Part shown: positions 1 to 64,000 of the stretch, in pieces
Position numbering within the stretch: the stretch's first letter is position 1
How the letters are laid out: every line of letters starts with the position of its first letter
Origin: Acidimicrobiales bacterium
GTDB taxonomy: Bacteria; Actinomycetota; Acidimicrobiia; Acidimicrobiales; SHLQ01
Direction of reading: 5' to 3'
Assembly (NCBI GenBank): GCA_020628865.1
Contig: JAHDEJ010000009.1
Coordinates: 80,039-144,038, forward strand
Length of the DNA stretch: 64,000 bases
Made by a program: the position numbers and the translations under genes
The notes under the pieces: generated by a model
Told to the model about the DNA's origin: nothing
The model's input: only the letters and a program-made list of their open reading frames with translations
Databases searched by the model: none

Positions 1-78
1 AACCCGAAGCTGCTGGAGTGCCCAGGGCACGGGCTCGCTGTACGTGTAGGTCGTCGTGTGGTTGACGCGCAGCCGCAT
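1..78 (-). CDS. transglutaminase-like protein (Bact_transglu_N type), 5' end only; gene runs off the window start
   Basis: Minus strand from 78 reads MRLRVNHTTTYTYSEPVPWALQQLRV. This is the usual N-terminus of the transglutaminase-like partner of COG2308/COG2307 pairs. The ATG lies 2 nt after the alpha-E stop (81-83). Confidence 0.55.
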   Translation of the reverse strand, partial: MRLRVNHTTTYTYSEPVPWALQQLRV

Positions 79-80
79 GG

Positions 81-1022
81 TCACCTCGTGAATCGGTAGT
101 CGGCTTCGATCTGCTCACCGAGCTCGCGGGTGTCGGCCACCCGGGCCAGCAAGAATTCGTGCAGCCCTTCGCCGAAGATCTCGGAGATGTTGCGAGCGGC
201 CACCGAGTGGTGCAGCCGGATGGCGATCTCGTGGGATCGGGGTTTGTCGCCGTAGTCGTAGCCCAGGTACCCGAGGTTGGCGGCGATCTTCCGGTAGCAG
301 AACGCAAGCGACCGTGGCATCCGCGGATCGAGCACGAGGAACTCCGCGATGGATTGCGCATCTGCCGGGCCCCGATGCTGCCAGTGGTAGGCCCGTTGCG
401 CGGACAGCGCTCGAAGGAGGGTCTCCCACTGGACGTTGTCGACCTGCGTTCCAATGAGCAGCGGTGACGGCAGCAGCACGTAGTACTTCACGTCCAGAAT
501 GCGGGCCGTGTTGTCAGCCCGTTCGATGAACGTGCCGAGCCGACAGAAGTTGTAGATGTCGTTGCGCAGCATGGTGCCGTGGAGGGCGCCGCGCACCAGC
601 GCACTCTCTTGACGGATCGCAGCCAATACGTCGGGCAGACGCTGTCGGCTAACCGGTTGACGGAGCACATCGTGCAACCGCATCCAGCAGTCGTTGGTCG
701 CCTCCCACACCTCCCGAGTCAGCGCCGTCCGCACCTGCCGGGCACTCATCCGGGCCGCTTCGATCACCGACAGCACACTCGACGGGTTGGACCGATCGCG
801 CAGGAGAAAGTCGATCACCTTGTCGTCATCGACCGAAGCGTGGTGCTCGAGGTAGAGCTCCTTGGCCGCAGCCGTGTCGAGAATCGACGACCAGTCGTCC
901 ACCTTGTCGGACGATTTCGTCAGCGAGATCCGAAGCCCGGTCTCGACCAGGCGGGCGGTATTCTCGCTTCGTTCGAGGTAGCGGAACATCCAGTAGAGGC
1001 CGCCGGCGGTACGTCCCAGCAT
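81..1022 (-). CDS. alpha-E domain protein (DUF403 / COG2307)
   Basis: ORF 81..1040 carries the motif GGLYWMFRYLERSENTARL. The preferred ATG at 1022 overlaps the upstream stop (TGATG). An alternative start is at 1040. Confidence 0.8.
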   Translation of the reverse strand: MLGRTAGGLYWMFRYLERSENTARLVETGLRISLTKSSDKVDDWSSILDTAAAKELYLEHHASVDDDKVIDFLLRDRSNPSSVLSVIEAARMSARQVRTALTREVWEATNDCWMRLHDVLRQPVSRQRLPDVLAAIRQESALVRGALHGTMLRNDIYNFCRLGTFIERADNTARILDVKYYVLLPSPLLIGTQVDNVQWETLLRALSAQRAYHWQHRGPADAQSIAEFLVLDPRMPRSLAFCYRKIAANLGYLGYDYGDKPRSHEIAIRLHHSVAARNISEIFGEGLHEFLLARVADTRELGEQIEADYRFTR

Positions 1023-2482
1023 CAGTCCTCCAGCACCCACGTGTCCTTGGTGCCGCCGCCCTGGCTCGAGTTGACCACCAGCGAGTTCTCCCGCAACGCC
1101 ACCCGGGTCAGTCCACCCGGCGTGATGTTCACCCCGTCGGGAGAGACCAACACGAAGGGACGGAGGTCGACGTGGCGGGGAGCGAGGCCGGATTGGGTGA
1201 GGATCGGCACCGACGACAGCGCCAACGTCGGCTGAGCGATGTAGGCCTCGGGAGTCGCCCTCAGCTTGGCTGCGAACTCCTCGCGCTCACCCGTGGATGC
1301 GGCCGGCCCGATGAGCATGCCGTAGCCGCCGGAGCCATGGACCTCCTTGACCACCAGCTCGTCGAGGTGGTCCAGCACGTAGGCGAGCGAATCCGGCTCG
1401 CCACACCGCCACGTGCGCACGTTGTCCAGAATGGGCTTCTCACCGGTGTAGAACTCGATGATGTCCGGCATGTACGAGTAGATCGCCTTGTCGTCGGCGA
1501 TGCCGGTACCCGGGGCATTCGCCAGTGTCACGTTGCCGGCCCGGTACACGTCGAACAACCCGGGAACGCCGAGGAGCGAATCGGGGTCGAAATTCAACGG
1601 GTCGATGAAGTCGTCGTCGACACGCCGGTAGAGCACATCGATCGGAAGGTCGCCCTGCGTTGTCCGCATCGTGACCCGCCCATCGATGACGCGAAGGTCA
1701 TCACCCTGCACGAGCTCGGCGCCCATCTGTTCGGCCAGGAACGCATGCTCGAAGTAGGCCGAGTTGAAGATGCCGGGTGTCAGGACCGCCACGACCGGCT
1801 GGCCCGTGCTCGACGCCGGCTGGCAGCGGACGAGCGCGTCTCGCAGACGCATCGGGTAGTCCTCGATCGGCTGCACCCGGATGTCGGAGAAGAGCTCGGG
1901 GAACATGTGGAGCATCGTCTCCCGGTTCTCGAGCATGTACGAGACACCCGACGGCGTTCGAGCGTTGTCTTCGAGCACCGCGAACGACGACTCCCCCGTG
2001 CGGACGAGGTCGATGCCGACGATGTGGGTATAGACGTTGCCGGGTGGGTCGACGCCCACCATCTGCGGGAGGAACGCCGCGTTGTCGATGAACAGCGACT
2101 CCGGGATGCGCCCGGCACGGATGATCTCCTGCCGGTGGTAGATGTCGTACAGGAAGGCGTTGATGGCAACGACGCGCTGCTCGATGCCCTTTTCCAACTG
2201 CCGCCATTCGTGCGCCGCCAGCACACGCGGGACGACATCGAACGGAATGAGTCGCTCCGTCGTGTCCTCATCCCCGTACACGTTGAACGTGATGCCCTTG
2301 CGGCGAAACGAGTGTTCCGCATCGTCTGCCTTCAGCAGCAGCCAGCTCGGGTCTTCTCGTTCGAACCAGTCCTGGTAGGCGCGATAGGGAGCTCGGACGG
2401 CGCTGCCGTCGTCGAACATCTCATCGAAATACCCCTGGCGGACCTTCACGTCTTTCGAGAGTAGGTCATGTACCAGTCCCAC
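1022..2482 (-). CDS. circularly permuted type-2 ATP-grasp protein (COG2308)
   Basis: 486-aa ORF with GITFNVYGD, IPFDVVPR and C-terminal LVVKEVHGSGGYGMLIGP segments typical of this family. It is first in a triad with alpha-E and transglutaminase-like genes. GTG start at 2482, so the exact start is uncertain. Confidence 0.8.
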   Translation of the reverse strand: MGLVHDLLSKDVKVRQGYFDEMFDDGSAVRAPYRAYQDWFEREDPSWLLLKADDAEHSFRRKGITFNVYGDEDTTERLIPFDVVPRVLAAHEWRQLEKGIEQRVVAINAFLYDIYHRQEIIRAGRIPESLFIDNAAFLPQMVGVDPPGNVYTHIVGIDLVRTGESSFAVLEDNARTPSGVSYMLENRETMLHMFPELFSDIRVQPIEDYPMRLRDALVRCQPASSTGQPVVAVLTPGIFNSAYFEHAFLAEQMGAELVQGDDLRVIDGRVTMRTTQGDLPIDVLYRRVDDDFIDPLNFDPDSLLGVPGLFDVYRAGNVTLANAPGTGIADDKAIYSYMPDIIEFYTGEKPILDNVRTWRCGEPDSLAYVLDHLDELVVKEVHGSGGYGMLIGPAASTGEREEFAAKLRATPEAYIAQPTLALSSVPILTQSGLAPRHVDLRPFVLVSPDGVNITPGGLTRVALRENSLVVNSSQGGGTKDTWVLED

Positions 2483-2594
2483 CCCGGGGTCGAAACGCGC
2501 TGTTCACATGCGACCCAACCTCCTGCTCGGATCATCCCGAGACTGTTCACAGAGGGGCAACAGGTGAGAAACAGCCACGACGCACCCGATCCCT

Positions 2595-3011
2595 ATGGTG
2601 CTTGCGATGGTCGATTCGGTTCACCACCCGGATGCAGTTGCGAAAGCAGCGCTGCATTGTGCTGGGATTCCGCTGACGGACCATCGACTGCGCGGAAGCG
2701 TTGCTGTCCTCAGCGGAAGGCATGCTCGTCTCACCGACGAGGAATGGCGGGCGTTGGTGGGCGATGACCAGACCATCGTCGCATTGGAAGCAAGCTCGAC
2801 GAGCGTGGCAATCGCCATTCACCTTCTGAAGCATGGCCAGAAGGCACAAACGCCCGTGGCCTTCGTTCAGCATGGCGACCGCGCCGACGAGCGCATCGAG
2901 GTCGTGTCACTGGGTGACGCTGCACTGTCCGGATGCCCGCTGACGGCCCCGACCACGATGATCATCGGCGAGGTCGCTGGGATGGCCAGGATGGCGCCCG
3001 TGGTCCACTGA
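2595..3011 (+). pseudogene. C-terminal half of a uroporphyrin-III C-methyltransferase-like (tetrapyrrole methylase) protein; N-terminal SAM-binding half missing
   Basis: The 138-aa ORF aligns by eye only to the second subdomain of CobA/SirA-type methylases (AGIPLTDHRL..SVAVLSGR; TPVAFVQHG..ERIEVVSLGD; TMIIGEVAGM). No upstream ORF supplies the N-terminal domain. Confidence 0.35.
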
Positions 3012-3070
3012 CCATCGAAGCGCGACATTCGACCGTCCCCGCGCAGGTCTGGCCCCTCGTCACCCAATCG

Positions 3071-3203
3071 GGTGAAGGGGTCGCGTCTCACTTTCACCCA
3101 TACCGGTGAAGGGGTCGCGTCTCACTTTCACCCACACGGGTGAAGGGGTCGCGTCTCACTTTCACCCGGTCGGGTGAAAGTGAGACCTGACCCCGGTTCA
3201 CCC
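3071..3203. repeat. REP-like palindromic-unit array, 34-bp period
   Basis: Three direct copies of GGTGAAGGGGTCGCGTCTCACTTTCACC at 3071-3099, 3105-3133 and 3139-3167, plus one degenerate inverted copy at 3173-3203. Unit termini GGTGAA/TTCACC are inverted repeats. The array is intergenic. Confidence 0.9.
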
Positions 3204-3219
3204 GGACTACGCTGCGGCG

Positions 3220-3801
3220 ATGGCCGGGGAGAGACGACAGGTATCGGCAGCGCCCGATGCCGATGAACTCCGCCGGTTGGTCGCCCGCATCGCCGAGCAG
3301 GACCAGAACGCCTTCGACGAGCTCGTTCGGCGAACGGCCGGGTTCGTCACCGCTCGATGCACCGCCGTCATCCGCAACCGGGACCTGACCGACGACGCCG
3401 TGCAACGAGTCTTCGTGAAGGTCTGGCAGCAGGCGGAACGCTTCGATGCCGAGCGGGGATCGGTCATCGCCTGGCTCTCGGTGATTTCCCGCAACACATC
3501 TGTCGACCTCGTCCGCACCGAAGAACGGGCAGGGCAGCGAATCCAACGAGCCACCCTCCAGATGACCTCCACCTCCCACGTCCTCGATGATCACGGCGAC
3601 GCTCTCGCCGACCGCAGTGCCGTCGCGGCCGCCCTCGCCGAACTTCCGGAGGACCAGCGGCGCCCCATCGAACTCGCCTTCTTCGGCGACCTCTCGTACA
3701 CCCAGGTCGCAGAGGAACTCGGCCAGCCGGAGGGCACCGTGAAGTCCCGCATCCGTCGGGGCATGGCCCGGCTCGCCGAACTGCTGGAGGAGGCGCGATG
3801 A
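3220..3801 (+). CDS. ECF (sigma-70 family) RNA polymerase sigma factor, SigK-like
   Basis: Region 2 is visible (FDELVRRTAGFV..VQRVFVKVWQQAERFD). Region 4 HTH is visible (LPEDQRRPIELAFFGDLSYTQVAEELGQPEGTVKSRIRRGMARL). An ATGA overlap couples it to the next gene. Confidence 0.9.
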   Translation: MAGERRQVSAAPDADELRRLVARIAEQDQNAFDELVRRTAGFVTARCTAVIRNRDLTDDAVQRVFVKVWQQAERFDAERGSVIAWLSVISRNTSVDLVRTEERAGQRIQRATLQMTSTSHVLDDHGDALADRSAVAAALAELPEDQRRPIELAFFGDLSYTQVAEELGQPEGTVKSRIRRGMARLAELLEEAR

Positions 3802-4472
3802 GCGACGAACTCCACGAGCTGGTCGGGGCCTACGCCCTCGGAGCGATCGACGGGCCGGAAGCCGAGGCCTTCGAAGCCCACCTCGAAACGTGCGCGGAAT
3901 GCCAGGAGGAACTCTTCGGACTCAGCGAGGTCGTGCTCGAACTGGCCGACGAAGGCATCCCCGAAGCTCCGGCTCGGACAGAAGCGGCAGTCTCCCCCAC
4001 CACCCCCGTCGGGGATGCCACCGTGCACGAGCTGCCCCGCCGGAGCGCCAGCCGTTGGCTCGCAGCGGCCGCCGCCGTCGCCGGCCTGTTCTTCGGGTTG
4101 TGGGCATCCGGCGTATTCAGTGAGGACCGGGTGGAAACCATCGCCTCGGCCGCCGACGTGGAAACGATCACACTCGAAGGCGAGAGCGGCACAGTCGACG
4201 TCGTGCTGTCGAATACCGAAGCGGGAGTTGCCCTCGACAACGCGAACCTCGCGGCCCTCGAAGAACCCGAGCTCTACGTGCTGTGGGTGATCCGCCACGA
4301 CGGCGATGCACCGGAGTTCGTGGGCAACATCACCGAATGGAGTGATGTGGACAAGGCCTGGGACCTCTCGGTCAACAACGTCGAGATCCTGGCGATCAGC
4401 ATCGAGCAGGCACCGAGCCCGACCGCGCCATCCGACGAAATCGTGTTCGTCGGCGAACGGCGCCGAAGCTGA
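3798..4472 (+). CDS. anti-sigma factor (zf-HC2 N-terminus, RskA-like C-terminal domain)
   Basis: Carries the HLETCAECQEEL zinc motif, a central TM segment (WLAAAAAVAGLFFGLWA) and a C-terminus YVLWVI..ILAISIEQAPSPTAP typical of anti-sigma-K RskA. It is start/stop-coupled to the ECF sigma gene. Confidence 0.8.
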   Translation: MSDELHELVGAYALGAIDGPEAEAFEAHLETCAECQEELFGLSEVVLELADEGIPEAPARTEAAVSPTTPVGDATVHELPRRSASRWLAAAAAVAGLFFGLWASGVFSEDRVETIASAADVETITLEGESGTVDVVLSNTEAGVALDNANLAALEEPELYVLWVIRHDGDAPEFVGNITEWSDVDKAWDLSVNNVEILAISIEQAPSPTAPSDEIVFVGERRRS

Positions 4473-4481
4473 GGCGAGGGA

Positions 4482-5955
4482 TCAGGCGCAGCCTTCGATC
4501 CAGCGGACCGGATCCAGGAAGCCGTTGCGCATGGCGACGACCACACCGTCCGGATCGGTCTCGAACAGGATCGTCGACTCGGCGTCACCGGCCGGCGTCA
4601 CGGTGAGATAGCGGCCGTCGGGGCCGAGATAGTAGTGCTCGTCCTCCTGCAGCTGGCCGGGGTACGCCGCACGGACATCGTCGATCGTGCTGCCAAGACC
4701 GACCCCTTCCGCCGTCTGCTGATCCTCCCGCACGGCCTCGATTCGAGACACGACCGACTGTTCACCCTCACCCAGCATCATGAACCAGGGGCTCCACGGG
4801 TCACCGGCGATCCGAACGTAGTTGCAACCCTCGGAGATCTCATCGGCGGTGGCCGGATCGTAGGCGGGAGCGCCGAAGTTCTCCGTCAGCTCCGCCCAGG
4901 TGATGCCGAGCTCGACGCCACCGAAGCTGTCGGCCGTGAGGGGCGGCGGCATCGCCGGCGAACGGCGACCCGTCCTCCGAGACGAACGGTTCCGTGAGCA
5001 GGTACATGCCTTCGACACCAGCCGCGTTCCCGAACAGGCAGTCGAACCGGTCGTCGACATGACGGACGTGGGCGTACCCGTCGAAAACGGTGACGTCGAA
5101 GGCACAGTCGACGGCCTCGCCCGACAGTTCGTAGCGGGCCACATTGCCGTCCAGCGCCACGGTCGTCGGATCGATGATCGCCAGGTTGTATGCCGGGCCG
5201 CCCGTCGAGTTGTCGAAGGCGATGGTCACGGTGTCGTTGGTGACATCGGTGATACGCAGCGAACCGGTCGCTCCGCAGCAGACCTCATCACCCGGGAACG
5301 GCGCGAACGCGTACTCGTAGCGACCCGGACGCACCAGCGGATCAAAGAACGTTGGCGTCGGATCGATCCGGTCGAAGGTGAGCTCCATGTCGAGGTCGCC
5401 CCAGGTGGCGTCGCTGACCACGCCGTCGGCGACCGACCCGAGGATCAGGGTTCCCGACACTCGGCCGTCGGCGCCGAACTCGCGGAGCAGCCAGCCATCG
5501 CCGGACGGGTAGGACCGGCCGTGCACGGTGATCGGTTCGCCGACCGTGTCGTAGGTGAGCTCACCACGGACCATGTCCTCGTGTTCCGTGAGCCAGAGGG
5601 AGAAGCCGATCCGGCCGTCGATGGTTCCCGTCCATACGGACCGTTCGCCTTGGGGAGCAATGCTCCCACCCTGCAAGGGATTCGAACCGTCTGCGGTCGC
5701 GTCGGTCAGGTCCGGTTCGTTGTTCTCGTCCGATGCATCGGTGGCGGTTTGGGCCGTCGACGCATCGTCGTCACCCGGCTCGGCGGTACCGGCTTCGCCT
5801 TCATCGCTGCTGGCGTCGTCGATGGAGATGTTGAGCGGGGCGTCGGCCGTCTCGCCATCCGTCGTTCCGTCGGAACCACAGGCGGACAGGGCAGTCAGCG
5901 TCAGGAGCGCAGCCAGAACGGACCGCCATGGGGAGGGCTTCGCGGAGAACATCAT
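4482..5955 (-). pseudogene. secreted lipoprotein of unknown function, apparently frameshifted near 4941-4952
   Basis: Start MMFSAKPSPWRSVLAALLTLTALSAC at 5955 is a signal peptide with a lipobox. The reading frame turns into Arg-rich junk after ..FAGDAAAP. A second frame (ORF 4482..5144) continues with good protein-like sequence from ..LTADSFGGVELGITW. The switch lies in the GC run gccgccgcccc. Confidence 0.5.
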
Positions 5956-6053
5956 GTCTGCACCGTACGAGTGGGCGGCACCCGCGTCACTGGGGAGGTC
6001 ACCCGACAAGGCAGCGGCAACTCCGGCTGGGTGCGGCCCACTACGGTGATGCC

Positions 6054-7382
6054 GTGGTCCAGCACGCACACAGCCACAGTCACGACCACGGCCTCACCGG
6101 CGGGTGGAGCGTCTGGCTTCAGCACCCGGCGCTGAAGGCCGTCCTCGCCGCAGTCGGCGCCGTGGCCGTGGCCACCGTCATCGGCATCGTCCTGTTGTGG
6201 CCGACCGGCGAGGGAGCGGCCGAGGCGACGGAACGGGCGGATGAGCTCGGTGTGTTCACCGACCGAGTCTCCGCCGTCGTCGATGAAGCGGTGGAGGCTG
6301 AGTGCAGCTACTCGACACTCGAGCGACCACAGCGCTGCCTCATGTTGGTGCTCACCATCGAGGAGGGTCCGGATGCCGGCGCGGTGATCGGCCTGCCGGA
6401 GATCAACCGCCAGTTGCAGCCCGGCGTTCCGCTCCTCGAAGCCGGCGATGAGGTCGTGCTGCAGTACGCGCCGACCACCAACAGCTACGCCTATGCCGAT
6501 CGGGAGCGGGGCTCCACGCTCGTCTGGCTGCTCATCGCGTTCGTTGTCGTGGTGGTCGCCCTCGGGCGCAGCCGGGGTGTGCTTGCGCTGCTGTCCATGG
6601 CGTCCACGGTCGCCGTGCTCGTGGGATTCATCGCCCCGAGCGTGCTCGACGGAAACGATCCGGTGCTCGTGGCCGTCGTCGCCGCATCCGCCATCGCGTT
6701 CTTCAGCCTGTACCTCACACACGGCTTCTCGCCGACGACCACCGTGGCGCTCGCCGGAACACTTGGCGCGCTGCTTCTCACGCTCGCACTCGCCGCGCTC
6801 TTCTTCCAGCTCTCCCGATTTACGGGGCTGGCATCGACCGATTCGCTGATCCTCCCGTTCCTCGCCACCGATCTGGACATGACCGGCCTGTTGTTGGGTG
6901 GCGCCGTCATCGGTTCGTTGGGCGCGCTCGACGACGTCACCGTCACCCAGGTGGCGACGGTGGCCGAGCTGCAGCACCGCAATCCGAACCTCCGCCGCTC
7001 CGAGCTCATCACCTCCGGAATTCGGGTGGGCCGCGAGCACATCGCGTCCACCGTCAACACCCTCCTGCTCGCCTACGCCGGCGCGAGCATGCCGATCCTC
7101 CTCGGCTTCGCCATCAGCAACCAGTCGCTTGCCAAGGTCGCCAACTCGGAGGCGGTTGCTGTGGAGATCGTGCGCACGTTGTGCGGTTCGATCGGCCTCG
7201 TCGCTGCTGTTCCGATCACCACGACGCTCGCAGCGATCGTGACCGCCGGGATGGCCGCGTCGACCGGCCCGCTGCACGAGCATGACGACGACGGCGCAGG
7301 TGCTGCGCCGACGCCCAACGATGAGCTCGACGCCACGCCACGCTGGGAGGACTTCGGCCCCCGGGACGAACCGCTCAGCTGA
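6054..7382 (+). CDS. YibE/F family integral membrane protein
   Basis: An N-terminal TM is followed by an extracytoplasmic domain and then about 7 TM helices (LLIAFVVVVVALGRSRGVLALLSM...). The GTG at 6054 is chosen because upstream ORF sequence overlaps the divergent lipoprotein gene. The N-terminus is His-rich (HAHSHSHDH). Confidence 0.65.
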   Translation: MVQHAHSHSHDHGLTGGWSVWLQHPALKAVLAAVGAVAVATVIGIVLLWPTGEGAAEATERADELGVFTDRVSAVVDEAVEAECSYSTLERPQRCLMLVLTIEEGPDAGAVIGLPEINRQLQPGVPLLEAGDEVVLQYAPTTNSYAYADRERGSTLVWLLIAFVVVVVALGRSRGVLALLSMASTVAVLVGFIAPSVLDGNDPVLVAVVAASAIAFFSLYLTHGFSPTTTVALAGTLGALLLTLALAALFFQLSRFTGLASTDSLILPFLATDLDMTGLLLGGAVIGSLGALDDVTVTQVATVAELQHRNPNLRRSELITSGIRVGREHIASTVNTLLLAYAGASMPILLGFAISNQSLAKVANSEAVAVEIVRTLCGSIGLVAAVPITTTLAAIVTAGMAASTGPLHEHDDDGAGAAPTPNDELDATPRWEDFGPRDEPLS

Positions 7383-7471
7383 CCGGCCGAACAACCGATC
7401 CGACCGCGGAAACTGGCGTCAGGCGTGGAGAACGCGGTCGGGGGCCAGTACCATCAAGAGCTGCAAACCAT

Positions 7472-7563
7472 GGAGAGGTGGCCGAGTCAGGTCGAAGGCG
7501 CTCCCCTGCTAAGGGAGTTCGGGGTTTATAGCCTCGACGTGGGTTCAAATCCCACCCTCTCCG
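7472..7563 (+). tRNA. tRNA-Ser (anticodon GCT)
   Basis: Acceptor stem GGAGAGG/CCTCTCC, anticodon loop CTGCTAA (GCT at 7508-7510), long variable arm and T-loop GTGGGTTCAAATCCCAC. CCA is not encoded. Confidence 0.9.
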
Positions 7564-7569
7564 CAAGAA

Positions 7570-7613
7570 ACGAACCCCCGGAATCATCGATTCACGGGGG
7601 TTCGTCCGTTTTC
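7570..7613. terminator. bidirectional intrinsic terminator hairpin
   Basis: Stem ACGAACCCCCG (7570-7580) pairs with CGGGGGTTCGT (7594-7604) and is followed by CCGTTTTCC. It sits between tRNA-Ser (+) and the 3' end of the TetR gene (-). Confidence 0.7.
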
Positions 7614-7621
7614 CGGCTCGA

Positions 7622-8197
7622 TCAGTTCGGTTCGCTCACCGCAGCCAGTCCGGCAGCCAGCCGTTGCCGAATCTCACCGTCCCGATCCGAGCGCAGGACC
7701 ATGGGATTGTTGATCCCCTGACAGAAGGCGATCAGCGCTTCAGCCTGCGCTCGACGATCCACGCCGCCCAATGCGGACTCGGCCAGCTCGACGGTTCGTT
7801 CTTCAGCGGCGCGATACACCTCCCGGATCGGACGGTGCTCGGGAAGCCGGGCGACTGCGAGCCGATAGAGCAGGGCCCGATCGCTGAAGTGGTCGATGAG
7901 GCGGTCCACGGTGGCCCTCGACCACTCGTCTTGCGGAGTGACGGCGAAGCCGAGCCGATCGTCACCGAAGACGGACGTCACGAGGACAACGAGTTCGTCG
8001 AGCGTCTGGGAGAAGGCAGCCGCGACTGCGTCGTCCTTGGACTCGAAGTGGGCCCAGAACGTTCCAACCGTGCAACCGGCAGCGGCGGCTACGTCTTCTG
8101 CCACGAAGCCGCCGTGGAGGCAGAGCTGGTCGTGCACGGCGCTGGTGAGCGCCGCCCGTGTGCGCCGGCTCCGTGCGGTCTTCGTGGGCGTGGCCAT
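7622..8197 (-). CDS. TetR/AcrR family transcriptional regulator
   Basis: N-terminal HTH RRTRAALTSAVHDQLCLHGGFVAEDVAAAAGCTVGTFWAHFESKDDAV. It is divergent from the monooxygenase gene. Confidence 0.9.
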   Translation of the reverse strand: MATPTKTARSRRTRAALTSAVHDQLCLHGGFVAEDVAAAAGCTVGTFWAHFESKDDAVAAAFSQTLDELVVLVTSVFGDDRLGFAVTPQDEWSRATVDRLIDHFSDRALLYRLAVARLPEHRPIREVYRAAEERTVELAESALGGVDRRAQAEALIAFCQGINNPMVLRSDRDGEIRQRLAAGLAAVSEPN

Positions 8198-8222
8198 GCG
8201 TCGATTCTACGTGACCTGGTGC

Positions 8223-8247
8223 GTTTTCGTAGTTACACTACGAAAAC
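8223..8247. promoter_or_regulatory. perfect palindromic operator candidate (10-5-10)
   Basis: GTTTTCGTAG (8223-8232), TTACA, CTACGAAAAC (8238-8247), ending directly at the ATG at 8248. The -10-like TACACT at 8234-8239 lies inside the palindrome. Confidence 0.6.
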
Positions 8248-9402
8248 ATGAGCCTCGCTTCCCCGATCCAGACCGAAGCCGACGTCCTCCCGGTCGCCCG
8301 GGCCCGTGCGGCAGAGACGGAAGAGCTCGGCCACCTTCACCCCGAGGTCGTCGACGCGCTCGTCGCAGCCGGCACGCTTCGCCGCTGGGTGTCCGCCGAT
8401 GTTGGCGGCGAGGACGCCACCGTCACCGACGTCCTCCGGAGCATCGAGGCCCTCAGCCGAGCCGACGGCGCCACCGGCTGGTGCGTGATGATCGCCAACA
8501 CCACCGCGCTCACGTCGCACCGCCTGTCCGCCGAGTGGGCCGACACCATCTTCTCCGACCCCGGAGCATGCACTGGCGGCTTCGGCATGCCGTCAGGCAT
8601 CGCCCGCGTGGTTCCCGGGGGACTCGAGGTGACTGGTGAATGGGCGTGGGGTTCAGGAACCGATCACTGCACATGGATCGGCGGAGGCGTGCGCGTCGTG
8701 GACGACGACGGCAACCCGGCCGCCGCACCGGACGGGGCAACCACGCCGTTCGCCTTCTTCGCACCGGACCAGGTGGAGCTGCTCGACACGTGGCATGTGT
8801 CCGGATTGAAGGGCACGGCGTCGACCGACTATCGGGTGAGCAAGGCATTCGTGCCCGACGGGCGATGGGCACAGTTCGTGGCCGCCGCACCCCGAGTCGA
8901 CGCACCGCTTGGCCACTTCCCGTTCTTCGGAGCGCTCGCCGGAGGAGTTGCCGCCGTGCTCATCGGGCTTGCAGAGCGGGCAATCGACGAGTTGGTCCTC
9001 CTCGGCGAGAAACGCCCGTCGGGCTCCCGCAAGTCGTTGTCCGAACGCGCTCCTGTCCAGGCCGACCTTGCTCGCGCCAAGGCAAACGTGGCCCAGTCCC
9101 GCAGCTGGCTGCACGAGACGACGGACCGGGTCTGGGCCGATGCCGCCAGCGGCGGCGCACTCACCGACCAGAACAAGGTCGACCTCCGGCTCGCCGCCGC
9201 AGCCGCCGCCGACCGCTGCCTCGAAGCCGTCGACCTCTGCTACCACGCCGGCGGGGGTGCCGCCGTCTACGAGACCAGCCCCTTGCAGCGAGTTTTTCGG
9301 GATGCTCACGTGGCCCAGAGCCACGGGATGATCGCCCCTCGAATGATGGAACCGCTCGGTCGCCACGCCTTCGGCCTCCCCACCGACGTCACGAGGTTCT
9401 GA
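8248..9402 (+). CDS. acyl-CoA dehydrogenase-fold flavin-dependent monooxygenase (oxygenase component)
   Basis: 384 aa with an ACAD-like layout (ADGATGWCVMIANT..; EVTGEWAWGSG; HVSGLKGTASTDYRV) typical of group D two-component monooxygenases. It is followed by a nitroreductase-like gene. Confidence 0.7.
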   Translation: MSLASPIQTEADVLPVARARAAETEELGHLHPEVVDALVAAGTLRRWVSADVGGEDATVTDVLRSIEALSRADGATGWCVMIANTTALTSHRLSAEWADTIFSDPGACTGGFGMPSGIARVVPGGLEVTGEWAWGSGTDHCTWIGGGVRVVDDDGNPAAAPDGATTPFAFFAPDQVELLDTWHVSGLKGTASTDYRVSKAFVPDGRWAQFVAAAPRVDAPLGHFPFFGALAGGVAAVLIGLAERAIDELVLLGEKRPSGSRKSLSERAPVQADLARAKANVAQSRSWLHETTDRVWADAASGGALTDQNKVDLRLAAAAAADRCLEAVDLCYHAGGGAAVYETSPLQRVFRDAHVAQSHGMIAPRMMEPLGRHAFGLPTDVTRF

Positions 9403-9403
9403 G

Positions 9404-10057
9404 ATGGAGCTGTACGACGCAATGAGCACACTGCGGGCCGTGCGCCGCCTGCGCACCGACCCGATCCCAGACGACGTGATGGACCGCGTGCTGCAAGCCG
9501 CGTGTTGGGCGCCAACCGGCGGCAATCAGCAACCGTGGCGGGTGGTGGTGGCCACGAGTCCCAATGTGAAGCAGGGCCTCGCCGAGCTCTACCAGCCCGA
9601 GTGGGCGACCTACTCAGCCGGCTTCCGAAAGCGGATGGACGGGATGGAGCCCGACGAACGGGACCGCTTCGAGAAGATCATCCGGGCCGGCGACCACCTC
9701 GCCGACAATCTGGCGGACGCACCAGCCATCCTCGTCTTCTGCGCCAACCCGAAACGAATGGCCATCACCGACGCCAAGCTCGACCGCATCAGCATGGTGG
9801 GCGGCGGCTCCGTCTACCCCGCGGTGCAGAACCTGATGCTCGCCTGCGTGCAGGAAGGGTTGGGTTGCACGCTGACCACGCTCCACTGCTTTCGCGAAGC
9901 CGAAGTGAAGGAGCTCTTGGACGTGCCCGACAGCTGGGCCACCGTGGCGCTCGTCCCCATCGGCTACCCGGTCGGACGCGGCCACGGACCCATCACCCGC
10001 CAACCGCCGAATGAAATGGCGTACCAGGACCGCTTCGGCGACCCCTGGAACGCCTGA
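9404..10057 (+). CDS. nitroreductase family protein (possible flavin reductase partner)
   Basis: RAVRRLRTDPIPDDVMDRVLQAACWAPTGGNQQPWRVVV is the classic nitroreductase N-terminal motif. It starts 1 nt after the upstream stop. Confidence 0.85.
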   Translation: MELYDAMSTLRAVRRLRTDPIPDDVMDRVLQAACWAPTGGNQQPWRVVVATSPNVKQGLAELYQPEWATYSAGFRKRMDGMEPDERDRFEKIIRAGDHLADNLADAPAILVFCANPKRMAITDAKLDRISMVGGGSVYPAVQNLMLACVQEGLGCTLTTLHCFREAEVKELLDVPDSWATVALVPIGYPVGRGHGPITRQPPNEMAYQDRFGDPWNA

Positions 10058-10077
10058 GCCAGCAGCAGCACCGATCG

Positions 10078-10141
10078 GGTGAAAGTGAGACGCGACCCCT
10101 TCACCGGTTCGGGTGAAAGTGAGACGCGACCCCGTTCACCC
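10078..10141. repeat. second array of the same 34-bp-period REP-like unit, opposite orientation
   Basis: GGTGAAAGTGAGACGCGACCCCTTCACC at 10078-10105 and a 1-mismatch copy at 10112-10141. This is the reverse complement of the 3071-3167 unit. It lies between convergent genes. Confidence 0.9.
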
Positions 10142-10199
10142 AAAGGTGACGACCGAGTTTCGGCCCGGAGGGACGAAACTCGCCAAGTGAGGAGGTCCG

Positions 10200-11819
10200 C
10201 TAGGACCGACGAACGACCGATACCCCAAAGTTCTCGAGGAGTGCGGTTGCACCTTCGGGTGGGTTGACCACGGCGAACTCGCGGCCCTGTTGATCGGCGG
10301 CGGCCTGACCGCCCGCGACTGCATCGGCGATGCCGGAGTCGATCGCCGTGCTCCGGTCGAGGCTCAGTGTGATCGGGCCGGAGCCTGCGTCGTCCCGGAT
10401 GGTCGTGCGGAGCTCGTCCTTCAGCTTCGAATTGCTGGCCACCCAGAGCAGACCTCGGGGCCGGATGAGGAGCGCATCGTCAGCCCCGTCGACCTCGAGG
10501 TGGAACGGCCGGAAGAAGTGGAACGCCACCGTCAGCACGACCCCGAACAGGACGGCGTACTGGACGTTTGGCGGCGTCACGAGTGTGGCGATGAACGTGA
10601 GCCAGGCGAGGCTCGCCTGCCAGGGCGAACGCGTCCACAGGTTCACCATGCGCCGAGGCTTGATGAGGCTGAACACGGCGGCAACGACCACGGCCCCGAG
10701 CAGAGCCTGGGGCAACGCCTCGAGCAGGCCGCTGAATGGGAGGAACGCGAGGACCACGAGACCGGTGATCGCACCACTCCAGCGGGTCTTGGCCCCAGCG
10801 AACCGGTTGACCGACGATCGGGAGAACGACCCACCAACCGGGAACGCCCCGGTCAGACCGGCGACGATATTGGCCACCCCCGAAGCCAGGAACTCGCGGG
10901 ACGACGACCATTCGGACTGGTCCTCATTCGCGAACGTCCGAGCGATCGATGCGGGTTCCGCAAAGCCAACCAGCGCGATGATCGCACCGCCGACGACCAA
11001 GGTTCCCAGGCTCGACCATGGAAGATCCAGCGACCAGCTCGGCACGCCGGCGTCGATCGCTCCGACCACGTCGCCCCCGTAGTCGGTGATCCGAGACCAC
11101 AGGAGCACGAGGATCACGGCAACCAGCACGCCCGGGAAGAGCCGGTGGATGCTGCGGCCCTTCAGCATCAGTCCGATGGTCAGAACCGAAATGACGATTG
11201 CGGCCAACTCCCACTCCCCCGGGTGGCCGAGCGCCCAACCAGCCCGGCCCAACGGATTGTCGATGGCGGCGATGTCTGCAGGAAGTGCGACGCCGAGCGC
11301 CCGTGGCAGCTGCGAAGACAGGATGACGATGCCGGCCGCCGACGTGAATCCGATCATCACCGGCTCGGCCATCAGGTAGACGATCGACCCGAACCGGAAC
11401 GCACCGATCACCAGTCGAAAGGCGCCAACGATCACGGCGAGCAGCGCGGCCGCCGCAATGTACTCCTCGGTCTCGATCTCGAAACCGCCGCCCTGCAGCG
11501 CGCCCAACGTCAGCAGGCTGGTGAGCGCTACCGGACCCGTTTGCAGATACGGCGACGACGCAAAGAAGGAGAAGGCCAGCAGCGGAAACGCCGAAGCGAA
11601 CAGGCCGATGAACGGCGGTAGGCCGGCCAACGTCGCATAGGCGAGGCTCTGCGGGATCAAAACGAGCGCGACCGTGACGCCGCCGACCACATCGCCGAGC
11701 GAAGCCCGGGGAATGGAGCGGAGTTCTGCCGTTTGCCGGGCCACGCCCAGCTTCCAGCGATCGACCAACGGGGACGCTGTCGTCACACCTCCACCGTACA
11801 AGTGGAGTCGAGGTGACAA
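10200..11819 (-). CDS. SulP family anion (sulfate/bicarbonate) permease with C-terminal STAS domain
   Basis: VALVLIPQSLAYATLAGLPP motif, a polytopic core and a C-terminal STAS-like segment (LSLDRSTAIDSGIADAV). Confidence 0.85.
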   Translation of the reverse strand: MSPRLHLYGGGVTTASPLVDRWKLGVARQTAELRSIPRASLGDVVGGVTVALVLIPQSLAYATLAGLPPFIGLFASAFPLLAFSFFASSPYLQTGPVALTSLLTLGALQGGGFEIETEEYIAAAALLAVIVGAFRLVIGAFRFGSIVYLMAEPVMIGFTSAAGIVILSSQLPRALGVALPADIAAIDNPLGRAGWALGHPGEWELAAIVISVLTIGLMLKGRSIHRLFPGVLVAVILVLLWSRITDYGGDVVGAIDAGVPSWSLDLPWSSLGTLVVGGAIIALVGFAEPASIARTFANEDQSEWSSSREFLASGVANIVAGLTGAFPVGGSFSRSSVNRFAGAKTRWSGAITGLVVLAFLPFSGLLEALPQALLGAVVVAAVFSLIKPRRMVNLWTRSPWQASLAWLTFIATLVTPPNVQYAVLFGVVLTVAFHFFRPFHLEVDGADDALLIRPRGLLWVASNSKLKDELRTTIRDDAGSGPITLSLDRSTAIDSGIADAVAGGQAAADQQGREFAVVNPPEGATALLENFGVSVVRRS

Positions 11820-11879
11820 GACCCCGGGCCCCGCTCCGAGCAGAGCGATGACCGGTCGTCGCGCCTAGGCTCGCGGTCC

Positions 11880-12899
11880 GTGAAATCGAGTGTTCCTTCT
11901 CCATGGGTCCGGCGGCCGGTGAGCATCCTCGCTCTGGTGCTTGGCGTCGCCTTCCTCCCGGTGTTGCTTCCGCTGTTTGGCATACCGACCCTGCTGGTGG
12001 ATCTTCTCCGGCGAGACCTGCGACTCCCACGATTCCGTCGCGTCCTGCTGATTGCACTGCTCACCGTCGTGGACTTCAGCGGCCTCGTCGGCGTCGCCGT
12101 CATCTGGCTCCTGTCGCCGCTCGGACTCCGACTCCAATCGCAGTGGACCCAACGCCAGTACGAGTGGTTGATGCACACGTGGACGAGCCATCTCATGTGG
12201 GCGATCGGTGTTGCGGTTCCGCTGACGATCGATTCCAGCCAACTCGACGAGATCGACACGAGCGGCAACGTGGTGGTCATCGGCCGTCATCGCAGCCTGC
12301 TCGATGCCGTTCTTCCGGCGATGCTCTTCGGCGACATGGGCCTTCGGGTGCTCTACACCCTGAAGGAAGATCTGCGATGGGAGCCGAACATCGACATCGT
12401 CGGCCACATCATGCGCCACCGGTTCGTGACCCGGGCACCGCAGGACCTTGAAGCGGAACTCGCACCGATCCGAGAGCTGGGACGCCGCGTCGACGACCGA
12501 ACGGCGGCGGTGATCTTCCCGGAAGGCACGTTCTTCACCGAGGAGCGAAAGACACGAATCGTCGCCTCCCTCGAGAAGAAGGAACCGCACCTGGCCGAGA
12601 AGGCCCGGAACATGAACCATCTCCTGGCGCCCCGACCGGCCGGCACGCTGGCCCTTCTCGACGGGGCGAGCGACGCCGACGTGATCATCTTCGGCCACAC
12701 CGGGTTCGAGCCGTTCGGCACGATCGGATCGATCATCAAGAATCTCGGACCGAAGCGGCAGATCATCATCAACGCCTGGCGAATTCCCCGGTCGGCGATC
12801 CCGACGAGCCACGAGGAGCTCACCGATTGGCTGTTCGATCGATGGGGTGAAATGGACCGCTGGATCGCGAATCAGCAACCGTTAGGCTCTTCCGGGTGA
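11880..12899 (+). CDS. lysophospholipid (1-acyl-glycerol-3-phosphate-type) acyltransferase, membrane anchored
   Basis: N-terminal TM helices, then the HX4D motif (GRHRSLLDAV) and FPEGTFFTEE (the FPEGTR-like block) of PlsC-family acyltransferases. Confidence 0.7.
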   Translation: MKSSVPSPWVRRPVSILALVLGVAFLPVLLPLFGIPTLLVDLLRRDLRLPRFRRVLLIALLTVVDFSGLVGVAVIWLLSPLGLRLQSQWTQRQYEWLMHTWTSHLMWAIGVAVPLTIDSSQLDEIDTSGNVVVIGRHRSLLDAVLPAMLFGDMGLRVLYTLKEDLRWEPNIDIVGHIMRHRFVTRAPQDLEAELAPIRELGRRVDDRTAAVIFPEGTFFTEERKTRIVASLEKKEPHLAEKARNMNHLLAPRPAGTLALLDGASDADVIIFGHTGFEPFGTIGSIIKNLGPKRQIIINAWRIPRSAIPTSHEELTDWLFDRWGEMDRWIANQQPLGSSG

Positions 12900-13666
12900 C
12901 TGCACCAGAGGTAGAGCAGAGCCTGGTCGATCTTGCCGTCGAACTGGCCACCGGTGCGGGAGCATTGACCCGCAAGTGGTTCGACCGCGGACCGGTCGAC
13001 TTCGACACGAAGGCCGACGGGTCCCCCGTGACCGAAGCCGACAAGGCCGCCGAGCGGTACCTGCGTGAGCAGATCACGTTGGCGTTCCCCACCGACGCAA
13101 TCGTCGGCGAGGAAGAAGAACGCCGTGAAGGCACGAGCGGCCGGACGTGGATCATCGATCCCATCGACGGCACCAAGTCCTTCACCCACGGTGTGCCCCT
13201 CTACGGCACCCTCCTGGCTGTTCGGGACGAACACGGCCCGGCCGTCGGCGTGATCGTGATGCCGGCCCTCGACGAGGTCGTCGCCGCCGGGCGAGGCCTC
13301 GGCTGCACCCACAACGGGCGAGCCTGCTCGGTCAGTGAACGCACCGAATTCGAAGGTGCCTACGCCATGACGAGCGGCTTCGACTACTGGCCCGAGCCGA
13401 GCGAAGTGGATCGCTTCATCAACAGCGGACTCGTGACCCGCACGTGGGGCGATGCCTACGGCTATGTGCTTCTGGCCACCGGGCGCACCGACGTGATGGT
13501 CGACCCGCTGGTGAACGTCTGGGACGTCGCCCCGATGCAGGTGATCATCCCCGAAGCCGGCGGTCGGGTGACCGATCAGGCCGGCAACGAATGGGAAGAC
13601 GGCAAGCACTTCCTGGCCAGCAACGGCCACGTGCACGACGCCCTCATCGACGCCGTCTTCGCCTGA
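12896..13666 (+). CDS. inositol monophosphatase family protein (possibly histidinol-phosphatase HisN)
   Basis: Carries the motifs IVGEEEE, WIIDPIDGTKSF and WDVAPMQVIIPEAGG. A GTGA overlap couples it to the upstream gene. Confidence 0.8.
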   Translation: MTAPEVEQSLVDLAVELATGAGALTRKWFDRGPVDFDTKADGSPVTEADKAAERYLREQITLAFPTDAIVGEEEERREGTSGRTWIIDPIDGTKSFTHGVPLYGTLLAVRDEHGPAVGVIVMPALDEVVAAGRGLGCTHNGRACSVSERTEFEGAYAMTSGFDYWPEPSEVDRFINSGLVTRTWGDAYGYVLLATGRTDVMVDPLVNVWDVAPMQVIIPEAGGRVTDQAGNEWEDGKHFLASNGHVHDALIDAVFA

Positions 13667-13675
13667 GCGCTCAGC

Positions 13676-14308
13676 TCAGCGCCACTCCTCCGGGAGTTCC
13701 GAGCCGTCCGCCACGAACGTGTAGACGTTGGACGGAGGGAAGCCGAGCGCTTCCTGACAAGTCACGGCAGCCTCGGGCAGGGCCGGGTTCTCGCGCCACT
13801 CGGCAATGAACTCGGTGACGGTCGCGTCGCTTGGAGAGAGGTCTGCTTCGCGGTGCTGCACGCTCCACGCCGACAACACCAGCTTCTCCGGGTGGTCGTA
13901 GGCGGTGATCAGCAGCTTGCCGTCGGCCTGGGCCATCGCCGCAAGCTCGTCGAGCTCCGCATCGGAGATCAGGTCTGGGTTGTAGGTGATCCAAACAGCC
14001 CCGTGTTCCATGCTGTGCACGGCGGCACCTTCGGCCACATCACGGTCGTAGAAGCCACAGTTCTGCCAGAACGGGTAGTGGGCGCCGCCGATCGCGGGGC
14101 TGGTGTCGAACGACACCGGCGGTTCGCTGACGTGGTCCACGCTGTACTCGCCGTAAGGCACTGAAGTGACCGTGGCCTCAGCCGGCTCGGCAACCGTGGT
14201 CGTCTCTGCTGCTGCCGCATCGTCCACCGTTGCGGTGGCACTGCTCCCGTCGCTGCCGGAGCAGGCGGCAAGCACGAGAACGAACAGGAACGGGAGCCAA
14301 CGGCGCAT
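13676..14308 (-). CDS. DUF3105 domain lipoprotein
   Basis: Signal and lipobox MRRWLPFLFVLVLAAC, then GGAHYPFWQNCGFYD and SMEHGAVWITYNP typical of DUF3105. Confidence 0.7.
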   Translation of the reverse strand: MRRWLPFLFVLVLAACSGSDGSSATATVDDAAAAETTTVAEPAEATVTSVPYGEYSVDHVSEPPVSFDTSPAIGGAHYPFWQNCGFYDRDVAEGAAVHSMEHGAVWITYNPDLISDAELDELAAMAQADGKLLITAYDHPEKLVLSAWSVQHREADLSPSDATVTEFIAEWRENPALPEAAVTCQEALGFPPSNVYTFVADGSELPEEWR

Positions 14309-14340
14309 CAGGAAAGTCTAGATCGGGAGAAAACCTGAAC

Positions 14341-14369
14341 GGTCGGCACCCCCGAAGGAGATGCCGACC
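14341..14369 (-). terminator. intrinsic terminator candidate downstream of the sigma-factor gene and its repeat tract
   Basis: GGTCGGCA/TGCCGACC 8-bp stem. On the minus strand it is followed by GTTCAGGTTTTCTCC. Confidence 0.5.
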
Positions 14370-14387
14370 GTTTGGGAGTTCTTGAAG

Positions 14388-14564
14388 GAACCGAGCGATG
14401 CGGATGACCCGCTGCCCACATCACCGCCGACCAGGTGGCCGAACCGAGCGATGCGGAAGGCCCGCTGCCCACATCACCGCCGACCAGGTGGCCGAACCGA
14501 GCGATGCGGAAGGCCCGCTGCCCACATCACCGCCGACCAGGTGGCCGAACCGAGCGATGCGGAA
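14388..14564. repeat. 53-bp tandem repeat, 3.3 copies
   Basis: Units at 14388-14440, 14441-14493 and 14494-14546 plus a partial unit at 14547-14564. The unit is GAACCGAGCGATGCGGAAGGCCCGCTGCCCACATCACCGCCGACCAGGTGGCC. Units 2 and 3 are identical and unit 1 differs at 2-3 positions. The unit length is not a multiple of 3. The tract starts about 9 nt after the sigma stop codon. Confidence 0.95.
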
Positions 14565-14573
14565 AATTCAGCC

Positions 14574-15476
14574 TCAGCTCAGCGGCACACCGACCGGCAC
14601 TTCACCGGCGGAGGACTCGATGAGGGTGATCTGGTCCATACGATCGTGCCATTCGCTGCGCTCGCCGATGGCATCCACGTAGGCGGCCTTGCGACGGGCC
14701 GAGCGGCCACGGGGCTCCGGGCGGGGCTCCTCGTCGTCCTTGGCCACGTACTGGGCCTCGATGCCTTCTTTCAGCATCTGGATGGCCTCGGAGCGGATCT
14801 GGCTGATGCGGCTCTCGGTGACACCGAGGAACCGAGCGAGGTCCTGGCTGGTGCGGCCTTCGAGGAAGTAGCCGATGATGACGAGACGCTGGCGATCCGG
14901 GAGGAGCGCAATGGCGTCACGGAGGTAGGCGTGGAGTTCGCGGGTCTCGAGCTCTTCGGAGGGCTCGATGGCGGCCTGGTCGACGAGCACGTCGACGAGG
15001 GTGAGATCGTCATCAACATCGTCGGAGACCTCGTGTTCGAGGGCGAGGACGACGCTGCGGAACATGCGGTCCCGCAGACGGTTGAGTTCGTTCGTGTCCA
15101 TCGAGAGGGCTTCGGCCATCTCTTCGATGGTGGGCACGCGGCCGAGGCGGCTGGCGAGACGCTGCTCGGTGGCCTCGAGCTTGCGGGCAAGGGTGCGAAC
15201 CGAACGGGGCGCCCAGTCGGCGGCACGAACCGCGTCCAGGATCGCACCGCGGATGCGCTGCGCAGCAAACCGGTCGAAGGGAACGCCGCGGCTCTCGTCG
15301 TAGCGGCGGGCCGCCTCGACAAGACCGAGGGCACCGGCACGGGCCAGTTCCTCACGCTCCACGTGGCGGGGGAAGTGGACGGCGACCTGCAGCACGATGT
15401 GCTTGACCAGAGGCAGATTGGCCTCGATCATCGCGTTCATTTCCTTGGTGTCGATCTTTTCGATCGTTTCGCCCAT
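14574..15476 (-). CDS. FliA/WhiG-type (sigma-28 family) RNA polymerase sigma factor with a ~60-aa C-terminal tail
   Basis: NLPLVKHIV.., GLVEAARRYDESRGVPFDRFAAQRIRGAILDAVRAADWAPRSVR and region 4 LPDRQRLVIIGYFLEGRTSQDLARFLGVTESRISQIRSEAI are visible. Confidence 0.85.
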   Translation of the reverse strand: MGETIEKIDTKEMNAMIEANLPLVKHIVLQVAVHFPRHVEREELARAGALGLVEAARRYDESRGVPFDRFAAQRIRGAILDAVRAADWAPRSVRTLARKLEATEQRLASRLGRVPTIEEMAEALSMDTNELNRLRDRMFRSVVLALEHEVSDDVDDDLTLVDVLVDQAAIEPSEELETRELHAYLRDAIALLPDRQRLVIIGYFLEGRTSQDLARFLGVTESRISQIRSEAIQMLKEGIEAQYVAKDDEEPRPEPRGRSARRKAAYVDAIGERSEWHDRMDQITLIESSAGEVPVGVPLS

Positions 15477-15668
15477 CAGTTTCTTGCTCCCTCGAACAGT
15501 GCTGGTTGTGACTGCGGTCTACCCGCGACCACAAGAAGGGTTTCGGTGCGACTGGAGGAGAACTTGAGAAAAAACTTCAGAAAATTTGACTACGGGGATT
15601 TTGTCGGCGTTCCGTATCGGCAACTGAAGCCCAATGTGTGGGTCAAACGGATCAGTTTGGTGACAACT

Positions 15669-16652
15669 TCACCGCGATCCGACGAAGATCTCGGCGACCA
15701 GACCCCGGGTCTGCAGGTCGTGCAGAAAGGCCACCGGGTCGACCAGTTCGGCGAGGCCGACGGCACCGTCTGGGGCGCCGCCGGTTCGGAGCCAGTTGAC
15801 GGTGGCGGCAGCGACCGCACCGGCGGCCACGGCCGGCCGTTCTGCGCAGCCGAGGACGATCTCCCGCTGCTCGCCATCCTGCACGCCGCGTAGTTCGACG
15901 CGGACCGCGCCGAGCAGCCCTTCGGGGTGCGGCTTACGCAACATGGGCAGGTGCATGGTGAGGCGGTCCCGGCGGGTGGCCGCCATGCGGGCGGTGATGC
16001 GGTGCACGTTCGGATGCTTGCGTACGAGTAGGAGCGGATCGCCGAGGGCGGCCCGGTAGCAGTCGGCTGACTGCACGGGCGCCGGGAACCAGGCGAGCTC
16101 CCGACCGGAGCCGCCGGCCCGTCGAACCCATTGGCCGCCTCGCCAGTCGAAACAGATGCCTTTGAGCGCCCGGTGATGTTGACGGGCACAGGCCGGGCCG
16201 CCGGTCCCGAACTTGGACACGTGGATCTCGTTGACCTCGTCGAGCCACGCGGCGCCGTGGGCGGCGAGCACATCGGTCAGCCCCGGCATCATGCCGGCAC
16301 CCACGATGAGGGAGACGCCGGCGGTCCGGGCCCGCTCGTCGAGTTGGAGGAGCCGGCGGATGTCAGCGAGTCGGTCGGAGATCGAGATGACGTCCTGCCC
16401 GTTGTCGATGAACCGGCGGGCGGCTGCGACATGGTCACCCGCGTCGATGGCGAGCACGACGGTGTCGCAGTCGGCGGGCGGCTCGGTGCCGTCGCGCCAG
16501 GCCACGTCGGGTCCGAGCGAGGCGGCCACGTGTTCCGCGAGACCGACCCGTTCGTCGACGAGGACGACGTCGGTTCGTCCGTCACCACGAAGGAGTTGTC
16601 GTGCGATTCGGGTTCCGGTGGCGCCGCAGCCGACCACCGCAATACGGCCCAC
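15669..16652 (-). CDS. saccharopine dehydrogenase-like NAD(P)-binding protein
   Basis: N-terminal Rossmann motif RIAVVGCGATGTRIARQL. The 327-aa layout resembles saccharopine dehydrogenase NADP-binding domain proteins. GTG start. Confidence 0.6.
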   Translation of the reverse strand: MGRIAVVGCGATGTRIARQLLRGDGRTDVVLVDERVGLAEHVAASLGPDVAWRDGTEPPADCDTVVLAIDAGDHVAAARRFIDNGQDVISISDRLADIRRLLQLDERARTAGVSLIVGAGMMPGLTDVLAAHGAAWLDEVNEIHVSKFGTGGPACARQHHRALKGICFDWRGGQWVRRAGGSGRELAWFPAPVQSADCYRAALGDPLLLVRKHPNVHRITARMAATRRDRLTMHLPMLRKPHPEGLLGAVRVELRGVQDGEQREIVLGCAERPAVAAGAVAAATVNWLRTGGAPDGAVGLAELVDPVAFLHDLQTRGLVAEIFVGSR

Positions 16653-16654
16653 GG

Positions 16655-16801
16655 TCAGCGCAGTTCGTTGCCGGAGAGTTCACGCCACCCACCGGTGCGA
16701 GGCGGCACCCCGCCGGACCCCCGCAACCGAAGCGCCCCGGCAATGCCCGCCGCAATACCCACGGCAACCGCAGCACGACGAATCAACAGCAGAATCTGCA
16801 T
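16655..16801 (-). CDS. candidate 48-aa small membrane protein, possibly leaderless
   Basis: Not in the ORF track because it is under 60 aa. It reads MQILLLIRRAAVAVGIAAGIAGALRLRGSGGVPPRTGGWRELSGNELR. The stop lies 2 nt before the downstream GTG (16652). A TAGAAT -10 hexamer (16809-16814, minus strand) ends 7 nt before the ATG. Confidence 0.3.
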   Translation of the reverse strand: MQILLLIRRAAVAVGIAAGIAGALRLRGSGGVPPRTGGWRELSGNELR

Positions 16802-16808
16802 GCACCGC

Positions 16809-16814
16809 ATTCTA
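16809..16814 (-). promoter_or_regulatory. -10 hexamer TAGAAT
   Basis: Minus strand reads GCGTAGAATGCGGTGCATG. The spacing fits a transcription start at or next to the ATG at 16801. Confidence 0.35.
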
Positions 16815-16857
16815 CGCCAGCGACCCAAAACCCCGAATTCAGCGAGACCAACCAGTT

Positions 16858-16960
16858 CTGTGCAGCGCTATGTGCCAAACCGACACCCCACCCTGCACAA
16901 ATCCCCAACCAGCAGATCTGTGCAGCACTGTGTGCCACACCGACACCCCACCCTGCACAG
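16858..16960. repeat. two 43-bp direct repeats (60-bp period), each a nested palindrome
   Basis: 16858-16900 TCTGTGCAGCGCTATGTGCCAAACCGACACCCCACCCTGCACA and 16918-16960 TCTGTGCAGCACTGTGTGCCACACCGACACCCCACCCTGCACA differ at 3 positions. Each has outer arms TGTGCAG/CTGCACA and a C-rich interior CACCCCACCC. Confidence 0.9.
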
Positions 16961-16992
16961 ATCGCACTCGGCGGCGCCCCAAAACCCAAAGA

Positions 16993-17009
16993 GAGCCCCA
17001 GAGGGGCTC
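16993..17009 (-). terminator. second intrinsic terminator hairpin downstream of tRNA-Ile
   Basis: GAGCCCC/GGGGCTC stem. On the minus strand it is followed by TCTTTGGGTTTTGGGG. Confidence 0.5.
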
Positions 17010-17134
17010 CCGACGGCGCGTTTTGCGTAGCGGGAGCCGTTCGCTCCGCTCACTCACCAAGTTCGACTTCGTCGAACTCGCGGCAGCGGGTCGTGACGGC
17101 GCGTTTTGCGTAGTGAAGCGGAGCAAAAGGCGAA
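17010..17134 (-). ncRNA. candidate small structured RNA or read-through element between two terminators
   Basis: A 19-nt box GACGGCGCGTTTTGCGTAG is duplicated at 17012-17030 and 17095-17113 (83-bp period). The outer stem GCTCCGC (17043-17049) pairs with GCGGAGC (17118-17124). It encloses the hairpin GTTCGAC-TTC-GTCGAAC (17061-17077). No plausible ORF is present. Confidence 0.25.
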
Positions 17135-17153
17135 GGAGCCCCGAAGGGGCTCC
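17135..17153 (-). terminator. intrinsic terminator immediately after tRNA-Ile
   Basis: GGAGCCCC/GGGGCTCC 8-bp stem, 2 nt from the tRNA 3' end. On the minus strand it is followed by TTCGCCTTTTGCTCC. Confidence 0.6.
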
Positions 17154-17155
17154 CG

Positions 17156-17229
<74 letters not shown>

Positions 17230-17252
17230 GAAGGCGAAGTAACGGTACCGAC

Positions 17253-17843
17253 TCAACCCCGCCGGGGCAACGTCGAGACCGGACGAGCTGTCTCTTCTTC
17301 GACAACTGTCACACGGATGCCGCCGGTGAGGTCGCTGATCAGGTTGAGCAGGATGGCGACGAGGACGGCGAAACCGGTGGCGGCGACGGCCAGAACGAGG
17401 CCGCCGAGGGCCACGGCGTTGAAGATTTCTTCGCCTTCGATCGTGAAGTCTTCGAGGGCGAAGATCTCCTGGGCGAAGTTCTCGACGTCTTCGATGACGC
17501 CGGAGCTGTCGGCGGCGTTCCAGAGGAGCACGCCGGCGACCATGATGACGACCCACATGCAGAAGAAGAAGAGAAGCGACACCTTGAGGACGGACCAGGG
17601 CTCGATGTGGCGAACGAGTCGGCGGACCTTGCGGGCACGCAGCCGACGGTCCTGGAACCGCTCGACGATGGCGCCGGGTGCGGCAACGGAGGTCTGGGTG
17701 CGAGCGGGTACCGGGGCGTCCGTTTCGAAGAATTCGTCGAGTCGTTCGTCGAACTCTTCATCGGGCGCGCCGGTGGAGAACACGCTGTCTTCCTGATCGT
17801 CGATGGCCGTCACGCAGAGCAGTGTATTCGATACGGGGACCAT
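17253..17843 (-). CDS. DUF3566 domain transmembrane protein (Rv0007-like)
   Basis: Only the C-terminal 196 aa of ORF 17253..18794 are protein-like (IEPWSVLKVSLLFFFCMWVVIMVAGVLLW..LISDLTGGIRVTV). The ATG is at 17843. The position next to tRNA-Ile matches the actinobacterial gyrA-DUF3566-tRNA-Ile synteny. Confidence 0.8.
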   Translation of the reverse strand: MVPVSNTLLCVTAIDDQEDSVFSTGAPDEEFDERLDEFFETDAPVPARTQTSVAAPGAIVERFQDRRLRARKVRRLVRHIEPWSVLKVSLLFFFCMWVVIMVAGVLLWNAADSSGVIEDVENFAQEIFALEDFTIEGEEIFNAVALGGLVLAVAATGFAVLVAILLNLISDLTGGIRVTVVEEETARPVSTLPRRG

Positions 17844-17872
17844 CGAAAGACCGCCTTGGTGTGTCGGGTGAT

Positions 17873-18640
17873 TCAGCCCGATTCGGCGGGGAGGAAGACG
17901 ACGAGGAGCCAACCGTCGTGGTCGGGAAGCGCAAGCCGATGTTGTTCGAAGGTCCGGGTGCCGGCCGGGGTTCGGAGCACCCGCATCTTCGGGGCGAGTG
18001 GGGCCACATCGTGGCGGGTCCAGGCTGCTTCGAAGATGGGGTGGGCGGCTCGGAGCTCCTCGGCGAGTTCGTCGAGGACGGGGCTGGGGTGGCTGGTGCG
18101 GTGGGCACGGAACTGGCGGGTGAGGCGTTCGACCTCGTGTTCCCAGTCTCCGATGAGCGTGGGAAGGTCCGGGTCGGTGAGGAAGATGCGGAGCAGATTG
18201 GGGCGTTCGCCGGCATGGTCGAGCATTGGAAAGAGACGGGCTTCGGCGGCATTCCAGCCGACGAGATCCCAGTGGTGGTCGAGGATGTAGGCGGGGTTCG
18301 GGTCGAGCCCGTCGAGCAGCCGTTGGCTGGAGGGGTCGAGCGTCGAGTCGGCGACGTCGGCCGGAAGGTGCACAGCGGCGAGCGCGAACAGGTGCTGGCG
18401 TTCGGTTCGGCTGAGACGCAGTGCCGTGGCAAGGCCGGAGAGCACATCGGCGGAGACGCGGTTCGCCTTGCCCTGTTCGAGTCGGGTCAGCCAGGACACA
18501 CCCACGCCGGCGAGCACGGCGACCTCTTCGCGGCGGAGGCCGCTGGTGCGCCGGTGTCCGGTGGCGGGCAGGCCGACCGCGGCGGGGTCGAGGCGTTCCC
18601 TCCGGGTGCGGAGGAAGGATCCCAGTTCGGCGGCTTCCAT
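17873..18640 (-). CDS. XRE-family HTH regulator with MmyB-like C-terminal ligand-binding domain
   Basis: Starts MEAAELGSFLRTRRERL. HTH SGLRREEVAVLAGVGVSWLTRLEQGKA is followed by AYILDHHWDLVGWN, typical of MmyB-like regulators. It is divergent from the aminotransferase gene. Confidence 0.8.
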   Translation of the reverse strand: MEAAELGSFLRTRRERLDPAAVGLPATGHRRTSGLRREEVAVLAGVGVSWLTRLEQGKANRVSADVLSGLATALRLSRTERQHLFALAAVHLPADVADSTLDPSSQRLLDGLDPNPAYILDHHWDLVGWNAAEARLFPMLDHAGERPNLLRIFLTDPDLPTLIGDWEHEVERLTRQFRAHRTSHPSPVLDELAEELRAAHPIFEAAWTRHDVAPLAPKMRVLRTPAGTRTFEQHRLALPDHDGWLLVVFLPAESG

Positions 18641-18743
18641 CCTGTTGAGGGTAGGCGACCACGAACGATCTGTTCCTACCACTGGTGGTACCACCATCGT
18701 CTGGGTCTTCCCCAGGGAAACCGGCGCTGCGAGCGTGAAGGCC

Positions 18744-19937
18744 ATGTCCACCACCCTCGCCCGCCCATCGAACCTGCTCAGCCGCCGCGCCCAAACGGCC
18801 ACGTCATCCGCGATCCGAGACCTGCTGCGCCATGCCCAACGCCCGGGAATGATCTCGCTCGCCGGTGGCCTTCCGGACGCACAGCGCTTCCCGCTCGACG
18901 AGATCGCTGCGGTGACCGACTCGGTGATCCGCTCGGCAGGACGTCGAGCGCTGCAGTACGGGATGACCGGTGGTGAGGAGTCCACCCGCGCCGCTGCCGC
19001 CGACGTCCTCTTCGACGATCAACCGAAACCCGACGATCTCGTCGTCACCACCGGCTCGCAGCAGGCACTCGACCTGCTCGGTCGGGTGATCCTCGATGCC
19101 GGCGATGTCGTGGTGTGTTCCGACCCCGACTATGTCGGCAGCCTCCAGATCTTCCGCACCCACCGAGCTGCGCTGCATGGCATTCGCACCACGCCGATGG
19201 GCTTCGACACGGTGGCGTTCGAGGCCGACCTGCGGCGTGGTCTACGCCCCAAGGCCTGTTACGTCGTGCCCCACTTCCACAACCCGTCCGGGACCCGCAT
19301 GCCCCGAGACGCCAGAGAGCACCTGGCCGAGCTGTCGTCCCACTATGGCTTCGTCCTGATCGAAGACGACCCGTACCGCGAGCTCCACTACGACGGGCGG
19401 GAACCCACAGAGTCCGTCGTCGACCCAGAACTGCACGTGCGGCTTCGGAGCGTGTCGAAGACGCTGGCCCCCGGTCTGCGGGTGGGAGTCATGGCCGCGC
19501 CGGAGTGGATCCGAGATGCCGTCATCTCCGCCAAGCAGTCGGCCGACCTCCACACGAGCACCCTCACGCAGGCGATCGCGGCCGGCTGCCTCCGTGGCTC
19601 CTGGTATCCGGAACACATCGCCTCGCTTCGGGTCGACCACGGCATCCGCCGCGATGTGCTCTGCTCCGCCCTCCAACGCGAGTTCGGTGACCGGGTCCGG
19701 TTCACCCATCCCGCCGGAGGAATGTTCGTGTGGATCGACGCGCTCGACGGCGTCGACTCGACCGAACTCCTGACGCACGCGTTGGAAGAGAACGTGTGCT
19801 TCGTTCCCGGACCCGCCTTCGCGGTGGACCGGGACCTGTCGATCGCGCTTCGGCTCAATTTCACGAACGCCAGCGAGGAGGACCTGCGTGAGGGCGTTGC
19901 TCGACTGGGACGAGCCCATCGTCGAGCCAGTGCCTGA
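18744..19937 (+). CDS. PLP-dependent aminotransferase (class I/II, 2-aminoadipate/aromatic type)
   Basis: SSAIRDLL..MISLAGGLPD, TTGSQQALDL, HNPSG and the SVSKTLAPGLRVG Lys motif are present. The ATG at 18744 was chosen inside the longer ORF 18426..19937. Confidence 0.85.
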   Translation: MSTTLARPSNLLSRRAQTATSSAIRDLLRHAQRPGMISLAGGLPDAQRFPLDEIAAVTDSVIRSAGRRALQYGMTGGEESTRAAAADVLFDDQPKPDDLVVTTGSQQALDLLGRVILDAGDVVVCSDPDYVGSLQIFRTHRAALHGIRTTPMGFDTVAFEADLRRGLRPKACYVVPHFHNPSGTRMPRDAREHLAELSSHYGFVLIEDDPYRELHYDGREPTESVVDPELHVRLRSVSKTLAPGLRVGVMAAPEWIRDAVISAKQSADLHTSTLTQAIAAGCLRGSWYPEHIASLRVDHGIRRDVLCSALQREFGDRVRFTHPAGGMFVWIDALDGVDSTELLTHALEENVCFVPGPAFAVDRDLSIALRLNFTNASEEDLREGVARLGRAHRRASA

Positions 19938-19940
19938 CGG

Positions 19941-20537
19941 TCAGCAGGCCGTGATGATTCGCATCACGTCCGAGTAGCCGCCACCCATGTACACATCCCA
20001 CGTCACCGTGTTGGTGGACAGCGTCAGCGAGTCGTTCCCCTCGAACGGGTGCCCGCTGGCCGACGGGTAGGTGGTGCCAGGGACCTCCATCCAACTGCTC
20101 GTAGACAGCTGCCCGCTCAGGTAGATCAGGCCGAGGATCGGCGACGAGAAGGTCATCGAGCCCTGCAGGCGTCCGTTCGACAAGCGGTCGGCGTTGAGAT
20201 ACCAGCTGCAGACTGCGGTCCCCGCAGGGATGAGCGCGGACTCGTTGGAACCACCGCCGAAGGACCCGGGTGTCGCCCGGTTCACGCGGAGGTCAGCGGT
20301 GAGCACCGTGCACGGAGACTCGGCAAACGCTGACGCCGTGGCATTCGACTCCAGCACGTTCATGGCGACCGATGCCGGCGGAGGGTCGTAGAAGGTCACG
20401 CCCGTCATCCCGATCAAGCCCGAACCAGACGGGGAGGCCGCAGCGACCCGGTCAAGCGTCAGCACCGACGGCGCAACCCACGCCGACGCGGCGACGGCAC
20501 CACCGGCGAGCGTGAGTCGGCGTCGAGTCGTGTCCAC
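19941..20537 (-). CDS. secreted protein of unknown function (Tat-like signal)
   Basis: MDTTRRRLTLAGGAVAASAWVAPSV is a twin-arginine signal-like N-terminus. The rest is Ser/Thr/Gly-rich and looks beta-rich. I recognise no family. Confidence 0.55.
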   Translation of the reverse strand: MDTTRRRLTLAGGAVAASAWVAPSVLTLDRVAAASPSGSGLIGMTGVTFYDPPPASVAMNVLESNATASAFAESPCTVLTADLRVNRATPGSFGGGSNESALIPAGTAVCSWYLNADRLSNGRLQGSMTFSSPILGLIYLSGQLSTSSWMEVPGTTYPSASGHPFEGNDSLTLSTNTVTWDVYMGGGYSDVMRIITAC

Positions 20538-20609
20538 CCCGAACGGTTCGGACAGACCGCGGTCCTCGTGACGTGAACGTCGTTCGTTCGCAAGGACTAC
20601 GGTCGATGC

Positions 20610-21515
20610 ATGGTCGAGCTTGCGGTCTCCTCGTCGTCGCTCACCTACGAGTACGCGCCCGGTGTAGGAGCCGTCGACCTCGATCTCGCCGTTCCAGCAG
20701 GTCGGATCTACGGGTTTCTCGGGCCGAATGGTGCCGGCAAGTCGACGGCCATCCGGATGCTCACCTCACTCGTCCGACCACAACGCGGATCGGCCTCCGT
20801 GATGGGGCTCGACCCATGGGTGGACGCGTCCCGACTTCACGAGCGACTCGGTGTGCTCGTTTCCGACCAGCCGGCACCCCGCCACCACACAGGCGCGTCG
20901 CTGCTCCGACTCCTGGCAAAGCTCCGCCGCCGGCCGGACGTTGTCCCGAATGGCGAAACACTCGCAGAACGTCTCGGACTCAACCTCGAGAAGCGCGGCC
21001 ACGAACTCTCCCTCGGCAACCGGCAGAAGCTGGGTCTGGTCACCGCACTCGCCCACGAACCGGAACTCGTGATCCTCGATGAGCCCACGAACGGACTCGA
21101 CCCACTGCTCCAACGAGAGATCGGCGTGCTCCTGCGGGAGCTCACCGCCCAGGGCCGAACGGTGTTGTTGTCGTCGCACTCGCTGCATGACGTCGAGGCG
21201 CTCGCCGACCACGTCGGGTTCATTCGAGATGCCCGACTCGTCGAGCAGCTTCCGCTGACGGAGCTGGCCGAACGAGCCGTCCGTCGAGTGCTGTTCCGAT
21301 TCGACGAGCCGGTCGACTCGGCGGCATTCGAACGCGTCCCCGGCGTTGAACACGTGACCGTCGCCGACGACGGAGAGGTGGCCGTGCAATATCGGGGTCC
21401 CGTGGCCGCGCTGCTCTCCCGAGCCGGACAGTTGGGAGCGACCACGATCGAAGCCCACCCGGTCGAGCTCGAGGAGACCTTCCTGGCCCTCTATCGAGGC
21501 GAGGCGTCCGAATGA
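20610..21515 (+). CDS. ABC transporter ATP-binding protein (ABC-2 type exporter)
   Basis: Walker A GPNGAGKST, signature LSLGNRQKL and Walker B LVILDEPTNGLD are all present. Confidence 0.9.
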   Translation: MVELAVSSSSLTYEYAPGVGAVDLDLAVPAGRIYGFLGPNGAGKSTAIRMLTSLVRPQRGSASVMGLDPWVDASRLHERLGVLVSDQPAPRHHTGASLLRLLAKLRRRPDVVPNGETLAERLGLNLEKRGHELSLGNRQKLGLVTALAHEPELVILDEPTNGLDPLLQREIGVLLRELTAQGRTVLLSSHSLHDVEALADHVGFIRDARLVEQLPLTELAERAVRRVLFRFDEPVDSAAFERVPGVEHVTVADDGEVAVQYRGPVAALLSRAGQLGATTIEAHPVELEETFLALYRGEASE

Positions 21516-22294
21516 TCGCACTTTCCCTCGACCTGCTGCGGTCCCGTCGAACCCTCGTGCTCGGCATCTGTGCCGGCATCCTCCTCGTCGCCGTCGGCTA
21601 CCTGGCGCTGTATCCCAGCTTCGAGAAGCAGCTGCAGACCTTCGCCGATGACCTTCCCGACGCCTACCGGGCACTGCTCGGCGACATCGACCTCGCCACG
21701 CCGGAGGGGTACATCCGCAGTCAGGTGTACAGCCTCATCGCACCGCTGCTCATCGCCGGAGCGTCGATCGCCGTCGGCTCCGGCCTTGCCCGGGCGGAAC
21801 GGGACCAGACGCTTGCGGTGCTCGCCGTGACGCCGCTCCCCCGCCGGTCGCTGGCCGGCGCATGGTGGCTCAGCCTGATGCTCGTGGCCGGCGCCGCCGC
21901 CCTCACCGCCATCGTCGGGGTCATGATCGGTGCCCCACTCGCCGGGGCCGACGTGTCGATCGGCCGGATCGTCGCGGCCACACTGCCGCTGTTCGCCTTC
22001 GGTGTCCTGGTCGGCAGCGTGGCTCTGCTCGTCTCCGTCCTCACCGGCGCCCCCGGCAGCGCCACGGGTGCCGGCTGGCTGTTCATCGTGGCGTCGTTCG
22101 TTCTCAACTCCGTTGGCGAGCTGATCGATTCCGCCTCGTGGCTCACCTCGGTGAGCCCCTGGAGCTGGCATGGTGCCGGCGCGCCGATCACCGACGCGTT
22201 CGATGGTTGGGCGTTCCTCGCACTCGTGGTCGGTGCTGCGCTGGTCGGTGGCCTCGCCTTGTGGCGGTTCGAACACCGCAACCTGCATCTCTGA
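21512..22294 (+). CDS. ABC-2 family transporter permease
   Basis: 260-aa polytopic membrane protein, start/stop-coupled to the ATPase gene. Confidence 0.75.
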   Translation: MIALSLDLLRSRRTLVLGICAGILLVAVGYLALYPSFEKQLQTFADDLPDAYRALLGDIDLATPEGYIRSQVYSLIAPLLIAGASIAVGSGLARAERDQTLAVLAVTPLPRRSLAGAWWLSLMLVAGAAALTAIVGVMIGAPLAGADVSIGRIVAATLPLFAFGVLVGSVALLVSVLTGAPGSATGAGWLFIVASFVLNSVGELIDSASWLTSVSPWSWHGAGAPITDAFDGWAFLALVVGAALVGGLALWRFEHRNLHL

Positions 22295-22301
22295 CAGAGA
22301 C

Positions 22302-22607
22302 TCACGGAAGTCGATAGCGAACCGCAGCCGCCTCGGCCACGGCGTCGTCCACTCGAACTCGCACCTGCACACGTTCGCCGGTGCGATCGATCGAGATCAG
22401 GACGGCGTCGTTGGCGGCAGCCGCCCGCCGCGCCGCGCTATCGTCGGCGGCTGCGCCGGCCAGCGCGGCTGCGTCGGCCGCCGTCGCTGCTCGACCCGCA
22501 TCGATGGCCGCGTCGCCGACCCGGACCAATCCGAGCATGCCGAGCGCCGCAACAACGATCCAGATGGCCGCCAGCACACTGACCGACCCTCGTTCACGGG
22601 CACCCAT
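22302..22607 (-). CDS. Rv3654c-family TadE-like protein
   Basis: ERGSVSVLAAIWIVVAALGMLGLVRVGDAAIDAGRAATAADAAALAGA.. matches the helicase/secretion-neighbourhood TadE-like pattern (ERGS + TM + Ala-rich + short beta C-terminus). It starts 48 nt downstream of gyrA. Confidence 0.6.
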   Translation of the reverse strand: MGARERGSVSVLAAIWIVVAALGMLGLVRVGDAAIDAGRAATAADAAALAGAAADDSAARRAAAANDAVLISIDRTGERVQVRVRVDDAVAEAAAVRYRLP

Positions 22608-22654
22608 GTCCCCGCACCTTTCACGATTGTGACGATGGGGGAAGTGGAAGGACC

Positions 22655-25198
<2,544 letters not shown>

Positions 25199-25255
25199 GT
25201 GAACCTCCTCTGAGCACTTCGCCGCCCCGTCAGAGCAGCGAACTACACCGAAGTG

Positions 25256-25261
25256 ATTCTA
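25256..25261 (-). promoter_or_regulatory. -10 hexamer TAGAAT upstream of gyrA
   Basis: Minus strand reads GGTCAGGTAGAATCACTTC, about 58 nt upstream of the gyrA ATG. Confidence 0.3.
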
Positions 25262-25476
25262 CCTGACCACAGTGCCAGTCAGCCGTGTGGGGGCGGCACG
25301 GACACCGCCATCACCAGATTCCGTGGACGTCCCGGATTCCTCACCCGATGGCCGAAGACATGGTCGGAATCGGACAACCGATGGTCAGGACCGGACACCG
25401 GTCGAAGTCGAACGGGTCGCCACCCCTACAGTGAGCGCCCCATGCGGACGGTCCGGCATTCGTCGAGGAAAGCGAG

Positions 25477-26349
25477 GTGAGCATGGGAGTGGCCCACGGA
25501 GATGAACGGCCGATCGAGATCGAGTTCGCACCTCAAGGCAAGCCCGGGCTTCCGGTGGAAGTCCTGCGTCGCTCCGCACTCGTCGCACGGATGGCCAGCA
25601 GGGAGATCGCGACACGTCAGCGCGTCGGATTCCATCAACTGCTGCTCTGCACGCAGGGAGCCGGCACCCACATGGTCGACTTCGAGCCGGTCGTCTTCGA
25701 GCCGGGCACGATGGTGCGCATCCACCCCGGCCAGGTGCAACGGTTCCTCCCCCACGAAGGCTTCGATGCCCGAATGGTGGTCTGGCCGCCCGAATCCCAC
25801 CACGCCGACCCGACGGCGGCCGCCTGGTACCCCGGTTCGTCCGCACCAACGAGGTGGCAGTTGGATGCCCGCCTCCAGCAGCACGTGAATGAATGGATCG
25901 ACGGCCTCGAGGCCGAGCAGAGGCGGTTCAAGAACACCCCAATCCACCGCAGTCTGATGCAGTCGATGTTGTGTTCGATGCTGATGCGTTTGGCGATCGA
26001 ACTTCCCGACGCCTCCCCGACCGGCACGCGACTGCCACAGGCCTATCTCGACTTCCGGCAGATCATCGAGACTTCGCTCTACGAACGGCCAACGGTCGTG
26101 TCGCTCGCCCACGAGCTCGGATACAGCACCCGCACACTCGATCGGGCCTGTCAGCAGGCCTCCGGTCGAACGGCCCGGGACATCCTCGATGACCGGTTGA
26201 CGCTCGAGGTTCGCCGCCTGCTCACCCACACGGATCGACCGTTCGCCCGGATCGGCGCCGAGCTGGGATTCACCGACCCGTCCAACTTCTCGAAGTTCGT
26301 GAAGCGAAATCTCGGTCAGGTGCCGACGGAGATTCGATCACAGAGCTGA
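25477..26349 (+). CDS. AraC family transcriptional regulator (cupin-like N-domain)
   Basis: The C-terminal double HTH is visible (VVSLAHELGYSTRTLDRACQQASGRTARDIL..IGAELGFTDPSNFSKFVKRNLG). It is a paralog of the regulator at 38067-38900. Confidence 0.9.
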   Translation: MSMGVAHGDERPIEIEFAPQGKPGLPVEVLRRSALVARMASREIATRQRVGFHQLLLCTQGAGTHMVDFEPVVFEPGTMVRIHPGQVQRFLPHEGFDARMVVWPPESHHADPTAAAWYPGSSAPTRWQLDARLQQHVNEWIDGLEAEQRRFKNTPIHRSLMQSMLCSMLMRLAIELPDASPTGTRLPQAYLDFRQIIETSLYERPTVVSLAHELGYSTRTLDRACQQASGRTARDILDDRLTLEVRRLLTHTDRPFARIGAELGFTDPSNFSKFVKRNLGQVPTEIRSQS

Positions 26350-26351
26350 TG

Positions 26352-27113
26352 TCAGCGGAAGTGACTCTTGGGTCGGACCTGGAGCTCACCGTCGATCGTC
26401 AGGTCCACGGCCTCGTTGTAGAAGCACACCATGCCGGCGATCGGCATGACCTCGGGCCGCGGCAACGTGTAGGTCCAGGCGATGTCTCGATGCACCTGAT
26501 CGTTGATCAGCGCTGAGAAGAAGTTGGCGTCGCCCTTGTACGGGCATGACCCCTGCGTCGCCGTTGGTGACAGGAGGTCGAGGCGGACGTCGGTCTTCGG
26601 GAGGTAGTACCGGGCGGGAGCGCCGGTCTCGAAGAGCACGGTCGGGTTCTTGGAGTTGGCCACCTCGACCCCATCGAGTTCGACGACGACGTGCCGGGAG
26701 GAAGCGAGTGCGTCCACGCGGGTGTAGGGGCTCCGAGGGTGGACGTACACCTCGATGTTCTCTTCGAACCAGTGATCGAGCGCATCGAAGTCGATGGCGA
26801 AGTGACCTCCGAGTTCGGGATGACCGGGGTACGTGCGGGCCACATGCGGGAGGAGTCCGGCATCGGTCAACAGGTCGTATCGCAGCGCCCCGTCGGGGAG
26901 GTCGGCGACGACGGAGTCCGCAGCCGCAATGAGCTCGCCGTTGATGTGGTCCCGGGGGAAGAACCACCACGGCCAGTACGGCACCTCCCACACAAAGAGG
27001 AACTGCCGGGAGTCCACGATCGTCTGTCCCTGGTACAGGCCTCGGATCCACTTGTCGCCGGGGACGACCTGCGGAGTGCCGACCGGCGTGGTCGACGGAT
27101 CATCCATTTCCAT
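26352..27113 (-). CDS. tandem DUF427 domain protein
   Basis: Two DUF427-like halves (KWIRGLYQGQTIVDSRQFLFVWE..YWPWWFFP and VVVELDGVEVANS..RYYLPKTDV..GSCPYKGDANFFS..WTYTLP). The ATG at 27113 was chosen and lies 7 nt after the upstream stop. Confidence 0.7.
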   Translation of the reverse strand: MEMDDPSTTPVGTPQVVPGDKWIRGLYQGQTIVDSRQFLFVWEVPYWPWWFFPRDHINGELIAAADSVVADLPDGALRYDLLTDAGLLPHVARTYPGHPELGGHFAIDFDALDHWFEENIEVYVHPRSPYTRVDALASSRHVVVELDGVEVANSKNPTVLFETGAPARYYLPKTDVRLDLLSPTATQGSCPYKGDANFFSALINDQVHRDIAWTYTLPRPEVMPIAGMVCFYNEAVDLTIDGELQVRPKSHFR

Positions 27114-27120
27114 CGTCGAT

Positions 27121-29049
27121 TCAGACGAGCGCGGCGTCGGCAACGATGTCGACGAGCGCGGGCCCGTCGTGGGCCAGTGCGGCGCTGAGGGCGCCTGCCA
27201 GCTCGTCGGCGTTCGTGACTCGGAACCCACGGGCACCGCAGTTCTCCGCAAAGGATGCGAAGTTCGGGTTGTGCAGGCTCGTCTGCCACACGTCGAGATC
27301 GGCGGAACGCTGTTCCTTCGAGATCTTGCCCAGCTCGCCGTTGTCGACCAGCACGTGGGTGATGTTCATGCCGTACTTCACGGCCGTGGTCAGTTCCATG
27401 GCGTACTGCCCAAACCCACCGTCACCCGACATGCTGACGATCTGCCGGCCCGTGTTGGCAGCCCAGGCGCCCATCGCGGCCGGGAACCCGAAGCCGATGC
27501 TGCCGAGGTAGCCGGACATGAGCACCGTATGTCGGTCAACTTCGAAGTATCGGCCGAAGCTGTACGTGTTGTTCCCCACGTCGACGGCGATCACCGCATC
27601 GGGGTCGAGTGCCTCCGTCAACTCGGCGAAGATCCGGGCAGACGCCAGGCCCTGTCCGCGATCGTCATCGGCGCGAGACGACTTCTCCGTCCGCCAGATG
27701 CTCCAACGGTCGGCGACCTCCTCGCGTCGGTCCGTCGCGGCAACTGTCGACAGCGACCGATCGAGCGCTTCCGCGACCACGCCGACGTGCCCGAGCACAC
27801 CCACGGTGACCGGATGGAATCGGCCGAGAGCCATCGGATCGTGGTCCACCTGAATGATCGGCTTGTACGGCGAGATTCCCGTGTGGTTCGCGAACGAGGC
27901 GCCGAACGCCACGATGAGATCGCTCTCGTTCATGAACCAGCTGGCGATCGGTGTGCCCGATCGGCCGAGCACACCACAACCAAGCGGATGGTGATCGCTG
28001 ATCTGCCCCTTGCCCTTGAAGGTCGTGGCGACGGGGGCTCCCAGGCGTTCCGCCAGGGCGATGATCGGTTCCATGTCGTGCCGGGCACCCGCACCGACGA
28101 TGATCAACGGCCGCTCAGCGGATCCGAGGAGCTCAGCCGCCGCATCGAGCGTCTCGGCGGGAGGTGGCGAGGTTCGCACCCACGTGCGGCCTTCCGGGCC
28201 GGACGCCGGCTCGTCACTCGGCTGGATCTGGACCTCGTCCGGGAAGATCAGGTGGGTGACATCGGATTCGACGAGCGCGGTCTTGCACGCCAGATTCATC
28301 AGCTCGGTGTGGTTGGAACCGGCGTGGACGGTCTGGCTCGTTCGAGCAACGTCGCCAAACGCGGCCTGGAGGTCGAGGTCCTGGAATGCGCCGCGGCCCA
28401 TGTTCGCCGACGGGACCTGGCCGGACAGCGCCAGCACCGGGGCCCGATCGACCTTCGCGTCGTAGAGGCCAGTGAGCAGATTGGTCGAACCCGGCCCGGC
28501 GATGCCGAAGCACGCGGCGGGACGACCGGTGAGCTTGCCGTAGCCCGAGGCCGCGAACGCGGCGGCACCCTCGTGCCGGACACCGAAGTACTGCAGGTCG
28601 CCGCGCTTCTGCGCCTGGCGTAGTGCATCGCCGAATCCGAGGTTGGAATGGCCGACGATGCCGAAGACCGCATCCACGCCCCACGCCGTCATCGTCTCGA
28701 CCAGCGCATCGGAGACGGTTCGGACCCGTGGCGGTTCCGTCGGCAGCGTGACATAGACGCCGTCCTCGCGAACCTCGACCGGGTAGCAGGCCGGCGCGTC
28801 ATCGAACGGTGGTGGTGGTGTGCCCGTCGTCGGGTCATAGTCGTACCCATGCCACGGACAACGCAGCTTGCCGTTCTCGATCGAGCCCTCGCCGAGCGGT
28901 CCGCCCTGATGGGGGCAGTGGTTGTCGAGACAACCGTAGGTTCCCTCGTGGTTGGTGACCGCAAGCGTGTGGTGGCCCACGGTGACCGTGGTGACGCGAC
29001 CCTCGTCAAGCTCGCCGTGGTCGAGAATCTTGTGGATGGACTCGCTCAT
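27121..29049 (-). CDS. Rieske [2Fe-2S] domain fused to a thiamine-pyrophosphate-dependent enzyme (acetolactate synthase / pyruvate oxidase-like)
   Basis: N-terminus CPHQGGPLGEGSIENGKLRCPWHG is the canonical CXH-X16-CXXH motif. It is followed by three-domain TPP enzyme motifs (AVFGIVGHSNLGF; GPGSTNLLTGLYDA; MSGDGGFGQYAMEL). An ATGA overlap couples it to the upstream gene. Confidence 0.8.
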   Translation of the reverse strand: MSESIHKILDHGELDEGRVTTVTVGHHTLAVTNHEGTYGCLDNHCPHQGGPLGEGSIENGKLRCPWHGYDYDPTTGTPPPPFDDAPACYPVEVREDGVYVTLPTEPPRVRTVSDALVETMTAWGVDAVFGIVGHSNLGFGDALRQAQKRGDLQYFGVRHEGAAAFAASGYGKLTGRPAACFGIAGPGSTNLLTGLYDAKVDRAPVLALSGQVPSANMGRGAFQDLDLQAAFGDVARTSQTVHAGSNHTELMNLACKTALVESDVTHLIFPDEVQIQPSDEPASGPEGRTWVRTSPPPAETLDAAAELLGSAERPLIIVGAGARHDMEPIIALAERLGAPVATTFKGKGQISDHHPLGCGVLGRSGTPIASWFMNESDLIVAFGASFANHTGISPYKPIIQVDHDPMALGRFHPVTVGVLGHVGVVAEALDRSLSTVAATDRREEVADRWSIWRTEKSSRADDDRGQGLASARIFAELTEALDPDAVIAVDVGNNTYSFGRYFEVDRHTVLMSGYLGSIGFGFPAAMGAWAANTGRQIVSMSGDGGFGQYAMELTTAVKYGMNITHVLVDNGELGKISKEQRSADLDVWQTSLHNPNFASFAENCGARGFRVTNADELAGALSAALAHDGPALVDIVADAALV

Positions 29050-30656
29050 GCGTGCACACCTCCGTAGGCGATGCCGGCCAGGTGGGCCATGTCCCGATCG
29101 AAGGTCGTGAGGTCATCGAGGCAGAAGTCCTGGAGGCTGGAGTGGCCGCAGGCCCGCGCCAGCACCTCCATCAACTCGACGGTGGCCTCGAAGAAGCGGG
29201 TGAGCCGCTGGGCTGCCTCGTCCACCACGAGGCGGGACCGAAGGTCCTGGCGTTGCGTGGCGATACCGACCGGGCAGTTGTCCGTGTTGCAGGCCCGCAT
29301 GCCGAGGCAGCCGATTGCCTGCAGGGCGGCGTTCGACACGGCGATGGCGTCTGCGCCGAGCGCAAGCGCCTTTGCAAAGTCGGTGTGGCTCCGCAACCCT
29401 CCGGTGATGACGAGGGTGATGTCCGTCCGACCGGTGGCGTCGAGATGTCGGCGAGCTCGAGCAAGTGCAGGAATCGTCGGAACCGAGATGTGATCGCGGA
29501 AGAGCGACGGTGCGGCACCGGTACCGCCGCCGCGGCCGTCGAGAATGACGTAATCCACGCCGATCCGCAGCGCCGCGTCGATGTCCTCCTCGATGCGCTG
29601 CGCCGAGAGCTTCGCCCCGATCGGGATTCCGCCGGATGCTTCACGCACCTGGTCGGCGAGTTCGCGGAACTCATCCTCGCTGGTGAGGTCCGGGAACGTG
29701 GGCGGCGAGATCGCATCCTGGCCTTCCGGTAGTCCACGCACCTCCGCAATCTTGCCGGTCACCTTGTGGCCCGGCAGATGCCCACCGGTGCCGGTCTTCG
29801 CTCCCTGCCCGAACTTGAAGTGGAAGGCCTGCACGTTCCGAACCTTCTCGAGGTCCCAGCCGAAGCGACCGGACGCCAGCTCGTAGAAGTAACGATCGTT
29901 CTCTGCGTGCTCCTCGGGAAGCATGCCGCCCTCACCCGAGCAGATACCCGTACCGGCGGCGTTCGCTCCTCGGGACAGCGCAACCTTCGCCTCTTCTGAC
30001 AGGGCGCCGTAGGACATGTCGGACACGAACAGCGGGATGTCGAGCTCGAGCGGCGCGGCGGCGTTCGGCCCGATCACGACGGAGGTCGCCACGTCGACGT
30101 CGTCGAGCAACGGTCGCTTGGCCAGCTGACCGGTCACGAACTGAATGTCGTCCCACTTCGGGAGCTGATTCCGAGGGACGCCCATGGCCGTGGTCGGGCC
30201 GTGGTGTCCGAGCTTCGAGAGTCCCTCGGCCGCCAGCTGCCGAATCAACGCCACGTGGGGCTCGTCATCGGTGCCGTGCAGATCCTGATAGGCGCCTTGG
30301 TACGCATCGCGGTCGTAGGGCTGCGGGTTGTCCTTCTCCCAGGCGAGGATCTCGTCGAGGTCGACGAAGAGATCGCCATCCTCGAGCCACGACGAGAACT
30401 TTGTGAGGCGTTCGGCGTTGTTGTAGCTCGACACTCCGGTGCGGAAGCCGTAGTCCCATCCGTGCACACCACAGATCAGGTTCTCGCCGTCGACGCGACC
30501 GTCGGCCATCATCGCGCCGCGATGCAGACAGCGGCCGTAGAGAACGGAGTGATTGTCGTCGAAGCGGACGATGACGAGATCGACGTTGGACACGAGTGCG
30601 CCCACCGGTGTGCGATCTTCGACGTCGGCCCAGGTTGCGATCTTGTGTGGTTGCAC
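29046..30656 (-). CDS. Rieske [2Fe-2S] domain fused to a glutamate-synthase-like FMN oxidoreductase (GltB domain-2 / COG0069 type)
   Basis: N-terminus CLHRGAMMADGRVDGENLICGVHGW is CXH-X16-CXXH. It is followed by LFVSDMSYGALSEEAKVALSRGANAAGTGICSGEGG, GAKTGTGGHLPG and DGRGGGTGAAP, typical of glutamate synthase-related FMN proteins. Confidence 0.8.
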   Translation of the reverse strand: MQPHKIATWADVEDRTPVGALVSNVDLVIVRFDDNHSVLYGRCLHRGAMMADGRVDGENLICGVHGWDYGFRTGVSSYNNAERLTKFSSWLEDGDLFVDLDEILAWEKDNPQPYDRDAYQGAYQDLHGTDDEPHVALIRQLAAEGLSKLGHHGPTTAMGVPRNQLPKWDDIQFVTGQLAKRPLLDDVDVATSVVIGPNAAAPLELDIPLFVSDMSYGALSEEAKVALSRGANAAGTGICSGEGGMLPEEHAENDRYFYELASGRFGWDLEKVRNVQAFHFKFGQGAKTGTGGHLPGHKVTGKIAEVRGLPEGQDAISPPTFPDLTSEDEFRELADQVREASGGIPIGAKLSAQRIEEDIDAALRIGVDYVILDGRGGGTGAAPSLFRDHISVPTIPALARARRHLDATGRTDITLVITGGLRSHTDFAKALALGADAIAVSNAALQAIGCLGMRACNTDNCPVGIATQRQDLRSRLVVDEAAQRLTRFFEATVELMEVLARACGHSSLQDFCLDDLTTFDRDMAHLAGIAYGGVHA

Positions 30657-30842
30657 GCGGCGGAGTCCCTCCCGGGAGTTGCGAAGAAACCGCCAGTCTT
30701 CGATCGGCCGAGTCGGTTGTCACGGTCAGGAGACGACAAACGTTGGTCGGAACCCGACGACTTCGCGGTCGGACGAAAGTCGACGCTCGGTGCCCCCGTA
30801 CGTTGGCCTCACCGCCACTTCGAGGAGACGCAGGATCGAGCC

Positions 30843-31616
30843 ATGAGCGACCAAACGGATCAGCGAAACGCCCCACCGGCCACGAGCTCGGAGAGGACGG
30901 TGGCCCGGTTGGTCAACGCGACCAAGAGATTCGGAGCCGGCGATGCGGCCGTCACGGCATTGAACGACGCCACCATCGAGTTCCGAAAGGGCGAGTTCAC
31001 CGCCGTGATGGGACCGAGCGGTTCCGGCAAGTCGACCCTCATGTACTGCCAGTCCGGACTCGACCGGCTGACGAGCGGCCACGCCTACATCGGCGATGTG
31101 GATGTGTCCACGCTGTCCGACCAGGAACTATCCGTCATGCGTCGGTCCACCCTCGGATTCATCTTCCAGTCCTTCCATCTGGTGCCGGCACTCACGTCGC
31201 GCGAGAACATCACCCTTCCGGTCGACCTCAACGCAGACGCCGAGGTCGACGAAGCATTCCTGAACGAGCTGGCAGTTGTCCTGGGCATCGAACATCGACT
31301 CGAGAACCTGCCCAGCCAACTCTCTGGCGGGCAGCGCCAGCGGGTGGCCGTCGCCCGAGCAATGATTCCCCGACCGGAGGTGATCTTCGCCGACGAGCCG
31401 ACAGGCGCCCTGGATTCGAAGACGTCCGGTGAACTCCTTGCCTATCTGCGAACGGCGGTGGACGACCTGGGTCAGACCATCGTGATGGTCACCCACGACG
31501 CCGTGGCGGCCAGCCACTGCGATCGAGTCGTCTACGTCCAGGACGGCGTGCTGGTCGACGAGGGACGCAATCCCACGGTCGACGACGTCCTCGGCAAGAT
31601 CCGTGAGCTCAGCTGA
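30843..31616 (+). CDS. ABC transporter ATP-binding protein (MacB/LolD type)
   Basis: The ATG at 30843 was chosen inside ORF 30201..31616. Walker [11 protein letters not shown], signature [14 protein letters not shown] and Walker [13 protein letters not shown] are present. Confidence 0.9.
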
Positions 31617-34134
31617 CATGATTCGTCGAACACTGAAGCTCGCCTGGTTCAAACGCAACCGCTACGCACTCACGGTCGTCGCGATCGCCCTGTCCGTTGC
31701 GTTCATCGTCTCGACCTTGTTGCTGACCACCTCGATTTCCGACGTCGGTGAACCGCTGCGCTCCGCCTACGACAATGTCGATGTCGTGGTCACCGGGCCC
31801 GAGGTTGCCGGGGGCGATGGGCCCGTGCAGGCAATTTCTGCTCCCGTGCCGGAAGCGGTCGTGGCCGACCTGACGCGGGCGGGCCAGATGGCTGTCGGAT
31901 TCGCCGACCCCTACGCGCAAGTGCTCACCGCCGAAGGGCAGGCGGGTGGACAAGACCAGGCGGCTGCGAACGTTGCCGAGCCCTGGTTGGGTGGCTCGCC
32001 GCTCAATGGCTTTGCCATTGTTGAAGGCGCCACGCCCGAGACCGTCGGCGAGGCCGTCCTCGACGTGTCGACGGCGAACGCTGCGTCACTCGACGTTGGC
32101 TCGACCATCAACTTCGTGACGGATCTCGGTGTACAGGAGGCGACCCTCGTCGGGCTCGCGACCTTTGGTGGCGCAGACAACGACCCGTACACGTCGACCA
32201 TTCTCCTCTCACCGGAGCACCAGATCTTTGGGTCGGGTGATGGCTTCCAACGCGTGCTCGTGGCCGACGCCAGCGTGGCCGACGTTGCGGCGATGGCCCC
32301 CGGCATGGAGATCCAGTCCGGATCCGATTGGGTCCAGTCCCAACAGGACGCACTCAACGACTTCCTCGGGTTCTTCAGCACCTTCCTCACCGTGTTCGCT
32401 GTCGTCGCCGTGGTGGTCGGCATGGTCATCGTCACCAACACCTTCACCGTGTCGCTGTCGCAGCGCACCCAGGAGCTTGCGCTCCTCCGGCTTGTGGGGA
32501 CGACTCGTCGGCAGTTGCTTTCGCAGGTGGTTCTCGAGGCCGTACTGCTCGGCGCCGTCGGTACGGGGATCGGGCTCCTGCTCGGATTGGCGGGAGTTTC
32601 GGTGCTGGGATGGTTTCTCGACGTGCTCGGCCTGGTGATCGAACGATCGAGCGAGACCTCTCCGACAGCGCTTGCGATCGGCGTGATCGTCGGTCTGGGT
32701 GTCACCGTCGTGGCATCGGTTCGACCCGCCTGGAAGTCCACCGAGGTCGCCCCAATCGAAGCGCTCCGCTCCTCGGAGGTCGACCTGGTGGACGGTGGTG
32801 GTCGTCGACGCTTCATGACGGCCGCGACGCTCGCCATCGGTCTCGCATCGCTTGCGTGGGGCATCGCCCAGAGCGACATCCTGTTCACCGGAGTCGCCAT
32901 TGGGGCGATCTTCCTCGCTCTCTACCTCGGGGCTGATTCGTTGGTCCGTGTTGCTGCCCGAATGACGCGACCGATTCTCGGTCGGGCCGGCCCGACGGGC
33001 ACGATTGCCAGCCGCAATCTGGAGAAGAACGCGGGCCGCACTGCTGCTGCAGCGAGCGCCCTGATGATCGGCATCGCGCTGATTGGGTTCTTCACGCTCA
33101 TGGCCGCGACGATCGGTCAGTTCATCGCCGGCGATGCCGGCGAAGCGTTGGAGACGGACCTCGTGGTCCAGGGCATCGGCAGCCAACCGGAGCCGGCATT
33201 GAGCGACGCAGTGTTGGAACAGATCGTCGGTGTTGATGGTGTCGACGTCCTCGTGCCGCTCTATCAGACGTCGGTCAGCCCAGCCGGTGACGTGGAGTTC
33301 GAACGTGCCGGTCCGGGCGGTGGCAGTGGCCTGGGGGTGGCCTTGACCGATGTCGAGGCGCTCGACGCTGCCTACACCTTTGTGTTGAACGCCGGCTCGC
33401 TCGACGACGTCGGCGGGTCGAGCGTCGTCATTGATCAGGCGACTGCGGATGGGTTCACGCTCTCGGTCGGCGATTCACTCACCGTCACCTCGCTCGCCGG
33501 ACCAGTGGACCTGGGGATCGCAGCGATCATCGAGACTTCGCTTCCCGGCTCGCCCCAACCGGCGATCATCGGAGACCTCACGTTGCGGGCCGCGCTCGGA
33601 TACGGGGATCCGGCCACTGCGGCGTACATCGTCGGCCCCGCACTCGCCAGCGAGGTCAACGATGCGATCGATCTCCCCACGGTCGAGGTCGTCTCTCGCA
33701 CCGACTACATCGACGGTTTGAGCTCCAACCTCGACACGATTCTGGCGCTGGTCTACGCGCTGCTGGCGGTGGCGGTTCTCGTGGCCCTCATCGGCATTGC
33801 GAACACCGTCTCGTTGGCGATCTCCGAGCGGGTCGGCGAGATTGCTGCCACCCGGGCGGCTGGAGCTTCCAGCCGGCAGATCTTCTGGTCGCTGCTGGCC
33901 GAGTTCGGGCTGTTGGCCATCGTGGGCATCGTGTCGGGGCTCGTGTTCGCCTGGATCGCCGCGGCTTCGCTCTTCAACGCGCTCTCTGGCGGGCAGATCG
34001 GCACGCCCGAGGTCGACGTGCTCACGGCACTGCTGATCGTCGCCGCCGGACTCGGCGGGGCATTGATCGCCAGCTGGTTCCCAGCCAGATCGGCGGCCAC
34101 CACCGACATTCTCGACGTGCTTCGCGCTGATTGA
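31603..34134 (+). CDS. ABC transporter permease with two FtsX/MacB-type domains
   Basis: 843 aa. Two blocks of four TM helices are each preceded by a large extracytoplasmic domain. The RTQELALLRLVGTTRRQL and RVGEIAATRAAGASSRQI linker motifs are present. Confidence 0.85.
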   Translation: MSSADMIRRTLKLAWFKRNRYALTVVAIALSVAFIVSTLLLTTSISDVGEPLRSAYDNVDVVVTGPEVAGGDGPVQAISAPVPEAVVADLTRAGQMAVGFADPYAQVLTAEGQAGGQDQAAANVAEPWLGGSPLNGFAIVEGATPETVGEAVLDVSTANAASLDVGSTINFVTDLGVQEATLVGLATFGGADNDPYTSTILLSPEHQIFGSGDGFQRVLVADASVADVAAMAPGMEIQSGSDWVQSQQDALNDFLGFFSTFLTVFAVVAVVVGMVIVTNTFTVSLSQRTQELALLRLVGTTRRQLLSQVVLEAVLLGAVGTGIGLLLGLAGVSVLGWFLDVLGLVIERSSETSPTALAIGVIVGLGVTVVASVRPAWKSTEVAPIEALRSSEVDLVDGGGRRRFMTAATLAIGLASLAWGIAQSDILFTGVAIGAIFLALYLGADSLVRVAARMTRPILGRAGPTGTIASRNLEKNAGRTAAAASALMIGIALIGFFTLMAATIGQFIAGDAGEALETDLVVQGIGSQPEPALSDAVLEQIVGVDGVDVLVPLYQTSVSPAGDVEFERAGPGGGSGLGVALTDVEALDAAYTFVLNAGSLDDVGGSSVVIDQATADGFTLSVGDSLTVTSLAGPVDLGIAAIIETSLPGSPQPAIIGDLTLRAALGYGDPATAAYIVGPALASEVNDAIDLPTVEVVSRTDYIDGLSSNLDTILALVYALLAVAVLVALIGIANTVSLAISERVGEIAATRAAGASSRQIFWSLLAEFGLLAIVGIVSGLVFAWIAAASLFNALSGGQIGTPEVDVLTALLIVAAGLGGALIASWFPARSAATTDILDVLRAD

Positions 34135-34146
34135 TCCAAAAGAGTC

Positions 34147-34179
34147 GGAGGGGGCGGAGCCATTTGGCCCGCCCCCTCC
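34147..34179. terminator. bidirectional terminator hairpin
   Basis: GGAGGGGGCGG (34147-34157) pairs with CCGCCCCCTCC (34169-34179) in an 11-bp stem between convergent genes. A second small hairpin CCTCC-GATT-GGAGG follows. Confidence 0.65.
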
Positions 34180-34200
34180 GGTACGCCTCCGATTGGAGGA

Positions 34201-34578
34201 TCAGACGGTCGCTGCGCTGCGCTGCATGAGTGCGGCTCGGGCGCAGATTCCCAGGCACACGATCTCGATGAGCATGATGACGAAGAACGCCACGTTGAAC
34301 TCGACGATCACATCGCTGAGCTCACGACAGATGGCCCCGGCGAACGCGGCGGCATAGCCCGCGGCGTGCCGCATGGCGACCGCCACGAGCATTGCGATGC
34401 CGAGGCCCATGTTGCGGCCGGCCCACGACGTGGCGAGATCGTCCGCGCCGGCAACGAAGTTGACTGCCGAGGTCGGGTCGGCGAGCGCCGAGATGCCGAT
34501 GACCGTGCCGCCGACGCCCATGAGGATGGCGAAGGCGGTGATGGCGATGTGGACGCCCTCAGCTTTGATGACGTTCAT
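34201..34578 (-). CDS. small integral membrane protein, unknown function
   Basis: The ATG at 34578 is preceded by GGGAGA. The 125-aa product has about 4 hydrophobic helices (HIAITAFAILMGVGGTVIGI..; FFVIMLIEIVCLGI). Confidence 0.55.
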   Translation of the reverse strand: MNVIKAEGVHIAITAFAILMGVGGTVIGISALADPTSAVNFVAGADDLATSWAGRNMGLGIAMLVAVAMRHAAGYAAAFAGAICRELSDVIVEFNVAFFVIMLIEIVCLGICARAALMQRSAATV

Positions 34579-34723
34579 GTGGAGTCTCCCCTGTGAGATC
34601 TGGCCGTCTGGCCAGGCGAAGGGCAGTCTCCAGCCGAGCGGCTCGAGCGTCGAGGTCATGATTCGACCCGCGCTGGTGAAGATCAGACAGATCTGCCGCA
34701 GCTACGGGTGAAGAGGAAGGGGT

Positions 34724-36667
34724 TCAGATGTCCAGGAAGCGAACGTCTTTGGCGTTCGTCTGGATGAAGTGCTTGCGGCGGCCGACGTCCTCGCCCATGA
34801 GCGTGCTGAACACTTCGTCGGCAATGGCGGCCTGATCGACCGAGACCTGGAGGAGCGTGCGGTCCCCCGGGTTCATGGTCGTCTCGGCAAGCTCCTGCCA
34901 CTGCATTTCGCCCAAGCCCTTCAGGCGCTGGAAGTCCTTCTTGTGCTTGGGGTTCTCCTCCATGAACTGATCCTTTTCACGATCGTCCTTGAGGTACAAC
35001 TTTTCCTTGCCCACCGTCGTGGAATACAGCGGCGGCTGCGCGATGTAGATGTGGTTGTTCTCCACCAGCTCACGCATCTGCCGGAAGAAGAAGGTGAGCA
35101 GCAGGGTGCGGATGTGGCTGCCGTCCACATCGGCGTCCGCCAGCAGGATGATCTTGTGGTAGCGGATCTTGGTGATGTCGAACTCTTCGGCGATGCCGGC
35201 GCCGATCGCCTGAGCGAGGGTCTGGACTTCCTGGTTCTTCAGCATCTTGTCGATGCGGGCGCGTTCGACGTTGAGGATCTTGCCGCGGATCGGGAGAATC
35301 GCCATCGTGCGGGGATCGCGGGCCTGGATGGCCGAGCCACCGGCGGAGTCGCCCTCCACGATGAACAGCTCGCGTTCGCGCGGGTCCTTCGAGGAGCAGT
35401 CCTTGAGCTTCTCCGGCATGCCGGCGCCATCGAGCGCCGTCTTGTTGCGAATGGTGTCTCGAGCGGCGCGAGCGGCTTCACGGGCCCGCTGAGCGGCAAT
35501 GGCCTTGTTGATGATGAGCTTGCCCTCGGCCGGGTTCTCCTCGAGCCACTCGGCCAGCTTGTCGTTGGTGGCCTTCTCGACCATGGAACGAACGGACACG
35601 TTGCCGAGCTTGTCCTTGGTCTGCCCTTCGAACTGCGGGTCCTGCAGGCGCACGGAGATGATGGCAGTGAGACCTTCGCGGACATCGTCGCCCGACAGCG
35701 ACTCGGTTTCCTTGAGGAGGTTCTTTGCCTGGCCGTAGTTGTTGATCGTTCGGGTGAGGGCGGACCGGAAGCCGGTCTCGTGCATGCCGCCGCCACCGGT
35801 GGTGATGCCGTTGGCGAAGCTGTGGAGGCCATCGGCATTGAAGCCGGTGTTCCACTGGAAGGCGATCTCGACCTCCTGCGTCTCCTCCGCCACCTCGTAG
35901 TAGCCGACCTTGCTGAAGAGGGCTTCCTTCGACTGGTTCACGTGGCGAACGAAGTCGATGATGCCGCCCTCGTAGTGGAACTCGATCCAGCCGTCTTCGT
36001 CGGCGTCCTCATGGGGCTCATCGCGGCGGAGATCCTGGAACCGGATCTTCAGGCCGCGGTTCAGGAACGCCATCATCTGGAAGCGGTCGAGCAGGGTCTG
36101 GGCCCGGAAGTCCGTCTCCTCGAAGATGGTGTCGTCCGGCCAGAAACGGACGGTCGTGCCCGTGCGTCCGTCCGGCGCTTCGCCCCGAACCTCGAGCTTG
36201 GTTTGGACGTTGCCGCCGTCGGCGAAGTCCATGTAGTGGTGGTCGCCCTGGCGGTCGATCTGGACCTCGACCCGCTTCGACAGTGCGTTCACGACCGAGA
36301 TGCCCACGCCGTGCAGGCCGCCGGACACCTTGTAGCCACCGCCACCGAACTTGCCACCGGCGTGCAGCACGGTCATGACGACCTCGGCCGCCGACATGCC
36401 CTCGTACTTCGGGTGTTCGCCGGTGGGGATGCCGCGACCGTCGTCTCGGACCTCGGCGGAACCGTCGGGATGGATGACGACCTCGATGGCCGAGCAGAAA
36501 CCGGCCATGGCTTCGTCGACCGAGTTGTCGACGACTTCGTAGACGAGGTGGTGCAGACCCTGTGGGCCGGTGGACCCGATGTACATGCCCGGGCGCTTTC
36601 GAACCGCCTCGAGGCCCTCAAGAACGGTGATGTTCTCCGCGCTGTAAGACTCCGGTGAATCAGCCAC
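34724..36667 (-). CDS. gyrB: DNA gyrase subunit B
   Basis: VLEGLEAVRKRPGMYIGSTG, HHLVYEVVDNSVDEAMAG, GGLHGVG, EGDSAGGSA and PIRGKILNVE are present. The GTG at 36667 (VADSPESYSAENI) has a GGAAGGGG Shine-Dalgarno 8 nt upstream. The longer ORF extension is Arg-rich junk. Confidence 0.97.
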   Translation of the reverse strand: MADSPESYSAENITVLEGLEAVRKRPGMYIGSTGPQGLHHLVYEVVDNSVDEAMAGFCSAIEVVIHPDGSAEVRDDGRGIPTGEHPKYEGMSAAEVVMTVLHAGGKFGGGGYKVSGGLHGVGISVVNALSKRVEVQIDRQGDHHYMDFADGGNVQTKLEVRGEAPDGRTGTTVRFWPDDTIFEETDFRAQTLLDRFQMMAFLNRGLKIRFQDLRRDEPHEDADEDGWIEFHYEGGIIDFVRHVNQSKEALFSKVGYYEVAEETQEVEIAFQWNTGFNADGLHSFANGITTGGGGMHETGFRSALTRTINNYGQAKNLLKETESLSGDDVREGLTAIISVRLQDPQFEGQTKDKLGNVSVRSMVEKATNDKLAEWLEENPAEGKLIINKAIAAQRAREAARAARDTIRNKTALDGAGMPEKLKDCSSKDPRERELFIVEGDSAGGSAIQARDPRTMAILPIRGKILNVERARIDKMLKNQEVQTLAQAIGAGIAEEFDITKIRYHKIILLADADVDGSHIRTLLLTFFFRQMRELVENNHIYIAQPPLYSTTVGKEKLYLKDDREKDQFMEENPKHKKDFQRLKGLGEMQWQELAETTMNPGDRTLLQVSVDQAAIADEVFSTLMGEDVGRRKHFIQTNAKDVRFLDI

Positions 36668-36705
36668 GAGACATACCCCTTCCGTCGAGAAATTACGACC
36701 TTGTA

Positions 36706-36711
36706 AGTCTA
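36706..36711 (-). promoter_or_regulatory. -10-like hexamer TAGACT upstream of gyrB
   Basis: Minus strand reads CTGGTAGACTTACAAGG, about 39 nt upstream of the GTG start. Confidence 0.25.
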
Positions 36712-36758
36712 CCAGAGCAGGGGTGACATCCGGCTCCTCCCGCCCATTTGGCCACCGG

Positions 36759-36767
36759 TTGTCCACA
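36759..36767. promoter_or_regulatory. DnaA-box-like 9-mer TTGTCCACA
   Basis: Exact match to the actinobacterial DnaA-box form TTGTCCACA. It lies next to the AT-rich palindrome CTTGATTTTTCAAG (36777-36790) in the gyrB upstream region. Confidence 0.4.
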
Positions 36768-36972
36768 GGCGATTTTTCTTGATTTTTCAAGCAAACGGAC
36801 AGGTGGCTCTGTCGATCGATTGCGAAGCTCGTGTCGTGACGGCAGGGCGGATCCTGATGGTTCCGACGGCGACGGCGCCGTGCATCTGCCCGGCGCGTCC
36901 GGTCAGGTCGGGTCCAGTGCAATAGGCCGAGGATCGGGACGGCTCACCGACGGCTTGAGTGAGCCAGCGACA

Positions 36973-37626
36973 TCAACGCCGAAGTACGACCAGCGTCTCG
37001 CGGAGCTCGGTCAGGCCGCGCTCTCGCATGGGCGCAGCCTTCTCGATCACGGACACGTCCTCGAGCGCGGTGAGCTCGTACGCAGCGCGGAAGTGCGCTT
37101 CGATCTCGGCGCGCGGCACCGAGTGCGGCGGCCCGGCCATCTCGGACTGGTCGTACTCGAAGGCCACGAGGAAGATCGGTGCTGCCGGCGGAAGGTTGGA
37201 CAGCAGATGGTTTGCGAATCGTTCCCGCATGTCGGGCGGGAGCGCCACCATGCTTGCCCGGTCGTACACCGCATCCACGGTGGCCAGGTGCGAACTCGTC
37301 AGGTCGAAGAGATCGCCACACCAGAGCTCGTACGGGCCCGACGACGACACGGTGAACGAGTCGACCTTGCGAACGTCGGGCTCGAGTCCGACACCGGCGA
37401 AGAAGTCGGCGATGGCGATGGGGCTGAGCTCCACGCCGAGCACGCGATGGCCCTGCTCGGCCAACCACACCATGTCCACGCTCCTGCCACAGAGCGGAAC
37501 GAACACGGTGGCGGCTTCGGCAAGACCCAGCGCGCTCCAGTGGTCGTCGAGCCAGCGATGGGGCACCTGCTGGTCGAAGGCCGTCTGCCCCTGCTCCCAC
37601 CGTTCGTGCCAGAAGTCGGCGTCCAT
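36973..37626 (-). CDS. tpm: thiopurine S-methyltransferase family protein
   Basis: FWHERWEQGQTAFDQ, VFVPLCGRSVDMVWLAEQGHRVLGVELS and YDRASMVALPP closely follow the bacterial TPMT pattern. The ATG is at 37626. Confidence 0.85.
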   Translation of the reverse strand: MDADFWHERWEQGQTAFDQQVPHRWLDDHWSALGLAEAATVFVPLCGRSVDMVWLAEQGHRVLGVELSPIAIADFFAGVGLEPDVRKVDSFTVSSSGPYELWCGDLFDLTSSHLATVDAVYDRASMVALPPDMRERFANHLLSNLPPAAPIFLVAFEYDQSEMAGPPHSVPRAEIEAHFRAAYELTALEDVSVIEKAAPMRERGLTELRETLVVLRR

Positions 37627-37627
37627 C

Positions 37628-38002
37628 TCAGGCCCTTTCGTGGTTTCGGAGCCGGCGCAGCTCTCGATCGAGTGGTTTGCGAGCTCGTCGCTGACCACCT
37701 TCTTCTTCGATGCGGCGAGCCAACGACTCGAGTACGGCCGCCAGACGCTCCCGATCGGGTTCCCAACCGTTCTGGTCGCATTCGTTGGCCCAGGCCGACA
37801 CCGTACGATGCCCGCGGCGCCCGTTGCACCGCTTGCAGGCGGCCACCTCGTTCTCCAACCAGCTCGGCCCGCCCTTGACGCGTGGGATGACATGCTCCGT
37901 GGTCGCCTCCACGAGGCCGACGTCCACCGGTCGACGGCACCAGACACACGTTGGTTCGTCGCGTCGCAGGATCAGATCGAGACGTTCCCGACGGTTCAGC
38001 AT
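37628..38002 (-). CDS. small HNH endonuclease
   Basis: Carries CVWCRRP..TTEHVIPRVKGG..NEVAACKRCNGRRG. The stop abuts the TPMT start. An alternative ATG is at 38026. Confidence 0.75.
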   Translation of the reverse strand: MLNRRERLDLILRRDEPTCVWCRRPVDVGLVEATTEHVIPRVKGGPSWLENEVAACKRCNGRRGHRTVSAWANECDQNGWEPDRERLAAVLESLARRIEEEGGQRRARKPLDRELRRLRNHERA

Positions 38003-38066
38003 CGTGGACCCAAACCTAGTCAGCATCTGGGTGGAACTCCGGGCCCGCATGGTGGATTCTGGACAA

Positions 38067-38900
38067 ATGGCCACCCGGAAGCGCAGCGACATTCCCGACG
38101 TTCCGTTCCGACCGCCCAAGGGACGCAACGTTGCGGTCGAGGTCATCGAGATGGGCGTGCTGGAGAAGCGGCGTCGACAGGTAGTGGACGACGGCGTGCC
38201 GGAACGTCTGACGTTCGAGTACCTCCTGCTCGTGTGGGGTGGCGCCGGTTGCCACATCGTCGACTTTCAGGAGATCGACCTCCGTCCGGGGCGGGTCGTG
38301 CGGGTTCGCCCCGGGCAGGTCCAGCAGTGGCAGGCCGCGAGCGCGTTGGACGCGGTCGCCATCATCGCCCGGGATGTGTCTGCGCAACGGTGGTTGGCCG
38401 GCGATCCCGCCTTCTGCGATCTGGACCCGAACCTGCTCGACGTCAGCCGACACCTCGTCGAGGCATTGGCGACGGTGCAGGATCGACCGAACGGGTCCCG
38501 ACTCGCCGCGCAGCTGTGGCAGTCGCTGGTTGACGTGTACGAGTTGGGCACCTCCGTTGATCGGCGTGATCTGCCGGAGCCATACGTCGCGTTCTGCGAA
38601 GCCATCGAGGCGAACCCCGGCGCATCGCACAACGTCGCCGACATCGTCGCCGGCCTGGCCTGGTCGGAGCGCACGATCCGGCGGGCATGTCTGGAGGTCA
38701 CCGGCCTCACTCCGAAACAACTCCTCAACCAGCGTCTGATGCTCGAAGCCAAACGGCTGCTGGCGCACACCGATCGATCCGCCGCCTCGATCGCGGCCGA
38801 ACTCCGCTTCTCGGAGGCGACCAACTTCCAGAAGTTCTTCCAGCGGCTGGCCGGCGTGAACCCGGGCGACTTTCGACGATCCGTTCGCGCCGTCGACTGA
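38067..38900 (+). CDS. AraC family transcriptional regulator (paralog of 25477-26349)
   Basis: The N-domain HIVDFQEIDLRPGRVVRVRPGQVQQW parallels HMVDFEPVVFEPGTMVRIHPGQVQRF in the other copy. C-terminal HTH IAAELRFSEATNFQKFFQRLAG. An alternative ATG is at 38049. Confidence 0.85.
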   Translation: MATRKRSDIPDVPFRPPKGRNVAVEVIEMGVLEKRRRQVVDDGVPERLTFEYLLLVWGGAGCHIVDFQEIDLRPGRVVRVRPGQVQQWQAASALDAVAIIARDVSAQRWLAGDPAFCDLDPNLLDVSRHLVEALATVQDRPNGSRLAAQLWQSLVDVYELGTSVDRRDLPEPYVAFCEAIEANPGASHNVADIVAGLAWSERTIRRACLEVTGLTPKQLLNQRLMLEAKRLLAHTDRSAASIAAELRFSEATNFQKFFQRLAGVNPGDFRRSVRAVD

Positions 38901-38915
38901 CTCGACGCGAACCGC

Positions 38916-39194
38916 TCAGCGGCGGGAGAGCCGGACGGCGAGTCCCGTGATCTGATCGGTTTCGAGCTTCAACCGGATCTGCCGGACGAGCTCCTCGCCC
39001 ATCCATTCCATCTCGCTCGCCCAGGCGGGATCGTCGACCTCGATCAGCAGCCGGCCCTCCTCGATGCGGACCGGCCGGGTGTGGGTGCCGATCACGTCGC
39101 CGACGAGCTCGGGCCACCGAGCGAAGATCGATTCGAGGATGCTGACCTCGGGGGCCTTCATGTGCTTCATCAGCCGGTTGACGCTGCCGCTCAT
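38916..39194 (-). CDS. DUF721 / DciA-like protein (Rv0004 position)
   Basis: ARWPELVGDVIGTHTRPVRIEEGRLLIEVDDPAWASEMEWMGEELV is the DUF721 core. It lies directly downstream of recF. The start may instead be the TTG at 39269, which overlaps the recF stop and adds 25 basic/Pro-rich residues. Confidence 0.7.
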   Translation of the reverse strand: MSGSVNRLMKHMKAPEVSILESIFARWPELVGDVIGTHTRPVRIEEGRLLIEVDDPAWASEMEWMGEELVRQIRLKLETDQITGLAVRLSRR

Positions 39195-39255
39195 TGGGCG
39201 CGGGCCATCCCATGCTTCGCGACGGGTACGCCGGTACGGGCGACGAGGTGGCGGA

Positions 39256-40380
39256 TCAGGTGGCGACAAGGTTGCCCTGCCCGAGTCGGATGGTGGCATC
39301 GGCGACAGCGCCGGGTGGAAGGTCGGTTGCCGAGGTGAGCAGGGTCTGTCCGCTCGGCAGCGCGGCGACCAGCGCCGCGGACCGGTCGTCGTCGAGTTCG
39401 CTGAAAACATCGTCGAGGATGAGGAGCGGCGCAACGCCGACGGTCGAGCGAACGAGTTCGTGCCCGGCGAGGCGCAAGGCCAGGGCGACGGATCGTTGCT
39501 CGCCCTGCGAGGCGTGCGTTCGGGCCGGCATGCCGTTGAGAAGGATCTCGACCTCGTCCCGATGAGGCCCGACCGTGCTGACGCCTCGGCGAACGTCGTC
39601 CTTGCGAGATGCCTCGAGCGCGGCGGCCATTCCCGTGTCGTCCCACGGTGCGACGTAGGCGAGAGAAACGTCGTGGTCGGTTCCGGCCACGGCCCGAAGC
39701 GCCGTGCGCACCAGCGGCGTGAGCTCCGCGATGACACCGTCACGAAGGGCGCACAGCTGATCGCCGATCTGGGCGAACTTCTGATCCCACACGTCGAGGG
39801 TGAAGGCGGCATCGGAGTTGAGCCGGCCGCCACAACCCTTGAGCAACGCGTTGCGTTGTTTGAGGACCTTCTCCATTTCCGCGCGGATCGCCTCGTTGCG
39901 AGGGTGGAGGCCGAGCAGCACGTGGTCGAGATAGGTGCGCCGTTCCCCTGGCGATCCCTTGACCAGTTCGAGGTCGTCGGGCGCGAACACGGTGACCGAC
40001 ATGACGCCGAGCAGGTCCTTGGTCCGCTGGACCTTCTGTCGGTTCATTTGGATGCGGGCGCGGCCGGTGCGAGGCAGTTCGGCCTCGAGGAGGAGCTCGC
40101 GGCCGTCGCTGCGGAGCTGTGCTCGGGCGATCGCGCGCTCGGCCCCGCGCTGGATGAGTGCGTCGGTCGGGGCGCCGCGGAACGACCGCATCGTGGCGAG
40201 CCAGGCGGTGGCTTCGACGATGTTGGTCTTGCCGGAACCGTTGGGCCCGACAATGGCCGTGACCCCGGGAGCAAATGTCATTTCGAAGCTGGAGTGCGAC
40301 CGAAATCCGCTGAGCCAGAGCTGTTCGAGGACGAGCGCAGAGCTGGCGGAGGCCGCGTCGACGGGCGGGGTGTCGGTCAC
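39256..40380 (-). CDS. recF: DNA replication and repair protein RecF
   Basis: LWLSGFRSH, Walker A GPNGSGKTNIVEA, SQGEQRSVALALRLA and Walker B LLILDDVFSELD are present. Confidence 0.95.
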   Translation of the reverse strand: MTDTPPVDAASASSALVLEQLWLSGFRSHSSFEMTFAPGVTAIVGPNGSGKTNIVEATAWLATMRSFRGAPTDALIQRGAERAIARAQLRSDGRELLLEAELPRTGRARIQMNRQKVQRTKDLLGVMSVTVFAPDDLELVKGSPGERRTYLDHVLLGLHPRNEAIRAEMEKVLKQRNALLKGCGGRLNSDAAFTLDVWDQKFAQIGDQLCALRDGVIAELTPLVRTALRAVAGTDHDVSLAYVAPWDDTGMAAALEASRKDDVRRGVSTVGPHRDEVEILLNGMPARTHASQGEQRSVALALRLAGHELVRSTVGVAPLLILDDVFSELDDDRSAALVAALPSGQTLLTSATDLPPGAVADATIRLGQGNLVAT

Positions 40381-40446
40381 CTCTCGAACCTACCGCGCCC
40401 CTACGACACCAACGTGCCGGGTCGGCGGATCACCAGATTCGTCAGC

Positions 40447-42108
40447 TCACCAGCGGGCGCGCATGTGGGAACGCAGGAGGTCCAGCCCGATCGAACCGGC
40501 GCTCAACAGGTCGTTGTGCCAGCGCTTCGGATCCCAATCCGGATGTGCTCGGGCCTCCTCTCGCAGATCGAGGATCGCCTGCTCACCGACCTTGTAGCTG
40601 ATCGCCTGGCCGGGCCAGCCGAAGTAGCGGGTGGCTTCGCTGTCGGCGACTTCGTCGTCGAGAAAGCCCCGGATCTTCAGGAGTTCGACGGCGAGCTCGT
40701 GGGTCCATTCCGAGCCCGGGTGGAACCAGGCGTCGTCGGGTATGGCGTAGCCGCAGTGCACGCCGATGTCGATGACGATTCGCGACGCCCGGAGAAGCTT
40801 GCTGACAAGCAGGCCGATCTCGTATTCGGGCTCCTCGAGATAGCCGAGCTCTCCCATCAGATGCTCGGCGTAGAGGGCCCAGCCCTCGCCCGAGCCCGGG
40901 TACCAGACGACCAATCGATGGAATCGGCTGAGCGTGTCGGCGAGGCTGAATTGCACGCCGACCTGCAGATGGTGGCCGGGAAAACCCTCGTGGTACGCGG
41001 TGGTGATCTCGCTGAAGAGCGGGAAGAAGGTGCGGCCGTCCACCGGGTACCAGACGGTTCCGGAGCGGCTGAAGTCTTCCGACGGTGGCGTGTAGTACGG
41101 GGCAAGTGAGCCGCCGCTGTCGTCGACCTTCACGTCGATCGTCCGAATCTGTTCGGGGACGTCGAAGTGTTCGCCGGAGAGCTGTTCGAGCGCCTGGGCT
41201 TGACGGTCCCGCATGACCTGCAGGAATTCCTCGAGACTGTTGGCGGCCATGTCCGGGTCGGTCGCCAGGCGTTCCATGACGGCTTCGGTCGTGGCATCCG
41301 GGTCGATCTGCGGTGCGAGCTCCTCGAGGCGGGCCCAGAGCCGGTCGAGTTCGGTCCATCCCCAGGCGTAGGTTGCGGCCGGGTCGAAGTCCGCGACTCC
41401 GAGCCAGTTTCGGGCGGCCTGGCGATACCGATCTTCACCCACACCGTCGGCCTCGCTCGCTCCGGGCCGGTAGTCGGCTTCGAGCCAGTCGGCGAAGCTG
41501 CCGAAGACGCCCTGCGCATGTTCCAGAGCGGCCGCCAGCTCGGCTCGTTGGTCGGGCGAGCCGCCGGACTCTTCGTGGGCATCGAGCATCCGGAGGAGGG
41601 CGGCGTCGTCCGCGGTGTTCGAGCGAGCCTGCCGAATGGCTTCTTCCACCTGACGGAGGGCCACGTGTTCGCCGGCGGCCGCCCCGGCGGCGAGGCTCGC
41701 CCGATAGCCGTCGATCGCCTGATCGATCGTCGCGAGACGAGCGATCAGGTTGCCCCACTGCTCAGGTGTCTCTTTCGGCATGAGGTCGACGATCTGCCGG
41801 ATGCCCTGCAGCGCCGAGGCGATGCTGTTCAGGTCGCGCCGGTGCTGGCCGGCGTCGGCCTGGGCGATCCACAGGTTGAGCTCATCGACCAGGACGTCGC
41901 GGGCCAGGGTTTCGTCCGGGCCGTCGATCGGGATGACCGACGCCTCGTCGAGCAGCGACGCCCACAGCTGCCGCCGGGCGGCGAACCCGTCCGGGGAAAG
42001 ATCGGTCCATCGGTCGTCATGGCCGTCGACCCCCATGAAGGTGGCAAACATCGGGTCGGCCGCCGTGACTTCGTCGGTGGCCCGGTCGCACAGCTCGTAG
42101 ATGCTCAT
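40447..42108 (-). CDS. DUF885 domain protein (putative metallopeptidase-like)
   Basis: Carries the HEGFPGHHLQ motif and GWALYAEHLM. The ATG at 42108 was chosen (MSIYELCDR) because the upstream part of ORF 40447..42432 is low-complexity junk. Confidence 0.8.
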   Translation of the reverse strand: MSIYELCDRATDEVTAADPMFATFMGVDGHDDRWTDLSPDGFAARRQLWASLLDEASVIPIDGPDETLARDVLVDELNLWIAQADAGQHRRDLNSIASALQGIRQIVDLMPKETPEQWGNLIARLATIDQAIDGYRASLAAGAAAGEHVALRQVEEAIRQARSNTADDAALLRMLDAHEESGGSPDQRAELAAALEHAQGVFGSFADWLEADYRPGASEADGVGEDRYRQAARNWLGVADFDPAATYAWGWTELDRLWARLEELAPQIDPDATTEAVMERLATDPDMAANSLEEFLQVMRDRQAQALEQLSGEHFDVPEQIRTIDVKVDDSGGSLAPYYTPPSEDFSRSGTVWYPVDGRTFFPLFSEITTAYHEGFPGHHLQVGVQFSLADTLSRFHRLVVWYPGSGEGWALYAEHLMGELGYLEEPEYEIGLLVSKLLRASRIVIDIGVHCGYAIPDDAWFHPGSEWTHELAVELLKIRGFLDDEVADSEATRYFGWPGQAISYKVGEQAILDLREEARAHPDWDPKRWHNDLLSAGSIGLDLLRSHMRARW

Positions 42109-42151
42109 TCTTCGATCGTAGGGGCTGGCGCTGGACGCCCGCCGGGCACGC

Positions 42152-42445
42152 TCAGTGGCCCATCGCCTTCTGGCTCCAGATGGCACCGCTGAGGATGGCG
42201 CCGAAGCCGCCGCCGATCCAGAAGGAGAGGTATGCGGCGTAGCCGAGGGCTTCACCGGTCGGCGTTCCGCCGACGACGAAGGCGGCGAGGACGCCGACGA
42301 ACACCACCAACATCGTGGTCGGCAGCACGATCTTGAGTGACGCCCCGACGTCGTGCTCCGCCACCGTCTCGGCGACCGGAGTTGGCGCCGCGGCCGGGGC
42401 CGGTGCGGTCTGTTCGGTTGGCTTGAGGGCAAGTGTTGCTGTCAT
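42152..42445 (-). CDS. small two-TM membrane protein, unknown function
   Basis: 97 aa with a Pro/Ala-rich N-terminus and two hydrophobic segments (LPTTMLVVFVGVLAAFVVGG; YLSFWIGGGFGAILSGAIW). Confidence 0.45.
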   Translation of the reverse strand: MTATLALKPTEQTAPAPAAAPTPVAETVAEHDVGASLKIVLPTTMLVVFVGVLAAFVVGGTPTGEALGYAAYLSFWIGGGFGAILSGAIWSQKAMGH

Positions 42446-42477
42446 GTCTTCACGATGACGGCGGCCCTCGTTTGCCC

Positions 42478-42951
42478 CTAGGGACCTATGTCCCGATTGG
42501 CGACCGGTTTCGAAAAGTAGACCCGCGTGTACCCGTGTTCGACGCCCCGATGGGTCTCGGTGAAGCCGCGCCGCGGATAGAAGGTGAGGTTCGAGACCAT
42601 CAGCTCGTTGGTGTAGAGCCGGATCTCTGCGAGCCCGAGCTGTGCCGCCTGCCGTTCCGCTTCACCCAGCAGCGCCGATCCGACGCCGAGACCCTGACCG
42701 GCCATGGGCACGGCCACGGTGTCCACGTAGAAGTGGGTGTCGACCGGCCACATGACGATCATGCCGACGCGTTCGCCGTCGTGGATGGCCATGGTGATCA
42801 CGCCGTCGTCGATGCGGGCGCGGTGGTCCTCGAGCATCGGTGCGGGCTTCTTCCCGATCGCCTCGACGTACTGCACATAGGCGTCGTCGATCGTGGTCAC
42901 GATCCAGTCGTGATCGGCGGGTTCGGCCGGTCGAAAACGAAGGTCGCTCAT
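42478..42951 (-). CDS. GNAT family N-acetyltransferase
   Basis: Motif A region VAVPMAGQGLGVGSALLGEAE and C-terminal FYPRRGF are present. The ATG at 42951 overlaps the mug stop (ATGA). Confidence 0.8.
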   Translation of the reverse strand: MSDLRFRPAEPADHDWIVTTIDDAYVQYVEAIGKKPAPMLEDHRARIDDGVITMAIHDGERVGMIVMWPVDTHFYVDTVAVPMAGQGLGVGSALLGEAERQAAQLGLAEIRLYTNELMVSNLTFYPRRGFTETHRGVEHGYTRVYFSKPVANRDIGP

Positions 42952-43526
42952 TGGGGTGGCTCCAGGGCGATGCCGGCGACCTCGGCTGGCTCGGCGTAGG
43001 CGACCGCCAACGAGGCGATCGTCTCGTGCGCGTTCAGTCCGGATGGGTTGGGCACGATCCAGAGCCGGCATCCCTCGAAGTCATCGTCCTGCTCGCCCAT
43101 GACGGCCTTCGGCTTCTTGAACGCGCTTCGGTAGGCGGTGATGCCGGCGATTGCGACGACGGCCGGCTGGTGTTCGGCGACGAACTGTCGAAGCTGCAGG
43201 CCGCCCTCACGAAGCTCTGTCGTGCTGAGTTCCGACGCCCGAGCCGTCGTGCGGTGGACGACGTTCGAGATGCCGATCCCCCGTTCCAGCAGGTGCGCCC
43301 GATCATCGTCGGTCATCCCCTCGCCGCGGTCGATCGTCCGGGTGATGATGCCGGACATCCTCAGCGCCGGATAGAAGCGGTTGCCGGGATGGGCGAAGTG
43401 CGTCTGGGTGGCGGCGGTCCACAGCCCGGGGTTGATCCCCACGAACAGCAGCTTCAGGTCGGGGCCGACGAGGTCGGGCACGGTGGCGTCCCGGAAGGAC
43501 TCGAGTTCATCGCGGCTGAAGCCCAT
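42948..43526 (-). CDS. mug: G/U mismatch-specific DNA glycosylase (Mug/TDG family)
   Basis: Carries the LLFVGINPGLWTA and WIVPNPSGLNAH motifs. The ATG at 43526 was chosen within the composite ORF 42948..44954. Confidence 0.85.
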   Translation of the reverse strand: MGFSRDELESFRDATVPDLVGPDLKLLFVGINPGLWTAATQTHFAHPGNRFYPALRMSGIITRTIDRGEGMTDDDRAHLLERGIGISNVVHRTTARASELSTTELREGGLQLRQFVAEHQPAVVAIAGITAYRSAFKKPKAVMGEQDDDFEGCRLWIVPNPSGLNAHETIASLAVAYAEPAEVAGIALEPPQ

Positions 43527-43571
43527 GGCCGGTGACGCTAGCGTCTGGGCACGGCGACACAAGGGGGATCC

Positions 43572-44003
43572 ATGGCGAGCGAGAACACGACGGTTCCGAC
43601 GGATGTCGATCCGTCGGACTTCATTGCACAGGTCGAGCACAACGGCCGGCGAGAGGACGCCGAGGTCCTGCTCGACTTCATGGCGCGGGTGACCGGACTC
43701 GAGGCCCAGATGTGGGGGCCATCGATCATCGGCTTCGGCCGTTACCACTACGTGTACGAGTCCGGGCGCGAGGGCGACTTCCTCATGGTCGGCTTCTCGC
43801 CGCGCAAGGCAAACATGGTCGTCTACCTGCTCCCCGGATACGACGATCTCGACGACGAGCTGGCCCGGCTCGGAAAGCACAAGAAGGGGGCCAGCTGCCT
43901 GTACCTGGGTCGGCTGTCGAACATCGATCTGTCGGTCCTGGAGGAGATGGTCCGCAAGTCGATCGCGTCGCTCGAGGCGAGCTACGACACGTTCCCTCGC
44001 TGA
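43572..44003 (+). CDS. DUF1801 (YdhG-like) domain protein
   Basis: MWGPSIIGFGRYHYVYESGREGDFLMVGFSPRKANMVVYL is typical of DUF1801. Confidence 0.7.
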   Translation: MASENTTVPTDVDPSDFIAQVEHNGRREDAEVLLDFMARVTGLEAQMWGPSIIGFGRYHYVYESGREGDFLMVGFSPRKANMVVYLLPGYDDLDDELARLGKHKKGASCLYLGRLSNIDLSVLEEMVRKSIASLEASYDTFPR

Positions 44004-44018
44004 TGCCACACTGACGCC

Positions 44019-44732
44019 ATGGACGCGATCGAGGAAGAACGGCTGAAGCGGAAGCGAGAGGTGGCCCTCGGCTACCGCATCTTCGCGAGCCTCCGCTGGG
44101 GTGATCTCGGCGACGGACACATCACGGCTCGGGACCCCGAGCTCGAGGACCACATGTGGCTGCTGCGATATCCGTGTGGGTTCGAACGGGCGACGGTGGA
44201 CGACCTCGTGTTGGTTCGCCCCGATGGCACGACGACGTGCGGTCGTGAGATCAACATGACCGCATACAACATCCACCATCCGATCCACGAGGCTCGCGCC
44301 GACGTCGTGTCGGTCGCGCACACCCACACTCCATGGGGTACGCCGTTCTCTGCGACGGGTCGGCCGATCGAAGCCATCACGCAGGAAGCCTGCACGTTTC
44401 ACGACCGATGGGCGTTCTTCGACGACGAAGAGGTGCAGATCCTGAATCGTGATGGAGGTGCACGCATTGCCGACGCACTGGGCGACAACCAGGTGGGCAT
44501 CCTCCGAAGCCACGGGCTGATCACCACCGGCCGGTCGGTGGCCGAGACGATCGCCGGGTTCGTCACGCTGGAGCGCGTGACGGAAGCGTTGATGAAGGCG
44601 GGTACCGGACACGCGATCTCCGACGACGCCGCCCGCATCGCTCGCGATGACCTTGTTCGCCACCGGTCGCTCGAGACGGCCTTCGACTTCCTCGTGCAGC
44701 GCCACGTCGGCGATCCCACGGTCGTCGGCTGA
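44019..44732 (+). CDS. class II aldolase / adducin N-terminal domain family protein
   Basis: GHITARDP.., IHHPIHEARADVVSVAHTHTPWG and GILRSHGLITTG follow the class II aldolase pattern. Confidence 0.8.
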   Translation: MDAIEEERLKRKREVALGYRIFASLRWGDLGDGHITARDPELEDHMWLLRYPCGFERATVDDLVLVRPDGTTTCGREINMTAYNIHHPIHEARADVVSVAHTHTPWGTPFSATGRPIEAITQEACTFHDRWAFFDDEEVQILNRDGGARIADALGDNQVGILRSHGLITTGRSVAETIAGFVTLERVTEALMKAGTGHAISDDAARIARDDLVRHRSLETAFDFLVQRHVGDPTVVG

Positions 44733-44778
44733 CGGGCTCTGGTTGCGTCGGCCACGACGGCCGGGGCAGGGTGGGTTC

Positions 44779-45969
44779 GTGGCACTCGACGAACACGCTG
44801 ACGAATCCGCCGGTCTGGGCCGGCTCGCCGACGCGATCCTCGAGACCGCGGTCGACCCCATCATCGTCATCGATGGCCGGGGCGTGATCCAGGAAGCGAA
44901 CGCTGCCACCACGGTGCTGTTCGGCCACGACCGCGACGACATGGTTGGCCGCAATGTGTCGATGTTGATGCCGGAGCCGTACCGCTCCGAGCACGATCGT
45001 TACCTGCAGCGCTACCTCGAGACCGGAGAGAAGCACATCATCGGGATCGGCCGTGAGGTGACCGCTCAGCGGGCGGACGGGTCCATCTTTCCCATCGCAC
45101 TGGCCGTCAGCGAAGTGGCGGCCGTCGACGACGGCGCCCGCTGGTTCACCGGGGTCATTCACGACCTGACGGAACGGTTCGCCGCCCAGCGGGCCCTGGA
45201 GGAAGCCAACCGCAACCTCGAGGGGCAGGTGGCCGAACGCACCGCCGAGCTCCGGTCGCTGCTCACCGACCTGGAGCGATCCAACCGCGACCTCGAACAG
45301 TTCGCCTACATCGCGTCCCACGATCTGCAAGCGCCGCTGCGCAACGTGCGTCAGGGCCTCGAACTTCTCGACGCCCACCTGCGGGACACCGCCGGGACGG
45401 GGTTCGACGACGAGGCCCACGAGCTGCAGCAACTCATCACCGCCGCGGTGCGGCGCATGGAGGATCTGGTGACCGGCCTCCTCCATCTGGCACGGGTGGA
45501 CCGCCTCGCCGGTCGACCGACGGACCCGATCGACCTGAACGAGCTGGTCGAAGAGTTGGAGCAGCTGCTGCATGTCGACATTCAGCGTGTCGAGGCATCG
45601 CTGACGGTGGGCGAGTTGCCGACGGTGCCCGGCGATCGGGTCCAGCTCCGGCAGTTGTTGCAGAGCCTGCTGCAGAACGCGCTGCGGTATCGCCAACCGG
45701 ACGAGGCGCCCGACATCACGATCACCGCCACCCAAAGCGATGACGAGTGGATCGTGTCGGTGGGCGATGACGGCGTCGGCATCGACGAACGTGAGCACGA
45801 GCGCATCTTCGAGCTGTTCCGTCGGGGACAGACCGGACAGGAAGGTGTGGGCCTCGGCCTTGCGCTGGCCCAGCGGGTGGCCGAGCGCCACGACGGTCGC
45901 ATCTGGGTCGAGTCGGCACCGGGGCAGGGCGCGACGTTTCATGTGGCGCTCCCGAAACGAGCAGGCTGA
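44779..45969 (+). CDS. cytoplasmic PAS-domain sensor histidine kinase (HisKA type)
   Basis: PAS domain (ILETAVDPIIVIDGRGVIQEANAATTVLFGH..GRNVSMLMPE), H-box FAYIASHDLQAPLRNV and HATPase G-boxes (DDGVGID; GVGLGLAL) are present. No TM segment. GTG at 44779 was chosen downstream of the aldolase stop. Confidence 0.85.
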   Translation: MALDEHADESAGLGRLADAILETAVDPIIVIDGRGVIQEANAATTVLFGHDRDDMVGRNVSMLMPEPYRSEHDRYLQRYLETGEKHIIGIGREVTAQRADGSIFPIALAVSEVAAVDDGARWFTGVIHDLTERFAAQRALEEANRNLEGQVAERTAELRSLLTDLERSNRDLEQFAYIASHDLQAPLRNVRQGLELLDAHLRDTAGTGFDDEAHELQQLITAAVRRMEDLVTGLLHLARVDRLAGRPTDPIDLNELVEELEQLLHVDIQRVEASLTVGELPTVPGDRVQLRQLLQSLLQNALRYRQPDEAPDITITATQSDDEWIVSVGDDGVGIDEREHERIFELFRRGQTGQEGVGLGLALAQRVAERHDGRIWVESAPGQGATFHVALPKRAG

Positions 45970-45979
45970 CGCACCCGCG

Positions 45980-45993
45980 GGGACCTTGGTCCC
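45980..45993. promoter_or_regulatory. DevR/DosR-box-like palindrome GGGACCTTGGTCCC
   Basis: Perfect GGGAC-N4-GTCCC core. The centre is 42.5 nt upstream of the ATG at 46029. Confidence 0.55.
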
Positions 45994-46028
45994 TTCTCGA
46001 TCATCCCTCCCCCGGTCACCGTGGGCAC

Positions 46029-47423
46029 ATGACGTCCACGGCAACGGCCCCCGAATCCCGATCGCTGCGCCTCACCACGCTGCTGCGTCAGGTCGTCCTG
46101 CTTGGGCTTCTGTTCGTCACGATGCTCGTCACCGTGTTCGGTGTCACCGAGACAATCGACCAAGCGTTGCACACCGCGCAGTCGGGCAACGGCGCCCTCG
46201 CCCGATCGCTTGCGATGGTTGCGCTCGGCGCACCCGGATTCGCAGTGACGCTCTCGCTCACGGTCCATCGGCTGCGCGAGAGCGCCGGGTGGGTGACTGG
46301 TCCGATCTGGCAGCTCCATGTCGTGGTGTCGGTGACGGTGTCTCTGGTCGGCATGATGGTCGGCGGCGGCCGTGTGCTCGAAGAGCTCATCCGCAGCTCG
46401 ACGGTCGGCCTTCATGACGTCTCGGTCCTCCTCACATGGGGTGCCGTCTGGCTGATCTACTGGCGCGGTCTCGTGCCTCGGTTCGAACCGCGAGGCGACC
46501 TCCACTTCGCCGCTGTCTGTGTCGTGGGCCTGGTCCCGATGGCGATCGGGCAGACCGGCATCTTGCACATCGGATTGTCGCGAGCGTTCGATGCACTCGC
46601 TGGAGGTGAACCCCTCGACGTCCGGTCGGCGAGCGCAGGGTTCGGTGCCATGTTCCTGGTCGGCGCTGCTGTTTGGATCGGCCTCTGGATGCGGAGCTAC
46701 GAGTCGGCTCCTCGCAGCGACGCATGGCATGCCCTCGTCGTGCTTGTGGGCACGGCCGTCGGATTCGTCGCATGGTTGGCCGCGGTCGCACGGCTTGGCT
46801 GGCTCGTTGCGGTGTGGCTGGTTGGCGACCGGATCGCTCCGTTGGCTTCCGACCACTTCGACACTGCGTCCGTCTGGATCGGCGTCGGCCTCACCGGTGG
46901 CATTTCCTTCCTGTACCACCGCGGATTGATCGGACAGATCGCCGAACGCAATGATCCCGTCCGCGTCGCCGAACACCTCGTGCTGTTCGCATCGCTCGTC
47001 GCAGCGGCGACAGGCGCCGTGGTTCTGGTTTCCGGCGCGGCCAACCCAGACGGGTTTCACGTCAACACGGTGTTGGCCGGTGCGGTGACCATGGCCGCCG
47101 GTGCCGGTGTCGGGGCGCGCCTCGTCGCATGGATGATGGCGCTCGGCCGCACGGCACACGGTCCCACTGAGCGAGCGTCTGCGGTGCGCCGGGCGTACCA
47201 CCTGATCGTGCTCGGCACCGGAATCGTTGTCGGATTGTTTGCCGGGATCGATGCCTTGCAAGGCGTGTTTGAGGACCTGCTCGACGGTGACACCACCATT
47301 CGCACATTTCTCTTGCGGCGCGGCGAGCTGGCCACCGTCGCGGTCATCGTTCCAACGCTCTGGCTGCACCAGGTTGTCCTGCAACAGCACAAGGTGGCCG
47401 GTCAGCCGACCGTCGCCACATGA
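46029..47423 (+). CDS. polytopic integral membrane protein, unknown function
   Basis: 464 aa with about 12 hydrophobic helices. An ATGA overlap couples it to the following REC-kinase gene. Confidence 0.6.
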   Translation: MTSTATAPESRSLRLTTLLRQVVLLGLLFVTMLVTVFGVTETIDQALHTAQSGNGALARSLAMVALGAPGFAVTLSLTVHRLRESAGWVTGPIWQLHVVVSVTVSLVGMMVGGGRVLEELIRSSTVGLHDVSVLLTWGAVWLIYWRGLVPRFEPRGDLHFAAVCVVGLVPMAIGQTGILHIGLSRAFDALAGGEPLDVRSASAGFGAMFLVGAAVWIGLWMRSYESAPRSDAWHALVVLVGTAVGFVAWLAAVARLGWLVAVWLVGDRIAPLASDHFDTASVWIGVGLTGGISFLYHRGLIGQIAERNDPVRVAEHLVLFASLVAAATGAVVLVSGAANPDGFHVNTVLAGAVTMAAGAGVGARLVAWMMALGRTAHGPTERASAVRRAYHLIVLGTGIVVGLFAGIDALQGVFEDLLDGDTTIRTFLLRRGELATVAVIVPTLWLHQVVLQQHKVAGQPTVAT

Positions 47424-48490
47424 CGCCCACGGCACCGCGTCGAAGTAGCGTTGCGGACGCAATGATGGATCTGACCCGCCTCCGTGTGCTCCTCGTCGAG
47501 GACAACGAACTGGATGCCCGGGTCATGCTGCGGACGCTCCGCGAAGCCGCCGAGACCCGCTTCGACGTCCGCCACGAACGGTCGATGCGCGACGCCGTGG
47601 AGGCGCTGCAGGAGCAGGGGTTCGATTGCATCCTGATCGACCTCACCCTGCCGGACACGTTCGGACTCGAGGTGTTGGAGGCCGCCGGCAACGAAGCACC
47701 CGCCACCCCGGTGGTGGTGCTGACCGGGCTCGAGGATCCTCGCCTGGCGGTCGAAGCCGTGGAACATGGCGCGCACGATGTGCTTCCCAAGAGTCGGGTC
47801 GACGGCGACGTGGTGGCCCGGTCCATCCGGTATGCGGTCACCCGCCATCACAGCGAAACCGACCTTCGGGCGACCACGGAACAGCTGCGGGTGGCCAACG
47901 ATCGCAACCGCATTGCGCAGGACCTCCACGACACGGTGATTCAGCAGCTCTTCGCCACCGGCATGAGCTTGCAGGCGCTCACTGCTCGCATCGGTGAGGA
48001 AGAGGTTCGCCAGTCGATCCTCGAGTCCGTCGACCAGATCGACGTGGCGATCCGGGAACTCCGGCAGACGATCTTCGACCTGCACCTCGAACCCGAGTAC
48101 CCGACCGGCGATGAGATCGATCGGGTCATCGAGCAGCAGACCGGTGCCCTTGGCTTCGCGCCGTCGGTCACCCGACAAGGCCTGACCAGCCTGCGCTCCA
48201 GCCTTCGGAGCGACGTCGCCGCGGTGATTCGTGAGGCGCTCTCCAACGTGGCCCAACACGCTGACGCCTCGGTGGTGGCCATTCGTCTCGTGGTCGACGG
48301 GTCAGACCTGATCGTCGAGATCAGCGACAACGGCGTGGGAATCGACTCGACCGGTGCGCCGACATCGGCGTTGCGAGGTCACGGGCTCACGAACCTCCGC
48401 CAACGAGCGAAGGCGAACGGCGGCACGGCCGAGATCGGGCCGGGAGCGGACGGCGGCACAACCGTCCGGTGGGTGGTCCCCGTCGGCTGA
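47420..48490 (+). CDS. hybrid protein: N-terminal receiver (REC) domain + DosS/DosT-like HisKA_3 kinase core
   Basis: REC domain (RVLLVEDNELDARVM..DCILIDLTLPDTFG..VVVLTGLED..DVLPK) is followed by H-box RIAQDLHDTVIQQLFATGMSLQ and HATPase motifs (EALSNVAQHA; DNGVGID; GHGLTNLRQRA). No GAF, PAS or TM segment. Confidence 0.85.
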   Translation: MTPTAPRRSSVADAMMDLTRLRVLLVEDNELDARVMLRTLREAAETRFDVRHERSMRDAVEALQEQGFDCILIDLTLPDTFGLEVLEAAGNEAPATPVVVLTGLEDPRLAVEAVEHGAHDVLPKSRVDGDVVARSIRYAVTRHHSETDLRATTEQLRVANDRNRIAQDLHDTVIQQLFATGMSLQALTARIGEEEVRQSILESVDQIDVAIRELRQTIFDLHLEPEYPTGDEIDRVIEQQTGALGFAPSVTRQGLTSLRSSLRSDVAAVIREALSNVAQHADASVVAIRLVVDGSDLIVEISDNGVGIDSTGAPTSALRGHGLTNLRQRAKANGGTAEIGPGADGGTTVRWVVPVG

Positions 48491-48502
48491 GGCCGACTGG
48501 GC

Positions 48503-49276
48503 TCAGGCGGCTGACGGACCCAGGGCCACAACGGGCACGGTCGACGCATCGATGGCGTCGAAGGCCACGCTTCCCTCACAGATCCACGGCAGTCCGGTCC
48601 GGGCGTGGGTCGGGATCACGAGCAGGCCATCGGCCGACCGCTCCGCGAGGAGCGGACCGAGCGAGCGCGTCTCGACCGCGGAATCCAGCATGCGGGCGTG
48701 GATCTCGTCCGGTCGATCGAAGAGGTCGTCGTCGTAGTCGTGCTCGTAGACGACACCGTCCGGGTCGATGGTGAGTGTTGCGACCGGCAGCTCGCCGAAC
48801 ACGTGGGCGAGCGTTTCTGCCTGCCGTCGGGCCGCGCGATTGCCGGTGCGATCTGCGCTGGCAAGGTAGACCCGTTCGGGTCTGGTGGCGCCGGTCATCG
48901 ACGGTCCGACGAGCACGACGGGTTCGGTCGAAATCGCCAGGATCGACGCGGCACACGAGCCGACGTAGTGGTGGTCACGGAAGGGTGACGCCGCGGTGGC
49001 CATGACGGTGAAGCGATCGGCGCACGCTCGTGTCACCGCCTCGTGCTCGTCGGTCGACTCGATCACATGCAGCGACATCGGGACGGGTTCTTGCCGGGCG
49101 AGGGCGGCGATGCGTCGGCTGAAGTCCTGATGGCGGCCGGCCACATCGTCGTCGGGGTGGGCGACGTGCACGAACAGAAGACGACGCTCGAACGCCGTGG
49201 CGAAGGCGGCGGCGATTCGACCGACGAAGTGAACATCGTCGAGGTGGCGCACGGGAACCACGATCGGATCAGTCAT
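48503..49276 (-). CDS. tandem universal stress protein (USP)-like protein
   Basis: Two USP-like halves ending in ..EPVVLVGP and ..VPVVALGP. They are divergent from canonical USPs, so this is family-level only. Confidence 0.55.
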   Translation of the reverse strand: MTDPIVVPVRHLDDVHFVGRIAAAFATAFERRLLFVHVAHPDDDVAGRHQDFSRRIAALARQEPVPMSLHVIESTDEHEAVTRACADRFTVMATAASPFRDHHYVGSCAASILAISTEPVVLVGPSMTGATRPERVYLASADRTGNRAARRQAETLAHVFGELPVATLTIDPDGVVYEHDYDDDLFDRPDEIHARMLDSAVETRSLGPLLAERSADGLLVIPTHARTGLPWICEGSVAFDAIDASTVPVVALGPSAA

Positions 49277-49739
49277 CGGCGCACACCACCAATTCGTCGG
49301 CGGGCACGACCAGAAGCGGCGTCTTCAGATGGTGCACGAGGTACGTGGTGGTCGAACCGACGAGCAGTCCGCGGAAGCCACCCATGCCACGCGTGCCGGT
49401 GACGGTGAGCACGACGTTGGCATCTTCTTCGTAGTGGTTGACGCAAAGCAGTTGTGAACCGACGTGGCCGAGGCGGACGACCGACCGTACCTGCACCGGG
49501 AATCCGTCCGGATACTCGTCCTCGACGATGCGGAGTTCTCGTTCGAGCGCGGCTCGGCCCGCTTCCTCCAACGCACCGAGGTCGACCACTGCGGCGTCGC
49601 CGACCCCGATCATGAGCGGGTAGTGCACGACGTGCACTGCGAGGACGCCGGCGGACCGCCATTCGGCTTCGGCGATCGCTGTGCGAAGCGCGCGACGCGC
49701 GTTCCCGGATCCATCAACTCCCACCACGACGACATCCAT
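49269..49739 (-). CDS. universal stress protein (single UspA domain)
   Basis: Carries VVVGVDGSGNARRALRTAIAEA and C-terminal TGTRGMGGFRGLLVGSTTTYLVHHLKTPLLVV. The ATG at 49739 was chosen because the remainder of ORF 49269..51011 is antisense junk. Confidence 0.85.
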   Translation of the reverse strand: MDVVVVGVDGSGNARRALRTAIAEAEWRSAGVLAVHVVHYPLMIGVGDAAVVDLGALEEAGRAALERELRIVEDEYPDGFPVQVRSVVRLGHVGSQLLCVNHYEEDANVVLTVTGTRGMGGFRGLLVGSTTTYLVHHLKTPLLVVPADELVVCADD

Positions 49740-49801
49740 TGGTTCGTCCTTTCGTTTCGTTGGTTGGTGTTCAGCATCAGCGCGACGGGCCGCTCCGGGC
49801 A

Positions 49802-49815
49802 GGGGCTTTGGTCCC
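49802..49815. promoter_or_regulatory. DevR/DosR-box-like palindrome GGGGCTTTGGTCCC
   Basis: It sits in the divergent region between the USP (49739, -) and the permease (49851, +). The centre is 42.5 nt from the + ATG and 69.5 nt from the - ATG. Confidence 0.5.
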
Positions 49816-49850
49816 TTCTGCATTCGAGCGAGGTTCCGCAGGCTGTCGTC

Positions 49851-51092
49851 ATGCTCACGGACCCGACCACTTCCACCCCGACGTCCCCAGCCACCGGCGA
49901 GGACGCCGGCCTCGAACGGACCCTGTCGCTGCCGCTGCTCGTGTTCTACGGGCTCGGCGTGACCGTGGGAGCCGGAATCTTCGCCCTCGTCGGCGAGATC
50001 CTCGGCATCGCCGGCGACCAGGCCCCGCTCGCATTCCTTCTGGCCGGCGTGATCGCCGGTTTCACCGGGATCTCGTACATGGCGCTCGTCGCGCAGTTCC
50101 CTCGGGCTGGTGGTGAAGCGGTCTATGTGAACCGTGGGCTCGGTCGACAGGCCGGCCGCTTCGCCGGTCTTGGAGTTGTGGTGACCGGGATCATCTCGAG
50201 CGCAGTGGTCGCCCAGGCCTTCTCGGGTTACGTGGCCACGTTGGTCTCGGTTCCCAAGAGCCTGACCGCAGCGCTCCTCGTCCTCCTCCTCACGGCCGTG
50301 GCCTGGTGGGGTGTTCGAGAGAGTGTGATCGTCGCCAGCGTCGTCACGATTCTGGAGGTCGGCACGCTGATGATCGTGGCCCTCTTCGGCGTCCCCGAGA
50401 TCGACCTTGGTGTGGTGCAGGACGGCTTCGATCTCCGAGGCGCTGGGACGGCGGGAGCGGTGCTCACCGGGGCCGGCATCGCCTTCTTCGCCTTCATCGG
50501 TTTCGAGGACATCGCCAACATGGCCGAAGAGACGAACAACCCCCGGACGACGGCACCTCGAGCCATCCGCTGGACCCTGTCGATCACGTTGATCGCCTAC
50601 GTGGGACTTGCACTCGTGGCCGCGTCGCTTCCGGACCGAGCGGCCATCGCCGACTCGGACGCACCGATGGCGGTGATCTTCGAAGCGGTCAGCGGCCTGG
50701 GTTCGGCACCGGTGGCGACCATCGCCGCATTTGCGATGGTGAACGGCATCCTCGTGCAGATCGTGATGGCCTCGCGTGTGCTCTACGGCATGGCCAATGA
50801 GGGCCAGCTTCCGGGCACGTTCTCGGTGATCGACAGTCGTCGGCGCACCCCGGCTCGAGCGACCCTCTTCGTGGGTGCGGCGATCGTCCTGCTGTTGATG
50901 TTCCCGCTGGTCACGCTCGCTCGGGCAACGAGCATCGTGACGCTGAGCGTCTTCACGCTGGTGAACGTGGCGCTCGTCCGGCTCACTCGCACCATCCCCG
51001 AGCTGGGGCACACCCGCTGGCTCCTGAATGGCGCCATCGGCGCGGTCGTCTCAGCCGGCCTGGGTGTGTGGCAGATCGTCGAACTCTTCTGA
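49851..51092 (+). CDS. APC superfamily amino acid / polyamine permease
   Basis: LSLPLLVFYGLGVTVGAGIFAL.., FIGFEDIANMAEETNNP and 12 TM helices are present. The ATG at 49851 was chosen. Confidence 0.85.
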   Translation: MLTDPTTSTPTSPATGEDAGLERTLSLPLLVFYGLGVTVGAGIFALVGEILGIAGDQAPLAFLLAGVIAGFTGISYMALVAQFPRAGGEAVYVNRGLGRQAGRFAGLGVVVTGIISSAVVAQAFSGYVATLVSVPKSLTAALLVLLLTAVAWWGVRESVIVASVVTILEVGTLMIVALFGVPEIDLGVVQDGFDLRGAGTAGAVLTGAGIAFFAFIGFEDIANMAEETNNPRTTAPRAIRWTLSITLIAYVGLALVAASLPDRAAIADSDAPMAVIFEAVSGLGSAPVATIAAFAMVNGILVQIVMASRVLYGMANEGQLPGTFSVIDSRRRTPARATLFVGAAIVLLLMFPLVTLARATSIVTLSVFTLVNVALVRLTRTIPELGHTRWLLNGAIGAVVSAGLGVWQIVELF

Positions 51093-51093
51093 G

Positions 51094-51750
51094 CTACTCG
51101 AACCGGCGGCGCTGTTGCTCTTCGACACGAACGGCCATCGCTGCCGCCTGGGTTCGTCGGGTCACACCGAGCTTTGCGAACAGGTTGGAGATGTAGTTCT
51201 TCACCGTCTTCTCGGCGAGGTGCATCTGCTCGGCGATCTGTCGGTTCGACATGCCGTCGCCGATGAGATCGAAGATCCTGCGTTCCTGAGGTGTGAGCTC
51301 GGCCAGCATGCCCGCCTCCGTGTCCCGCACGCGGCGCATCCGCATGCGAACCTCGGCATCATCGAGCAGTTGGGCACCGGCAGCCACCTTGCGGATCGAG
51401 ACGATCAGGTCGTTCGAGCGAACCTCTTTGAGGACGTAGCCCGCGGCGCCCGCCATCGCTGCTTCGAGCAGCGCCTGGTCGTCGGCGAAGGAGGTGAGGA
51501 TCAGGCAGGGTAGCTCCGGATGCTCTGCCCGAACCTCCCGGCACACTTCGATTCCGTTGCCGTCGCCGAGGCGAACGTCGAGCACGGCCACGTCGGGTTC
51601 GCAGCGACGAATCTCGGCCATCGCTTCCGCCGCGCTGGCGGCTTCGCCGACGACCGTCATGTCGGCCTCCGCCTCGATGAGGCCCGCCAGGCCACGACGG
51701 ACGATCTCGTGATCGTCGAGCAGAAAAACGCGAGTCAGCGGCTCGGTCAT
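51094..51750 (-). CDS. devR: DevR/DosR-like NarL-family response regulator
   Basis: RVFLLDDHEIVRRGLAGLI..PDVAVLDVRLGDGNGIEVCREV..CLILTSFADDQALLEAAMAGAAGYVLKEV and LTPQERRIFDLIGDGMSNRQIAEQMHLAEKTVKNYISNLFAKLGVTRRTQAA run nearly colinear with Mycobacterium tuberculosis DevR as I recall it. Confidence 0.8.
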   Translation of the reverse strand: MTEPLTRVFLLDDHEIVRRGLAGLIEAEADMTVVGEAASAAEAMAEIRRCEPDVAVLDVRLGDGNGIEVCREVRAEHPELPCLILTSFADDQALLEAAMAGAAGYVLKEVRSNDLIVSIRKVAAGAQLLDDAEVRMRMRRVRDTEAGMLAELTPQERRIFDLIGDGMSNRQIAEQMHLAEKTVKNYISNLFAKLGVTRRTQAAAMAVRVEEQQRRRFE

Positions 51751-51803
51751 GGCGGCTCCCTTCACGGCTGGGCTCCGGCCAATCGTAGTTTCGATGAACA
51801 CCG

Positions 51804-52628
51804 TCAGGAGATGGAGTCGTTGCGGTGGACGGCGAGCACAGGCACCGGGCTCATCGCAACGACATCATCGAGCACGCTCCCGTGGAGGAGCCGGTCGAGT
51901 CCGAGTGGCACGTGGGAGGTCATGGCAACCATTGGTGCGTTGCGGGCAATTGCGGTCTCGACGATTTCCGGCGCCGCATCACCGTGCCGCACTTCGTACA
52001 TGGGTGTGGGGATCTGAGGAGCGCTGCTGCGGGCAAGGTTCGCCACGTACGCGGACTCCTGCACATCGCCGGACCGTGCGGACACCAGGTCGGCCGAGGT
52101 GTCGGGGTCGAGCACGGTCATCAGATCCAGTGGACGGCGGAAGGTGTCAGCGAACGCCTCGGCGGAAGCGAGAATCCGTTCAGCCCCGTCCGATCCGTCG
52201 AGCGCAACCACCACCGGCCCGTCTCGGAGAAGCGGGGCGGGTTCGCACTTCGGACCGACGAGGACGACGGGCCGGTCGAGGTAGGTGAGCACGTCCATGG
52301 TCATCGATCCGGTGAGTGCAGCTCGTCGGCCGCCCTTCGTGGCGGAGAGGACCAGGATCGCGTCGGGTGAGGCGGCGGTCTCGTCGACGAGCTCGTCGTG
52401 GAAGAAGCCCTGCGTGACCATCGCGGTCACCGTGGCTCGAAGACCGGTGCGAATGCTGATCGAGTCGGCGACGCGCTGGGCCATGTCGAGCTGGCCGATC
52501 CGGTCGTCGGACGAGCCGACGAGGAGGCGCATGGAACCGCCGAGGGCCCGGGTGAGATCGGTGGCGATGGCGAGCGTTCGCTCGGATCGTTCCGTTTCGG
52601 TGAAGGGGACAAGCACTTCCTTGAACAT
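51804..52628 (-). CDS. tandem universal stress protein
   Basis: The ATG at 52628 gives MFKEVLVPFTETE. Two USP halves end in RPVVLVGP and VPVLAVH. It lies upstream of and co-directional with devR. Confidence 0.75.
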   Translation of the reverse strand: MFKEVLVPFTETERSERTLAIATDLTRALGGSMRLLVGSSDDRIGQLDMAQRVADSISIRTGLRATVTAMVTQGFFHDELVDETAASPDAILVLSATKGGRRAALTGSMTMDVLTYLDRPVVLVGPKCEPAPLLRDGPVVVALDGSDGAERILASAEAFADTFRRPLDLMTVLDPDTSADLVSARSGDVQESAYVANLARSSAPQIPTPMYEVRHGDAAPEIVETAIARNAPMVAMTSHVPLGLDRLLHGSVLDDVVAMSPVPVLAVHRNDSIS

Positions 52629-52690
52629 GGGTCGCTCCTGCTCTCTGTCGTCGGTCCCTTCATCGTGCGTTGCGACGTGTGATTGGCACA

Positions 52691-52729
52691 GGGTCGAAGG
52701 TCCCGCCCCGGTGTCGGGACCTTGGGCCC
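52691..52729. promoter_or_regulatory. two DevR/DosR-box-like palindromes in a divergent USP promoter region
   Basis: GGGTCGAAGGTCCC (52691-52704) and GGGACCTTGGGCCC (52716-52729) have centres 25 bp apart. An extra half-site GGTCCCTTC lies at 52654-52662. Confidence 0.5.
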
Positions 52730-52798
52730 TGCTGTTCCTCGTGCGTCGTCGCAACGATGGTGGCGGGAACACTCCCAGGAGACTCCGGAGGTGGAGCG

Positions 52799-53644
52799 AT
52801 GACCGACCGAATCGTGGTGGCAGTCGATGACACCGAGGCTGCGGCGGCGGCCCTTGGCTGGGCCGTCGACCTCGTCGACCATGAGCATGCCCGCGGCAAC
52901 AAGGTCCACACGACCCTCCTGACCGTGCATGAGCCGCGGGAGTTCGTCGGCATCGAGGGGTATGGCCTCGTGAAGTCCGCCCATGCCGTTGCGGAGGCGC
53001 AGCAACTGCTGAGCCGGCTGCTGCAGGCGGAGCCGGCCGCAGCGGACTTCGAACGGGTCATCGGTGGTGGTGAGGTTCGTCGAGCGATCCTCGACGAGGC
53101 CGGCCACCAGCGGGCGGATCTGATCGTTGTCGGGACCCGCCATCTCGGGGCAGTACGGCAGGCGATGGTCGGCAGTGTGAGTCAGTTCGTCGCTGCGCAA
53201 CGAGAGTGTCCGGTGGCGGTTGTGCCGGCCGAGGCGACCCGGTCCAGCGATCGGGTACTCGTCGGATACGACGGCTCAGCTGGCGCCCGAGCGGCGATTC
53301 GCTGGGCACTGGAGAATTGCGACGGTGACGTGCACGTCGTCCACGTTGTGGGGGCGCAATCCGATCTGGTCGAGAGCCGCGAGGCGTTGGCCGCGCTGGT
53401 GCCCGCGCTCGGCGACGAGGCCGTTGGTCGTGTCACCGCTGAGAGTGTCGTGGGTGATCCGGTTGATGTGTTGAGCGACCCCACCTGGGCGGCTCCACAG
53501 GTGGTTGTCGGTGCTCGGAGCGACTCCGACCAGCGGGATGCCATCTGGGGTTCCGTCACGACCCAACTCCTCGCAACGACCGAACGCCCTGTTGTGGTCG
53601 TTCCGCCAGAGCCCTGGCTCTGGGGCCGTCACGCCCCCAGCTGA
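52799..53644 (+). CDS. tandem universal stress protein
   Basis: The ATG at 52799 follows GGAGGTGGAG. It carries RIVVAVDDTEAAAAALGWAV, DLIVVGTRHLG..GSVSQFVAAQRECPVAVV and a second half ending RPVVVVP. Confidence 0.85.
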   Translation: MTDRIVVAVDDTEAAAAALGWAVDLVDHEHARGNKVHTTLLTVHEPREFVGIEGYGLVKSAHAVAEAQQLLSRLLQAEPAAADFERVIGGGEVRRAILDEAGHQRADLIVVGTRHLGAVRQAMVGSVSQFVAAQRECPVAVVPAEATRSSDRVLVGYDGSAGARAAIRWALENCDGDVHVVHVVGAQSDLVESREALAALVPALGDEAVGRVTAESVVGDPVDVLSDPTWAAPQVVVGARSDSDQRDAIWGSVTTQLLATTERPVVVVPPEPWLWGRHAPS

Positions 53645-56181
53645 GTCGCTCCGCTGGGAGGCGCGAGGACGGCGCGGAGATCGTCGAGGCCGTGAGCGCC
53701 GACGCTACGGCACAACCGGTAGACGTGGTTCTCCACCGTCCGCTCCGACAGATGTTCCGAATCCGCGATCTCCCGGGTCGAACGACCGCGCATGGCCATG
53801 GTGGCGATCTCGATCTGGCGGGCACTCGGCAGACGGAGGTCGGACGTGCACGCAAATGCGCCGCCACGCCAGACCATGCCACAGCGGACGATCCCGGCGA
53901 CGGCCGACGATCGCTCGCCGGACTCATCGTCGATCATCCGGATGGCGTCCGCGTACGTTCGTGCGGCCGCGAGCGGGATGCCGATCCGTTCGAAATCCTC
54001 CGCTGCGGCGATGGCGGAAGGCACGTCCCCGGCAATCCGCGCCTGCCCGGCGGCGAGGACGATGCAGCCGACTTCGGAGTGCGGGTGGCGCTGAAGGATG
54101 TCGATGGTTCGACCGAGTGCTGTCGGCGTTCGGAGGTCGAGCAGCTCGGCGGCGAACATGGCGAGCCAGGCTCGCTTGTGATTGCGGTTGAGCAGGTCGA
54201 TGGTGGCAGTGAGCGCGTCGTCGCTCGGCGCACGGTCGGCCGCTTCGGCGTGCAGCGCCCGCGCCCGCGTCCGGAACATTGCGACGCCGTCGTTGTCGAC
54301 GTCGTCCGGGCTGGCCGCCTCCAGAATGGCAAGCGCATCGTCGTCCACGTCGACACCCGCAAGCACCTGTCCGGCGACGAGGCTGGCGGTGGCCATCTCA
54401 CCGAAGCGAAACCAGTCCACCATCTCGGCGGCCTTTCGAGCAGTGGACGCAAGCGTGATGGCATCGACAGGGTCGCCACGAAGTGCGGTGAGGTAGCCCA
54501 TCGTGGCCCCCATCATCGAGATGCACTCGAGATTGCCGGTCTCGACCGACTCCTCGAACGAGGGGCGCATTCGATCCTCGGCCTGCTGCAGGTCGCCTCG
54601 AAAGCCGTGATACCAACCCTCCAACACAGTCGCACGATGACGGGATGAGGCCGGCGGTTGGACCAGTTCGGCAACGTCGGGAAGGCGTGCAACCAGCCCG
54701 GCAGCAGCGGCCGGATGGTCGTATTGCGACACGGACGAGATGCCGGCGAACATCAGCTCGTACTGCATGACGGAGGGCTCGATGGCCGGGTCGGAGAGAG
54801 CCCAGAGCTCGGAAAGGGTGTTGTCGTGGTCGTCGCCGGCACCGAAGATCCAGAGCCAGAACTGCCCGACCAGCAGGAGCTGACGATCGTCGATCGACAG
54901 GCCCGGCTGCGTGGCCTCGGCGAGGATCTGGTGGGCGACCTCGACTTCGCCGAGCATCACGCCCATGTAGCGGGCCATCCAGGACGCTGCCTCCACCCGA
55001 TGCGATGGGGTGCCGGTGTTGCGCACTTCTTCGAGCAGCGCCAACCCCTCCTCGACCTCGCCGGAGACGAGACATGCCTCGCCTTTGACGAGAGCGCGCT
55101 CCTCGGGATCGATGGCGTCAAGGAATTGGAGCGCCGATCGGCCGTCGAATCGGCCGATGGCGCGTCGGGCCGCCGCCAGCGCGTCATCGGCTGACGGCTC
55201 CCGTCCGGCCCGGAACTGCCAGCCGACCAGTGTGACCGGATCGACCGGCACGGAGCCGACGGAATCGAGCAGCTCACCGAAGACTTCTCGTTCGGTCGCG
55301 ATGAGTCGCTCGGCCAGGACCTCGGCGTACAGCGGATGCTCAAGACGGACGGTCGGACCATCGAGCTGCACGATTCCCGCGTCCACAAGCGCGCTGAGCG
55401 CCCGACGGCGAACGCCGAGAAGGTCGACGTGGAGTGGTTCGGCTGCAGCAATCAGTTCGGCGCAGCGAAGGGCATCGTCGTCCAGCGCGGAGATGCGGGT
55501 ACGGATCAGTGCGTCCATCGTGCTCGGCGACGACTCCCCGCTGCGAAGGCTCTCGGCGAGCTCGCGTGCGAACAACGGGCTGCCCGTGGCCAGCCGCACG
55601 ACCCGATCCCGTTCACCGTGGTCCAGTGGGCGACCGAGCAGATCCTCGGTCACCTCGAGAATGGCCTGGTCGCCGAGCGCCGGTACGTCCACACGTCGGA
55701 GGAGTCCCTCCGTGAGCATCGCTTCGATCTCGAGCGGCACCGCGTCTGGGCTGCGATGCGTGGCGATCAGTTGGACATAGTCCTGGGCGGTCGCCTGCCG
55801 GAGCACCGCGGCGGAAAGTCCATCGAGGTTCTGCACATCGTCGACCCACAACAGCGGCGGACCCGCCGGCGTTCGCTTTGCCCGCCACTGGCCGAAATAC
55901 CAGGCGAACAATGCCGGCAGATCGCCGGGAGCGACACCGTCGGGAGAGCCAACCGGAGCCAGGGCTCCCAACGCGAAGTCCGAGGTTGCCGGGCTGCACA
56001 GGAGGCGGGTCACCTCCCTGCGTGTCACGCCGCTCACCACTTCGGCGGCGAGCCGGGTCTTGCCGATGCCGGCAGGCCCGCGAAGCAGGACGCTCGCTTC
56101 GGCAGCGACCGCCCGCGCCACCGTGTCGAGCAGATCGACGCGTCCGCGGAAGTGCGCGTGTACCGGCTGGAAGACCGTCAC
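53629..56181 (-). CDS. large ATP-binding LuxR-family regulator (LAL / MalT-like)
   Basis: N-terminal Walker A LLRGPAGIGKTRLAAEV, a long helical repeat middle and a C-terminal LuxR HTH (LSARQIEIATMAMRGRSTREIADSEHLSERTVENHVYRL) are present. Confidence 0.85.
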   Translation of the reverse strand: MTVFQPVHAHFRGRVDLLDTVARAVAAEASVLLRGPAGIGKTRLAAEVVSGVTRREVTRLLCSPATSDFALGALAPVGSPDGVAPGDLPALFAWYFGQWRAKRTPAGPPLLWVDDVQNLDGLSAAVLRQATAQDYVQLIATHRSPDAVPLEIEAMLTEGLLRRVDVPALGDQAILEVTEDLLGRPLDHGERDRVVRLATGSPLFARELAESLRSGESSPSTMDALIRTRISALDDDALRCAELIAAAEPLHVDLLGVRRRALSALVDAGIVQLDGPTVRLEHPLYAEVLAERLIATEREVFGELLDSVGSVPVDPVTLVGWQFRAGREPSADDALAAARRAIGRFDGRSALQFLDAIDPEERALVKGEACLVSGEVEEGLALLEEVRNTGTPSHRVEAASWMARYMGVMLGEVEVAHQILAEATQPGLSIDDRQLLLVGQFWLWIFGAGDDHDNTLSELWALSDPAIEPSVMQYELMFAGISSVSQYDHPAAAAGLVARLPDVAELVQPPASSRHRATVLEGWYHGFRGDLQQAEDRMRPSFEESVETGNLECISMMGATMGYLTALRGDPVDAITLASTARKAAEMVDWFRFGEMATASLVAGQVLAGVDVDDDALAILEAASPDDVDNDGVAMFRTRARALHAEAADRAPSDDALTATIDLLNRNHKRAWLAMFAAELLDLRTPTALGRTIDILQRHPHSEVGCIVLAAGQARIAGDVPSAIAAAEDFERIGIPLAAARTYADAIRMIDDESGERSSAVAGIVRCGMVWRGGAFACTSDLRLPSARQIEIATMAMRGRSTREIADSEHLSERTVENHVYRLCRSVGAHGLDDLRAVLAPPSGATQLGA

Positions 56182-56194
56182 CGGACCAACCCTG

Positions 56195-56596
56195 TCAGTT
56201 TCGATCGATCACGGTCACCGCGGCCTGGTGTACGTCCAGGTGTGCGATGTCGCCGCAGGGGACCGAACGTCCGGCCGTCAGTTCGACGGCGGCGCCCATC
56301 CCGTGTCGACGGATCTGCGCAAGCAACCACGCAAGACGCCATCGTTTCGATTCCTGCGGACGCAGGCTTCCTCTCACCTCCAAGACGGTGGACGCACCGT
56401 CGTCCACGTCCAGGAGAAGCGAAACGGACTCGACGTCCGGCAAACGGATTCCTGGCGGCGACAGCACGAGCAGCCGAGCTCCGTCCCAGTGATGCAGAAC
56501 ATCCAGCTCGCCATCGATCGTTCGCAGGACCGCGCCGCCCGGCCCCCGGGCATGTGGGGCGATCGTCGCTGCGAGACGGTCGTCGTCGATGTTCAC
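56195..56596 (-). CDS. hypothetical protein, co-directional with and 14 nt upstream of the LAL regulator
   Basis: 133-aa ORF with protein-like composition. I recognise no family. Confidence 0.4.
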   Translation of the reverse strand: MNIDDDRLAATIAPHARGPGGAVLRTIDGELDVLHHWDGARLLVLSPPGIRLPDVESVSLLLDVDDGASTVLEVRGSLRPQESKRWRLAWLLAQIRRHGMGAAVELTAGRSVPCGDIAHLDVHQAAVTVIDRN

Positions 56597-56883
56597 ACTT
56601 GTTTGTCGTGGAGCGAATGGAGAATCCGTCGCTCATCATCCCACCTCCCGCACGTCCCATCCTCTCGAACTGCGCTGACACAAGCCTGACATCACATTTC
56701 ACATGGTGCGAGCGCCTCGAGATCCGGCAGCCTCCGAAGAAGTGCAGTCCCAACCCGTTCATTATGAAAATAGGCAAGAACGCTTGCTCCTGCCATCCGT
56801 TGTGGGCGAGCCCAAAAAGATTCTCCGAAGGAAACCCGTCGCCGGGAGCGATGAACCGGCCACACAACGGTGAGGAGAAGGAA

Positions 56884-57639
56884 ATGACAGTGGCGATGGG
56901 TGCCGAAGCGGCGGCACCGGAAGCAGATCTCGTGTCGGTCGTCTACGACCCTCTGGTGGCTGCAGCGCGTCGCCGGTACGTGACCGGCCGAGGACATCGG
57001 GCGATGACGGATCCGGCAGCCCGGCCGGAAGTTCTGGATCGGTTCCTGATCGAATTCTGTGCACAAGGCGTGCACATGACTCGCCCGGTCGACGACTGGA
57101 TCACCCGCGCTGGAGCGCGGTGCATCGAGCTCGGGATGGGCGAACTCGGTGCCGCATTGCAACGGCATGCGGTGCACGAAGCCGGGCATCACTCGATGAT
57201 GATCGACGACACCCGGATGCTCGTCGCGGCATGGAACCAGGACGGTCGCCGGCCGCTCGATGCCGACGAACTGCTGGCCCGGGACCCCTCCCCCGGCGTC
57301 CAGCAGTACGTCGAGCTGCATGAGCGCACGATCGACTCGGCGAATCCGTGGGGGCAGCTCGCCATCGAGTACGAGATCGAGCTGCTCTCGATCACATCGG
57401 GGCCCGTGTTGATCGGCAACGTGGCCGCCGTGTGTGGGGCGGACCGAGTGCAGTCGCTGAGCTTTCTCACCGACCACATCGCCGTCGACGAGGGGCACAC
57501 GGTCTTCAATCGTCGGCAGTTGAATCAGGTCCTGGCCGAGCGACCGGCGTTGGCCGTGCCGCTCGCCGCGGCCGGATCCGCGGCACTCGACGCCCACGCC
57601 CGGTTCATCGACGACTGCGCGGAGGTGGCAACGACATGA
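56884..57639 (+). CDS. heme-oxygenase-like fold protein, putative di-iron oxidase/oxygenase (iron-containing redox enzyme family)
   Basis: The ATG at 56884 follows GAGGAGAAGG. The protein is all-helical with spaced carboxylate/His pairs (HAVHEAGHH; EYEIE; DHIAVDEGH), as in HO-like di-iron enzymes. This is family-level inference only. Confidence 0.5.
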   Translation: MTVAMGAEAAAPEADLVSVVYDPLVAAARRRYVTGRGHRAMTDPAARPEVLDRFLIEFCAQGVHMTRPVDDWITRAGARCIELGMGELGAALQRHAVHEAGHHSMMIDDTRMLVAAWNQDGRRPLDADELLARDPSPGVQQYVELHERTIDSANPWGQLAIEYEIELLSITSGPVLIGNVAAVCGADRVQSLSFLTDHIAVDEGHTVFNRRQLNQVLAERPALAVPLAAAGSAALDAHARFIDDCAEVATT

Positions 57640-58169
57640 CGGTGGACATCCGATTCGCGGCGGACGACCGCGAGCATCGGGCCGCGTATCGCTTGCGGGC
57701 GGAGGTCTTCACGGGTGAGGGCATCCTTGCGCGGTCGGCGGATGAGCTGCTGTTCGACACCTTCGACACGCTGCCGTCGTCGCGCACGATGGTCGCAGTC
57801 AAGGATCGGCAGGTCGTCGGAACCGTGCGGGTCACCTGGGCGGATGCGGAAGCGTCCCCGGTGCAGGAGTGGTTCGACCCGACGACGGTCTTCCCCGATG
57901 GCGCGGTCGTCGGCTACGGGTCGATGCTCTGCGTGGCGGCGTCCCACCGGCGGGGCACGCTCGGTCTGCGGTTGGTGAACGCGGCGATGGCAGTGCAACG
58001 CAAGCGGGGCACCACACATGGGGTTGCCCCGATCCGGCCCGAGGCGGAACCGATCTTTCGCCGCCTGGGGTGGTTTCGGGTGGCCGAGCCGTTCGACCAT
58101 CCAATCGAACGGGTGCCCGTCGTCCCCATGGGCGCCGACCTGTGGGCGGGCGTGCTGGCCCGGACGTGA
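57636..58169 (+). CDS. GNAT-fold N-acyltransferase (N-acyl amino acid synthase / autoinducer-synthase-like, Acetyltransf_5 type)
   Basis: An ATGA overlap couples it to the upstream gene. It carries YRLRAEVFTGEGIL..ELLFDTFD..MVAVKDRQVVGTVRV and C-terminal FRRLGWFRV, as in FeeM/OlsB-like acyltransferases. Confidence 0.5.
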   Translation: MTVDIRFAADDREHRAAYRLRAEVFTGEGILARSADELLFDTFDTLPSSRTMVAVKDRQVVGTVRVTWADAEASPVQEWFDPTTVFPDGAVVGYGSMLCVAASHRRGTLGLRLVNAAMAVQRKRGTTHGVAPIRPEAEPIFRRLGWFRVAEPFDHPIERVPVVPMGADLWAGVLART

Positions 58170-58282
58170 GTGGTCGTGGGTAGATCTGCCTCATCACGAG
58201 TGTGATGGATGCGCCGAACAAGTCTCTACCGGGAACCTTCAGCAGCATCTTCGGATGAAACCCCCACCCTGACCTGAAGGTG

Positions 58283-58318
58283 GGTTCCGGGCGGAGTACC
58301 GCCACTCCGCCCGGAACC
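58283..58318. terminator. perfect 15-bp-stem hairpin (terminator or boundary element)
   Basis: GGTTCCGGGCGGAGT-ACCGCC-ACTCCGCCCGGAACC. It is preceded by the smaller hairpin CCCACC(58263-58268)/GGTGGG(58279-58284). There is no U-tract. Confidence 0.45.
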
Positions 58319-58429
58319 TCCGGAAATCCTCGGCGCATCCGTTCCCGAGCCAGCGCTGCAGCACATGCGCGACGACTAACGTCTCGGCAATCGACGGAGA
58401 AGTTGCCGTCGAGGTGAGGAGGCGGACAG

Positions 58430-60661
58430 ATGATCCACGTGGACCGATCGACGGTGCCGGCACCCCCGATGCTCATCGAGCGATGGCCGGAGGAACGCGA
58501 ACGGGCGGCCCGGCTGGCCGCCGAAGGCCGAAACCCGAGCCGCTTCGACTTCTCGATGTTCAACCGCCGTCAGGTTCGTGACGCGCTCTCGCAACTGTTC
58601 CATTCGAAGTGCGCGTACTGCGAGGCCCGCGTCGGCGTGACGAGCAAACCGGACGTGGAGCACTACCGGCCGAAGGGGAACATCACGAACGAGTTCGGCG
58701 ACACCGACCAGGGGTACTGGTGGCTGGCCGGCGAGTGGGACAACTTGCTGTTGGCCTGCCAGACCTGCAACCGCCGGTTTCGGGAGAGCGGCAAGGGCAA
58801 CTTCTTCCCCATCGCCGGCGAGCGGGCGGAGCCGTACACGACCGGGGCCGACCTCGCGGCAGAAGAACCGCTGTTGCTCGACCCCACCGTCGACCAACCC
58901 GACGACCATCTGGTCTTCCTTGACGACGGCTCCGTGGTGTCGGACACCGAGCGAGGTCGCACCACGATCCAGATCATCGGGCTGAACCGTGAGGCGCTGC
59001 AACACGCTCGCCGAGAGGCGATCGACCAGGCGCGGCGGGACCTTGCGTCAGGGCGCGGGGTCACCGAAGCGATGGCGCCCAATGCCGAATACTCGGCGGC
59101 GGTGCGTCACGTGATCGGCCCGCTGTTGGACCGCTCGCTGCTGCCCGACGCCGTTGGTGCGCTTCCGGATGAGTCGACCAAGGACCAGATCCGAGAGGCG
59201 TACACGAGTCACGTCGTCGAGCAGCAGGAGTTCACCGCTCGGGCCGCGGTCGAGCAGAAGCTGGCGATGGAGAACCGTCCGTCCTCCGGTTCGGCGCCGC
59301 CGGTGGAAGCCGACGACCTGAAACGGTTCGTGGGCAACGACTGGCTGGTCGAACGCGTCGAGCTCACCAACGTGAAGTCGATCCCGTCGATCACCTTGGA
59401 GCTGACCGGCCCGGTGCCCGACGATGTCGCGGCAGACACCACACCGATGGCGCCGTGGACGGTGCTGATCGGCGAGAACGCCACCGGAAAGTCGACCGTC
59501 CTCGATTCCACGGTGCTCGCACTCGTCGGCCAGGAGTACGCCGAGGACCTCGTGGCGAATGGCCACGTGAACCCGGCCGACTTCGTCCGTCGAGGTGAGG
59601 ACGAAGGTGTCGTCAGCGTCAAGCTCGGCGAGTCGGTCCGGAAGGTGAAGTTCACCAAGGGCAGCGATCGGCTCGAGTTCGAGAATTCCGTCGAGGCCCA
59701 GAACTTCGTGTTGGCGTATGGCGCCACCCGCCTGCTCGCCCGGGATCGGGAACTTCGCTACGGCAAGACCTGGGCCCGGGTCGACAACCTCTTCTCCTCA
59801 TTCCAACCGCTGGCTCCACCCGAGCTGCTCCTTCGTGAACTGCGAGACAACAAGCCGGACGCCTTCGAACACACCCGGGAGCTGTGGAGCGAAACGATCT
59901 GCCCGGTCCCGGGGTCGGAGCTCGACTTCGACGGCGATGAACTCGTGGTCCATGAGCACGGGTTGACCGTGCCGGTCCGGCTGTTGAGCGACGGCTACCA
60001 GACGGCGTTGGCCCTCGTGACCGACACGTTGCAGGTCGTGTTCAACGTGTTCGACAGTCCGGAGAGCGCCCGGGGTCTCGTCGTGATCGACGAGGTCGGG
60101 TCGCACCTGCACCCGACCTGGAAGATGCGGGTGGTGGAGCAGCTCCGCACGCTGATGCCCCGCATGCAGTTCCTGGCGACCACTCACGATCCGTTGTGTC
60201 TGCGGGGCTTGAAGACCGGCGAGATTGCGCTGATGCAGCGGCACGAGGACGGCTATTCGTTCGGTCAGTTCGACATGCCGTCCCCGGAGCGGATGCGGGT
60301 GGACCAGCTGTTGACCTCCAGGTTCTTCGGCCTGGCCACCACCATCGACCCGGCGCTCGATGCCGAGTTCAGCGAGTACTACCAGCTGCTTGCGATGACG
60401 ACCGCCCAGGTGGAGGAGCTCGGGAAGACCGATCGGTTGGCCGAGCTGCGGGATCGCTTGAGTGGCGAGGGCATGCTCGGGCACACTCGTCGAGACCAGC
60501 TGATCTACGAAGCCATCGACCAGTTCCTCGCAGCGGAGAAGGCGCTGGAGCGGACACCGGACGGCGACGCCGCCGACAGGCCTGACCGACAGGCCGTCTA
60601 CGCCCACATCGGCAAGCTCTGGAACTACGAGGCCGTGCGCGAAGGCCTCGCCGATTCATGA
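58430..60661 (+). CDS. HNH nuclease domain fused to an ABC/AAA_15-21-type ATPase (PtuA-like)
   Basis: aa 61-114 read CAYCE..DVEHYRPKG..WDNLLLACQTCN (4-Cys HNH). Walker A GENATGKST is at aa 348-356, signature LSDGYQ at 519 and Walker B LVVIDEVGSHLHP at 550. RBS GAGGTGAGGAGG precedes the ATG. Confidence 0.8.
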   Translation: MIHVDRSTVPAPPMLIERWPEERERAARLAAEGRNPSRFDFSMFNRRQVRDALSQLFHSKCAYCEARVGVTSKPDVEHYRPKGNITNEFGDTDQGYWWLAGEWDNLLLACQTCNRRFRESGKGNFFPIAGERAEPYTTGADLAAEEPLLLDPTVDQPDDHLVFLDDGSVVSDTERGRTTIQIIGLNREALQHARREAIDQARRDLASGRGVTEAMAPNAEYSAAVRHVIGPLLDRSLLPDAVGALPDESTKDQIREAYTSHVVEQQEFTARAAVEQKLAMENRPSSGSAPPVEADDLKRFVGNDWLVERVELTNVKSIPSITLELTGPVPDDVAADTTPMAPWTVLIGENATGKSTVLDSTVLALVGQEYAEDLVANGHVNPADFVRRGEDEGVVSVKLGESVRKVKFTKGSDRLEFENSVEAQNFVLAYGATRLLARDRELRYGKTWARVDNLFSSFQPLAPPELLLRELRDNKPDAFEHTRELWSETICPVPGSELDFDGDELVVHEHGLTVPVRLLSDGYQTALALVTDTLQVVFNVFDSPESARGLVVIDEVGSHLHPTWKMRVVEQLRTLMPRMQFLATTHDPLCLRGLKTGEIALMQRHEDGYSFGQFDMPSPERMRVDQLLTSRFFGLATTIDPALDAEFSEYYQLLAMTTAQVEELGKTDRLAELRDRLSGEGMLGHTRRDQLIYEAIDQFLAAEKALERTPDGDAADRPDRQAVYAHIGKLWNYEAVREGLADS

Positions 60662-61545
60662 TTCGCATCGATCGTGCAGGGGTGGCGGCACCGTCGGTGC
60701 TCGTCGATGAGGACTCCAGTGCAGCCCGCGAGTTGGCGCGGGCTCGCACGTCGCTGGCCGAGCACGACGGTGACCCGTCGGACTGGAAGTTCAGCTTCTC
60801 CGTCTATTCGAACGGCGACGTGAAGACGGCACTGTCGTCGCTGTTCCATGGCAAGTGCGCCTATTGCGAAAGCCGCTACGACGCCACCCAACCGATGGAC
60901 GTGGAGCACTGGCGGCCGAAGGGCCGGGTTGAAGCGGCGGATGGAACGAAGGTGAAACCGGCGTACTGGTGGCTGGCTGCGGCATGGTCGAACCTGCTGC
61001 CCAGCTGCATCGATTGCAACCGGCGCCGCTGGCACACGAACGTGGTGACCGAAGCCGAGGAGAAGCTCGGTAAGGAGGACCAGTTCCCGCTCCTCGACGA
61101 CACTCGGGCCGCAGCCGAGGGCGAGGAGGAGAACGAACGACCGTCGTTGATCAACCCGTGTGTCGACGATCCGGCCACGTTCTTCGAGTTCACTGACGAG
61201 GCCGTGATCAGGCCGAGGGACGGGCTGAACGAGTCCGAGACGCAGAGGGCCATCGACTCCATCCGGGTGTATGCGCTGAACCGATCTGCGCTCGTCGAAC
61301 AGCGGCAGGAGACGTTGCTTCGTGCCCAGATGAGCGTGGCGATCGTGCACCGGGTGGCCGAGATGCGGGTGGAGCAGCCCGACATGTCCGATGCGATCCG
61401 GATGGTGGTGGATCGGATGGTGCAGAACGAGTTCGTGTGGCTGGCCACCCACTGCCGCGACGACGCCGAATATGCGCTGATGATCCGGCAGCTCGTCGAC
61501 CGTGAATTGGCCGAGTTTCGTGAGGCGCTCGACGCAGTCGAGTGA
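60658..61545 (+). CDS. stand-alone HNH nuclease (PtuB / TIGR02646-like), paralog of the N-terminal domain of the preceding protein
   Basis: An ATGA overlap couples it to the upstream gene. It carries CAYCESRY..MDVEHWRPKG..YWWLAAAWSNLLPSCIDCN and is colinear with aa 1-200 of the upstream protein. Confidence 0.8.
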   Translation: MIRIDRAGVAAPSVLVDEDSSAARELARARTSLAEHDGDPSDWKFSFSVYSNGDVKTALSSLFHGKCAYCESRYDATQPMDVEHWRPKGRVEAADGTKVKPAYWWLAAAWSNLLPSCIDCNRRRWHTNVVTEAEEKLGKEDQFPLLDDTRAAAEGEEENERPSLINPCVDDPATFFEFTDEAVIRPRDGLNESETQRAIDSIRVYALNRSALVEQRQETLLRAQMSVAIVHRVAEMRVEQPDMSDAIRMVVDRMVQNEFVWLATHCRDDAEYALMIRQLVDRELAEFREALDAVE

Positions 61546-61550
61546 ACCGT

Positions 61551-62192
61551 TCAGACGTCCGGGTTCTGCAAACGGAGTCCCCGCCCGCGAACGACGTCGA
61601 TGCGGACGGCGGTCTCGAGTTCGTGAAGTCGGGCACGAAGCCGTTTGATGAGACCGTCGATGGCCTGGTCGCTTACGCCTTCGGCGGCGACGTCGCTCCA
61701 GACCGTTTCGACGATGGCGGCGCGTTCCACGACCTCACCCTGCGCCGCGTCGAGCATGCGTAGGAGTGTGAGTTGCCGGGGTGACAGCGCGGGTTCGAGC
61801 AGTCGCGCATCCACCCAAACGGCGTCCGTGTCCGGGTCGATCCACAGTCCGTGCAGGCGGCCGATGCGCGGTGCCATCGGTGTTGCGAGCGGATCGGTGA
61901 ATCGCAGGGAAAGCACGCCGGCGAACACCAGCACGTCGCCTTCGAGGAGCACTCGAGGTTCTGTGGTCACGGGGTCGCCGTCGATGAATGTGCCGTTGTG
62001 GCTGCCGAGGTCGACGACGGCCCATCCGGTCGCCGTTCGTTCGAAACGGGCATGCGCTCGACTGAGCTGGGCAAGATCGAACGAGATGGCGGCATCTGGC
62101 GATCGACCCAACACGCTCCCGTCGACGAGTGGCCATTGTGTCGATTCCGAACGGGCGGGATCGCCAACGAGGACGAGCAGTGCGTCGTTCAC
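61551..62192 (-). CDS. FHA domain fused to an OmpR/PhoB-type winged-helix DNA-binding domain
   Basis: FHA domain (VLGRSPDAAISFDLAQLSRAHARFE..VVDLGSHNGTFIDG) is followed by a wHTH (LSPRQLTLLRML..VSDQAIDGLIKRLRARL..VRGRGLRL). The GTG at 62192 forms a GTGA overlap with the kinase stop. An alternative ATG is at 62213. Confidence 0.8.
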   Translation of the reverse strand: MNDALLVLVGDPARSESTQWPLVDGSVLGRSPDAAISFDLAQLSRAHARFERTATGWAVVDLGSHNGTFIDGDPVTTEPRVLLEGDVLVFAGVLSLRFTDPLATPMAPRIGRLHGLWIDPDTDAVWVDARLLEPALSPRQLTLLRMLDAAQGEVVERAAIVETVWSDVAAEGVSDQAIDGLIKRLRARLHELETAVRIDVVRGRGLRLQNPDV

Positions 62193-63748
62193 CTGGTGAG
62201 CTCCCCCACGCATTCGCTGCCGGCGGGGGCGAGGACGAGCTCGTCGGCGAGCAGGTAGCCGTCGGCGCCTTCCTTCACGAGGCTGGGCACGAGGAAGCGG
62301 GCGGTTGGCGACGCCGCTGGCATCGTGACGACAACATGGCCCGACCGCCCCGGTTCGAGGGCGAGCTCCACTTCGTCGGCACCGATGGAGGCGTCGGATT
62401 CGCTGGCGACGAGATCGAAGTTCTCGTCGAGCGTGAAGAGGCGGATGAGGGCGGCCTGCGCGTCTGCGGTCGGTGCGACGTAGGCACGGAACACGTAGCC
62501 GGAGCCGGGGACGATCGGGATGGTTTCGCCGAAGAGGCCGAAGTCGCCGGTGGCCCCGACCCGGACCGCTGCGGTCTGGTCGACTCCGCCGGTGGGTGAG
62601 ATGTCGTTGTTGGCGGCGGCTGCGTCGAAGAAGCCGGTCGGCACGTTGCCCGACTCGAAGTCCGGCTCTGTCAGCAGGTTGCAGGCGATCCCGGCGGCGG
62701 TTCCCGCAGACCAGGCCGCCACATCAGTACCAGGGGAATCGCCGCGGGTGAGCAGGCCGGCCGCAATGAGTGCGACGAGCACGACGCCGCCGATCAACGG
62801 CGTGGTCCAACGAGAACGCCTTGCAATCGGGGCGACCGTCTGCGGGGCCGGCGCGTCGATGGAGCGGACCATCTCATCGAGGCTGGTGAATCGATCGGAC
62901 GGGTGTTTTGCGACCGCCCGGAGGATGGCGGTGTCGAACGCGGTTCCGAGCCAGGGGTTCGTTTCGCTGGCCGGGGTGGCGGCCGTGTGGAGATGGTGGT
63001 GCATGGTCGACGCGACCGTCTCGCCGTCGTCCGGGTAGGGCCACCGTCCGGTCACCATTTCGGAGAGGAGAACTCCCGCAGCGTACTGATCGGACGCAGG
63101 GGTGGGTTCTCCGCCGCTGAGCACCTCGGGCGCCAGGTATCGGGGTGTTCCGGCGGTGACGCCATCGGCGGTGAGGGTGGCGGAGTCTGCGCTCCGGCTG
63201 ATCCCGAAGTCGATGACGGAAACGCGGTCGTCCGGTCGAACGATGATGTTGTCCGGGCTGAGATCTCGGTGAACGATGCCCGCATCGTGGACGTGGTCGA
63301 GCACGCCGGCGAGGGCCGAGAGGATCGTCCGAGCCCGCCCCGGCGAGAGCGGACCGCCGCGGAGTTCATCGACGAGGGGCGAACCGTCGACCCATTCGGA
63401 CACCAGCGCCGCCCGGCCCCCGGCTTCGAGCACATCGATGAGAGCGGGCACACCGTCGTGATCCAGGGTGGCGAGCGCGTCGGCCTCGCGGCGAATCCGC
63501 CCGACATCGACGCCGACGTCCAGAAGCTTGACCGCCACCGGAGTGCCATCGGCTTGGCGCCCCCGGTGGACCACGGCGCTTCCGCCCCGTCCGACCGTGC
63601 CCTCGAGCGTGATGCCGACTGCGGCCGCTGCATCGACGAGGCCGTCGGGCGGCGGAGTGGCGGCGGGCGTGGGCACCCGGAAACGGTACCGCCACCCGGG
63701 CCCTTCGGGCGTCAGCCGAGCAGCGCCTCCACCACCTCGGGCCGCCAC
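62189..63748 (-). CDS. transmembrane Ser/Thr protein kinase with extracellular carbohydrate-binding-module-like domain
   Basis: Kinase motifs VAVKLL, HRDLSPDNIIV, DFGISR and GTPRYLAPE are present, then a TM helix (LIGGVVLVALIAAGLL). The ectodomain carries PDFESGNVP..GYVFRAYV, resembling CBM4/9-type jelly rolls. The start is uncertain (ATG 63748 or GTG 63676). Confidence 0.8.
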   Translation of the reverse strand: MAARGGGGAARLTPEGPGWRYRFRVPTPAATPPPDGLVDAAAAVGITLEGTVGRGGSAVVHRGRQADGTPVAVKLLDVGVDVGRIRREADALATLDHDGVPALIDVLEAGGRAALVSEWVDGSPLVDELRGGPLSPGRARTILSALAGVLDHVHDAGIVHRDLSPDNIIVRPDDRVSVIDFGISRSADSATLTADGVTAGTPRYLAPEVLSGGEPTPASDQYAAGVLLSEMVTGRWPYPDDGETVASTMHHHLHTAATPASETNPWLGTAFDTAILRAVAKHPSDRFTSLDEMVRSIDAPAPQTVAPIARRSRWTTPLIGGVVLVALIAAGLLTRGDSPGTDVAAWSAGTAAGIACNLLTEPDFESGNVPTGFFDAAAANNDISPTGGVDQTAAVRVGATGDFGLFGETIPIVPGSGYVFRAYVAPTADAQAALIRLFTLDENFDLVASESDASIGADEVELALEPGRSGHVVVTMPAASPTARFLVPSLVKEGADGYLLADELVLAPAGSECVGELTR

Positions 63749-64000
63749 TGGCCGTTCGCCGCATCCCAGGCACCGAACTCACCGCTGAGCTCGAAGTAGG
63801 CCCAGCCGGCGCCGTTGCGTTCGGCGCTCTCACGAACGGCGGCGGCCCATGCCCGGCGTGACTCGGGATCGGTCGGATCATCGACCGGGCTCAGGACGCC
63901 GAACTCGCCGACGTACAGGCGGACACCGTGCTCGCTCGCCCAGTCGGCCGCAGTGGTGATGAGGTCGTCGATGGCGTCGGCATTCGACACGATGAGTTCG
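63712..64000 (-). CDS. glycoside hydrolase family 5-like protein, C-terminal part (gene continues past window end)
   Basis: GVRLYVGEFGV (nucleophile Glu context) and GAGWAYFEL are typical of the GH5 C-terminal region. Confidence 0.55.
   Translation of the reverse strand, partial: ELIVSNADAIDDLITTAADWASEHGVRLYVGEFGVLSPVDDPTDPESRRAWAAAVRESAERNGAGWAYFELSGEFGAWDAANGQWRPEVVEALLG

Follow-up and report, generated by a model that had tools for sequence, protein, structure and literature searches.

Two different enzymes of an acidimicrobial operon each carry an N-terminal Rieske-type domain, possibly as tethered electron-transfer ports

Why would two different enzymes, encoded side by side in one operon, each carry an iron-sulfur domain of its own, and could electrons pass between them? 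The question is raised by a locus on contig JAHDEJ010000009.1 of an Acidimicrobiales bacterium, within a stretch of 64,000 nucleotides that we refer to as the window. A first-pass annotation of this DNA had suggested a self-contained redox pathway with a built-in electron relay. The reading we favour, with a probability of about 0.4, is that the operon encodes two Fe-S flavoenzymes with tethered Rieske ports, the first of which (a TPP enzyme) supplies reductant to the second (a GltB-like enzyme) where the two are co-encoded.

Layout of the operon and its flanks

All three genes of the operon lie on the minus strand, and the features discussed here are the following.

25477..26349, plus strand: AraC-family regulator (AraC_binding and HTH_18, Pfam), convergent with the operon
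26352..27113, minus strand: tandem DUF427 (PF04248) protein, 253 aa (Pfam, two stretches), 7 nt after the TPP gene
27121..29049, minus strand: Rieske-TPP enzyme, 642 aa (Pfam: Rieske and POX/PoxB-like PYR, middle and PP domains)
27145..28719, minus strand: TPP enzyme core, with E160 (RHE), G542-D-G...N570 and K575 (HMMER alignments to PoxB and POX)
28750..29031, minus strand: Rieske domain of the TPP enzyme, residues about 7-100 (PF00355; C45, H47, C64, H67)
29046..30656, minus strand: Rieske-GltB-like protein, 536 aa (Pfam: N-terminal Rieske and Glu_synthase)
29145..30077, minus strand: FMN/synthase domain, residues 194-504 (PF01645 and alignment to 1LLW and 1EA0)
29271..29309, minus strand: [3Fe-4S] motif C450-LGMRA-C456-NTDN-C461-P (alignment with GltS)
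30357..30644, minus strand: Rieske domain of the GltB-like protein, residues about 5-100 (PF00355; C43, H45, C62, H65)
30657..30843, no strand: intergenic region between the operon and a divergent ABC-transporter ATPase gene

The Rieske-GltB-like and Rieske-TPP genes are joined by an ATGA overlap, with a Shine-Dalgarno GGAGG 9 nt upstream, and judging from this junction the Rieske-TPP gene is translationally coupled to the gene upstream of it. For the DUF427 gene the start is ATG 27113, which leaves a gap of 7 nt to the TPP stop codon; both the overlap and the spacing had been described in the first-pass annotation and were verified. The TTG start of the mechanically called ORF 26352-27251 lies farther upstream, inside the TPP gene, and is unlikely to be the true DUF427 start. 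The Rieske-GltB-like gene begins at GTG 30656, with its ribosome-binding site, GGGAGGGA, a few bases upstream in the intergenic region. The same region presumably holds the operon promoter, and the ABC_tran domain of the plus-strand ORF begins there (Pfam). A scan of positions 25100-31000 found no sigma-70-like promoters or terminators above shuffled background, and at the Rfam gathering threshold there was no riboswitch near the operon, two tRNAs being the sole matches in the window. At the other end, the stop codons of the operon and of the AraC-family gene are 2 nt apart. Homologues of this gene occur near Rieske-TPP or tandem DUF427 genes at three other loci (L003, 56% identity; L174, 51%; L020, 33%), and its product is a candidate local regulator. 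Pfam detected no oxygenase or ferredoxin-reductase gene in the operon, and readings of the operon as a defence system, a mobile element or an oxygenase were dropped for want of matching Pfam domains.

Domains and cofactor motifs of the two enzymes

PF00355 matches residues 5-75 of the GltB-like protein (E 1.9e-11, 44.2 bits) and residues 7-77 of the TPP enzyme (E 1.6e-15, 57.2 bits), against a cut-off of 20.3 bits in both cases. The ligand motifs are CLH-x16-CGVH and CPH-x16-CPWH, respectively. Among homologues from other loci (95 Rieske-GltB-like, 93 Rieske-TPP), conservation of the four ligands is at least 98%, and those of the GltB-like protein are invariant in an alignment (A4) of its homologues. 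As far as sequence can tell, both N-terminal domains are Rieske-type modules with conserved ligands, and the earlier claim of two enzymes each with its own Rieske domain holds. High-potential Rieske proteins of the bc1/b6f type are marked by an extra, disulfide-forming cysteine pair near the ligands; read from the sequence, the bc1-type pair is absent from both domains (CLHRG...ICGVHG and CPHQG...RCPWHG). The two domains are only 24% identical, which rules them out as recent duplicates. An assignment to the alpha subunits of Rieske non-haem iron oxygenases was also rejected, given that Glu_synthase or TPP domains, and no mononuclear-iron domain, make up the C-terminal parts.

In the Rieske-TPP protein, Pfam places TPP_enzyme_N at residues 111-228, TPP_enzyme_M at 301-429 and TPP_enzyme_C at 490-635. 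The catalytic Glu160 (RHE) and the GDG-x(26)-N Mg/TPP motif are both present, and they are at least 98% conserved among the 93 homologues. Motifs and Pfam agree with the initial description of one Rieske motif in front of a GltB-like FMN domain and the other in front of a three-domain TPP enzyme. The best sequence relatives in the PDB are PoxB (3EY9) and Lactobacillus plantarum POX, and by sequence and fold the core is nearest to the FAD-dependent oxidative decarboxylases PoxB, POX and C. glutamicum PQO, which fits the oxidative decarboxylation that had been proposed for it; AHAS is also among the top fold matches. The AF2 model is confident throughout (pLDDT 92.7, pTM 0.89), including the Rieske domain and the short, Pro-rich linker to the core (residues 101-110, high pLDDT), and its Foldseek matches are limited to the core. 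The protein falls short of the NCBIfam pyruvate-oxidase equivalogs (PRK08611, 389 against 742 bits; PRK09124, 312 against 792; TIGR02720, 295 against 638). The alignment with PoxB stops at PoxB residue 527 of 572, after which the Rieske-TPP protein has 5 further residues; since it ends just past the conserved core, the C-terminal lipid-binding/activation segment of PoxB is absent. The middle domain may bind FAD, as its nearest relatives do; residues that contact FAD differ even between genuine members of the type. In POX and PoxB, Phe479 and Phe465 lie on the electron path from TPP to FAD. The aromatic residue is missing here and K575 stands at its position, invariant together with E160, D543 and N570 in the Rieske-fused and rubredoxin-fused TPP clades alike. 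This replacement by an invariant Lys suggests that the internal electron path may differ from that of POX and PoxB.

The Rieske-GltB-like protein matches Glu_synthase (PF01645) at residues 194-504 (E 4e-91). Alignment to 1LLW and 1EA0 equates its E242, Q284, K287 and R307 with E903, Q969, K972 and R992 of Fd-GltS, and places H293 at the position of Q978. Additionally, the protein keeps the GltS [3Fe-4S] motif C450-x5-C456-x4-C461-P, which the first-pass annotation had missed. The three cysteines align with C1102, C1108 and C1113 of Azospirillum GltS and are at least 98% conserved in the 95 homologues; in alignment A4 they are invariant, as are the four residues equated above. The amidotransferase, central and GXGXG domains gave no Pfam match above threshold, and the PDB matches span only GltS residues about 855-1197. 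The score against the NCBIfam gltB equivalog is likewise far below the cut-off (146 against 1047 bits). All listed homologues, at 76-98% identity, have the same Rieske and synthase architecture. The AF2 model of this protein is poor (pLDDT 65.9, with disordered cofactor loops), its input homologues all being more than 76% identical. An identity as MgsC, subunit C of N-methylglutamate synthase, was considered and rejected: a single JGI label (P0074) carries this name, there is no such NCBIfam match, and no GATase or GXGXG genes that could be the companions mgsA and mgsB are adjacent.

Exchange of N-terminal carriers and linkage of the genes

Among 1.84 billion representatives, the nearest TPP relatives without a Rieske domain are rubredoxin fusions (38-47% identity), and one further relative carries Fer4_19, two CDGSH motifs and a Rieske domain at the N-terminal position. 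In the other family, a GltB-like paralogue at locus L174 (70% identity over residues 129-406) has two CDGSH motifs in place of the Rieske domain. That carriers are swapped in both families argues for tethered one-electron relays, and the built-in relay of the earlier proposal gains support from it.

Full-length Rieske-TPP proteins occur in at least 595 species genomes from several phyla, and Rieske-GltB-like proteins in at least 574 metagenome stretches. The fusions, which had been called unusual, are so among characterised enzymes; in sequence databases they are common, under generic names. Full-text searches found no literature on Rieske-TPP, Rieske-GltB-like or rubredoxin-POX fusions. With the TPP gene as the centre, the GltB-like gene is also present in 18 of 61 informative loci (30%); with the GltB-like gene as the centre, the TPP gene is found in 21 of 45 (47%). 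The genes are therefore linked, not obligately so. Three arrangements of the pair were observed, namely co-directional in both orders and divergent, and it is adjacent in Acidimicrobiia, Acidobacteriota, Myxococcota and Gammaproteobacteria, including a complete genome (CP011806.1). A 4-nt overlap is common among the linked loci. Two loci that do not overlap, L176 with a Rieske-GltB-like gene (P0008) and L058 with a Rieske-TPP gene, come from records that are both 49,885 bp long; if these are the same contig, about 18 kb separate the two genes. In 53-70% of informative loci, depending on the gene at the centre, the partner is absent from the neighbourhood, and none of three genomic contexts examined for the large, stand-alone rubredoxin-TPP family has a GltB-like neighbour. 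A self-contained pathway, as had been suggested, is not supported by these counts; rather, the TPP enzyme evidently uses other acceptors as well, and the coupling may be indirect.

The linkage does not extend to the DUF427 gene. Of 80 TPP loci, 2 have a tandem DUF427 gene within 8 kb of the TPP gene, and none of 80 GltB-like loci has one at that distance from the GltB-like gene; it directly follows Rieske-TPP only among close relatives of this organism (nearest homologues: L173 and L175). By these counts it is a lineage-specific, accessory third gene of the operon. The protein matches PF04248 in two stretches (E 5.7e-36, 122.7 bits against a cut-off of 22.1), and its sole PDB relative, 3DJM, is an uncharacterised DUF427 protein. 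DUF427 has a beta-tent fold (PMC4287342). In a marine subclade, DUF5996, a Na+/H+ exchanger and an ECF sigma pair are found in place of tandem DUF427; a relationship between DUF427 and DUF5996 was considered, and no similarity was detected. Full-text searches yielded nothing on the function of either family, and an apparent DUF427 match on glutamine riboswitches concerns DUF4278 instead.

At the marine loci, translational coupling joins the GltB-like gene to that of the Na+/H+ exchanger. Beside it lie genes for DUF5996, DUF1622, a glutaredoxin/GST_N protein, and an ECF sigma factor together with a zf-HC2 anti-sigma factor. Companions of this kind (exchanger, sigma/anti-sigma pair, glutaredoxin-like protein) hint at a role in stress, not in central nitrogen metabolism. 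The genes flanking Rieske-TPP are otherwise heterogeneous, with no conserved third partner and no family in more than three loci (Pfam, about 70 loci), and near the pair no gene that would point to a substrate, for instance one for a transporter or an aminotransferase, is conserved.

Possible electron flow and comparison with known systems

How, then, could the two enzymes work? We propose that the low-potential Rieske-ferredoxin domain of each would serve as a one-electron port. The TPP enzyme would be an oxidative 2-oxoacid decarboxylase of the PoxB/POX type that has lost the membrane/quinone-coupling tail of PoxB, with electrons most likely running from TPP to FAD and on to the [2Fe-2S] cluster of the N-terminal Rieske domain. 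The GltB-like enzyme might be the isolated 'synthase' half of a ferredoxin-type glutamate synthase, in which the fused Rieske domain would replace free ferredoxin and feed the [3Fe-4S] cluster and FMN, at which a 2-iminoacid made from a 2-oxoacid and free ammonia would then be reduced; ammonia is the expected nitrogen source because the enzyme has no glutaminase domain. Where both are encoded together, the TPP enzyme could reduce the GltB-like enzyme, and the two would form a redox couple without pyridine nucleotide. In this scheme we infer that FAD is bound, in which direction the electrons move, that they pass directly between the two Rieske domains and what the substrates are; pyruvate and 2-oxoglutarate/NH3 are no more than default guesses.

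The frequent solitary occurrence of both genes, the stand-alone rubredoxin-TPP family, the marine companions of the GltB-like gene and the otherwise mixed neighbours could also mean that these are independent redox enzymes, co-regulated only (for example in a stress or redox-homeostasis module), which use general partners and exchange no electrons. We consider this rather unlikely, given that adjacency kept in three arrangements and at least four phyla is typical of gene products that act together and that the 4-nt overlaps imply that both proteins are made together.

Alternatively, the pair may act in sequential catabolism: the GltB-like enzyme would oxidise an amino acid or amine by way of a 2-iminoacid to a 2-oxoacid and NH3, the TPP enzyme would decarboxylate this 2-oxoacid oxidatively, and both would release electrons via their Rieske domains to the same acceptor outside the pair (for example a cytochrome, a soluble reductase or the respiratory chain). 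That the GltB-like gene comes first, with the TPP gene translationally coupled to it, suits this course, as do the divergent DAO-family FAD oxidase genes beside the pair at two loci (L002 and L171) and the solitary occurrence of both families, expected of independent dehydrogenases with a general acceptor. Moreover, the alpha subunit of GltS is able to oxidise glutamate when given an artificial acceptor. GltS synthase sites are, however, strongly biased towards reduction, and the GltB-like protein retains the residues for ammonia addition and imine reduction. No conserved acceptor gene adjoins the pair, and low-potential Rieske ferredoxins typically donate electrons rather than collect them. 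Overall, this course seems unlikely.

A broader proposal, that Rieske-, rubredoxin- and CDGSH-fused POX-like enzymes are an unrecognised class of 2-oxoacid:iron-sulfur oxidoreductases and that the pair makes an amino acid through Rieske-to-Rieske transfer, is doubtful in this full form. The flavin/TPP enzymes would be a functional PFOR analogue on a pyruvate-oxidase scaffold, and two 2-oxoacid molecules and NH3 would yield an amino acid without NAD(P)H or free ferredoxin. Finally, it is very improbable that the Rieske domains are redox/iron sensors or structural/oligomerisation modules regulating a non-redox TPP enzyme (a carboligase or decarboxylase) and an FMN enzyme: FAD has no redox role in the relatives AHAS (a top fold match) and glyoxylate carboligase, and the POX relay Phe is replaced by Lys, but the carrier swaps and the Fer4_19, CDGSH and Rieske stack form the pattern of an electron-transfer chain rather than of a specific sensor, every cluster ligand is invariant, and the motif of the GltS [3Fe-4S] entry cluster is retained.

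Pyruvate-oxidase-type TPP enzymes pass electrons to O2 or quinone, and Fe-S-linked oxidative decarboxylation is regarded as the domain of the unrelated PFOR family. Should the tethered relays be real, a large POX-like clade, found in several phyla, with swappable Rieske, rubredoxin or CDGSH carriers would represent a third exit for electrons. The minimal GltS 'synthase domain' with its tethered donor would be a natural experiment on how little of GltS imine reduction needs, and the recurrent pairing yields a definite hypothesis, open to in vitro tests for which two soluble proteins suffice. These genes are carried, under generic names only, by hundreds of environmental species, among them Acidimicrobiia, Acidobacteriota, Myxococcota, and sponge and bivalve symbionts.

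Of the known systems, PoxB, C. glutamicum PQO and L. plantarum POX share with Rieske-TPP the PYR/middle/PP fold, the catalytic Glu and GDG...N, at about 27-35% identity, and the expected chemistry is common to all: a 2-oxoacid is decarboxylated oxidatively and the electrons exit by a flavin. Unlike them, Rieske-TPP has an N-terminal Rieske domain, no C-terminal membrane-binding segment and Lys for Phe479/Phe465, and its proposed acceptor is a tethered Fe-S centre instead of quinone or O2. With the synthase domain of Fd-GltS (GlsF), the Rieske-GltB-like protein has in common the TIM-barrel FMN domain, the three [3Fe-4S] cysteines and the E903/Q969/K972/R992 equivalents, and in both a one-electron Fe-S donor would feed the [3Fe-4S] cluster. 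It keeps only about 340 of about 1500 residues, however, with His for Q978 and a donor that is fused rather than free (Rieske here, CDGSH in the paralogue); the nitrogen must then come from free ammonia, or the substrate may not be 2-oxoglutarate at all. The likeness to PFOR/OFOR is a functional analogy only, in that TPP-dependent oxidative decarboxylation releases single electrons via built-in Fe-S centres. PFOR lacks flavin and works with [4Fe-4S] clusters and CoA; its organisation is unrelated, Pfam detecting no PFOR domains in Rieske-TPP, a member of the POX/ALS superfamily. In NCBIfam and the PDB, the N-terminal domains match best to the Rieske-type ferredoxins of aromatic-ring dioxygenase systems (such as AndAb, HcaC and BphF), with the same CxH...CxxH ligands and likewise no bc1-type disulfide cysteines. 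Those ferredoxins act as soluble one-electron shuttles, whereas in the present proteins the domain shares one chain with the enzyme that it would serve.

The operon in the gyrB-gyrA gap

The operon lies inside a 9.5-kb stretch flanked by gyrB (34724-36922, minus) and gyrA (22655-25198, minus), with recF somewhat beyond, in a window of ~66% G+C whose proteins have their closest relatives in Acidimicrobiia and Ilumatobacter-like MAGs. The first-pass annotation had described three minus-strand genes with an ATGA overlap and a 7-nt spacer, and the coordinates, Pfam domains and junctions all match that description.

Features of the operon and of the window around it (GltB-like, Rieske plus glutamate-synthase FMN/[3Fe-4S] synthase domain; TPP, Rieske plus pyruvate-oxidase-like core; DUF427x2, two-copy DUF427 protein)
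1022-2449, minus: circularly permuted ATP-grasp protein
7472-7563, plus: tRNA gene
17156-17229, minus: tRNA gene
25477-26349, plus: AraC-family regulator, convergent with the operon, stop codons 2 nt apart
26352-27113, minus: DUF427x2 gene, 253 aa; two PF04248/DUF427 stretches (Pfam)
27121-29049, minus: TPP gene, 642 aa; Pfam Rieske at residues 7-77, plus TPP_enzyme_N, _M and _C
29046-30656, minus: GltB-like gene, 536 aa; Pfam Rieske at residues 5-75, Glu_synthase at 194-504; GTG start with GGGAGGGA upstream
within 25199-34723, divergent from the operon: ABC ATPase / FtsX permease pair
40447-42108, minus: DUF885 protein
53629-56181, minus: LuxR-type regulator, 850 aa
58469-60661, plus: AAA_21/AAA_15 ATPase, 730 aa

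The three genes are co-directional; GGAGG lies upstream of the overlap between the GltB-like and TPP genes, and the 7-nt spacer precedes the ATG of the DUF427x2 gene. Scans of the operon turned up no riboswitch and nothing resembling a promoter or terminator. Between gyrB and gyrA lies a variable islet, which in the window (25199-34723) holds the ABC/FtsX pair, the operon and the AraC gene. A second AraC-family regulator (38067-38900, plus), 32% identical to that of the operon, sits between a thiopurine S-methyltransferase gene (36973-37698) and recF (39256-40380).

Two Rieske-fused enzymes and their exchangeable carriers

By their sequences, the domains of both enzymes look functional. The Rieske motif of the GltB-like protein is CLH-x16-CGVH (C43, H45, C62, H65) and that of the TPP enzyme CPH-x16-CPWH (C45, H47, C64, H67). 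Both domains lack the additional two cysteines found in bc1-type Rieske proteins, and the specific families that they match best are the Rieske ferredoxins of dioxygenase systems. In the synthase domain of the GltB-like protein the [3Fe-4S] ligands are kept, with C450, C456 and C461 aligning with C1102, C1108 and C1113 of Azospirillum GltS, while E242, Q284, K287 and R307 align with E903, Q969, K972 and R992 of Synechocystis ferredoxin-dependent glutamate synthase (Fd-GltS); the position of Fd-GltS Q978 is occupied by His. Across 33 homologues the ligand and catalytic residues do not vary, and in a set of 95 their conservation is at least 98%.

The TPP enzyme has retained both the catalytic Glu (RHE) and the GDG...N motif. 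Its nearest relatives are E. coli PoxB and L. plantarum POX in sequence, and AHAS, PoxB, POX and C. glutamicum PQO in fold; none of the PDB entries matched by the fold extends past the 540-residue core. The AF2 model has high confidence over its whole length, Rieske domain and short Pro-rich linker included (pLDDT 92.7, pTM 0.89). K575 (codon 27325-27327) occupies the position of the electron-relay phenylalanine, POX Phe479 and PoxB Phe465. This lysine is invariant, alongside E579, Q580 and W588, in both the Rieske- and the rubredoxin-fused clades, and together the four residues look like a clade signature.

When the TPP protein was searched against 1.84 billion representatives, the Rieske-TPP clade collapsed at 50% identity into three full-length clusters, and the next relatives, at 38-47% identity, carried an N-terminal rubredoxin instead. 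The rubredoxin-TPP proteins form a large sister family (P0127, P0131, P0138, P0148; loci L163-L168), with 714 member sequences in cluster P0310 alone. They stand alone in the genomes examined, and in one case (L163) a separate 45-aa rubredoxin gene lies just upstream. A protein found on one contig only (P0122, 873 aa; locus L169, 8001-10622) combines Fer4_19, two CDGSH motifs and a Rieske domain with the TPP enzyme, and judging from these domains would form an electron wire of four centres built on the scaffold of a pyruvate oxidase. The GltB-like family has its counterpart in a paralogue (locus L174, 3-1175, minus) that shares 70% identity in the FMN domain with the window protein, compared over residues 129-406, and in which two CDGSH [2Fe-2S] motifs replace the Rieske domain. 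Because in both families one small Fe-S or Fe carrier thus stands in for another at the same position, as would be expected of tethered one-electron ports, we read the Rieske domains as probable ports of this kind. The L174 paralogue has among its neighbours a FAD_binding_9/SIP-type flavin reductase, SnoaL, metallo-beta-lactamase, AraC, DUF427x2, cytochrome b (Ni_hydr_CYTB) and patatin genes.

Distribution and gene neighbourhoods

At least 595 species genomes contain the full-length Rieske-TPP fusion; the best 80 show 62-84% identity and come from Acidimicrobiia, among others, and from Acidobacteriota, Gemmatimonadota, Myxococcota, Gammaproteobacteria (Ca. Thiodiazotropha), sponge symbionts and one cyanobacterium. 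The Rieske-GltB-like fusion was confirmed in at least 574 metagenome stretches, and its architecture is common to all 120 of the 120 best database clusters. Given this wide spread, the fusions are common in databases, where they go under generic names ('glutamate synthase-related protein', 'Rieske 2Fe-2S domain-containing protein', 'thiamine pyrophosphate-binding protein', 'pyruvate oxidase'). Our literature searches found no published study of either, and both enzymes are best filed as widespread variants of known Fe-S flavoenzymes.

A GltB-like gene accompanies the TPP gene in 18 of 61 informative TPP-centred loci (30%) and is absent from the other 43 despite room on both sides; around GltB-like genes, the TPP gene is present in 21 informative loci and absent from 24 (47% of 45). 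GltB-like followed by TPP is the commonest arrangement, often with a 4-nt overlap, but the reverse order (L047, L068) and divergent pairs (L041, L063) also occur, and in Acidobacteria bacterium Mor1, whose genome is complete, the two genes lie side by side. Since linkage reaches this level independently of gene order and spans phyla, it indicates that the two enzymes are functionally connected, though not obligately. Two non-overlapping loci, with Rieske-TPP (L058) and Rieske-GltB-like (L176, P0008), come from records that are both 49,885 bp long; if these were one contig, the genes would be ~18 kb apart, a pair in one genome without adjacency.

DUF427x2 lies within 8 kb of the TPP gene in 2 of 80 loci and of the GltB-like gene in 0 of 80. 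A search from the DUF427 side placed the nearest homologues (64-68% identity) immediately after Rieske-TPP in L173, and L175 repeats the whole operon (GltB-like 84%, TPP 86%, DUF427x2 66% identity). These operons and the rarity elsewhere therefore make DUF427x2 a real, lineage-specific third member. The closest syntenic relative (L003), at the same gyrB-gyrA position, has a TPP gene 84% identical to ours and neither GltB-like gene nor DUF427; its segment 4179-13130 carries ABC/FtsX, MoaF-like, Rieske-TPP, metallo-beta-lactamase, SnoaL and AraC genes.

A marine subclade has a module of its own, consisting, in order, of ECF sigma and zf-HC2 anti-sigma genes, a Na+/H+ exchanger gene with a 4-nt overlap, Rieske-GltB-like, DUF5996, Rieske-TPP and DUF1622, with glutaredoxin/GST_N further along. 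More generally, a Na+/H+ exchanger family gene (PF00999) directly adjoins Rieske-GltB-like in 15 or more of 80 metagenome loci; the loci concerned include L100, L102, L103, L111, L119, L126, L139, L143, L147, L171, L172 and L001. The gene is usually upstream and co-directional, with a cluster median spacing of a 4-nt overlap; such loci often also have the ECF sigma and zf-HC2 pair, and DUF5996 between GltB-like and TPP. DAO-family oxidases are divergent in L002 and L171. A LivJ-like binding protein (Peripla_BP_6) lies directly downstream of Rieske-TPP in L002 (11670-12995) and of rubredoxin-TPP in L167 (8827-9942) and L168 (2514-3629), the latter two being the same protein (P0271); it is possibly a substrate hint, possibly coincidence.

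A possible electron chain and its relation to known enzymes

The best-supported reading, to which we give a probability of about 0.4, is a full electron chain from the TPP enzyme to the GltB-like enzyme. The TPP enzyme would oxidatively decarboxylate a 2-oxoacid and pass the electrons, probably via bound FAD, to its own Rieske domain. The GltB-like enzyme would take up electrons at its own Rieske domain and hand them to the [3Fe-4S] cluster and FMN, where a 2-iminoacid formed from a 2-oxoacid and free ammonia would be reduced. Where the two are co-encoded, the TPP enzyme would supply the GltB-like enzyme; we infer this direction of flow, the direct transfer between the proteins, FAD binding and the substrates, whereas the sequences themselves show the domain architectures, the conservation of cofactor and catalytic residues, the exchange of carriers and the linkage of the genes.

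The first-pass annotation had taken the paired fusions to suggest a self-contained redox pathway with a built-in electron relay, which is partly supported. The rubredoxin and CDGSH swaps support the relay and the linkage holds, whereas neither self-containment nor the role of DUF427 generalises. A closed couple is disfavoured chiefly because each gene is often solitary and the companions are of a stress type. These observations would suit independent enzymes co-regulated in a stress or redox module, an explanation that deserves some weight and that we nevertheless think unlikely, given the functional connection. Sequential amino-acid catabolism, in which both enzymes would give electrons to an external acceptor, we hold to be slightly less probable again. 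Non-redox Rieske domains are very improbable, as a purely structural or sensory role would be hard to reconcile with the carrier swaps.

In its working mode the TPP enzyme would resemble PoxB, PQO and POX and, by analogy, PFOR. It differs from a pyruvate oxidase in failing to reach the curated equivalog cut-offs and in missing both the relay Phe and the C-terminal membrane peptide of PoxB. Architecturally, the GltB-like enzyme does not qualify as a glutamate synthase: it is missing the amidotransferase domain, the central domain and the GXGXG domain, and it scores 146 bits against a gltB equivalog cut-off of 1047. Its closest functional likeness would be the synthase domain of Fd-GltS.

Follow-up and report, generated by a model that had tools for sequence, protein, structure and literature searches.

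How might a stress regulon of the DevR type, which in Mycobacterium tuberculosis is served by GAF-heme kinases, receive its signal where the neighbouring DNA encodes no GAF domain? The question is raised by a gene cluster in a 64-kb stretch of DNA (hereafter the window), for which a preliminary description had reported a DevR-type dormancy island with universal stress protein (USP) genes and without a GAF-type sensor kinase. The source organism, known from metagenomes only, is an uncultured actinobacterium that probably belongs to the Acidimicrobiia. The cluster is real and occupies window positions 44779-53644, with one further palindromic box outside that span (Table 1). The preliminary account was partly borne out: the cluster and its regulator, the DevR/OsdR affiliation and a non-GAF route of signal entry stand, whereas the USP count and the novelty of a location outside mycobacteria do not.

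Table 1. Features of the locus in window coordinates
Feature	Position	Strand	Basis or remark
Two-TM ORF, 97 aa, ahead of DUF885 gene	42152..42445	-	outside the span given in the preliminary description
Palindrome GGGACCTATGTCCC, perfect	42481..42494	.	centre 42.5 nt upstream of 97-aa two-TM ORF
FixL-type heme-PAS histidine kinase, PAS-HisKA-HATPase, 396 aa, soluble	44779..45969	+	Pfam PAS, HisKA, HATPase_c
Palindrome GGGACCTTGGTCCC, perfect	45980..45993	.	centre 42.5 nt upstream of DUF5671 start codon
DUF5671 polytopic membrane protein, 464 aa, about 11-12 TM segments	46029..47423	+	Pfam DUF5671 E 8e-15; hydropathy profile
Rec-controlled histidine kinase, REC-HisKA_3-HATPase	47420..48490	+	Pfam domains; alternative start 47465
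Divergent tandem USP-like protein, 257 aa	48503..49276	-	family profile, structure model
Single-domain USP, 156 aa	49269..49739	-	canonical G-x2-G-x9-G-S motif; ribosome-binding site and ATG read
Palindrome GGGGCTTTGGTCCC, divergent promoter region	49802..49815	.	centre 42.5 nt from permease ATG, 69.5 nt from USP156 ATG
APC-family amino-acid permease, 413 aa	49851..51092	+	Pfam AA_permease_2 E 6e-35; NCBIfam amino acid transporter; gene call
Response regulator, DevR/OsdR-type, REC and GerE HTH, 218 aa	51094..51750	-	best solved match DevR 3c3w
Tandem USP, 274 aa, first gene of putative USP-regulator operon	51804..52628	-	Pfam Usp, 2 stretches, E 9e-26; gene call
Palindromes GGGTCGAAGGTCCC (52691..52704) and GGGACCTTGGGCCC (52716..52729), between divergent tandem USP genes	52691..52729	.	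GGGTCGAAGGTCCC centred 69.5 nt from USP274 start codon
Tandem USP, 281 aa	52799..53644	+	Pfam Usp, 2 stretches, E 3e-36; gene call

The regulator and its USP neighbours

The regulator, previously described as NarL-type and almost colinear with DevR, indeed aligns with M. tuberculosis DevR (PDB 3c3w) over residues 2-208 with a single 2-residue gap (E 7e-64, 218 bits, 52% identity), the next solved protein being VraR at 136 bits. The phospho-site is conserved, with D8, D9, D54, T82 and K104 identical to DevR, and so are the DNA-contacting K179, K182 and N183 of the mycobacterial protein. In neighbour-joining trees with few outgroups the regulator falls inside the DevR/OsdR superclade, apart from seven other NarL-type regulators (100/100 bootstrap), and close relatives are named DevR in the JGI annotation. 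On its sequence, the regulator is thus of the DevR/OsdR type. Its gene lies 53 nt 3' of the 274-aa tandem USP gene on the same strand, which makes co-transcription probable, as for Rv3134c-devR; the two genes probably share a transcript as a putative operon.

Five USP genes, three of them tandem, had been counted originally. The whole window, however, contains four USP-type ORFs (two canonical tandem, one single-domain and one divergent tandem), all within 5.1 kb around the regulator. The divergent protein has degenerate ATP-binding motifs and is below the Pfam Usp threshold (E 0.015); the first 8 nt of its gene coincide with the last 8 of the single-domain USP gene. Its family profile identifies Rv2623 in the PDB (5e-11), Pfam Usp is matched by 20 of 25 sequences in its alignment (12 of these sequences being weak matches, E 1e-22 or weaker), and its AlphaFold model (pLDDT 90) has Rv2623 (3cis) as best fold (E 1e-8). 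By profile and predicted fold, therefore, the 257-aa protein is a divergent tandem USP. The APC permease gene was correctly reported, and homologues are present in the related loci L008, L175 and L176 (L numbers denote loci used for comparison). The word 'island', in the sense of horizontal transfer, is rejected: GC content is uniform across the locus, which is syntenic, with the same gene order, in the 84%-identical relative L170, beside recF and gyrB.

DosR-box-like palindromes in the promoter regions

Palindromes resembling the DosR box (AGGGACCWWGGTCCCT) are present in each intergenic promoter region of the cluster, and in the same places in relatives. The box GGGACCTTGGTCCC is at the same position in L170 and L173, GGGGCTTTGGTCCC is conserved in L170 and L171, and GGGTCGAAGGTCCC, GGGACCTTGGGCCC and GGGACCTATGTCCC are all conserved in L170. 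The motif also precedes sensor or USP operons in L004, L006, L008 and L173-L177, and the same motif type adjoins DevR-like genes of other Actinobacteria.

One could argue that these palindromes are not regulator sites but terminators or chance GC-rich inverted repeats, the cluster being a fortuitous neighbourhood of stress genes. Indeed, the window as a whole has no excess of motif matches (7 observed versus 7.5 expected from shuffling), and the site at 45980 is 11 nt past a stop codon. Three of the five sites, however, lie between divergently transcribed genes, in promoter regions that contain no gene end, and no palindrome is followed by a T-run or called terminator-like. While the total is unremarkable, the placement is significant, as four of the seven best matches in the 64 kb fall within the cluster's 340 nt of intergenic DNA (P = 3e-8, with a position weight matrix trained in part on the window's own sites). 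The spacing of box to start codon is fixed (42.5 nt three times, 69.5 nt twice), orthologous positions are retained in relatives at 50-84% protein identity, and the motif fits the experimentally defined OsdR and DevR consensus (PMC5069765). We regard a chance or terminator origin as highly improbable; the DosR-box-type motif appears to mark the promoters of the cluster and provides candidate sites for the regulator.

Two kinases and the absence of GAF domains from the window

As first reported, the locus lacks a GAF-type sensor kinase: Pfam scans detected no GAF domain in the locus or the rest of the 64-kb window, and when GAF regions taken from seven GAF-HisKA_3 kinases served as phmmer queries, the full set of six-frame ORFs of the window yielded a single match, a spurious one (E 3e-4). 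The two kinases noted at the outset, one PAS-HisKA and one with a DosS/T-like HisKA_3 core, are both present. That the PAS domain is of the FixL type, that the HisKA_3 kinase carries an N-terminal receiver domain and that a DUF5671 gene is located between the two had not been mentioned.

The PAS domain of the first kinase matches those of BjFixL (1dp6, E 6e-30) and RmFixL (1d06, E 1e-29), is 48-53% identical to rhizobial FixL heme-PAS domains, and keeps equivalents of the heme-pocket residues His200, Arg206, His214, Ile215, Arg220 and Leu236; H72 and R92 are invariant across 16 homologues and both rhizobial FixL sequences. The best NCBIfam model for the protein is FixL, below its cut-off (200 versus 850 bits), and the DHp/CA core is nearest to bacteriophytochrome kinases and 8f71, and is thus bacteriophytochrome-like rather than FixL-like. 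These alignments identify a FixL-type heme-PAS domain, and the kinase may be expected to bind heme and to have O2 as its signal.

The second enzyme (Rec-kinase) has two candidate starts, the ATG at 47420 (356 aa) and position 47465 (341 aa). In 18 homologues the receiver residues D59, T87 and K109 are invariant, as are the kinase residues H155 and N261 and the DxG and GxG motifs. Among solved structures its ATP-binding domain is nearest to M. tuberculosis DevS/DosS and DosT (E 6e-16 to 3e-12), the catalytic domain shares 36% identity with DosS (TM 0.76), and the nearest relatives beyond its own family are PAS- or GAF-HisKA_3 kinases annotated DevS. In the structure model (pLDDT 82) a long helix, residues 114-173, connects REC to DHp, and the fold is matched best by LvrB, a Rec-kinase of Leptospira (8vc9, E 8e-15). 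Judged from alignments and the model, the Rec-kinase is of the same class as LvrB, with a DevS/DosT-type core. The earlier suggestion of signal entry by a non-GAF route is supported, and made more specific, by this domain content, in which a FixL-type heme-PAS kinase is predicted and a receiver replaces GAF on the DevS-like core.

The DUF5671 stop codon overlaps the upstream candidate start of the Rec-kinase (47420, ATGA), and the order DUF5671 then Rec-kinase recurs in L170 and L173. In the window and L170 the DUF5671 gene stands between the two kinases, in the place of the stand-alone receiver found in most relatives. Because this gene and a box separate them, the window kinases do not form one operon.

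Gene linkage and the proposed pathway

In related Acidimicrobiia contigs the genes of the FixL-like kinase and the Rec-kinase adjoin, in many cases as overlapping members of one operon, with USP genes and the gene of a DevR-like regulator nearby. The FixL-like kinase gene is directly upstream of the other in L177, is separated from it in L004, L005, L006 and L174 by the gene of a small stand-alone receiver (stop and start codons overlapping), and is within 2-3.5 kb of it in L008 and L175; 21 more contigs carry both genes (judged from contigs of identical length in two homologue searches). L173 and L090 count against a relay from one kinase to the other, as the Rec-kinase and regulator are present with no FixL-like kinase in the sequence available there. 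The tight, often overlapping linkage suggests that the Rec-kinase is the substrate of the PAS kinase. The regulators that have a linked Rec-kinase group in a clade of their own (100/100 bootstrap, neighbour-joining), as expected of co-evolving partners.

We propose, with about even confidence, that the locus is a DevR/OsdR-type stress regulon with a rebuilt sensory front end, probably triggered by hypoxia. The soluble FixL-type kinase would sense O2 and, by analogy with FixL, be active when deoxygenated. It would phosphorylate the N-terminal receiver of the Rec-kinase, thereby switching the HisKA_3/ATPase core, ON if the enzyme behaves like LvrB, and the Rec-kinase would in turn phosphorylate the DevR-like regulator. 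The phosphorylated regulator would bind the palindromes and activate five units: the USP274-regulator operon, USP281, USP156 with the divergent USP, the APC permease, and the DUF5671/Rec-kinase operon; the unit of the small membrane protein and DUF885, at a distance of 3.5 kb, probably belongs to the regulon as well. Boxes ahead of both the regulator operon and the DUF5671/Rec-kinase operon would imply positive feedback on the regulator and the second kinase, and the FixL-like kinase, with no DosR-like box upstream of its gene, would stay constitutive. The domain identities, the catalytic and heme-pocket residues, the motif with its placement and the synteny are evident in the DNA; heme binding, O2 as the signal, the order of phosphotransfer, each transfer and whether it switches its target on or off, and an activating rather than repressing regulator are inferred. 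In favour of the relay, kinases with a bacteriophytochrome-like core, such as that of the FixL-like kinase, are known to act on single receiver domains and on the Rec-kinase ExsG (PMC3899027). Receiver phosphorylation activates LvrB (PMC13269768) but inhibits ExsG (PMC3899027), and the sign here may follow either.

A branched pathway, in which the FixL-like kinase phosphorylates the regulator directly and the Rec-kinase is a second, feedback-controlled kinase/phosphatase or a phosphate sink by which the response is tuned or reset, is possible but rather unlikely. Such an arrangement would resemble that of M. tuberculosis, where DosT is constitutive and DevS inducible, or the FixT receiver of Caulobacter. 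FixL itself phosphorylates the NarL/FixJ-family regulator FixJ, and FixJ and DevR belong to one superfamily. L176 combines a FixL-like kinase with a stand-alone receiver and a DevR-like regulator that has boxes, and no Rec-kinase lies within 10 kb; direct transfer, as from FixL to FixJ, is therefore possible. In addition, a box precedes the Rec-kinase operon of the window and none the FixL-like kinase, and single-domain receivers that modulate FixL are known (FixT, PMC7078487). The DHp/CA core of the PAS kinase, however, is not FixL-like, and DevR-type regulators elsewhere adjoin HisKA_3 kinases, being within 2.5 kb of a GAF-HisKA_3 kinase at 37 of 62 GAF-type loci in other Actinobacteria. Furthermore, the Rec-kinase retains all residues for autophosphorylation, and its linkage points to a substrate of the PAS kinase.

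It is also conceivable, if improbable, that both kinases are mere regulon members or serve another pathway, the true kinase being a GAF- or PAS-HisKA_3 enzyme encoded elsewhere; the lack of GAF would then reflect the view of the genome, of which 64 kb were read. Single-GAF or PAS-HisKA_3 kinases do adjoin DevR-like regulators in other Acidimicrobiia (L022, L035, L075, L081, L029, L038, L054), and on one 6.3-Mb contig the Rec-kinase (L177) and the DevR-like regulator (L176) are 700 kb apart. Against this, in the window and in L170, L004, L006, L008, L173 and L175 no HisKA_3 kinase other than the Rec-kinase occurs within 10 kb of the regulator; for L090 the sequence covered extends about 10 kb to one side and 1.4 kb to the other. 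The core of the Rec-kinase is the one most closely related to DevS-type cores, and the regulators beside Rec-kinases are a distinct, fully supported clade. Transfer through the Rec-kinase is thus the reading that we prefer.

Comparison with known systems

The locus does lie outside mycobacteria, as first emphasized, but this is not new: DevR-type USP islands are already known from Streptomyces, as OsdR/OsdK (PMC5069765), and DevR-like regulators adjoin GAF-HisKA_3 kinases at the 37 actinobacterial loci above. OsdR of Streptomyces coelicolor is a DevR orthologue with USP genes around it, autoregulated via the 16-nt palindrome AGGGCCGATCGGCCCT and variants such as CGGGACCTTCGGCCCT; OsdK, a DevS/DosT orthologue (41-42% identical), is in an operon with the regulator and reportedly keeps most oxygen-sensing residues (PMC5069765). 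The present locus shares the DevR-type regulator amid USP genes, but has a Rec-controlled kinase core and, in addition, a kinase of the FixL type.

The M. tuberculosis DevR-DevS/DosT system is similar in its collinear regulator with identical phospho-site and DNA-contacting residues, the ATP-binding domain of its kinases, the GGGAC-N4-GTCCC-type palindrome with central A/T pair, and a USP-rich neighbourhood with USP-then-regulator order; one sensor without a box and another preceded by one recall DosT and DevS. In contrast, here GAF is absent from the 64-kb window, the DevS-type core is under an N-terminal receiver, the role of putative heme sensor falls to a distinct FixL-type PAS kinase whose core is HisKA rather than HisKA_3, and regulator and kinase genes are not adjacent.

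With rhizobial FixL-FixJ the locus shares a soluble kinase and a heme-PAS domain with the proximal His and the Arg206, His214, Ile215 and Arg220 equivalents, and the small single-domain receiver by the kinase in related loci resembles FixT beside FixL in Caulobacter (PMC7078487). It differs in its bacteriophytochrome-like kinase core, a score far under the NCBIfam FixL equivalog cut-off, the lack of FixJ or FixK, a linked regulator of the DevR type and an actinobacterial host. The REC-helix-DHp-CA architecture is shared with the systems LvrA-LvrB-LvrC of Leptospira (PMC13269768) and BphP1-AgR-ExsG-ExsF (PMC3899027), as is an upstream sensor kinase encoded next door; the latter system also has the four-part layout of the relatives (sensor kinase, stand-alone receiver, Rec-kinase, downstream regulator). 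Unlike both systems, the DHp is HisKA_3 (DevS-type) rather than HisKA or HWE, the predicted input is heme-PAS rather than phytochrome, and the output is a NarL-type DNA-binding regulator rather than an anti-sigma factor or single receiver. What is new here is that oxygen input to a DevR-type regulon seems to be provided by a FixL-type heme-PAS kinase, probably via a Rec-kinase, instead of the GAF-heme kinases of M. tuberculosis.

Results

Gene content and chromosomal setting of the locus

Genes were called from third-position GC bias, Pfam matches and the gene calls on identical metagenome contigs, as the GC content of the window is 66% and spurious open reading frames (ORFs) are numerous. Because gyrA, gyrB and recF lie in the wider window, the cluster can be assigned to the core chromosome, close to genes usually found in the origin region. 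In an 84%-identical relative (L170), gene order is retained throughout from gyrB to the final universal stress protein (USP) gene, and DciA adjoins recF. A horizontally acquired island was considered and is ruled out by the uniform GC content and the synteny with L170.

Features of the window and their coordinates
Feature	Coordinates	Strand	Remarks
gyrA	22655..25258	-	
gyrB	34724..36943	-	
recF	39256..40380	-	
97-aa two-TM ORF with box	42152..42494	-	upstream of DUF885 gene (40447..~42117); outside the region first described
PAS-HisKA-HATPase kinase (FixL-like)	44779..45969	+	
DUF5671 membrane protein	46029..47423	+	~11-12 TM segments
REC-HisKA_3-HATPase kinase (Rec-kinase)	47420/47465..48490	+	
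257-aa protein	48503..49276	-	no Pfam hit
Single-domain USP (USP156)	49269..49739	-	
APC permease	49851..51092	+	
NarL-type regulator	51094..51750	-	
Tandem USP (USP274)	51804..52628	-	
Tandem USP (USP281)	52799..53644	+	
AAA/LuxR regulator, 850 aa	53629..56181	-	LAL-type, AbsR2-like
PtuA (Septu)	58418..60661	+	PADLOC E 2e-183; N-terminus also matches PtuB/HNH models
PtuB (Septu)	60586..61545	+	ORF, start codon not fixed; PADLOC E 1e-77
Boxes	42481, 45980, 49802, 52691, 52716		DosR-box-like palindromes

The last USP gene is met by the convergent gene of the 850-aa regulator, with an overlap of 16 nt. This gene adjoins the cluster in L170 and in a further related locus, L002, and no box was found for it. 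Beyond it lies a stretch of ~1.8 kb (56600..58400) containing no ORF with the strong third-position GC bias typical of the window; its longest ORFs had no Pfam or PADLOC match. The stretch is flanked by a 133-aa gene, which lies immediately upstream of the LuxR-type regulator, and by a Septu anti-phage defence system (58418..61545, plus strand).

The preliminary description had counted five USP genes, but only four USP-type ORFs are present in the 64 kb: when their proteins were used as phmmer queries against all six-frame ORFs of 50 aa or more, nothing but these four was returned. USP274, USP281 and USP156, named by their length in amino acids, lie above the Pfam threshold for Usp (PF00582), while the 257-aa protein misses it (E 0.015). 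The family profile of this last protein matches Rv2623 (5e-11), its structural model (pLDDT 90) has Rv2623 as nearest fold, and 20 of its 25 aligned sequences match Pfam Usp, although 12 of the 25 could be ordinary USPs, being weak matches only (E 1e-22 or weaker). Profile and predicted fold qualify the protein as a divergent tandem USP.

The regulator and its candidate boxes

The likeness of the regulator to Mycobacterium tuberculosis DevR, noted in the preliminary description, is borne out by alignment with the solved protein (3c3w), which extends from end to end (E 7e-64, 218 bits); the next solved protein, VraR, scores 136 bits. The regulator has the Pfam domains Response_reg and GerE. The phospho-acceptor Asp and the acidic pocket (D8, D9, D54, T82 and K104) are identical in the two proteins, as is the stretch AEKTVKNY, residue numbers having been checked by counting along the chain. 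Identity extends to K179, K182 and N183 of the recognition helix, the residues that contact DNA in the DosR-DNA structures. Neighbour-joining (distance) trees, in which the outgroup comprised seven other NarL-type regulators only, place the protein inside a DevR/OsdR superclade with bootstrap support of 100/100 and not with another NarL subfamily. The superclade includes M. tuberculosis DevR and regulators that adjoin GAF-HisKA_3 kinases, from Streptomyces, Nocardia, Rhodococcus, Micromonospora and others; within it, the regulators linked to the receiver-bearing kinase described below (Rec-kinase) form a fully supported subclade of their own in these distance trees.

The motif GGGACNNNNGTCCC, with at most one mismatch, occurs at 7 sites in the 64 kb against 7.5 expected, which is not above chance. 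It is the placement of the sites that is informative: four fall within the three intergenic regions of the island, 340 nt in total (P = 3e-8), and a fifth, perfect site lies upstream of the 97-aa membrane-protein ORF that precedes the DUF885 gene. Beyond these five, no site in the window scored above 10.1 bits with a position weight matrix. The box centre lies 42.5 nt from the start codons of the DUF5671 gene, the permease gene and the 97-aa ORF; for USP156 and USP274 the distance is 69.5 nt. The shorter spacing raises the speculative idea of leaderless transcripts; a scan for sigma-70-type promoters gave no matches. The palindromes were also considered as terminators, a reading that was rejected because none is terminator-like and because of their position in divergent promoter regions.

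The window's boxes are conserved in L170, and equivalent boxes precede sensor or USP operons in eight further related loci (L004, L006, L008 and L173-L177). Both the 97-aa ORF and its box are kept in L170, and this unit is a probable extra member of the regulon. The derived consensus, AGGGACCWWGGTCCCT, matches that of M. tuberculosis DevR, TTSGGGACTWWAGTCCCSAA. It also matches the published OsdR consensus AGGGCCGATCGGCCCT, a motif itself stated to agree with the M. tuberculosis DevR consensus (PMC5069765). The same matrix detects sites adjoining DevR-like genes in other Actinobacteria. Candidate regulator boxes are thus found upstream of the regulator's own operon and of USP genes, and the locus is very probably a DevR/OsdR-type regulon complete with its boxes.

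A FixL-like sensor domain and a receiver-controlled kinase

The PAS domain of the first kinase matches those of BjFixL (E 6e-30) and RmFixL (E 1e-29) with ~50% identity. Counted along the BjFixL chain, equivalents of His200, Arg206, His214, Ile215, Arg220 and Leu236 are all present, and the equivalents of His200, the proximal heme ligand, and of Arg220 are invariant in 16 homologues and both rhizobial proteins. Some relatives of this kinase are already labelled FixL in JGI annotation. The NCBIfam equivalog for full-length FixL (NF041777) is indeed its best match, but at 199.8 bits against a cut-off of 850, and its kinase core is closer to those of bacteriophytochrome kinases. Judged by sequence, then, the protein is FixL-like in its sensor domain and is not a FixL orthologue; it is probably a heme sensor. 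No FixJ-type partner was identified for it, the linked regulator being of the DevR type.

The other kinase had been described as having a DosS/T-like core. This is borne out, Pfam recognizing HisKA_3 and HATPase_c in it: among solved structures its ATP-binding domain is closest to the DosS/DosT catalytic domains (E 6e-16 to 3e-12 against the PDB), with a structural match of 36% identity and TM 0.76. At the N-terminus, the tandem GAF domains with heme in GAF-A that define DevS/DosT are absent and a receiver domain is found instead. The Rec-kinase is related to DevS/DosT by its kinase core only. Residues D59 (the phospho-acceptor), T87 and K109 of the receiver, and H155, N261 and the G-boxes of the kinase, are invariant in 18 homologues. 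In the structural model (pLDDT 82), whose top fold match is Leptospira LvrB, a 60-residue helix (114-173) links the receiver to the DHp domain. A single polypeptide thus contains all the parts of the Rec-controlled architecture of LvrB, ExsG and PhcR, namely a phosphorylatable receiver, a signalling helix, a DHp domain carrying the phospho-His, and a CA domain. It has no sensor domain besides the receiver.

The earlier statement that GAF domains are missing is upheld for the whole window, as neither Pfam on ~50 ORFs nor phmmer with seven GAF regions found any. When species-representative genomes were scanned with the Rec-kinase alignment, the matches listed were almost only generic DevS-type cores (62 GAF, 7 PAS and no clear Rec-kinase); they provide a comparison set and not a count of Rec-kinases. 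Of the 80 loci among those matches with kinase cores most similar to that of the window, 62 have GAF-type kinases, and a DevR-like regulator lies within 2.5 kb in 37 of the 62. A metagenome scan with the receiver-domain alignment gave, among the matches listed, one true relative (L090) besides generic receiver domains.

Other Acidimicrobiia carry PAS-HisKA_3 kinases annotated as DevS (proteins P0104-P0115; L029, L034, L038, L054, L058 and L068). Their PAS domains have a His at the position of FixL His200 and a similar motif pattern, and these proteins may be directly fused heme-PAS/DevS-type kinases adjoining DevR-like regulators and USPs. In yet other Acidimicrobiia a single GAF domain is found on HisKA_3 kinases. 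These intermediate designs point to a sensor that has been swapped repeatedly on a constant DevR output.

Linkage of the two kinases in relatives

The Rec-kinase family comprises ~100 clusters, the named ones coming from Acidimicrobiales or Actinomycetota metagenome-assembled genomes, and the next-best matches outside it are PAS- or GAF-HisKA_3 kinases annotated as DevS. In four loci (L004, L005, L006 and L174) the genes for the FixL-like kinase, a stand-alone receiver of 140-156 aa and the Rec-kinase follow one another with overlapping stop and start codons. The two kinase genes are 2 nt apart in L177, 2-3.5 kb apart in L008 and L175, and separated by the DUF5671 gene in the window and L170; in L173 the DUF5671 gene precedes that of the Rec-kinase, with no FixL-like kinase within 10 kb. 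Both kinase genes occur on 21 further contigs, as judged by equal-sized contigs in two match lists. Genes found repeatedly in these loci encode DevR-like regulators, USPs, an APC permease, a Zeta-toxin/AAA_33 protein, a ribosome-hibernation factor and a CBS protein.

The DUF5671 gene lies directly upstream of the Rec-kinase gene in the window, L170 (11258..12640) and L173 (8244..9938), in the position held by the stand-alone receiver in other relatives, and in all three a perfect box is located ~43 nt upstream of it. The protein may be a membrane co-sensor or an anchor for the soluble Rec-kinase. Adjoining the DevR-like regulator in relatives are an S30AE ribosome-hibernation factor and a CBS-pair protein (L004 3378..4157; L006 3005..3781; L004 6508..6909), a parallel to Rv0079 and Rv2626c of the DosR regulon in M. 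tuberculosis.

It is the conserved adjacency of the kinase genes that supports the proposal that the Rec-kinase is phosphorylated by an upstream kinase and in turn phosphorylates the regulator. It could be argued that the pathway is instead branched, with direct transfer from the FixL-like kinase to the regulator. In one locus, L176, a FixL-like kinase is found together with a stand-alone receiver and a DevR-like regulator and no Rec-kinase is nearby, and this arrangement keeps the direct route alive, although we consider a branched pathway unlikely. That the regulator answers to an unseen cognate kinase encoded elsewhere in the genome seems more improbable still, and chance as the explanation of the locus is very improbable. 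The genome that contains L176, a 6.3-Mb metagenome contig (ERZ25072999), holds a second FixL-like kinase in L177, there with a Rec-HisKA_3 kinase immediately after it; each of the two loci is preceded by boxes. The L176 kinase is accompanied, besides its receiver and regulator, by PPDK, USPs, an APC permease and a cation ATPase, and a NiFe-hydrogenase operon is near.

Discussion

The best-supported model of the locus is a cascade from O2 through the FixL-like kinase and the Rec-kinase to the regulator. Oxygen would be perceived by the FixL-type heme-PAS kinase, which would signal to the receiver domain of the Rec-kinase; this receiver would control its DevS-type kinase core and, through it, the DevR-like regulator, which would act at the palindromes on the USPs, the permease, the Rec-kinase operon and its own operon. 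For the exact order of phosphotransfer we hold the chances to be even. No box precedes the FixL-like kinase; the DUF5671/Rec-kinase operon has one in front of it and the USP274-regulator unit has two. From this distribution the primary sensor is predicted to be constitutive, and the second kinase and the regulator to be under positive feedback.

Somewhat more tentative is the wider reading, that a single three-tier cascade, conserved across uncultured Acidimicrobiia, unites two textbook systems of heme-based O2 sensing, with the relay as an extra control point. As part of that reading, and with the same reserve, the control point would be the stand-alone receiver in most relatives and the DUF5671 membrane protein in the window's lineage; it could provide a second input, signal inversion or a sharper switch.

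Should the cascade be real, the DevR regulon, familiar mainly from tuberculosis latency, would be an ancient module across the actinobacteria with a repeatedly exchanged sensor front end. Three versions of this front end were observed: GAF-heme, a PAS fused directly to the HisKA_3 core, and a split design of FixL-type kinase and Rec-kinase. The basic picture of DevR biology would be unchanged. The locus would also offer a natural example of a Rec-controlled kinase defined at both ends, the input being a heme-PAS O2 sensor and the output a DNA-binding regulator whose box can be recognized. It would likewise provide a testable handle on the low-oxygen survival of abundant uncultured Acidimicrobiia. 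Few Rec-controlled kinases have defined partners both upstream and downstream, LvrB only since 2026, and the regulatory mechanism has been solved only recently, for LvrB.

FixL itself is already known. DevR-type, USP-rich loci outside mycobacteria are likewise established, through OsdR/OsdK (PMC5069765), as are Rec-controlled kinases (PMC13269768, PMC3899027). Literature searches, of incomplete coverage, on FixL from Acidimicrobiia and on FixL together with DevR gave no description of the arrangement in question. This consists of a DevS-type core with a receiver in place of its GAF-heme sensor, coupled by conserved gene order to a FixL-type heme-PAS kinase. LvrB, the prototype of Rec-controlled kinases, is activated by receiver phosphorylation (PMC13269768), whereas the sign is opposite for ExsG in the BphP1-AgR-ExsG-ExsF pathway (PMC3899027).

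What the first reader, a model, noticed from the sequence alone, without database searches (positions are those of the whole stretch)
58430..61545. Septu-like two-gene module with a duplicated HNH: HNH-ATPase fusion plus free paralogous HNH
Seen in sequence:
- The 743-aa protein has a 4-Cys HNH domain at its N-terminus (CAYCE / DVEHYRPKG / NLLLACQTCN).
- It is followed by a compact ABC-type ATPase with Walker A GENATGKST, signature LSDGYQ and Walker B VVIDEVGSHLH.
- The next gene starts by ATGA overlap and encodes a 295-aa protein. Its first ~200 aa are colinear with that N-terminal domain (MIRIDR.., FHGKCAYCE, DVEHWRPKG, YWWLA, NLLPSCIDCN).

Established knowledge: an AAA_15/21-type ATPase paired with a TIGR02646-type HNH nuclease is the Septu (PtuA/PtuB) anti-phage architecture. 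It is also used as a retron effector.

Inference: as far as I know, an ATPase carrying its own HNH in addition to a separate HNH partner is not the canonical layout, so this may be an undescribed Septu-related subtype.

Context: the pair sits after a 260-bp lower-GC spacer with strong hairpins. It is unrelated in function to both neighbours.
Basis: partly seen in the sequence, partly recalled or inferred. Interest (0 to 1): 0.85.

Follow-up and report, generated by a model that had tools for sequence, protein, structure and literature searches.

The report
Septu defence pair with fused HNH
This is a real two-gene Septu (PtuA/PtuB) anti-phage module of a widespread, already-catalogued clade in which the ATPase carries a built-in copy of its nuclease partner, so it is an ordinary member of a known system with one under-studied feature.

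Summary
ptuA (58430-60661, 743 aa) overlaps ptuB (60658-61545, 295 aa) by ATGA.

PtuA is a full-length PtuB paralog (aa 1-~290) fused to a complete PtuA-type ABC ATPase (aa ~300-743).

The claim of an undescribed subtype does not hold as a matter of cataloguing:
- Three PADLOC Septu type I PtuA models (726-773 positions) cover the fused protein end to end (E 2e-183).
- The 150 best 50%-identity clusters (the listing limit) are all of fused size. In total 1170 clusters reach E<=1e-30.
- Every one of 80 loci from 9 or so phyla that could be checked has the same fused ptuA followed by a free ptuB.

I found no paper that describes the fusion, and no tested member.

What comparison adds:
- The duplication is single and ancient.
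- The free PtuB keeps the catalytic His, Glu and Asn in 76-77 of 77 loci.
- The fused copy keeps only its zinc and structural residues. It has lost the His in 36 of 79 copies, through about 17 independent changes.
- The fused copy is therefore probably a mostly non-catalytic partner, although the window's copy is intact.

The pair is accessory cargo in an Acidimicrobiales chromosome.

Verdict: new member of a known kind, modest interest.

The parts
58170..58429 (.). Intergenic spacer between the FeeM-type GNAT gene and ptuA. It probably holds the upstream terminator and the ptuAB promoter, and it is not a conserved part of the module.
   Evidence: GC 0.62 against 0.66 for the window. RNA fold z = -4.7. 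No sigma-70-like promoter or T-tailed terminator found. No Rfam match. The closest relative (L083) has only ~46 bp upstream of ptuA.
58283..58318 (+). Perfect 15-bp inverted repeat with a 6-nt loop (GGTTCCGGGCGGAGT-ACCGCC-ACTCCGCCCGGAACC). Likely a terminator-like hairpin for the upstream operon.
   Evidence: pair I4, 100% complementary.. The arm sequence occurs nowhere else in the window, so it is not a dispersed repeat.
58418..58422 (+). Shine-Dalgarno-like GGAGG, 7 nt before the ptuA ATG.
   Evidence: Read directly from the sequence. M1 and I2 are nearly invariant in the family, which supports this start.
58430..60661 (+). ptuA: a 743-aa fusion of a PtuB-like HNH module and a PtuA-type ABC ATPase.
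   Evidence: ORF. PADLOC PtuA1 PDLC00292 E 2e-183 over residues 1-732, also PDLC00288 and PDLC00291 end to end. Pfam AAA_21 1.3e-16. AlphaFold mean pLDDT 86.4, pTM 0.80.
58430..59299 (+). N-terminal PtuB-like domain (aa 1-~290): a 4-Cys zinc HNH (C61, C64, C110, C113; H78, N105, N114) plus a helical C-terminal subdomain.
   Evidence: 33% identity to PtuB, E 2e-39. NCBIfam PtuB 2.8e-14; TIGR02646 2.7e-11, below its cut-off. PADLOC PtuB1 3.4e-59. Domain model pLDDT 92.3. All hits at E about 1e-3 or better are PtuB chains, over 250-290 aligned columns.
59327..60658 (+). ABC ATPase body plus C-terminal helical domain (aa ~300-743), equivalent to a complete canonical PtuA. Walker A K354, signature LSDGYQ 519-524, Walker B D554/E555, H-loop H586.
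   Evidence: Unfused PADLOC PtuA1 models align over their full length here, e.g. PDLC00304 339-698 against 37-438/444. phmmer to E. coli Septu PtuA 8EE4 1.1e-15. Foldseek top hits are all PtuA chains, E ~4e-16. The motifs are invariant in 46 of 46 homologs.
60658..61545 (+). ptuB: a free 295-aa HNH nuclease (C67, C70, H84, N112, C117, C120, N121), the predicted catalytic effector.
   Evidence: PADLOC PtuB1 PDLC00328 E 8.8e-78 over residues 1-293. TIGR02646 58.8 bits against a cut-off of 52.15; NCBIfam PtuB 4.6e-21. Matches PDB PtuB chains. Catalytic His/Glu/Asn kept in 76-77 of 77 orthologs.
60658..60661 (+). ATGA start/stop overlap, implying translational coupling of ptuA and ptuB.
   Evidence: A 4-bp overlap is possible in 38 of 58 related loci and a 0-30 bp gap in 12 more. 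The closest relatives have the same 4-bp overlap.

Best explanation
The locus is a stand-alone (type I, retron-free) Septu anti-phage module of the 'HNH-fused PtuA' clade.

Shown:
- PtuA is a complete PtuB paralog joined to a complete PtuA-type ABC ATPase with every ATPase motif intact.
- PtuB is a free HNH nuclease, translationally coupled to ptuA.
- The duplication and fusion happened once, long ago.
- Across the clade the free PtuB never loses its catalytic residues, whereas the fused copy keeps only its zinc-finger and structural core and often loses the catalytic His or Asn.

Inferred by homology to the characterised E. coli Septu and retron-Eco7 PtuAB:
- PtuA oligomerises into an ATP-governed scaffold and sensor.
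- It holds PtuB through the PtuA C-terminal helices.
- On phage infection the complex releases or activates HNH cleavage of nucleic acid (DNA nicking/degradation, or cleavage of tRNA-Tyr). This arrests the infected cell and stops phage spread.

Inferred from the conservation asymmetry:
- The free PtuB is the obligatory catalyst.
- The fused PtuB-like domain mainly acts as a built-in, largely non-catalytic partner, for substrate binding, docking or positioning PtuB, or regulation.
- In this window it still has an intact active site (H78, N105, N114), so it may add a second cut.
For: Family assignment:
- PADLOC PtuA1 2e-183 end to end and PtuB1 9e-78 full length.
- TIGR02646 above its cut-off for PtuB; AAA_21.
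- Closest solved sequences are Septu and retron PtuA and PtuB.
- Fold matches: ATPase body to PtuA, N-domain only to PtuB.

Stand-alone type: no reverse transcriptase among the neighbours and no Rfam ncRNA.

Conserved architecture:
- 80 of 82 loci have fused ptuA followed by free ptuB on the same strand. The two exceptions are contigs that end right after ptuA.
- The 4-bp overlap is common.

Single ancient duplication:
- The fused domains form a pure clade (77 fused, 0 free).
- Nearest neighbours are of the same type in 154 of 156 sequences.
- Same-locus identity between the two copies averages 32%.

Conservation asymmetry:
- Free PtuB: His 77/77, Glu 76/77, terminal Asn 77/77.
- Fused copy: Cys, R80, P81, Y96, W98, W103 and N105 in 77-79 of 79, but His 43/79 and Asn 42/79.
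- No locus has the His only in the fused copy.
- All three catalytic positions survive in only 19 of 79 fused copies.
- About 17 independent His-state changes.
- ATPase motifs are invariant in 46 of 46.

Accessory, mobile character:
- The closest relatives (61% and 58% identity) share only the cassette.
- Relatives that keep the cellulase-kinase-FHA block carry other cargo in this slot.
- 34 plasmid records carry relatives.

Mechanistic frame, from papers:
- Septu PtuA6:PtuB2, DNA cleavage regulated by ATP (as cited).
- tRNA-Tyr cleavage, and the requirement for Walker A/B and the HNH His/Asn (PMC13096335).
- PtuB's C-terminal domain binds the PtuA C-terminal domains (PMC12673091).
Against: - To my knowledge no member of the fused clade has been tested against phage. 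Defence is inferred from homology that is distant for the ATPase: 16-18% identity in structural alignments and phmmer 1e-15 to E. coli PtuA.
- The window shows no defence island. Its neighbours are regulators and metabolic genes. A census of 120 flanking ORFs in related loci shows no strong defence enrichment.
- GC and GC3 match the host, and all conspecific contigs carry the pair. In this lineage it behaves like a stable resident.
- The window's fused HNH has a complete catalytic set, so the 'non-catalytic partner' reading may not apply to this copy.
- NCBIfam's PtuA and PtuB equivalogs (built on retron Ec78) score far below their cut-offs.
- I could not model the hetero-oligomer.
Confidence: 0.8

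Rival explanations
1. Dual-nuclease Septu. In this copy both HNH sites are active, and the fused and free HNH domains act as a heterodimeric pair. Each cuts one strand, so the complex makes double-strand breaks instead of nicks. Lineages with a dead fused site have reverted to nicking or to single-site RNA cleavage.
For: - The window's fused domain keeps C61/C64/C110/C113, D75, E77, H78, N105 and N114, identical in pattern to PtuB.
- Its nearest relatives P0003 and P0004 also keep H78 and N114.
- 19 of 79 fused copies keep all three catalytic positions, and 43 of 79 keep the His.
- Characterised PtuAB complexes nick supercoiled DNA (PMC12819146), so a second site would change the outcome.
Against: - About 17 independent changes of the His state, and uncoupled loss of His and Asn (Fisher p = 0.26), indicate relaxed rather than purifying selection on catalysis in the fused copy.
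- P0004, at 58% identity, has already lost the acidic residue before the His (DIGH).
- TIGR02646 scores below its cut-off for the fused copy and above it for the free one.
Confidence: 0.3
2. Not immunity. The pair is a chromosomal nucleic-acid maintenance or stress-response nuclease-ATPase (a RecF/SbcC-like repair function), or a selfish toxin-antitoxin-like addiction cassette, retained for reasons other than phage defence.
For: - It lies on the chromosome within ~35 kb of gyrA/gyrB/recF.
- It has host-like GC3 and is fixed in all conspecific contigs.
- No recognisable defence genes are nearby.
- There are weak RecF/SMC_N hits on the Walker A region.
- No match in 50,697 phage records.
Against: - The distribution is patchy. 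Relatives with the same conserved flank lack it, and the closest homologs sit in unrelated contexts.
- It occurs on 34 plasmids, many of them conjugative, and across 9 or so phyla at only 30-40% identity. That is typical of horizontally moving defence cargo, not of a core repair gene.
- The best matches at every level are Septu and retron effectors.
- In Stenotrophomonas it lies about 3 kb from an Mrr restriction gene and about 5 kb from a type I restriction gene. On a B. mycoides plasmid it follows a dcm methylase gene after about 540 bp.
Confidence: 0.1

Closest known systems
PADLOC 'Septu type I' PtuA1 HMM clusters PDLC00292 / PDLC00288 / PDLC00291, with PtuB1 clusters PDLC00328 / PDLC00319
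   Same: - End-to-end matches: 1-732 against 1-716/726 (E 2e-183), and 1-293 against 1-292/295 (E 9e-78).
- The same models also cover the Bacillus cereus plasmid and Stenotrophomonas fused proteins.
- This is the family the window belongs to.
   Different: Nothing architectural differs. These are database models only. I found no publication that describes the fusion they contain, and no tested member.
E. coli Septu PtuAB (PDB 8EE4, 8EE7, 8EEA, 8SUX; Li et al. 2024) and Septu Ec-B88 (PMC13096335)
   Same: - Two-gene ABC ATPase plus HNH operon.
- The ATPase fold and motifs match, and the PtuB fold matches.
- Both enzymatic activities are required for defence in the E. coli systems.
   Different: - E. 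coli PtuA is 465 aa with no HNH. PtuB is ~234 aa there, against 295 aa here.
- Sequence identity is only 16-18% in structural alignments.
- The stoichiometry (PtuA6:PtuB2) and the substrate are unknown for the fused clade.
Retron type I-A effectors PtuA/PtuB (Retron-Eco7/Ec78, Ec83; = PADLOC Septu type II)
   Same: These are the best sequence and fold matches for the HNH modules: NCBIfam PtuB 4.6e-21 and Foldseek 9NNB_J 1.6e-07. The ATPase matches at E ~1e-15.
   Different: - There is no reverse transcriptase or msr/msd ncRNA here.
- Scores are far below NCBIfam's equivalog cut-offs: 88 against 500 for PtuA, and 76 against 150 for PtuB.
- Retron PtuA has a coiled-coil insert and N-terminal extension for msDNA and RT binding, instead of an HNH.
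Gabija GajA and OLD-family nucleases (ABC ATPase fused to a nuclease in one chain)
   Same: The concept is the same: an ABC ATPase covalently joined to a nuclease domain and regulated by nucleotide (papers read).
   Different: The nuclease there is a C-terminal TOPRIM, not an N-terminal HNH. No TOPRIM domain is detected here. There is no second, free paralog of the nuclease.

Membership tests
Septu type I (stand-alone PtuA/PtuB) | Adjacent, co-oriented genes for an ABC-type (AAA_15/AAA_21) ATPase and an HNH (TIGR02646-type) nuclease. | tested here: met
   ORFs with a 4-bp overlap. AAA_21 1.3e-16. TIGR02646 58.8 bits, above the 52.15 cut-off, for gene 2.
Septu type I (stand-alone PtuA/PtuB) | Both proteins match Septu-specific profile HMMs over their full length. 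| tested here: met
   PADLOC PtuA1 PDLC00292 2e-183 (residues 1-732) and PtuB1 PDLC00328 8.8e-78 (residues 1-293). PADLOC's system-level rule itself was not run.
Septu type I (stand-alone PtuA/PtuB) | Intact ATPase motifs (Walker A/B, signature, H-loop) and HNH motifs (His, Asn, zinc Cys), which are needed for defence in the characterised systems. | tested here: met
   K354, LSDGYQ, D554/E555 and H586; PtuB H84, N112, N121 and 4 Cys. The requirement in E. coli Septu is from PMC13096335.
Septu type I (stand-alone PtuA/PtuB) | PtuA and PtuB folds as in the solved complexes. | tested here: met
   Foldseek: the ATPase body matches 8EEA, 8EE4 and retron PtuA chains at E ~4e-16. The N-domain matches PtuB chains only. 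PtuB itself was compared by sequence only.
Septu type I (stand-alone PtuA/PtuB) | PtuA oligomer that clamps PtuB through the PtuA C-terminal helices (6:2 in E. coli). | not testable with these tools
   No multimer prediction is available. The monomer model has a helical C-terminus (aa 641-742) of lower confidence.
Septu type I (stand-alone PtuA/PtuB) | Protection against phage infection. | not testable with these tools
   I found no experimental data for any fused-clade member. Whether the founding Bacillus systems of Doron et al. 2018 are of the fused type could not be checked, because the papers and supplements are not held.
Retron type I-A / Septu type II | A reverse transcriptase gene and an msr/msd ncRNA immediately upstream of ptuA. 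| tested here: not met
   The upstream genes are a GNAT and a haem-oxygenase-like enzyme. No Rfam hit in 57600-62300 at E<=1. NCBIfam retron PtuA and PtuB equivalogs score below their cut-offs.
OLD / Gabija / PARIS (ABC ATPase + TOPRIM) | A TOPRIM nuclease domain, fused or adjacent. | tested here: not met
   No TOPRIM hit in either protein. All top PADLOC hits are PtuA or PtuB.

The most novel reading that the evidence does not exclude
The HNH-fused PtuA clade may be a mechanistically distinct and so far undescribed Septu subtype. An ancient duplicate of the effector nuclease was captured by the ATPase and has become a pseudo-nuclease: zinc finger and fold preserved, catalysis dispensable. In that role it would bind the substrate or pair with the free PtuB. 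The stoichiometry, activation logic and perhaps the target would then differ from the E. coli PtuA6:PtuB2 paradigm.
Probability: 0.45. Interest if true: 0.45.

Novelty: new member of a known kind. Interest (0 to 1): 0.3.

Why it matters
For annotation, it settles the call. This is Septu type I, and standard tools (PADLOC) should already label it, so it is not a new system.

For Septu biology, there is a modest but concrete lead. All mechanistic work so far concerns unfused PtuA. A large clade, however, carries a built-in PtuB paralog: at least 150 fused-size clusters at 50% identity, found in 9 or so phyla and on plasmids. Its catalytic residues decay repeatedly while those of the free PtuB never do. 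That natural experiment says which nuclease is essential, and it suggests a pseudo-enzyme role that simple mutants could test. It could also help explain why different PtuAB complexes nick DNA, degrade DNA or cut tRNA.

Tried and rejected
- Retron link: rejected. There is no RT gene nearby and no Rfam family in or around the structured spacer.
- Spacer as a conserved ncRNA or part of the module: rejected. The closest relative has only ~46 bp upstream, and the hairpin arm is unique in the window.
- OLD/Gabija/PARIS membership: rejected, because there is no TOPRIM.
- Prophage or phage origin: no match in the phage collection. The only tRNAs are about 41 kb or more away.
- Defence-island context: not found in the window. 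A census of 120 flanking ORFs from about 31 related loci gave 133 different Pfam families and no dominant defence neighbour.
- Recurrent local duplication or gene conversion between the two HNH copies: rejected by the clean split into a fused clade and a free clade. The short DNA repeats between the copies (D1/D2/D6) only cover the conserved motifs.
- Presence in E. coli genomes: no DNA-level match when querying with the Erwinia copy.
- Whether the Septu systems validated by Doron et al. 2018 (B. thuringiensis HD12, B. weihenstephanensis KBAB4) are of the fused type: unresolved.
  - Fused pairs do occur on B. cereus-group plasmids.
  - Doron 2018, Li 2024 and Krishnan 2020 are not held, nor is the supplementary sequence table.
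- Literature search for an explicit description of the fusion: eight probes, none found (plus reading in 11, 12, 17, 21, 22, 36, 64, 77, 78).
- The look-up of encoding contigs for the exact protein: not on record.
- The afdb50 fold library was unavailable.


Full report
OBSERVATION

The two ORFs are at exactly the stated coordinates: 58430..60661 (+, 743 aa) and 60658..61545 (+, 295 aa). They overlap by ATGA.

Every quoted motif is at the stated place, and H78 and K354 are numbered correctly. A GGAGG box lies 7 nt before the first ATG (58418-58422).

The two proteins are clearly paralogous: 33% identity, E 2e-39. The alignment runs over the entire 295-aa protein (PtuA 1-267 against PtuB 1-289), not only the first ~200 residues.

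The 260-bp spacer is only marginally GC-poorer than the window (0.62 against 0.66). It does hold a perfect 15-bp inverted repeat (58283-58318) and folds far better than shuffles (z = -4.7).

The neighbours are unrelated in function. Upstream are a LuxR/AAA regulator, a haem-oxygenase-like enzyme and a FeeM-type GNAT. Downstream are an FHA/Trans_reg_C regulator and a Ser/Thr kinase.

WHAT IT IS

Profile searches are unambiguous.
- Against PADLOC-DB, the 743-aa protein is covered from residue 1 to 732 by PtuA1 model PDLC00292 (E 2e-183). It is also covered end to end by PDLC00288 and PDLC00291. These models have 726, 733 and 773 positions, so they were themselves built from fused proteins.
- The 295-aa protein is covered over its full length by PtuB1 model PDLC00328 (E 8.8e-78).
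- The N-terminal 210-225 residues of PtuA also hit PtuB1 models (E 3.4e-59).
- Unfused PtuA1 models of ~440-450 positions align over their full length to residues ~340-700.
- NCBIfam gives TIGR02646 above its cut-off for the free protein (58.8 against 52.15 bits) and below it for the fused domain (43.7 bits).
- The retron-Ec78 PtuA and PtuB equivalogs hit both proteins, but far below their cut-offs.
- Pfam sees only AAA_21 and AAA_15; its HNH model is sub-threshold.

Structural evidence agrees.
- The nearest solved sequences are E. coli Septu PtuA (8EE4, E 1.1e-15) and retron PtuA and PtuB.
- An AlphaFold model of the whole protein is confident (mean pLDDT 86.4, pTM 0.80). Its best PDB matches are exclusively PtuA chains.
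- A separate model of residues 1-280 (pLDDT 92.3, pTM 0.88) gives hits at E about 1e-3 or better only to PtuB chains: retron Ec78/Eco7, retron IA, retron Ec83 and E. coli Septu 8EEA_G. These align over 250-290 columns.

So PtuA = [complete PtuB-like module] + [complete PtuA], followed by a separate PtuB. There is no reverse transcriptase nearby and no Rfam ncRNA. It is therefore the stand-alone (type I) form, not the retron I-A form.

HOW COMMON IS THE LAYOUT

Very common.
- A word-indexed search found 424 relatives at E<=1e-10. The best 120 were almost all 700-800 aa at 89-100% coverage, came from many phyla, and were often already labelled 'TIGR02646 family' by JGI.
- An exhaustive HMMER scan of 1.84 billion cluster representatives gave 1170 clusters at E<=1e-30. 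All 150 listed (E<=1.6e-94) are 664-1079 aa.
- A scan of one genome per species found at least 556 stretches that encode a relative. The 80 kept come from Actinomycetota, Acidobacteriota, Alpha-, Beta- and Gammaproteobacteria, Bacteroidota, Planctomycetota, Gemmatimonadota, Bacillota and Deferribacteres.
- In 80 of 82 loci, the fused ptuA is followed on the same strand by a free HNH paralog. The two exceptions are contigs that end just after ptuA.
- A 4-bp overlap is possible in 38 of 58 loci.
- Relatives sit on 34 plasmid records (Rhizobium, Bacillus cereus group, Klebsiella and others). RefSeq calls them 'AAA family ATPase' plus 'hypothetical protein' or 'retron system putative HNH endonuclease'.
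- None is in the phage collection.

WHAT COMPARISON ADDS

I aligned 79 fused N-domains with 77 free PtuBs.

| Residues | Free PtuB | Fused copy |
|---|---|---|
| Zinc Cys ligands | 76-77 of 77 | 77-78 of 79 |
| R80, P81, Y96, W98, W103, N105 | 77 of 77 | 78-79 of 79 |
| Catalytic His | 77 of 77 | 43 of 79 |
| Glu before the His | 76 of 77 | variable |
| Terminal Asn | 77 of 77 | 42 of 79 |

- In the fused copy the His is replaced by R, L, Q, N, M, W, Y, K or T, in perfect register with the flanking RP motif.
- No locus has the His only in the fused copy.
- Only 19 of 79 fused copies keep all three catalytic positions. The losses are not coupled (Fisher p = 0.26).
- The fused domains form a pure clade in a neighbour-joining tree, and nearest neighbours are of the same type in 154 of 156 sequences. 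The duplication and fusion were therefore single and ancient.
- Parsimony on that rough tree needs about 17 His-state changes.
- The ATPase motifs are invariant in 46 of 46.

This is the signature of a paralog retained for its fold rather than its chemistry. The window's copy and its nearest relatives are in the intact minority.

CONTEXT

- The window is chromosomal and close to the origin cluster (gyrA, gyrB, recF).
- It comes from an uncultured Acidimicrobiales/Acidimicrobiia bacterium, judged from GyrA neighbours.
- GC3 of the two genes (0.87 and 0.83) is host-like.
- The conspecific contigs carry the pair in the same place, wherever they extend far enough to show it. DNA identity is 94.7%.
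- More distant relatives keep the cellulase-kinase-FHA block but have other cargo right after the FHA gene. One has a 1647-aa DUF3686/AAA protein plus two further genes. Another has small unrelated ORFs.
- The closest PtuA homologs (61% and 58% identity) share nothing but the cassette.

The pair is therefore accessory cargo at a synteny breakpoint. It is not in a recognisable defence island. A census of flanking ORFs in related loci likewise shows heterogeneous neighbours.

MECHANISM

By homology with characterised systems:
- PtuA should form an ATP-governed oligomeric scaffold whose C-terminal helices clamp PtuB's C-terminal domain (PMC12673091).
- Phage infection should then unleash HNH cleavage of DNA or of tRNA-Tyr, with an abortive-infection-like outcome (PMC13096335; PMC12819146).
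- Both the ATPase and the HNH motifs are required in E. coli Septu.

From the conservation asymmetry I infer two things. The free PtuB is the obligatory catalyst. The fused PtuB-like domain serves mainly as a non-catalytic partner, for substrate binding, docking or positioning PtuB, or regulation.

In this particular copy the fused site is intact, so a second cut (the dual-nuclease rival) cannot be excluded. A non-immune role is unlikely, given the patchy and plasmid-borne distribution.

COMPARISON AND NOVELTY

The locus passes every membership test for Septu type I that could be run. It fails those for retron I-A and for OLD/Gabija/PARIS.

It differs from every experimentally studied PtuA (465-552 aa) by the N-terminal PtuB module and the longer PtuB.

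I found no paper that mentions the fusion. However, Doron 2018, Li 2024 and Krishnan 2020 were not readable. I also could not determine whether the founding Bacillus systems are of the fused type, although fused pairs do occur on B. cereus-group plasmids.

VERDICT

This is a new member of a known, already-catalogued kind. Interest is modest (0.3), carried by the pseudo-nuclease lead rather than by the architecture itself.

Noticed in passing
L018:8774-10711, L032:8909-10831, L039:8826-10799, L045:8868-10796, L047:8760-10685 (all + strand): In a Propionibacteriales/Kribbella subclade, a ~640-aa patatin-like phospholipase gene follows ptuB directly on the same strand. This suggests a three-gene variant (fused PtuA, PtuB, patatin). 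Patatin was also the most frequent flanking family overall (7 of 120 ORFs). It is absent from the window.
   Followed up: partly
window 56730 (compare L086:13469-15193 and L087:8567-10291): Conspecific contigs are collinear with the window, but at this point they carry an extra 1725-bp segment encoding a 598-aa protein with a weak Trans_reg_C hit. The point lies between the haem-oxygenase-like gene and a 133-aa ORF, about 1.7 kb upstream of ptuA. Identity drops from 94.7% to 85.8% across the junction.
   Followed up: partly
L092:8675-16278 (- strand): In a relative that keeps the cellulase-kinase-FHA block, the slot occupied by ptuAB in the window holds a 1647-aa DUF3686/DUF7902/AAA protein plus 633-aa and 224-aa proteins. 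None of them hits PADLOC. This may be an uncharacterised cargo system at the same variable site.
   Followed up: partly
window 22655-25198 (-), 34724-36922 (-), 39256-40380 (-): gyrA, a probable gyrB and recF place the window next to the chromosomal replication-origin gene cluster. The GyrA neighbours that carry an organism name are mostly Acidimicrobiales/Acidimicrobiia MAGs (85% identity and below).
   Followed up: partly
P0461 (1079 aa), P0413 (941 aa), P0454 (866 aa), P0463 (853 aa): Some family members are 100-330 aa longer, with the ATPase part starting at residue ~410-510. They may carry an additional, unexamined N-terminal or inserted domain.
   Followed up: no
L069:5884-7605: In an Acidobacteriaceae MAG chromosome the fused ptuA is broken into three short ORFs (156, 233 and 182 aa), apparently a decayed pseudogene copy.
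   Followed up: no
window 58583-58750 versus 60829-60999: Short DNA-level direct repeats, 2246-2249 bp apart, link the two HNH copies (for example 27 nt at 93% identity over the DVEH-RPKG motif). They coincide with the conserved protein motifs and the shared codon bias, and are not evidence of a recent duplication.
   Followed up: yes
L001:14195-18295: In Stenotrophomonas the fused Septu pair lies about 3 kb from an Mrr-type restriction gene, with a type I restriction (HsdR) gene about 2 kb further on. On a B. mycoides plasmid (L085) a dcm methyltransferase gene ends about 540 bp upstream of it. These are examples of defence-island context that the window itself lacks.
   Followed up: no
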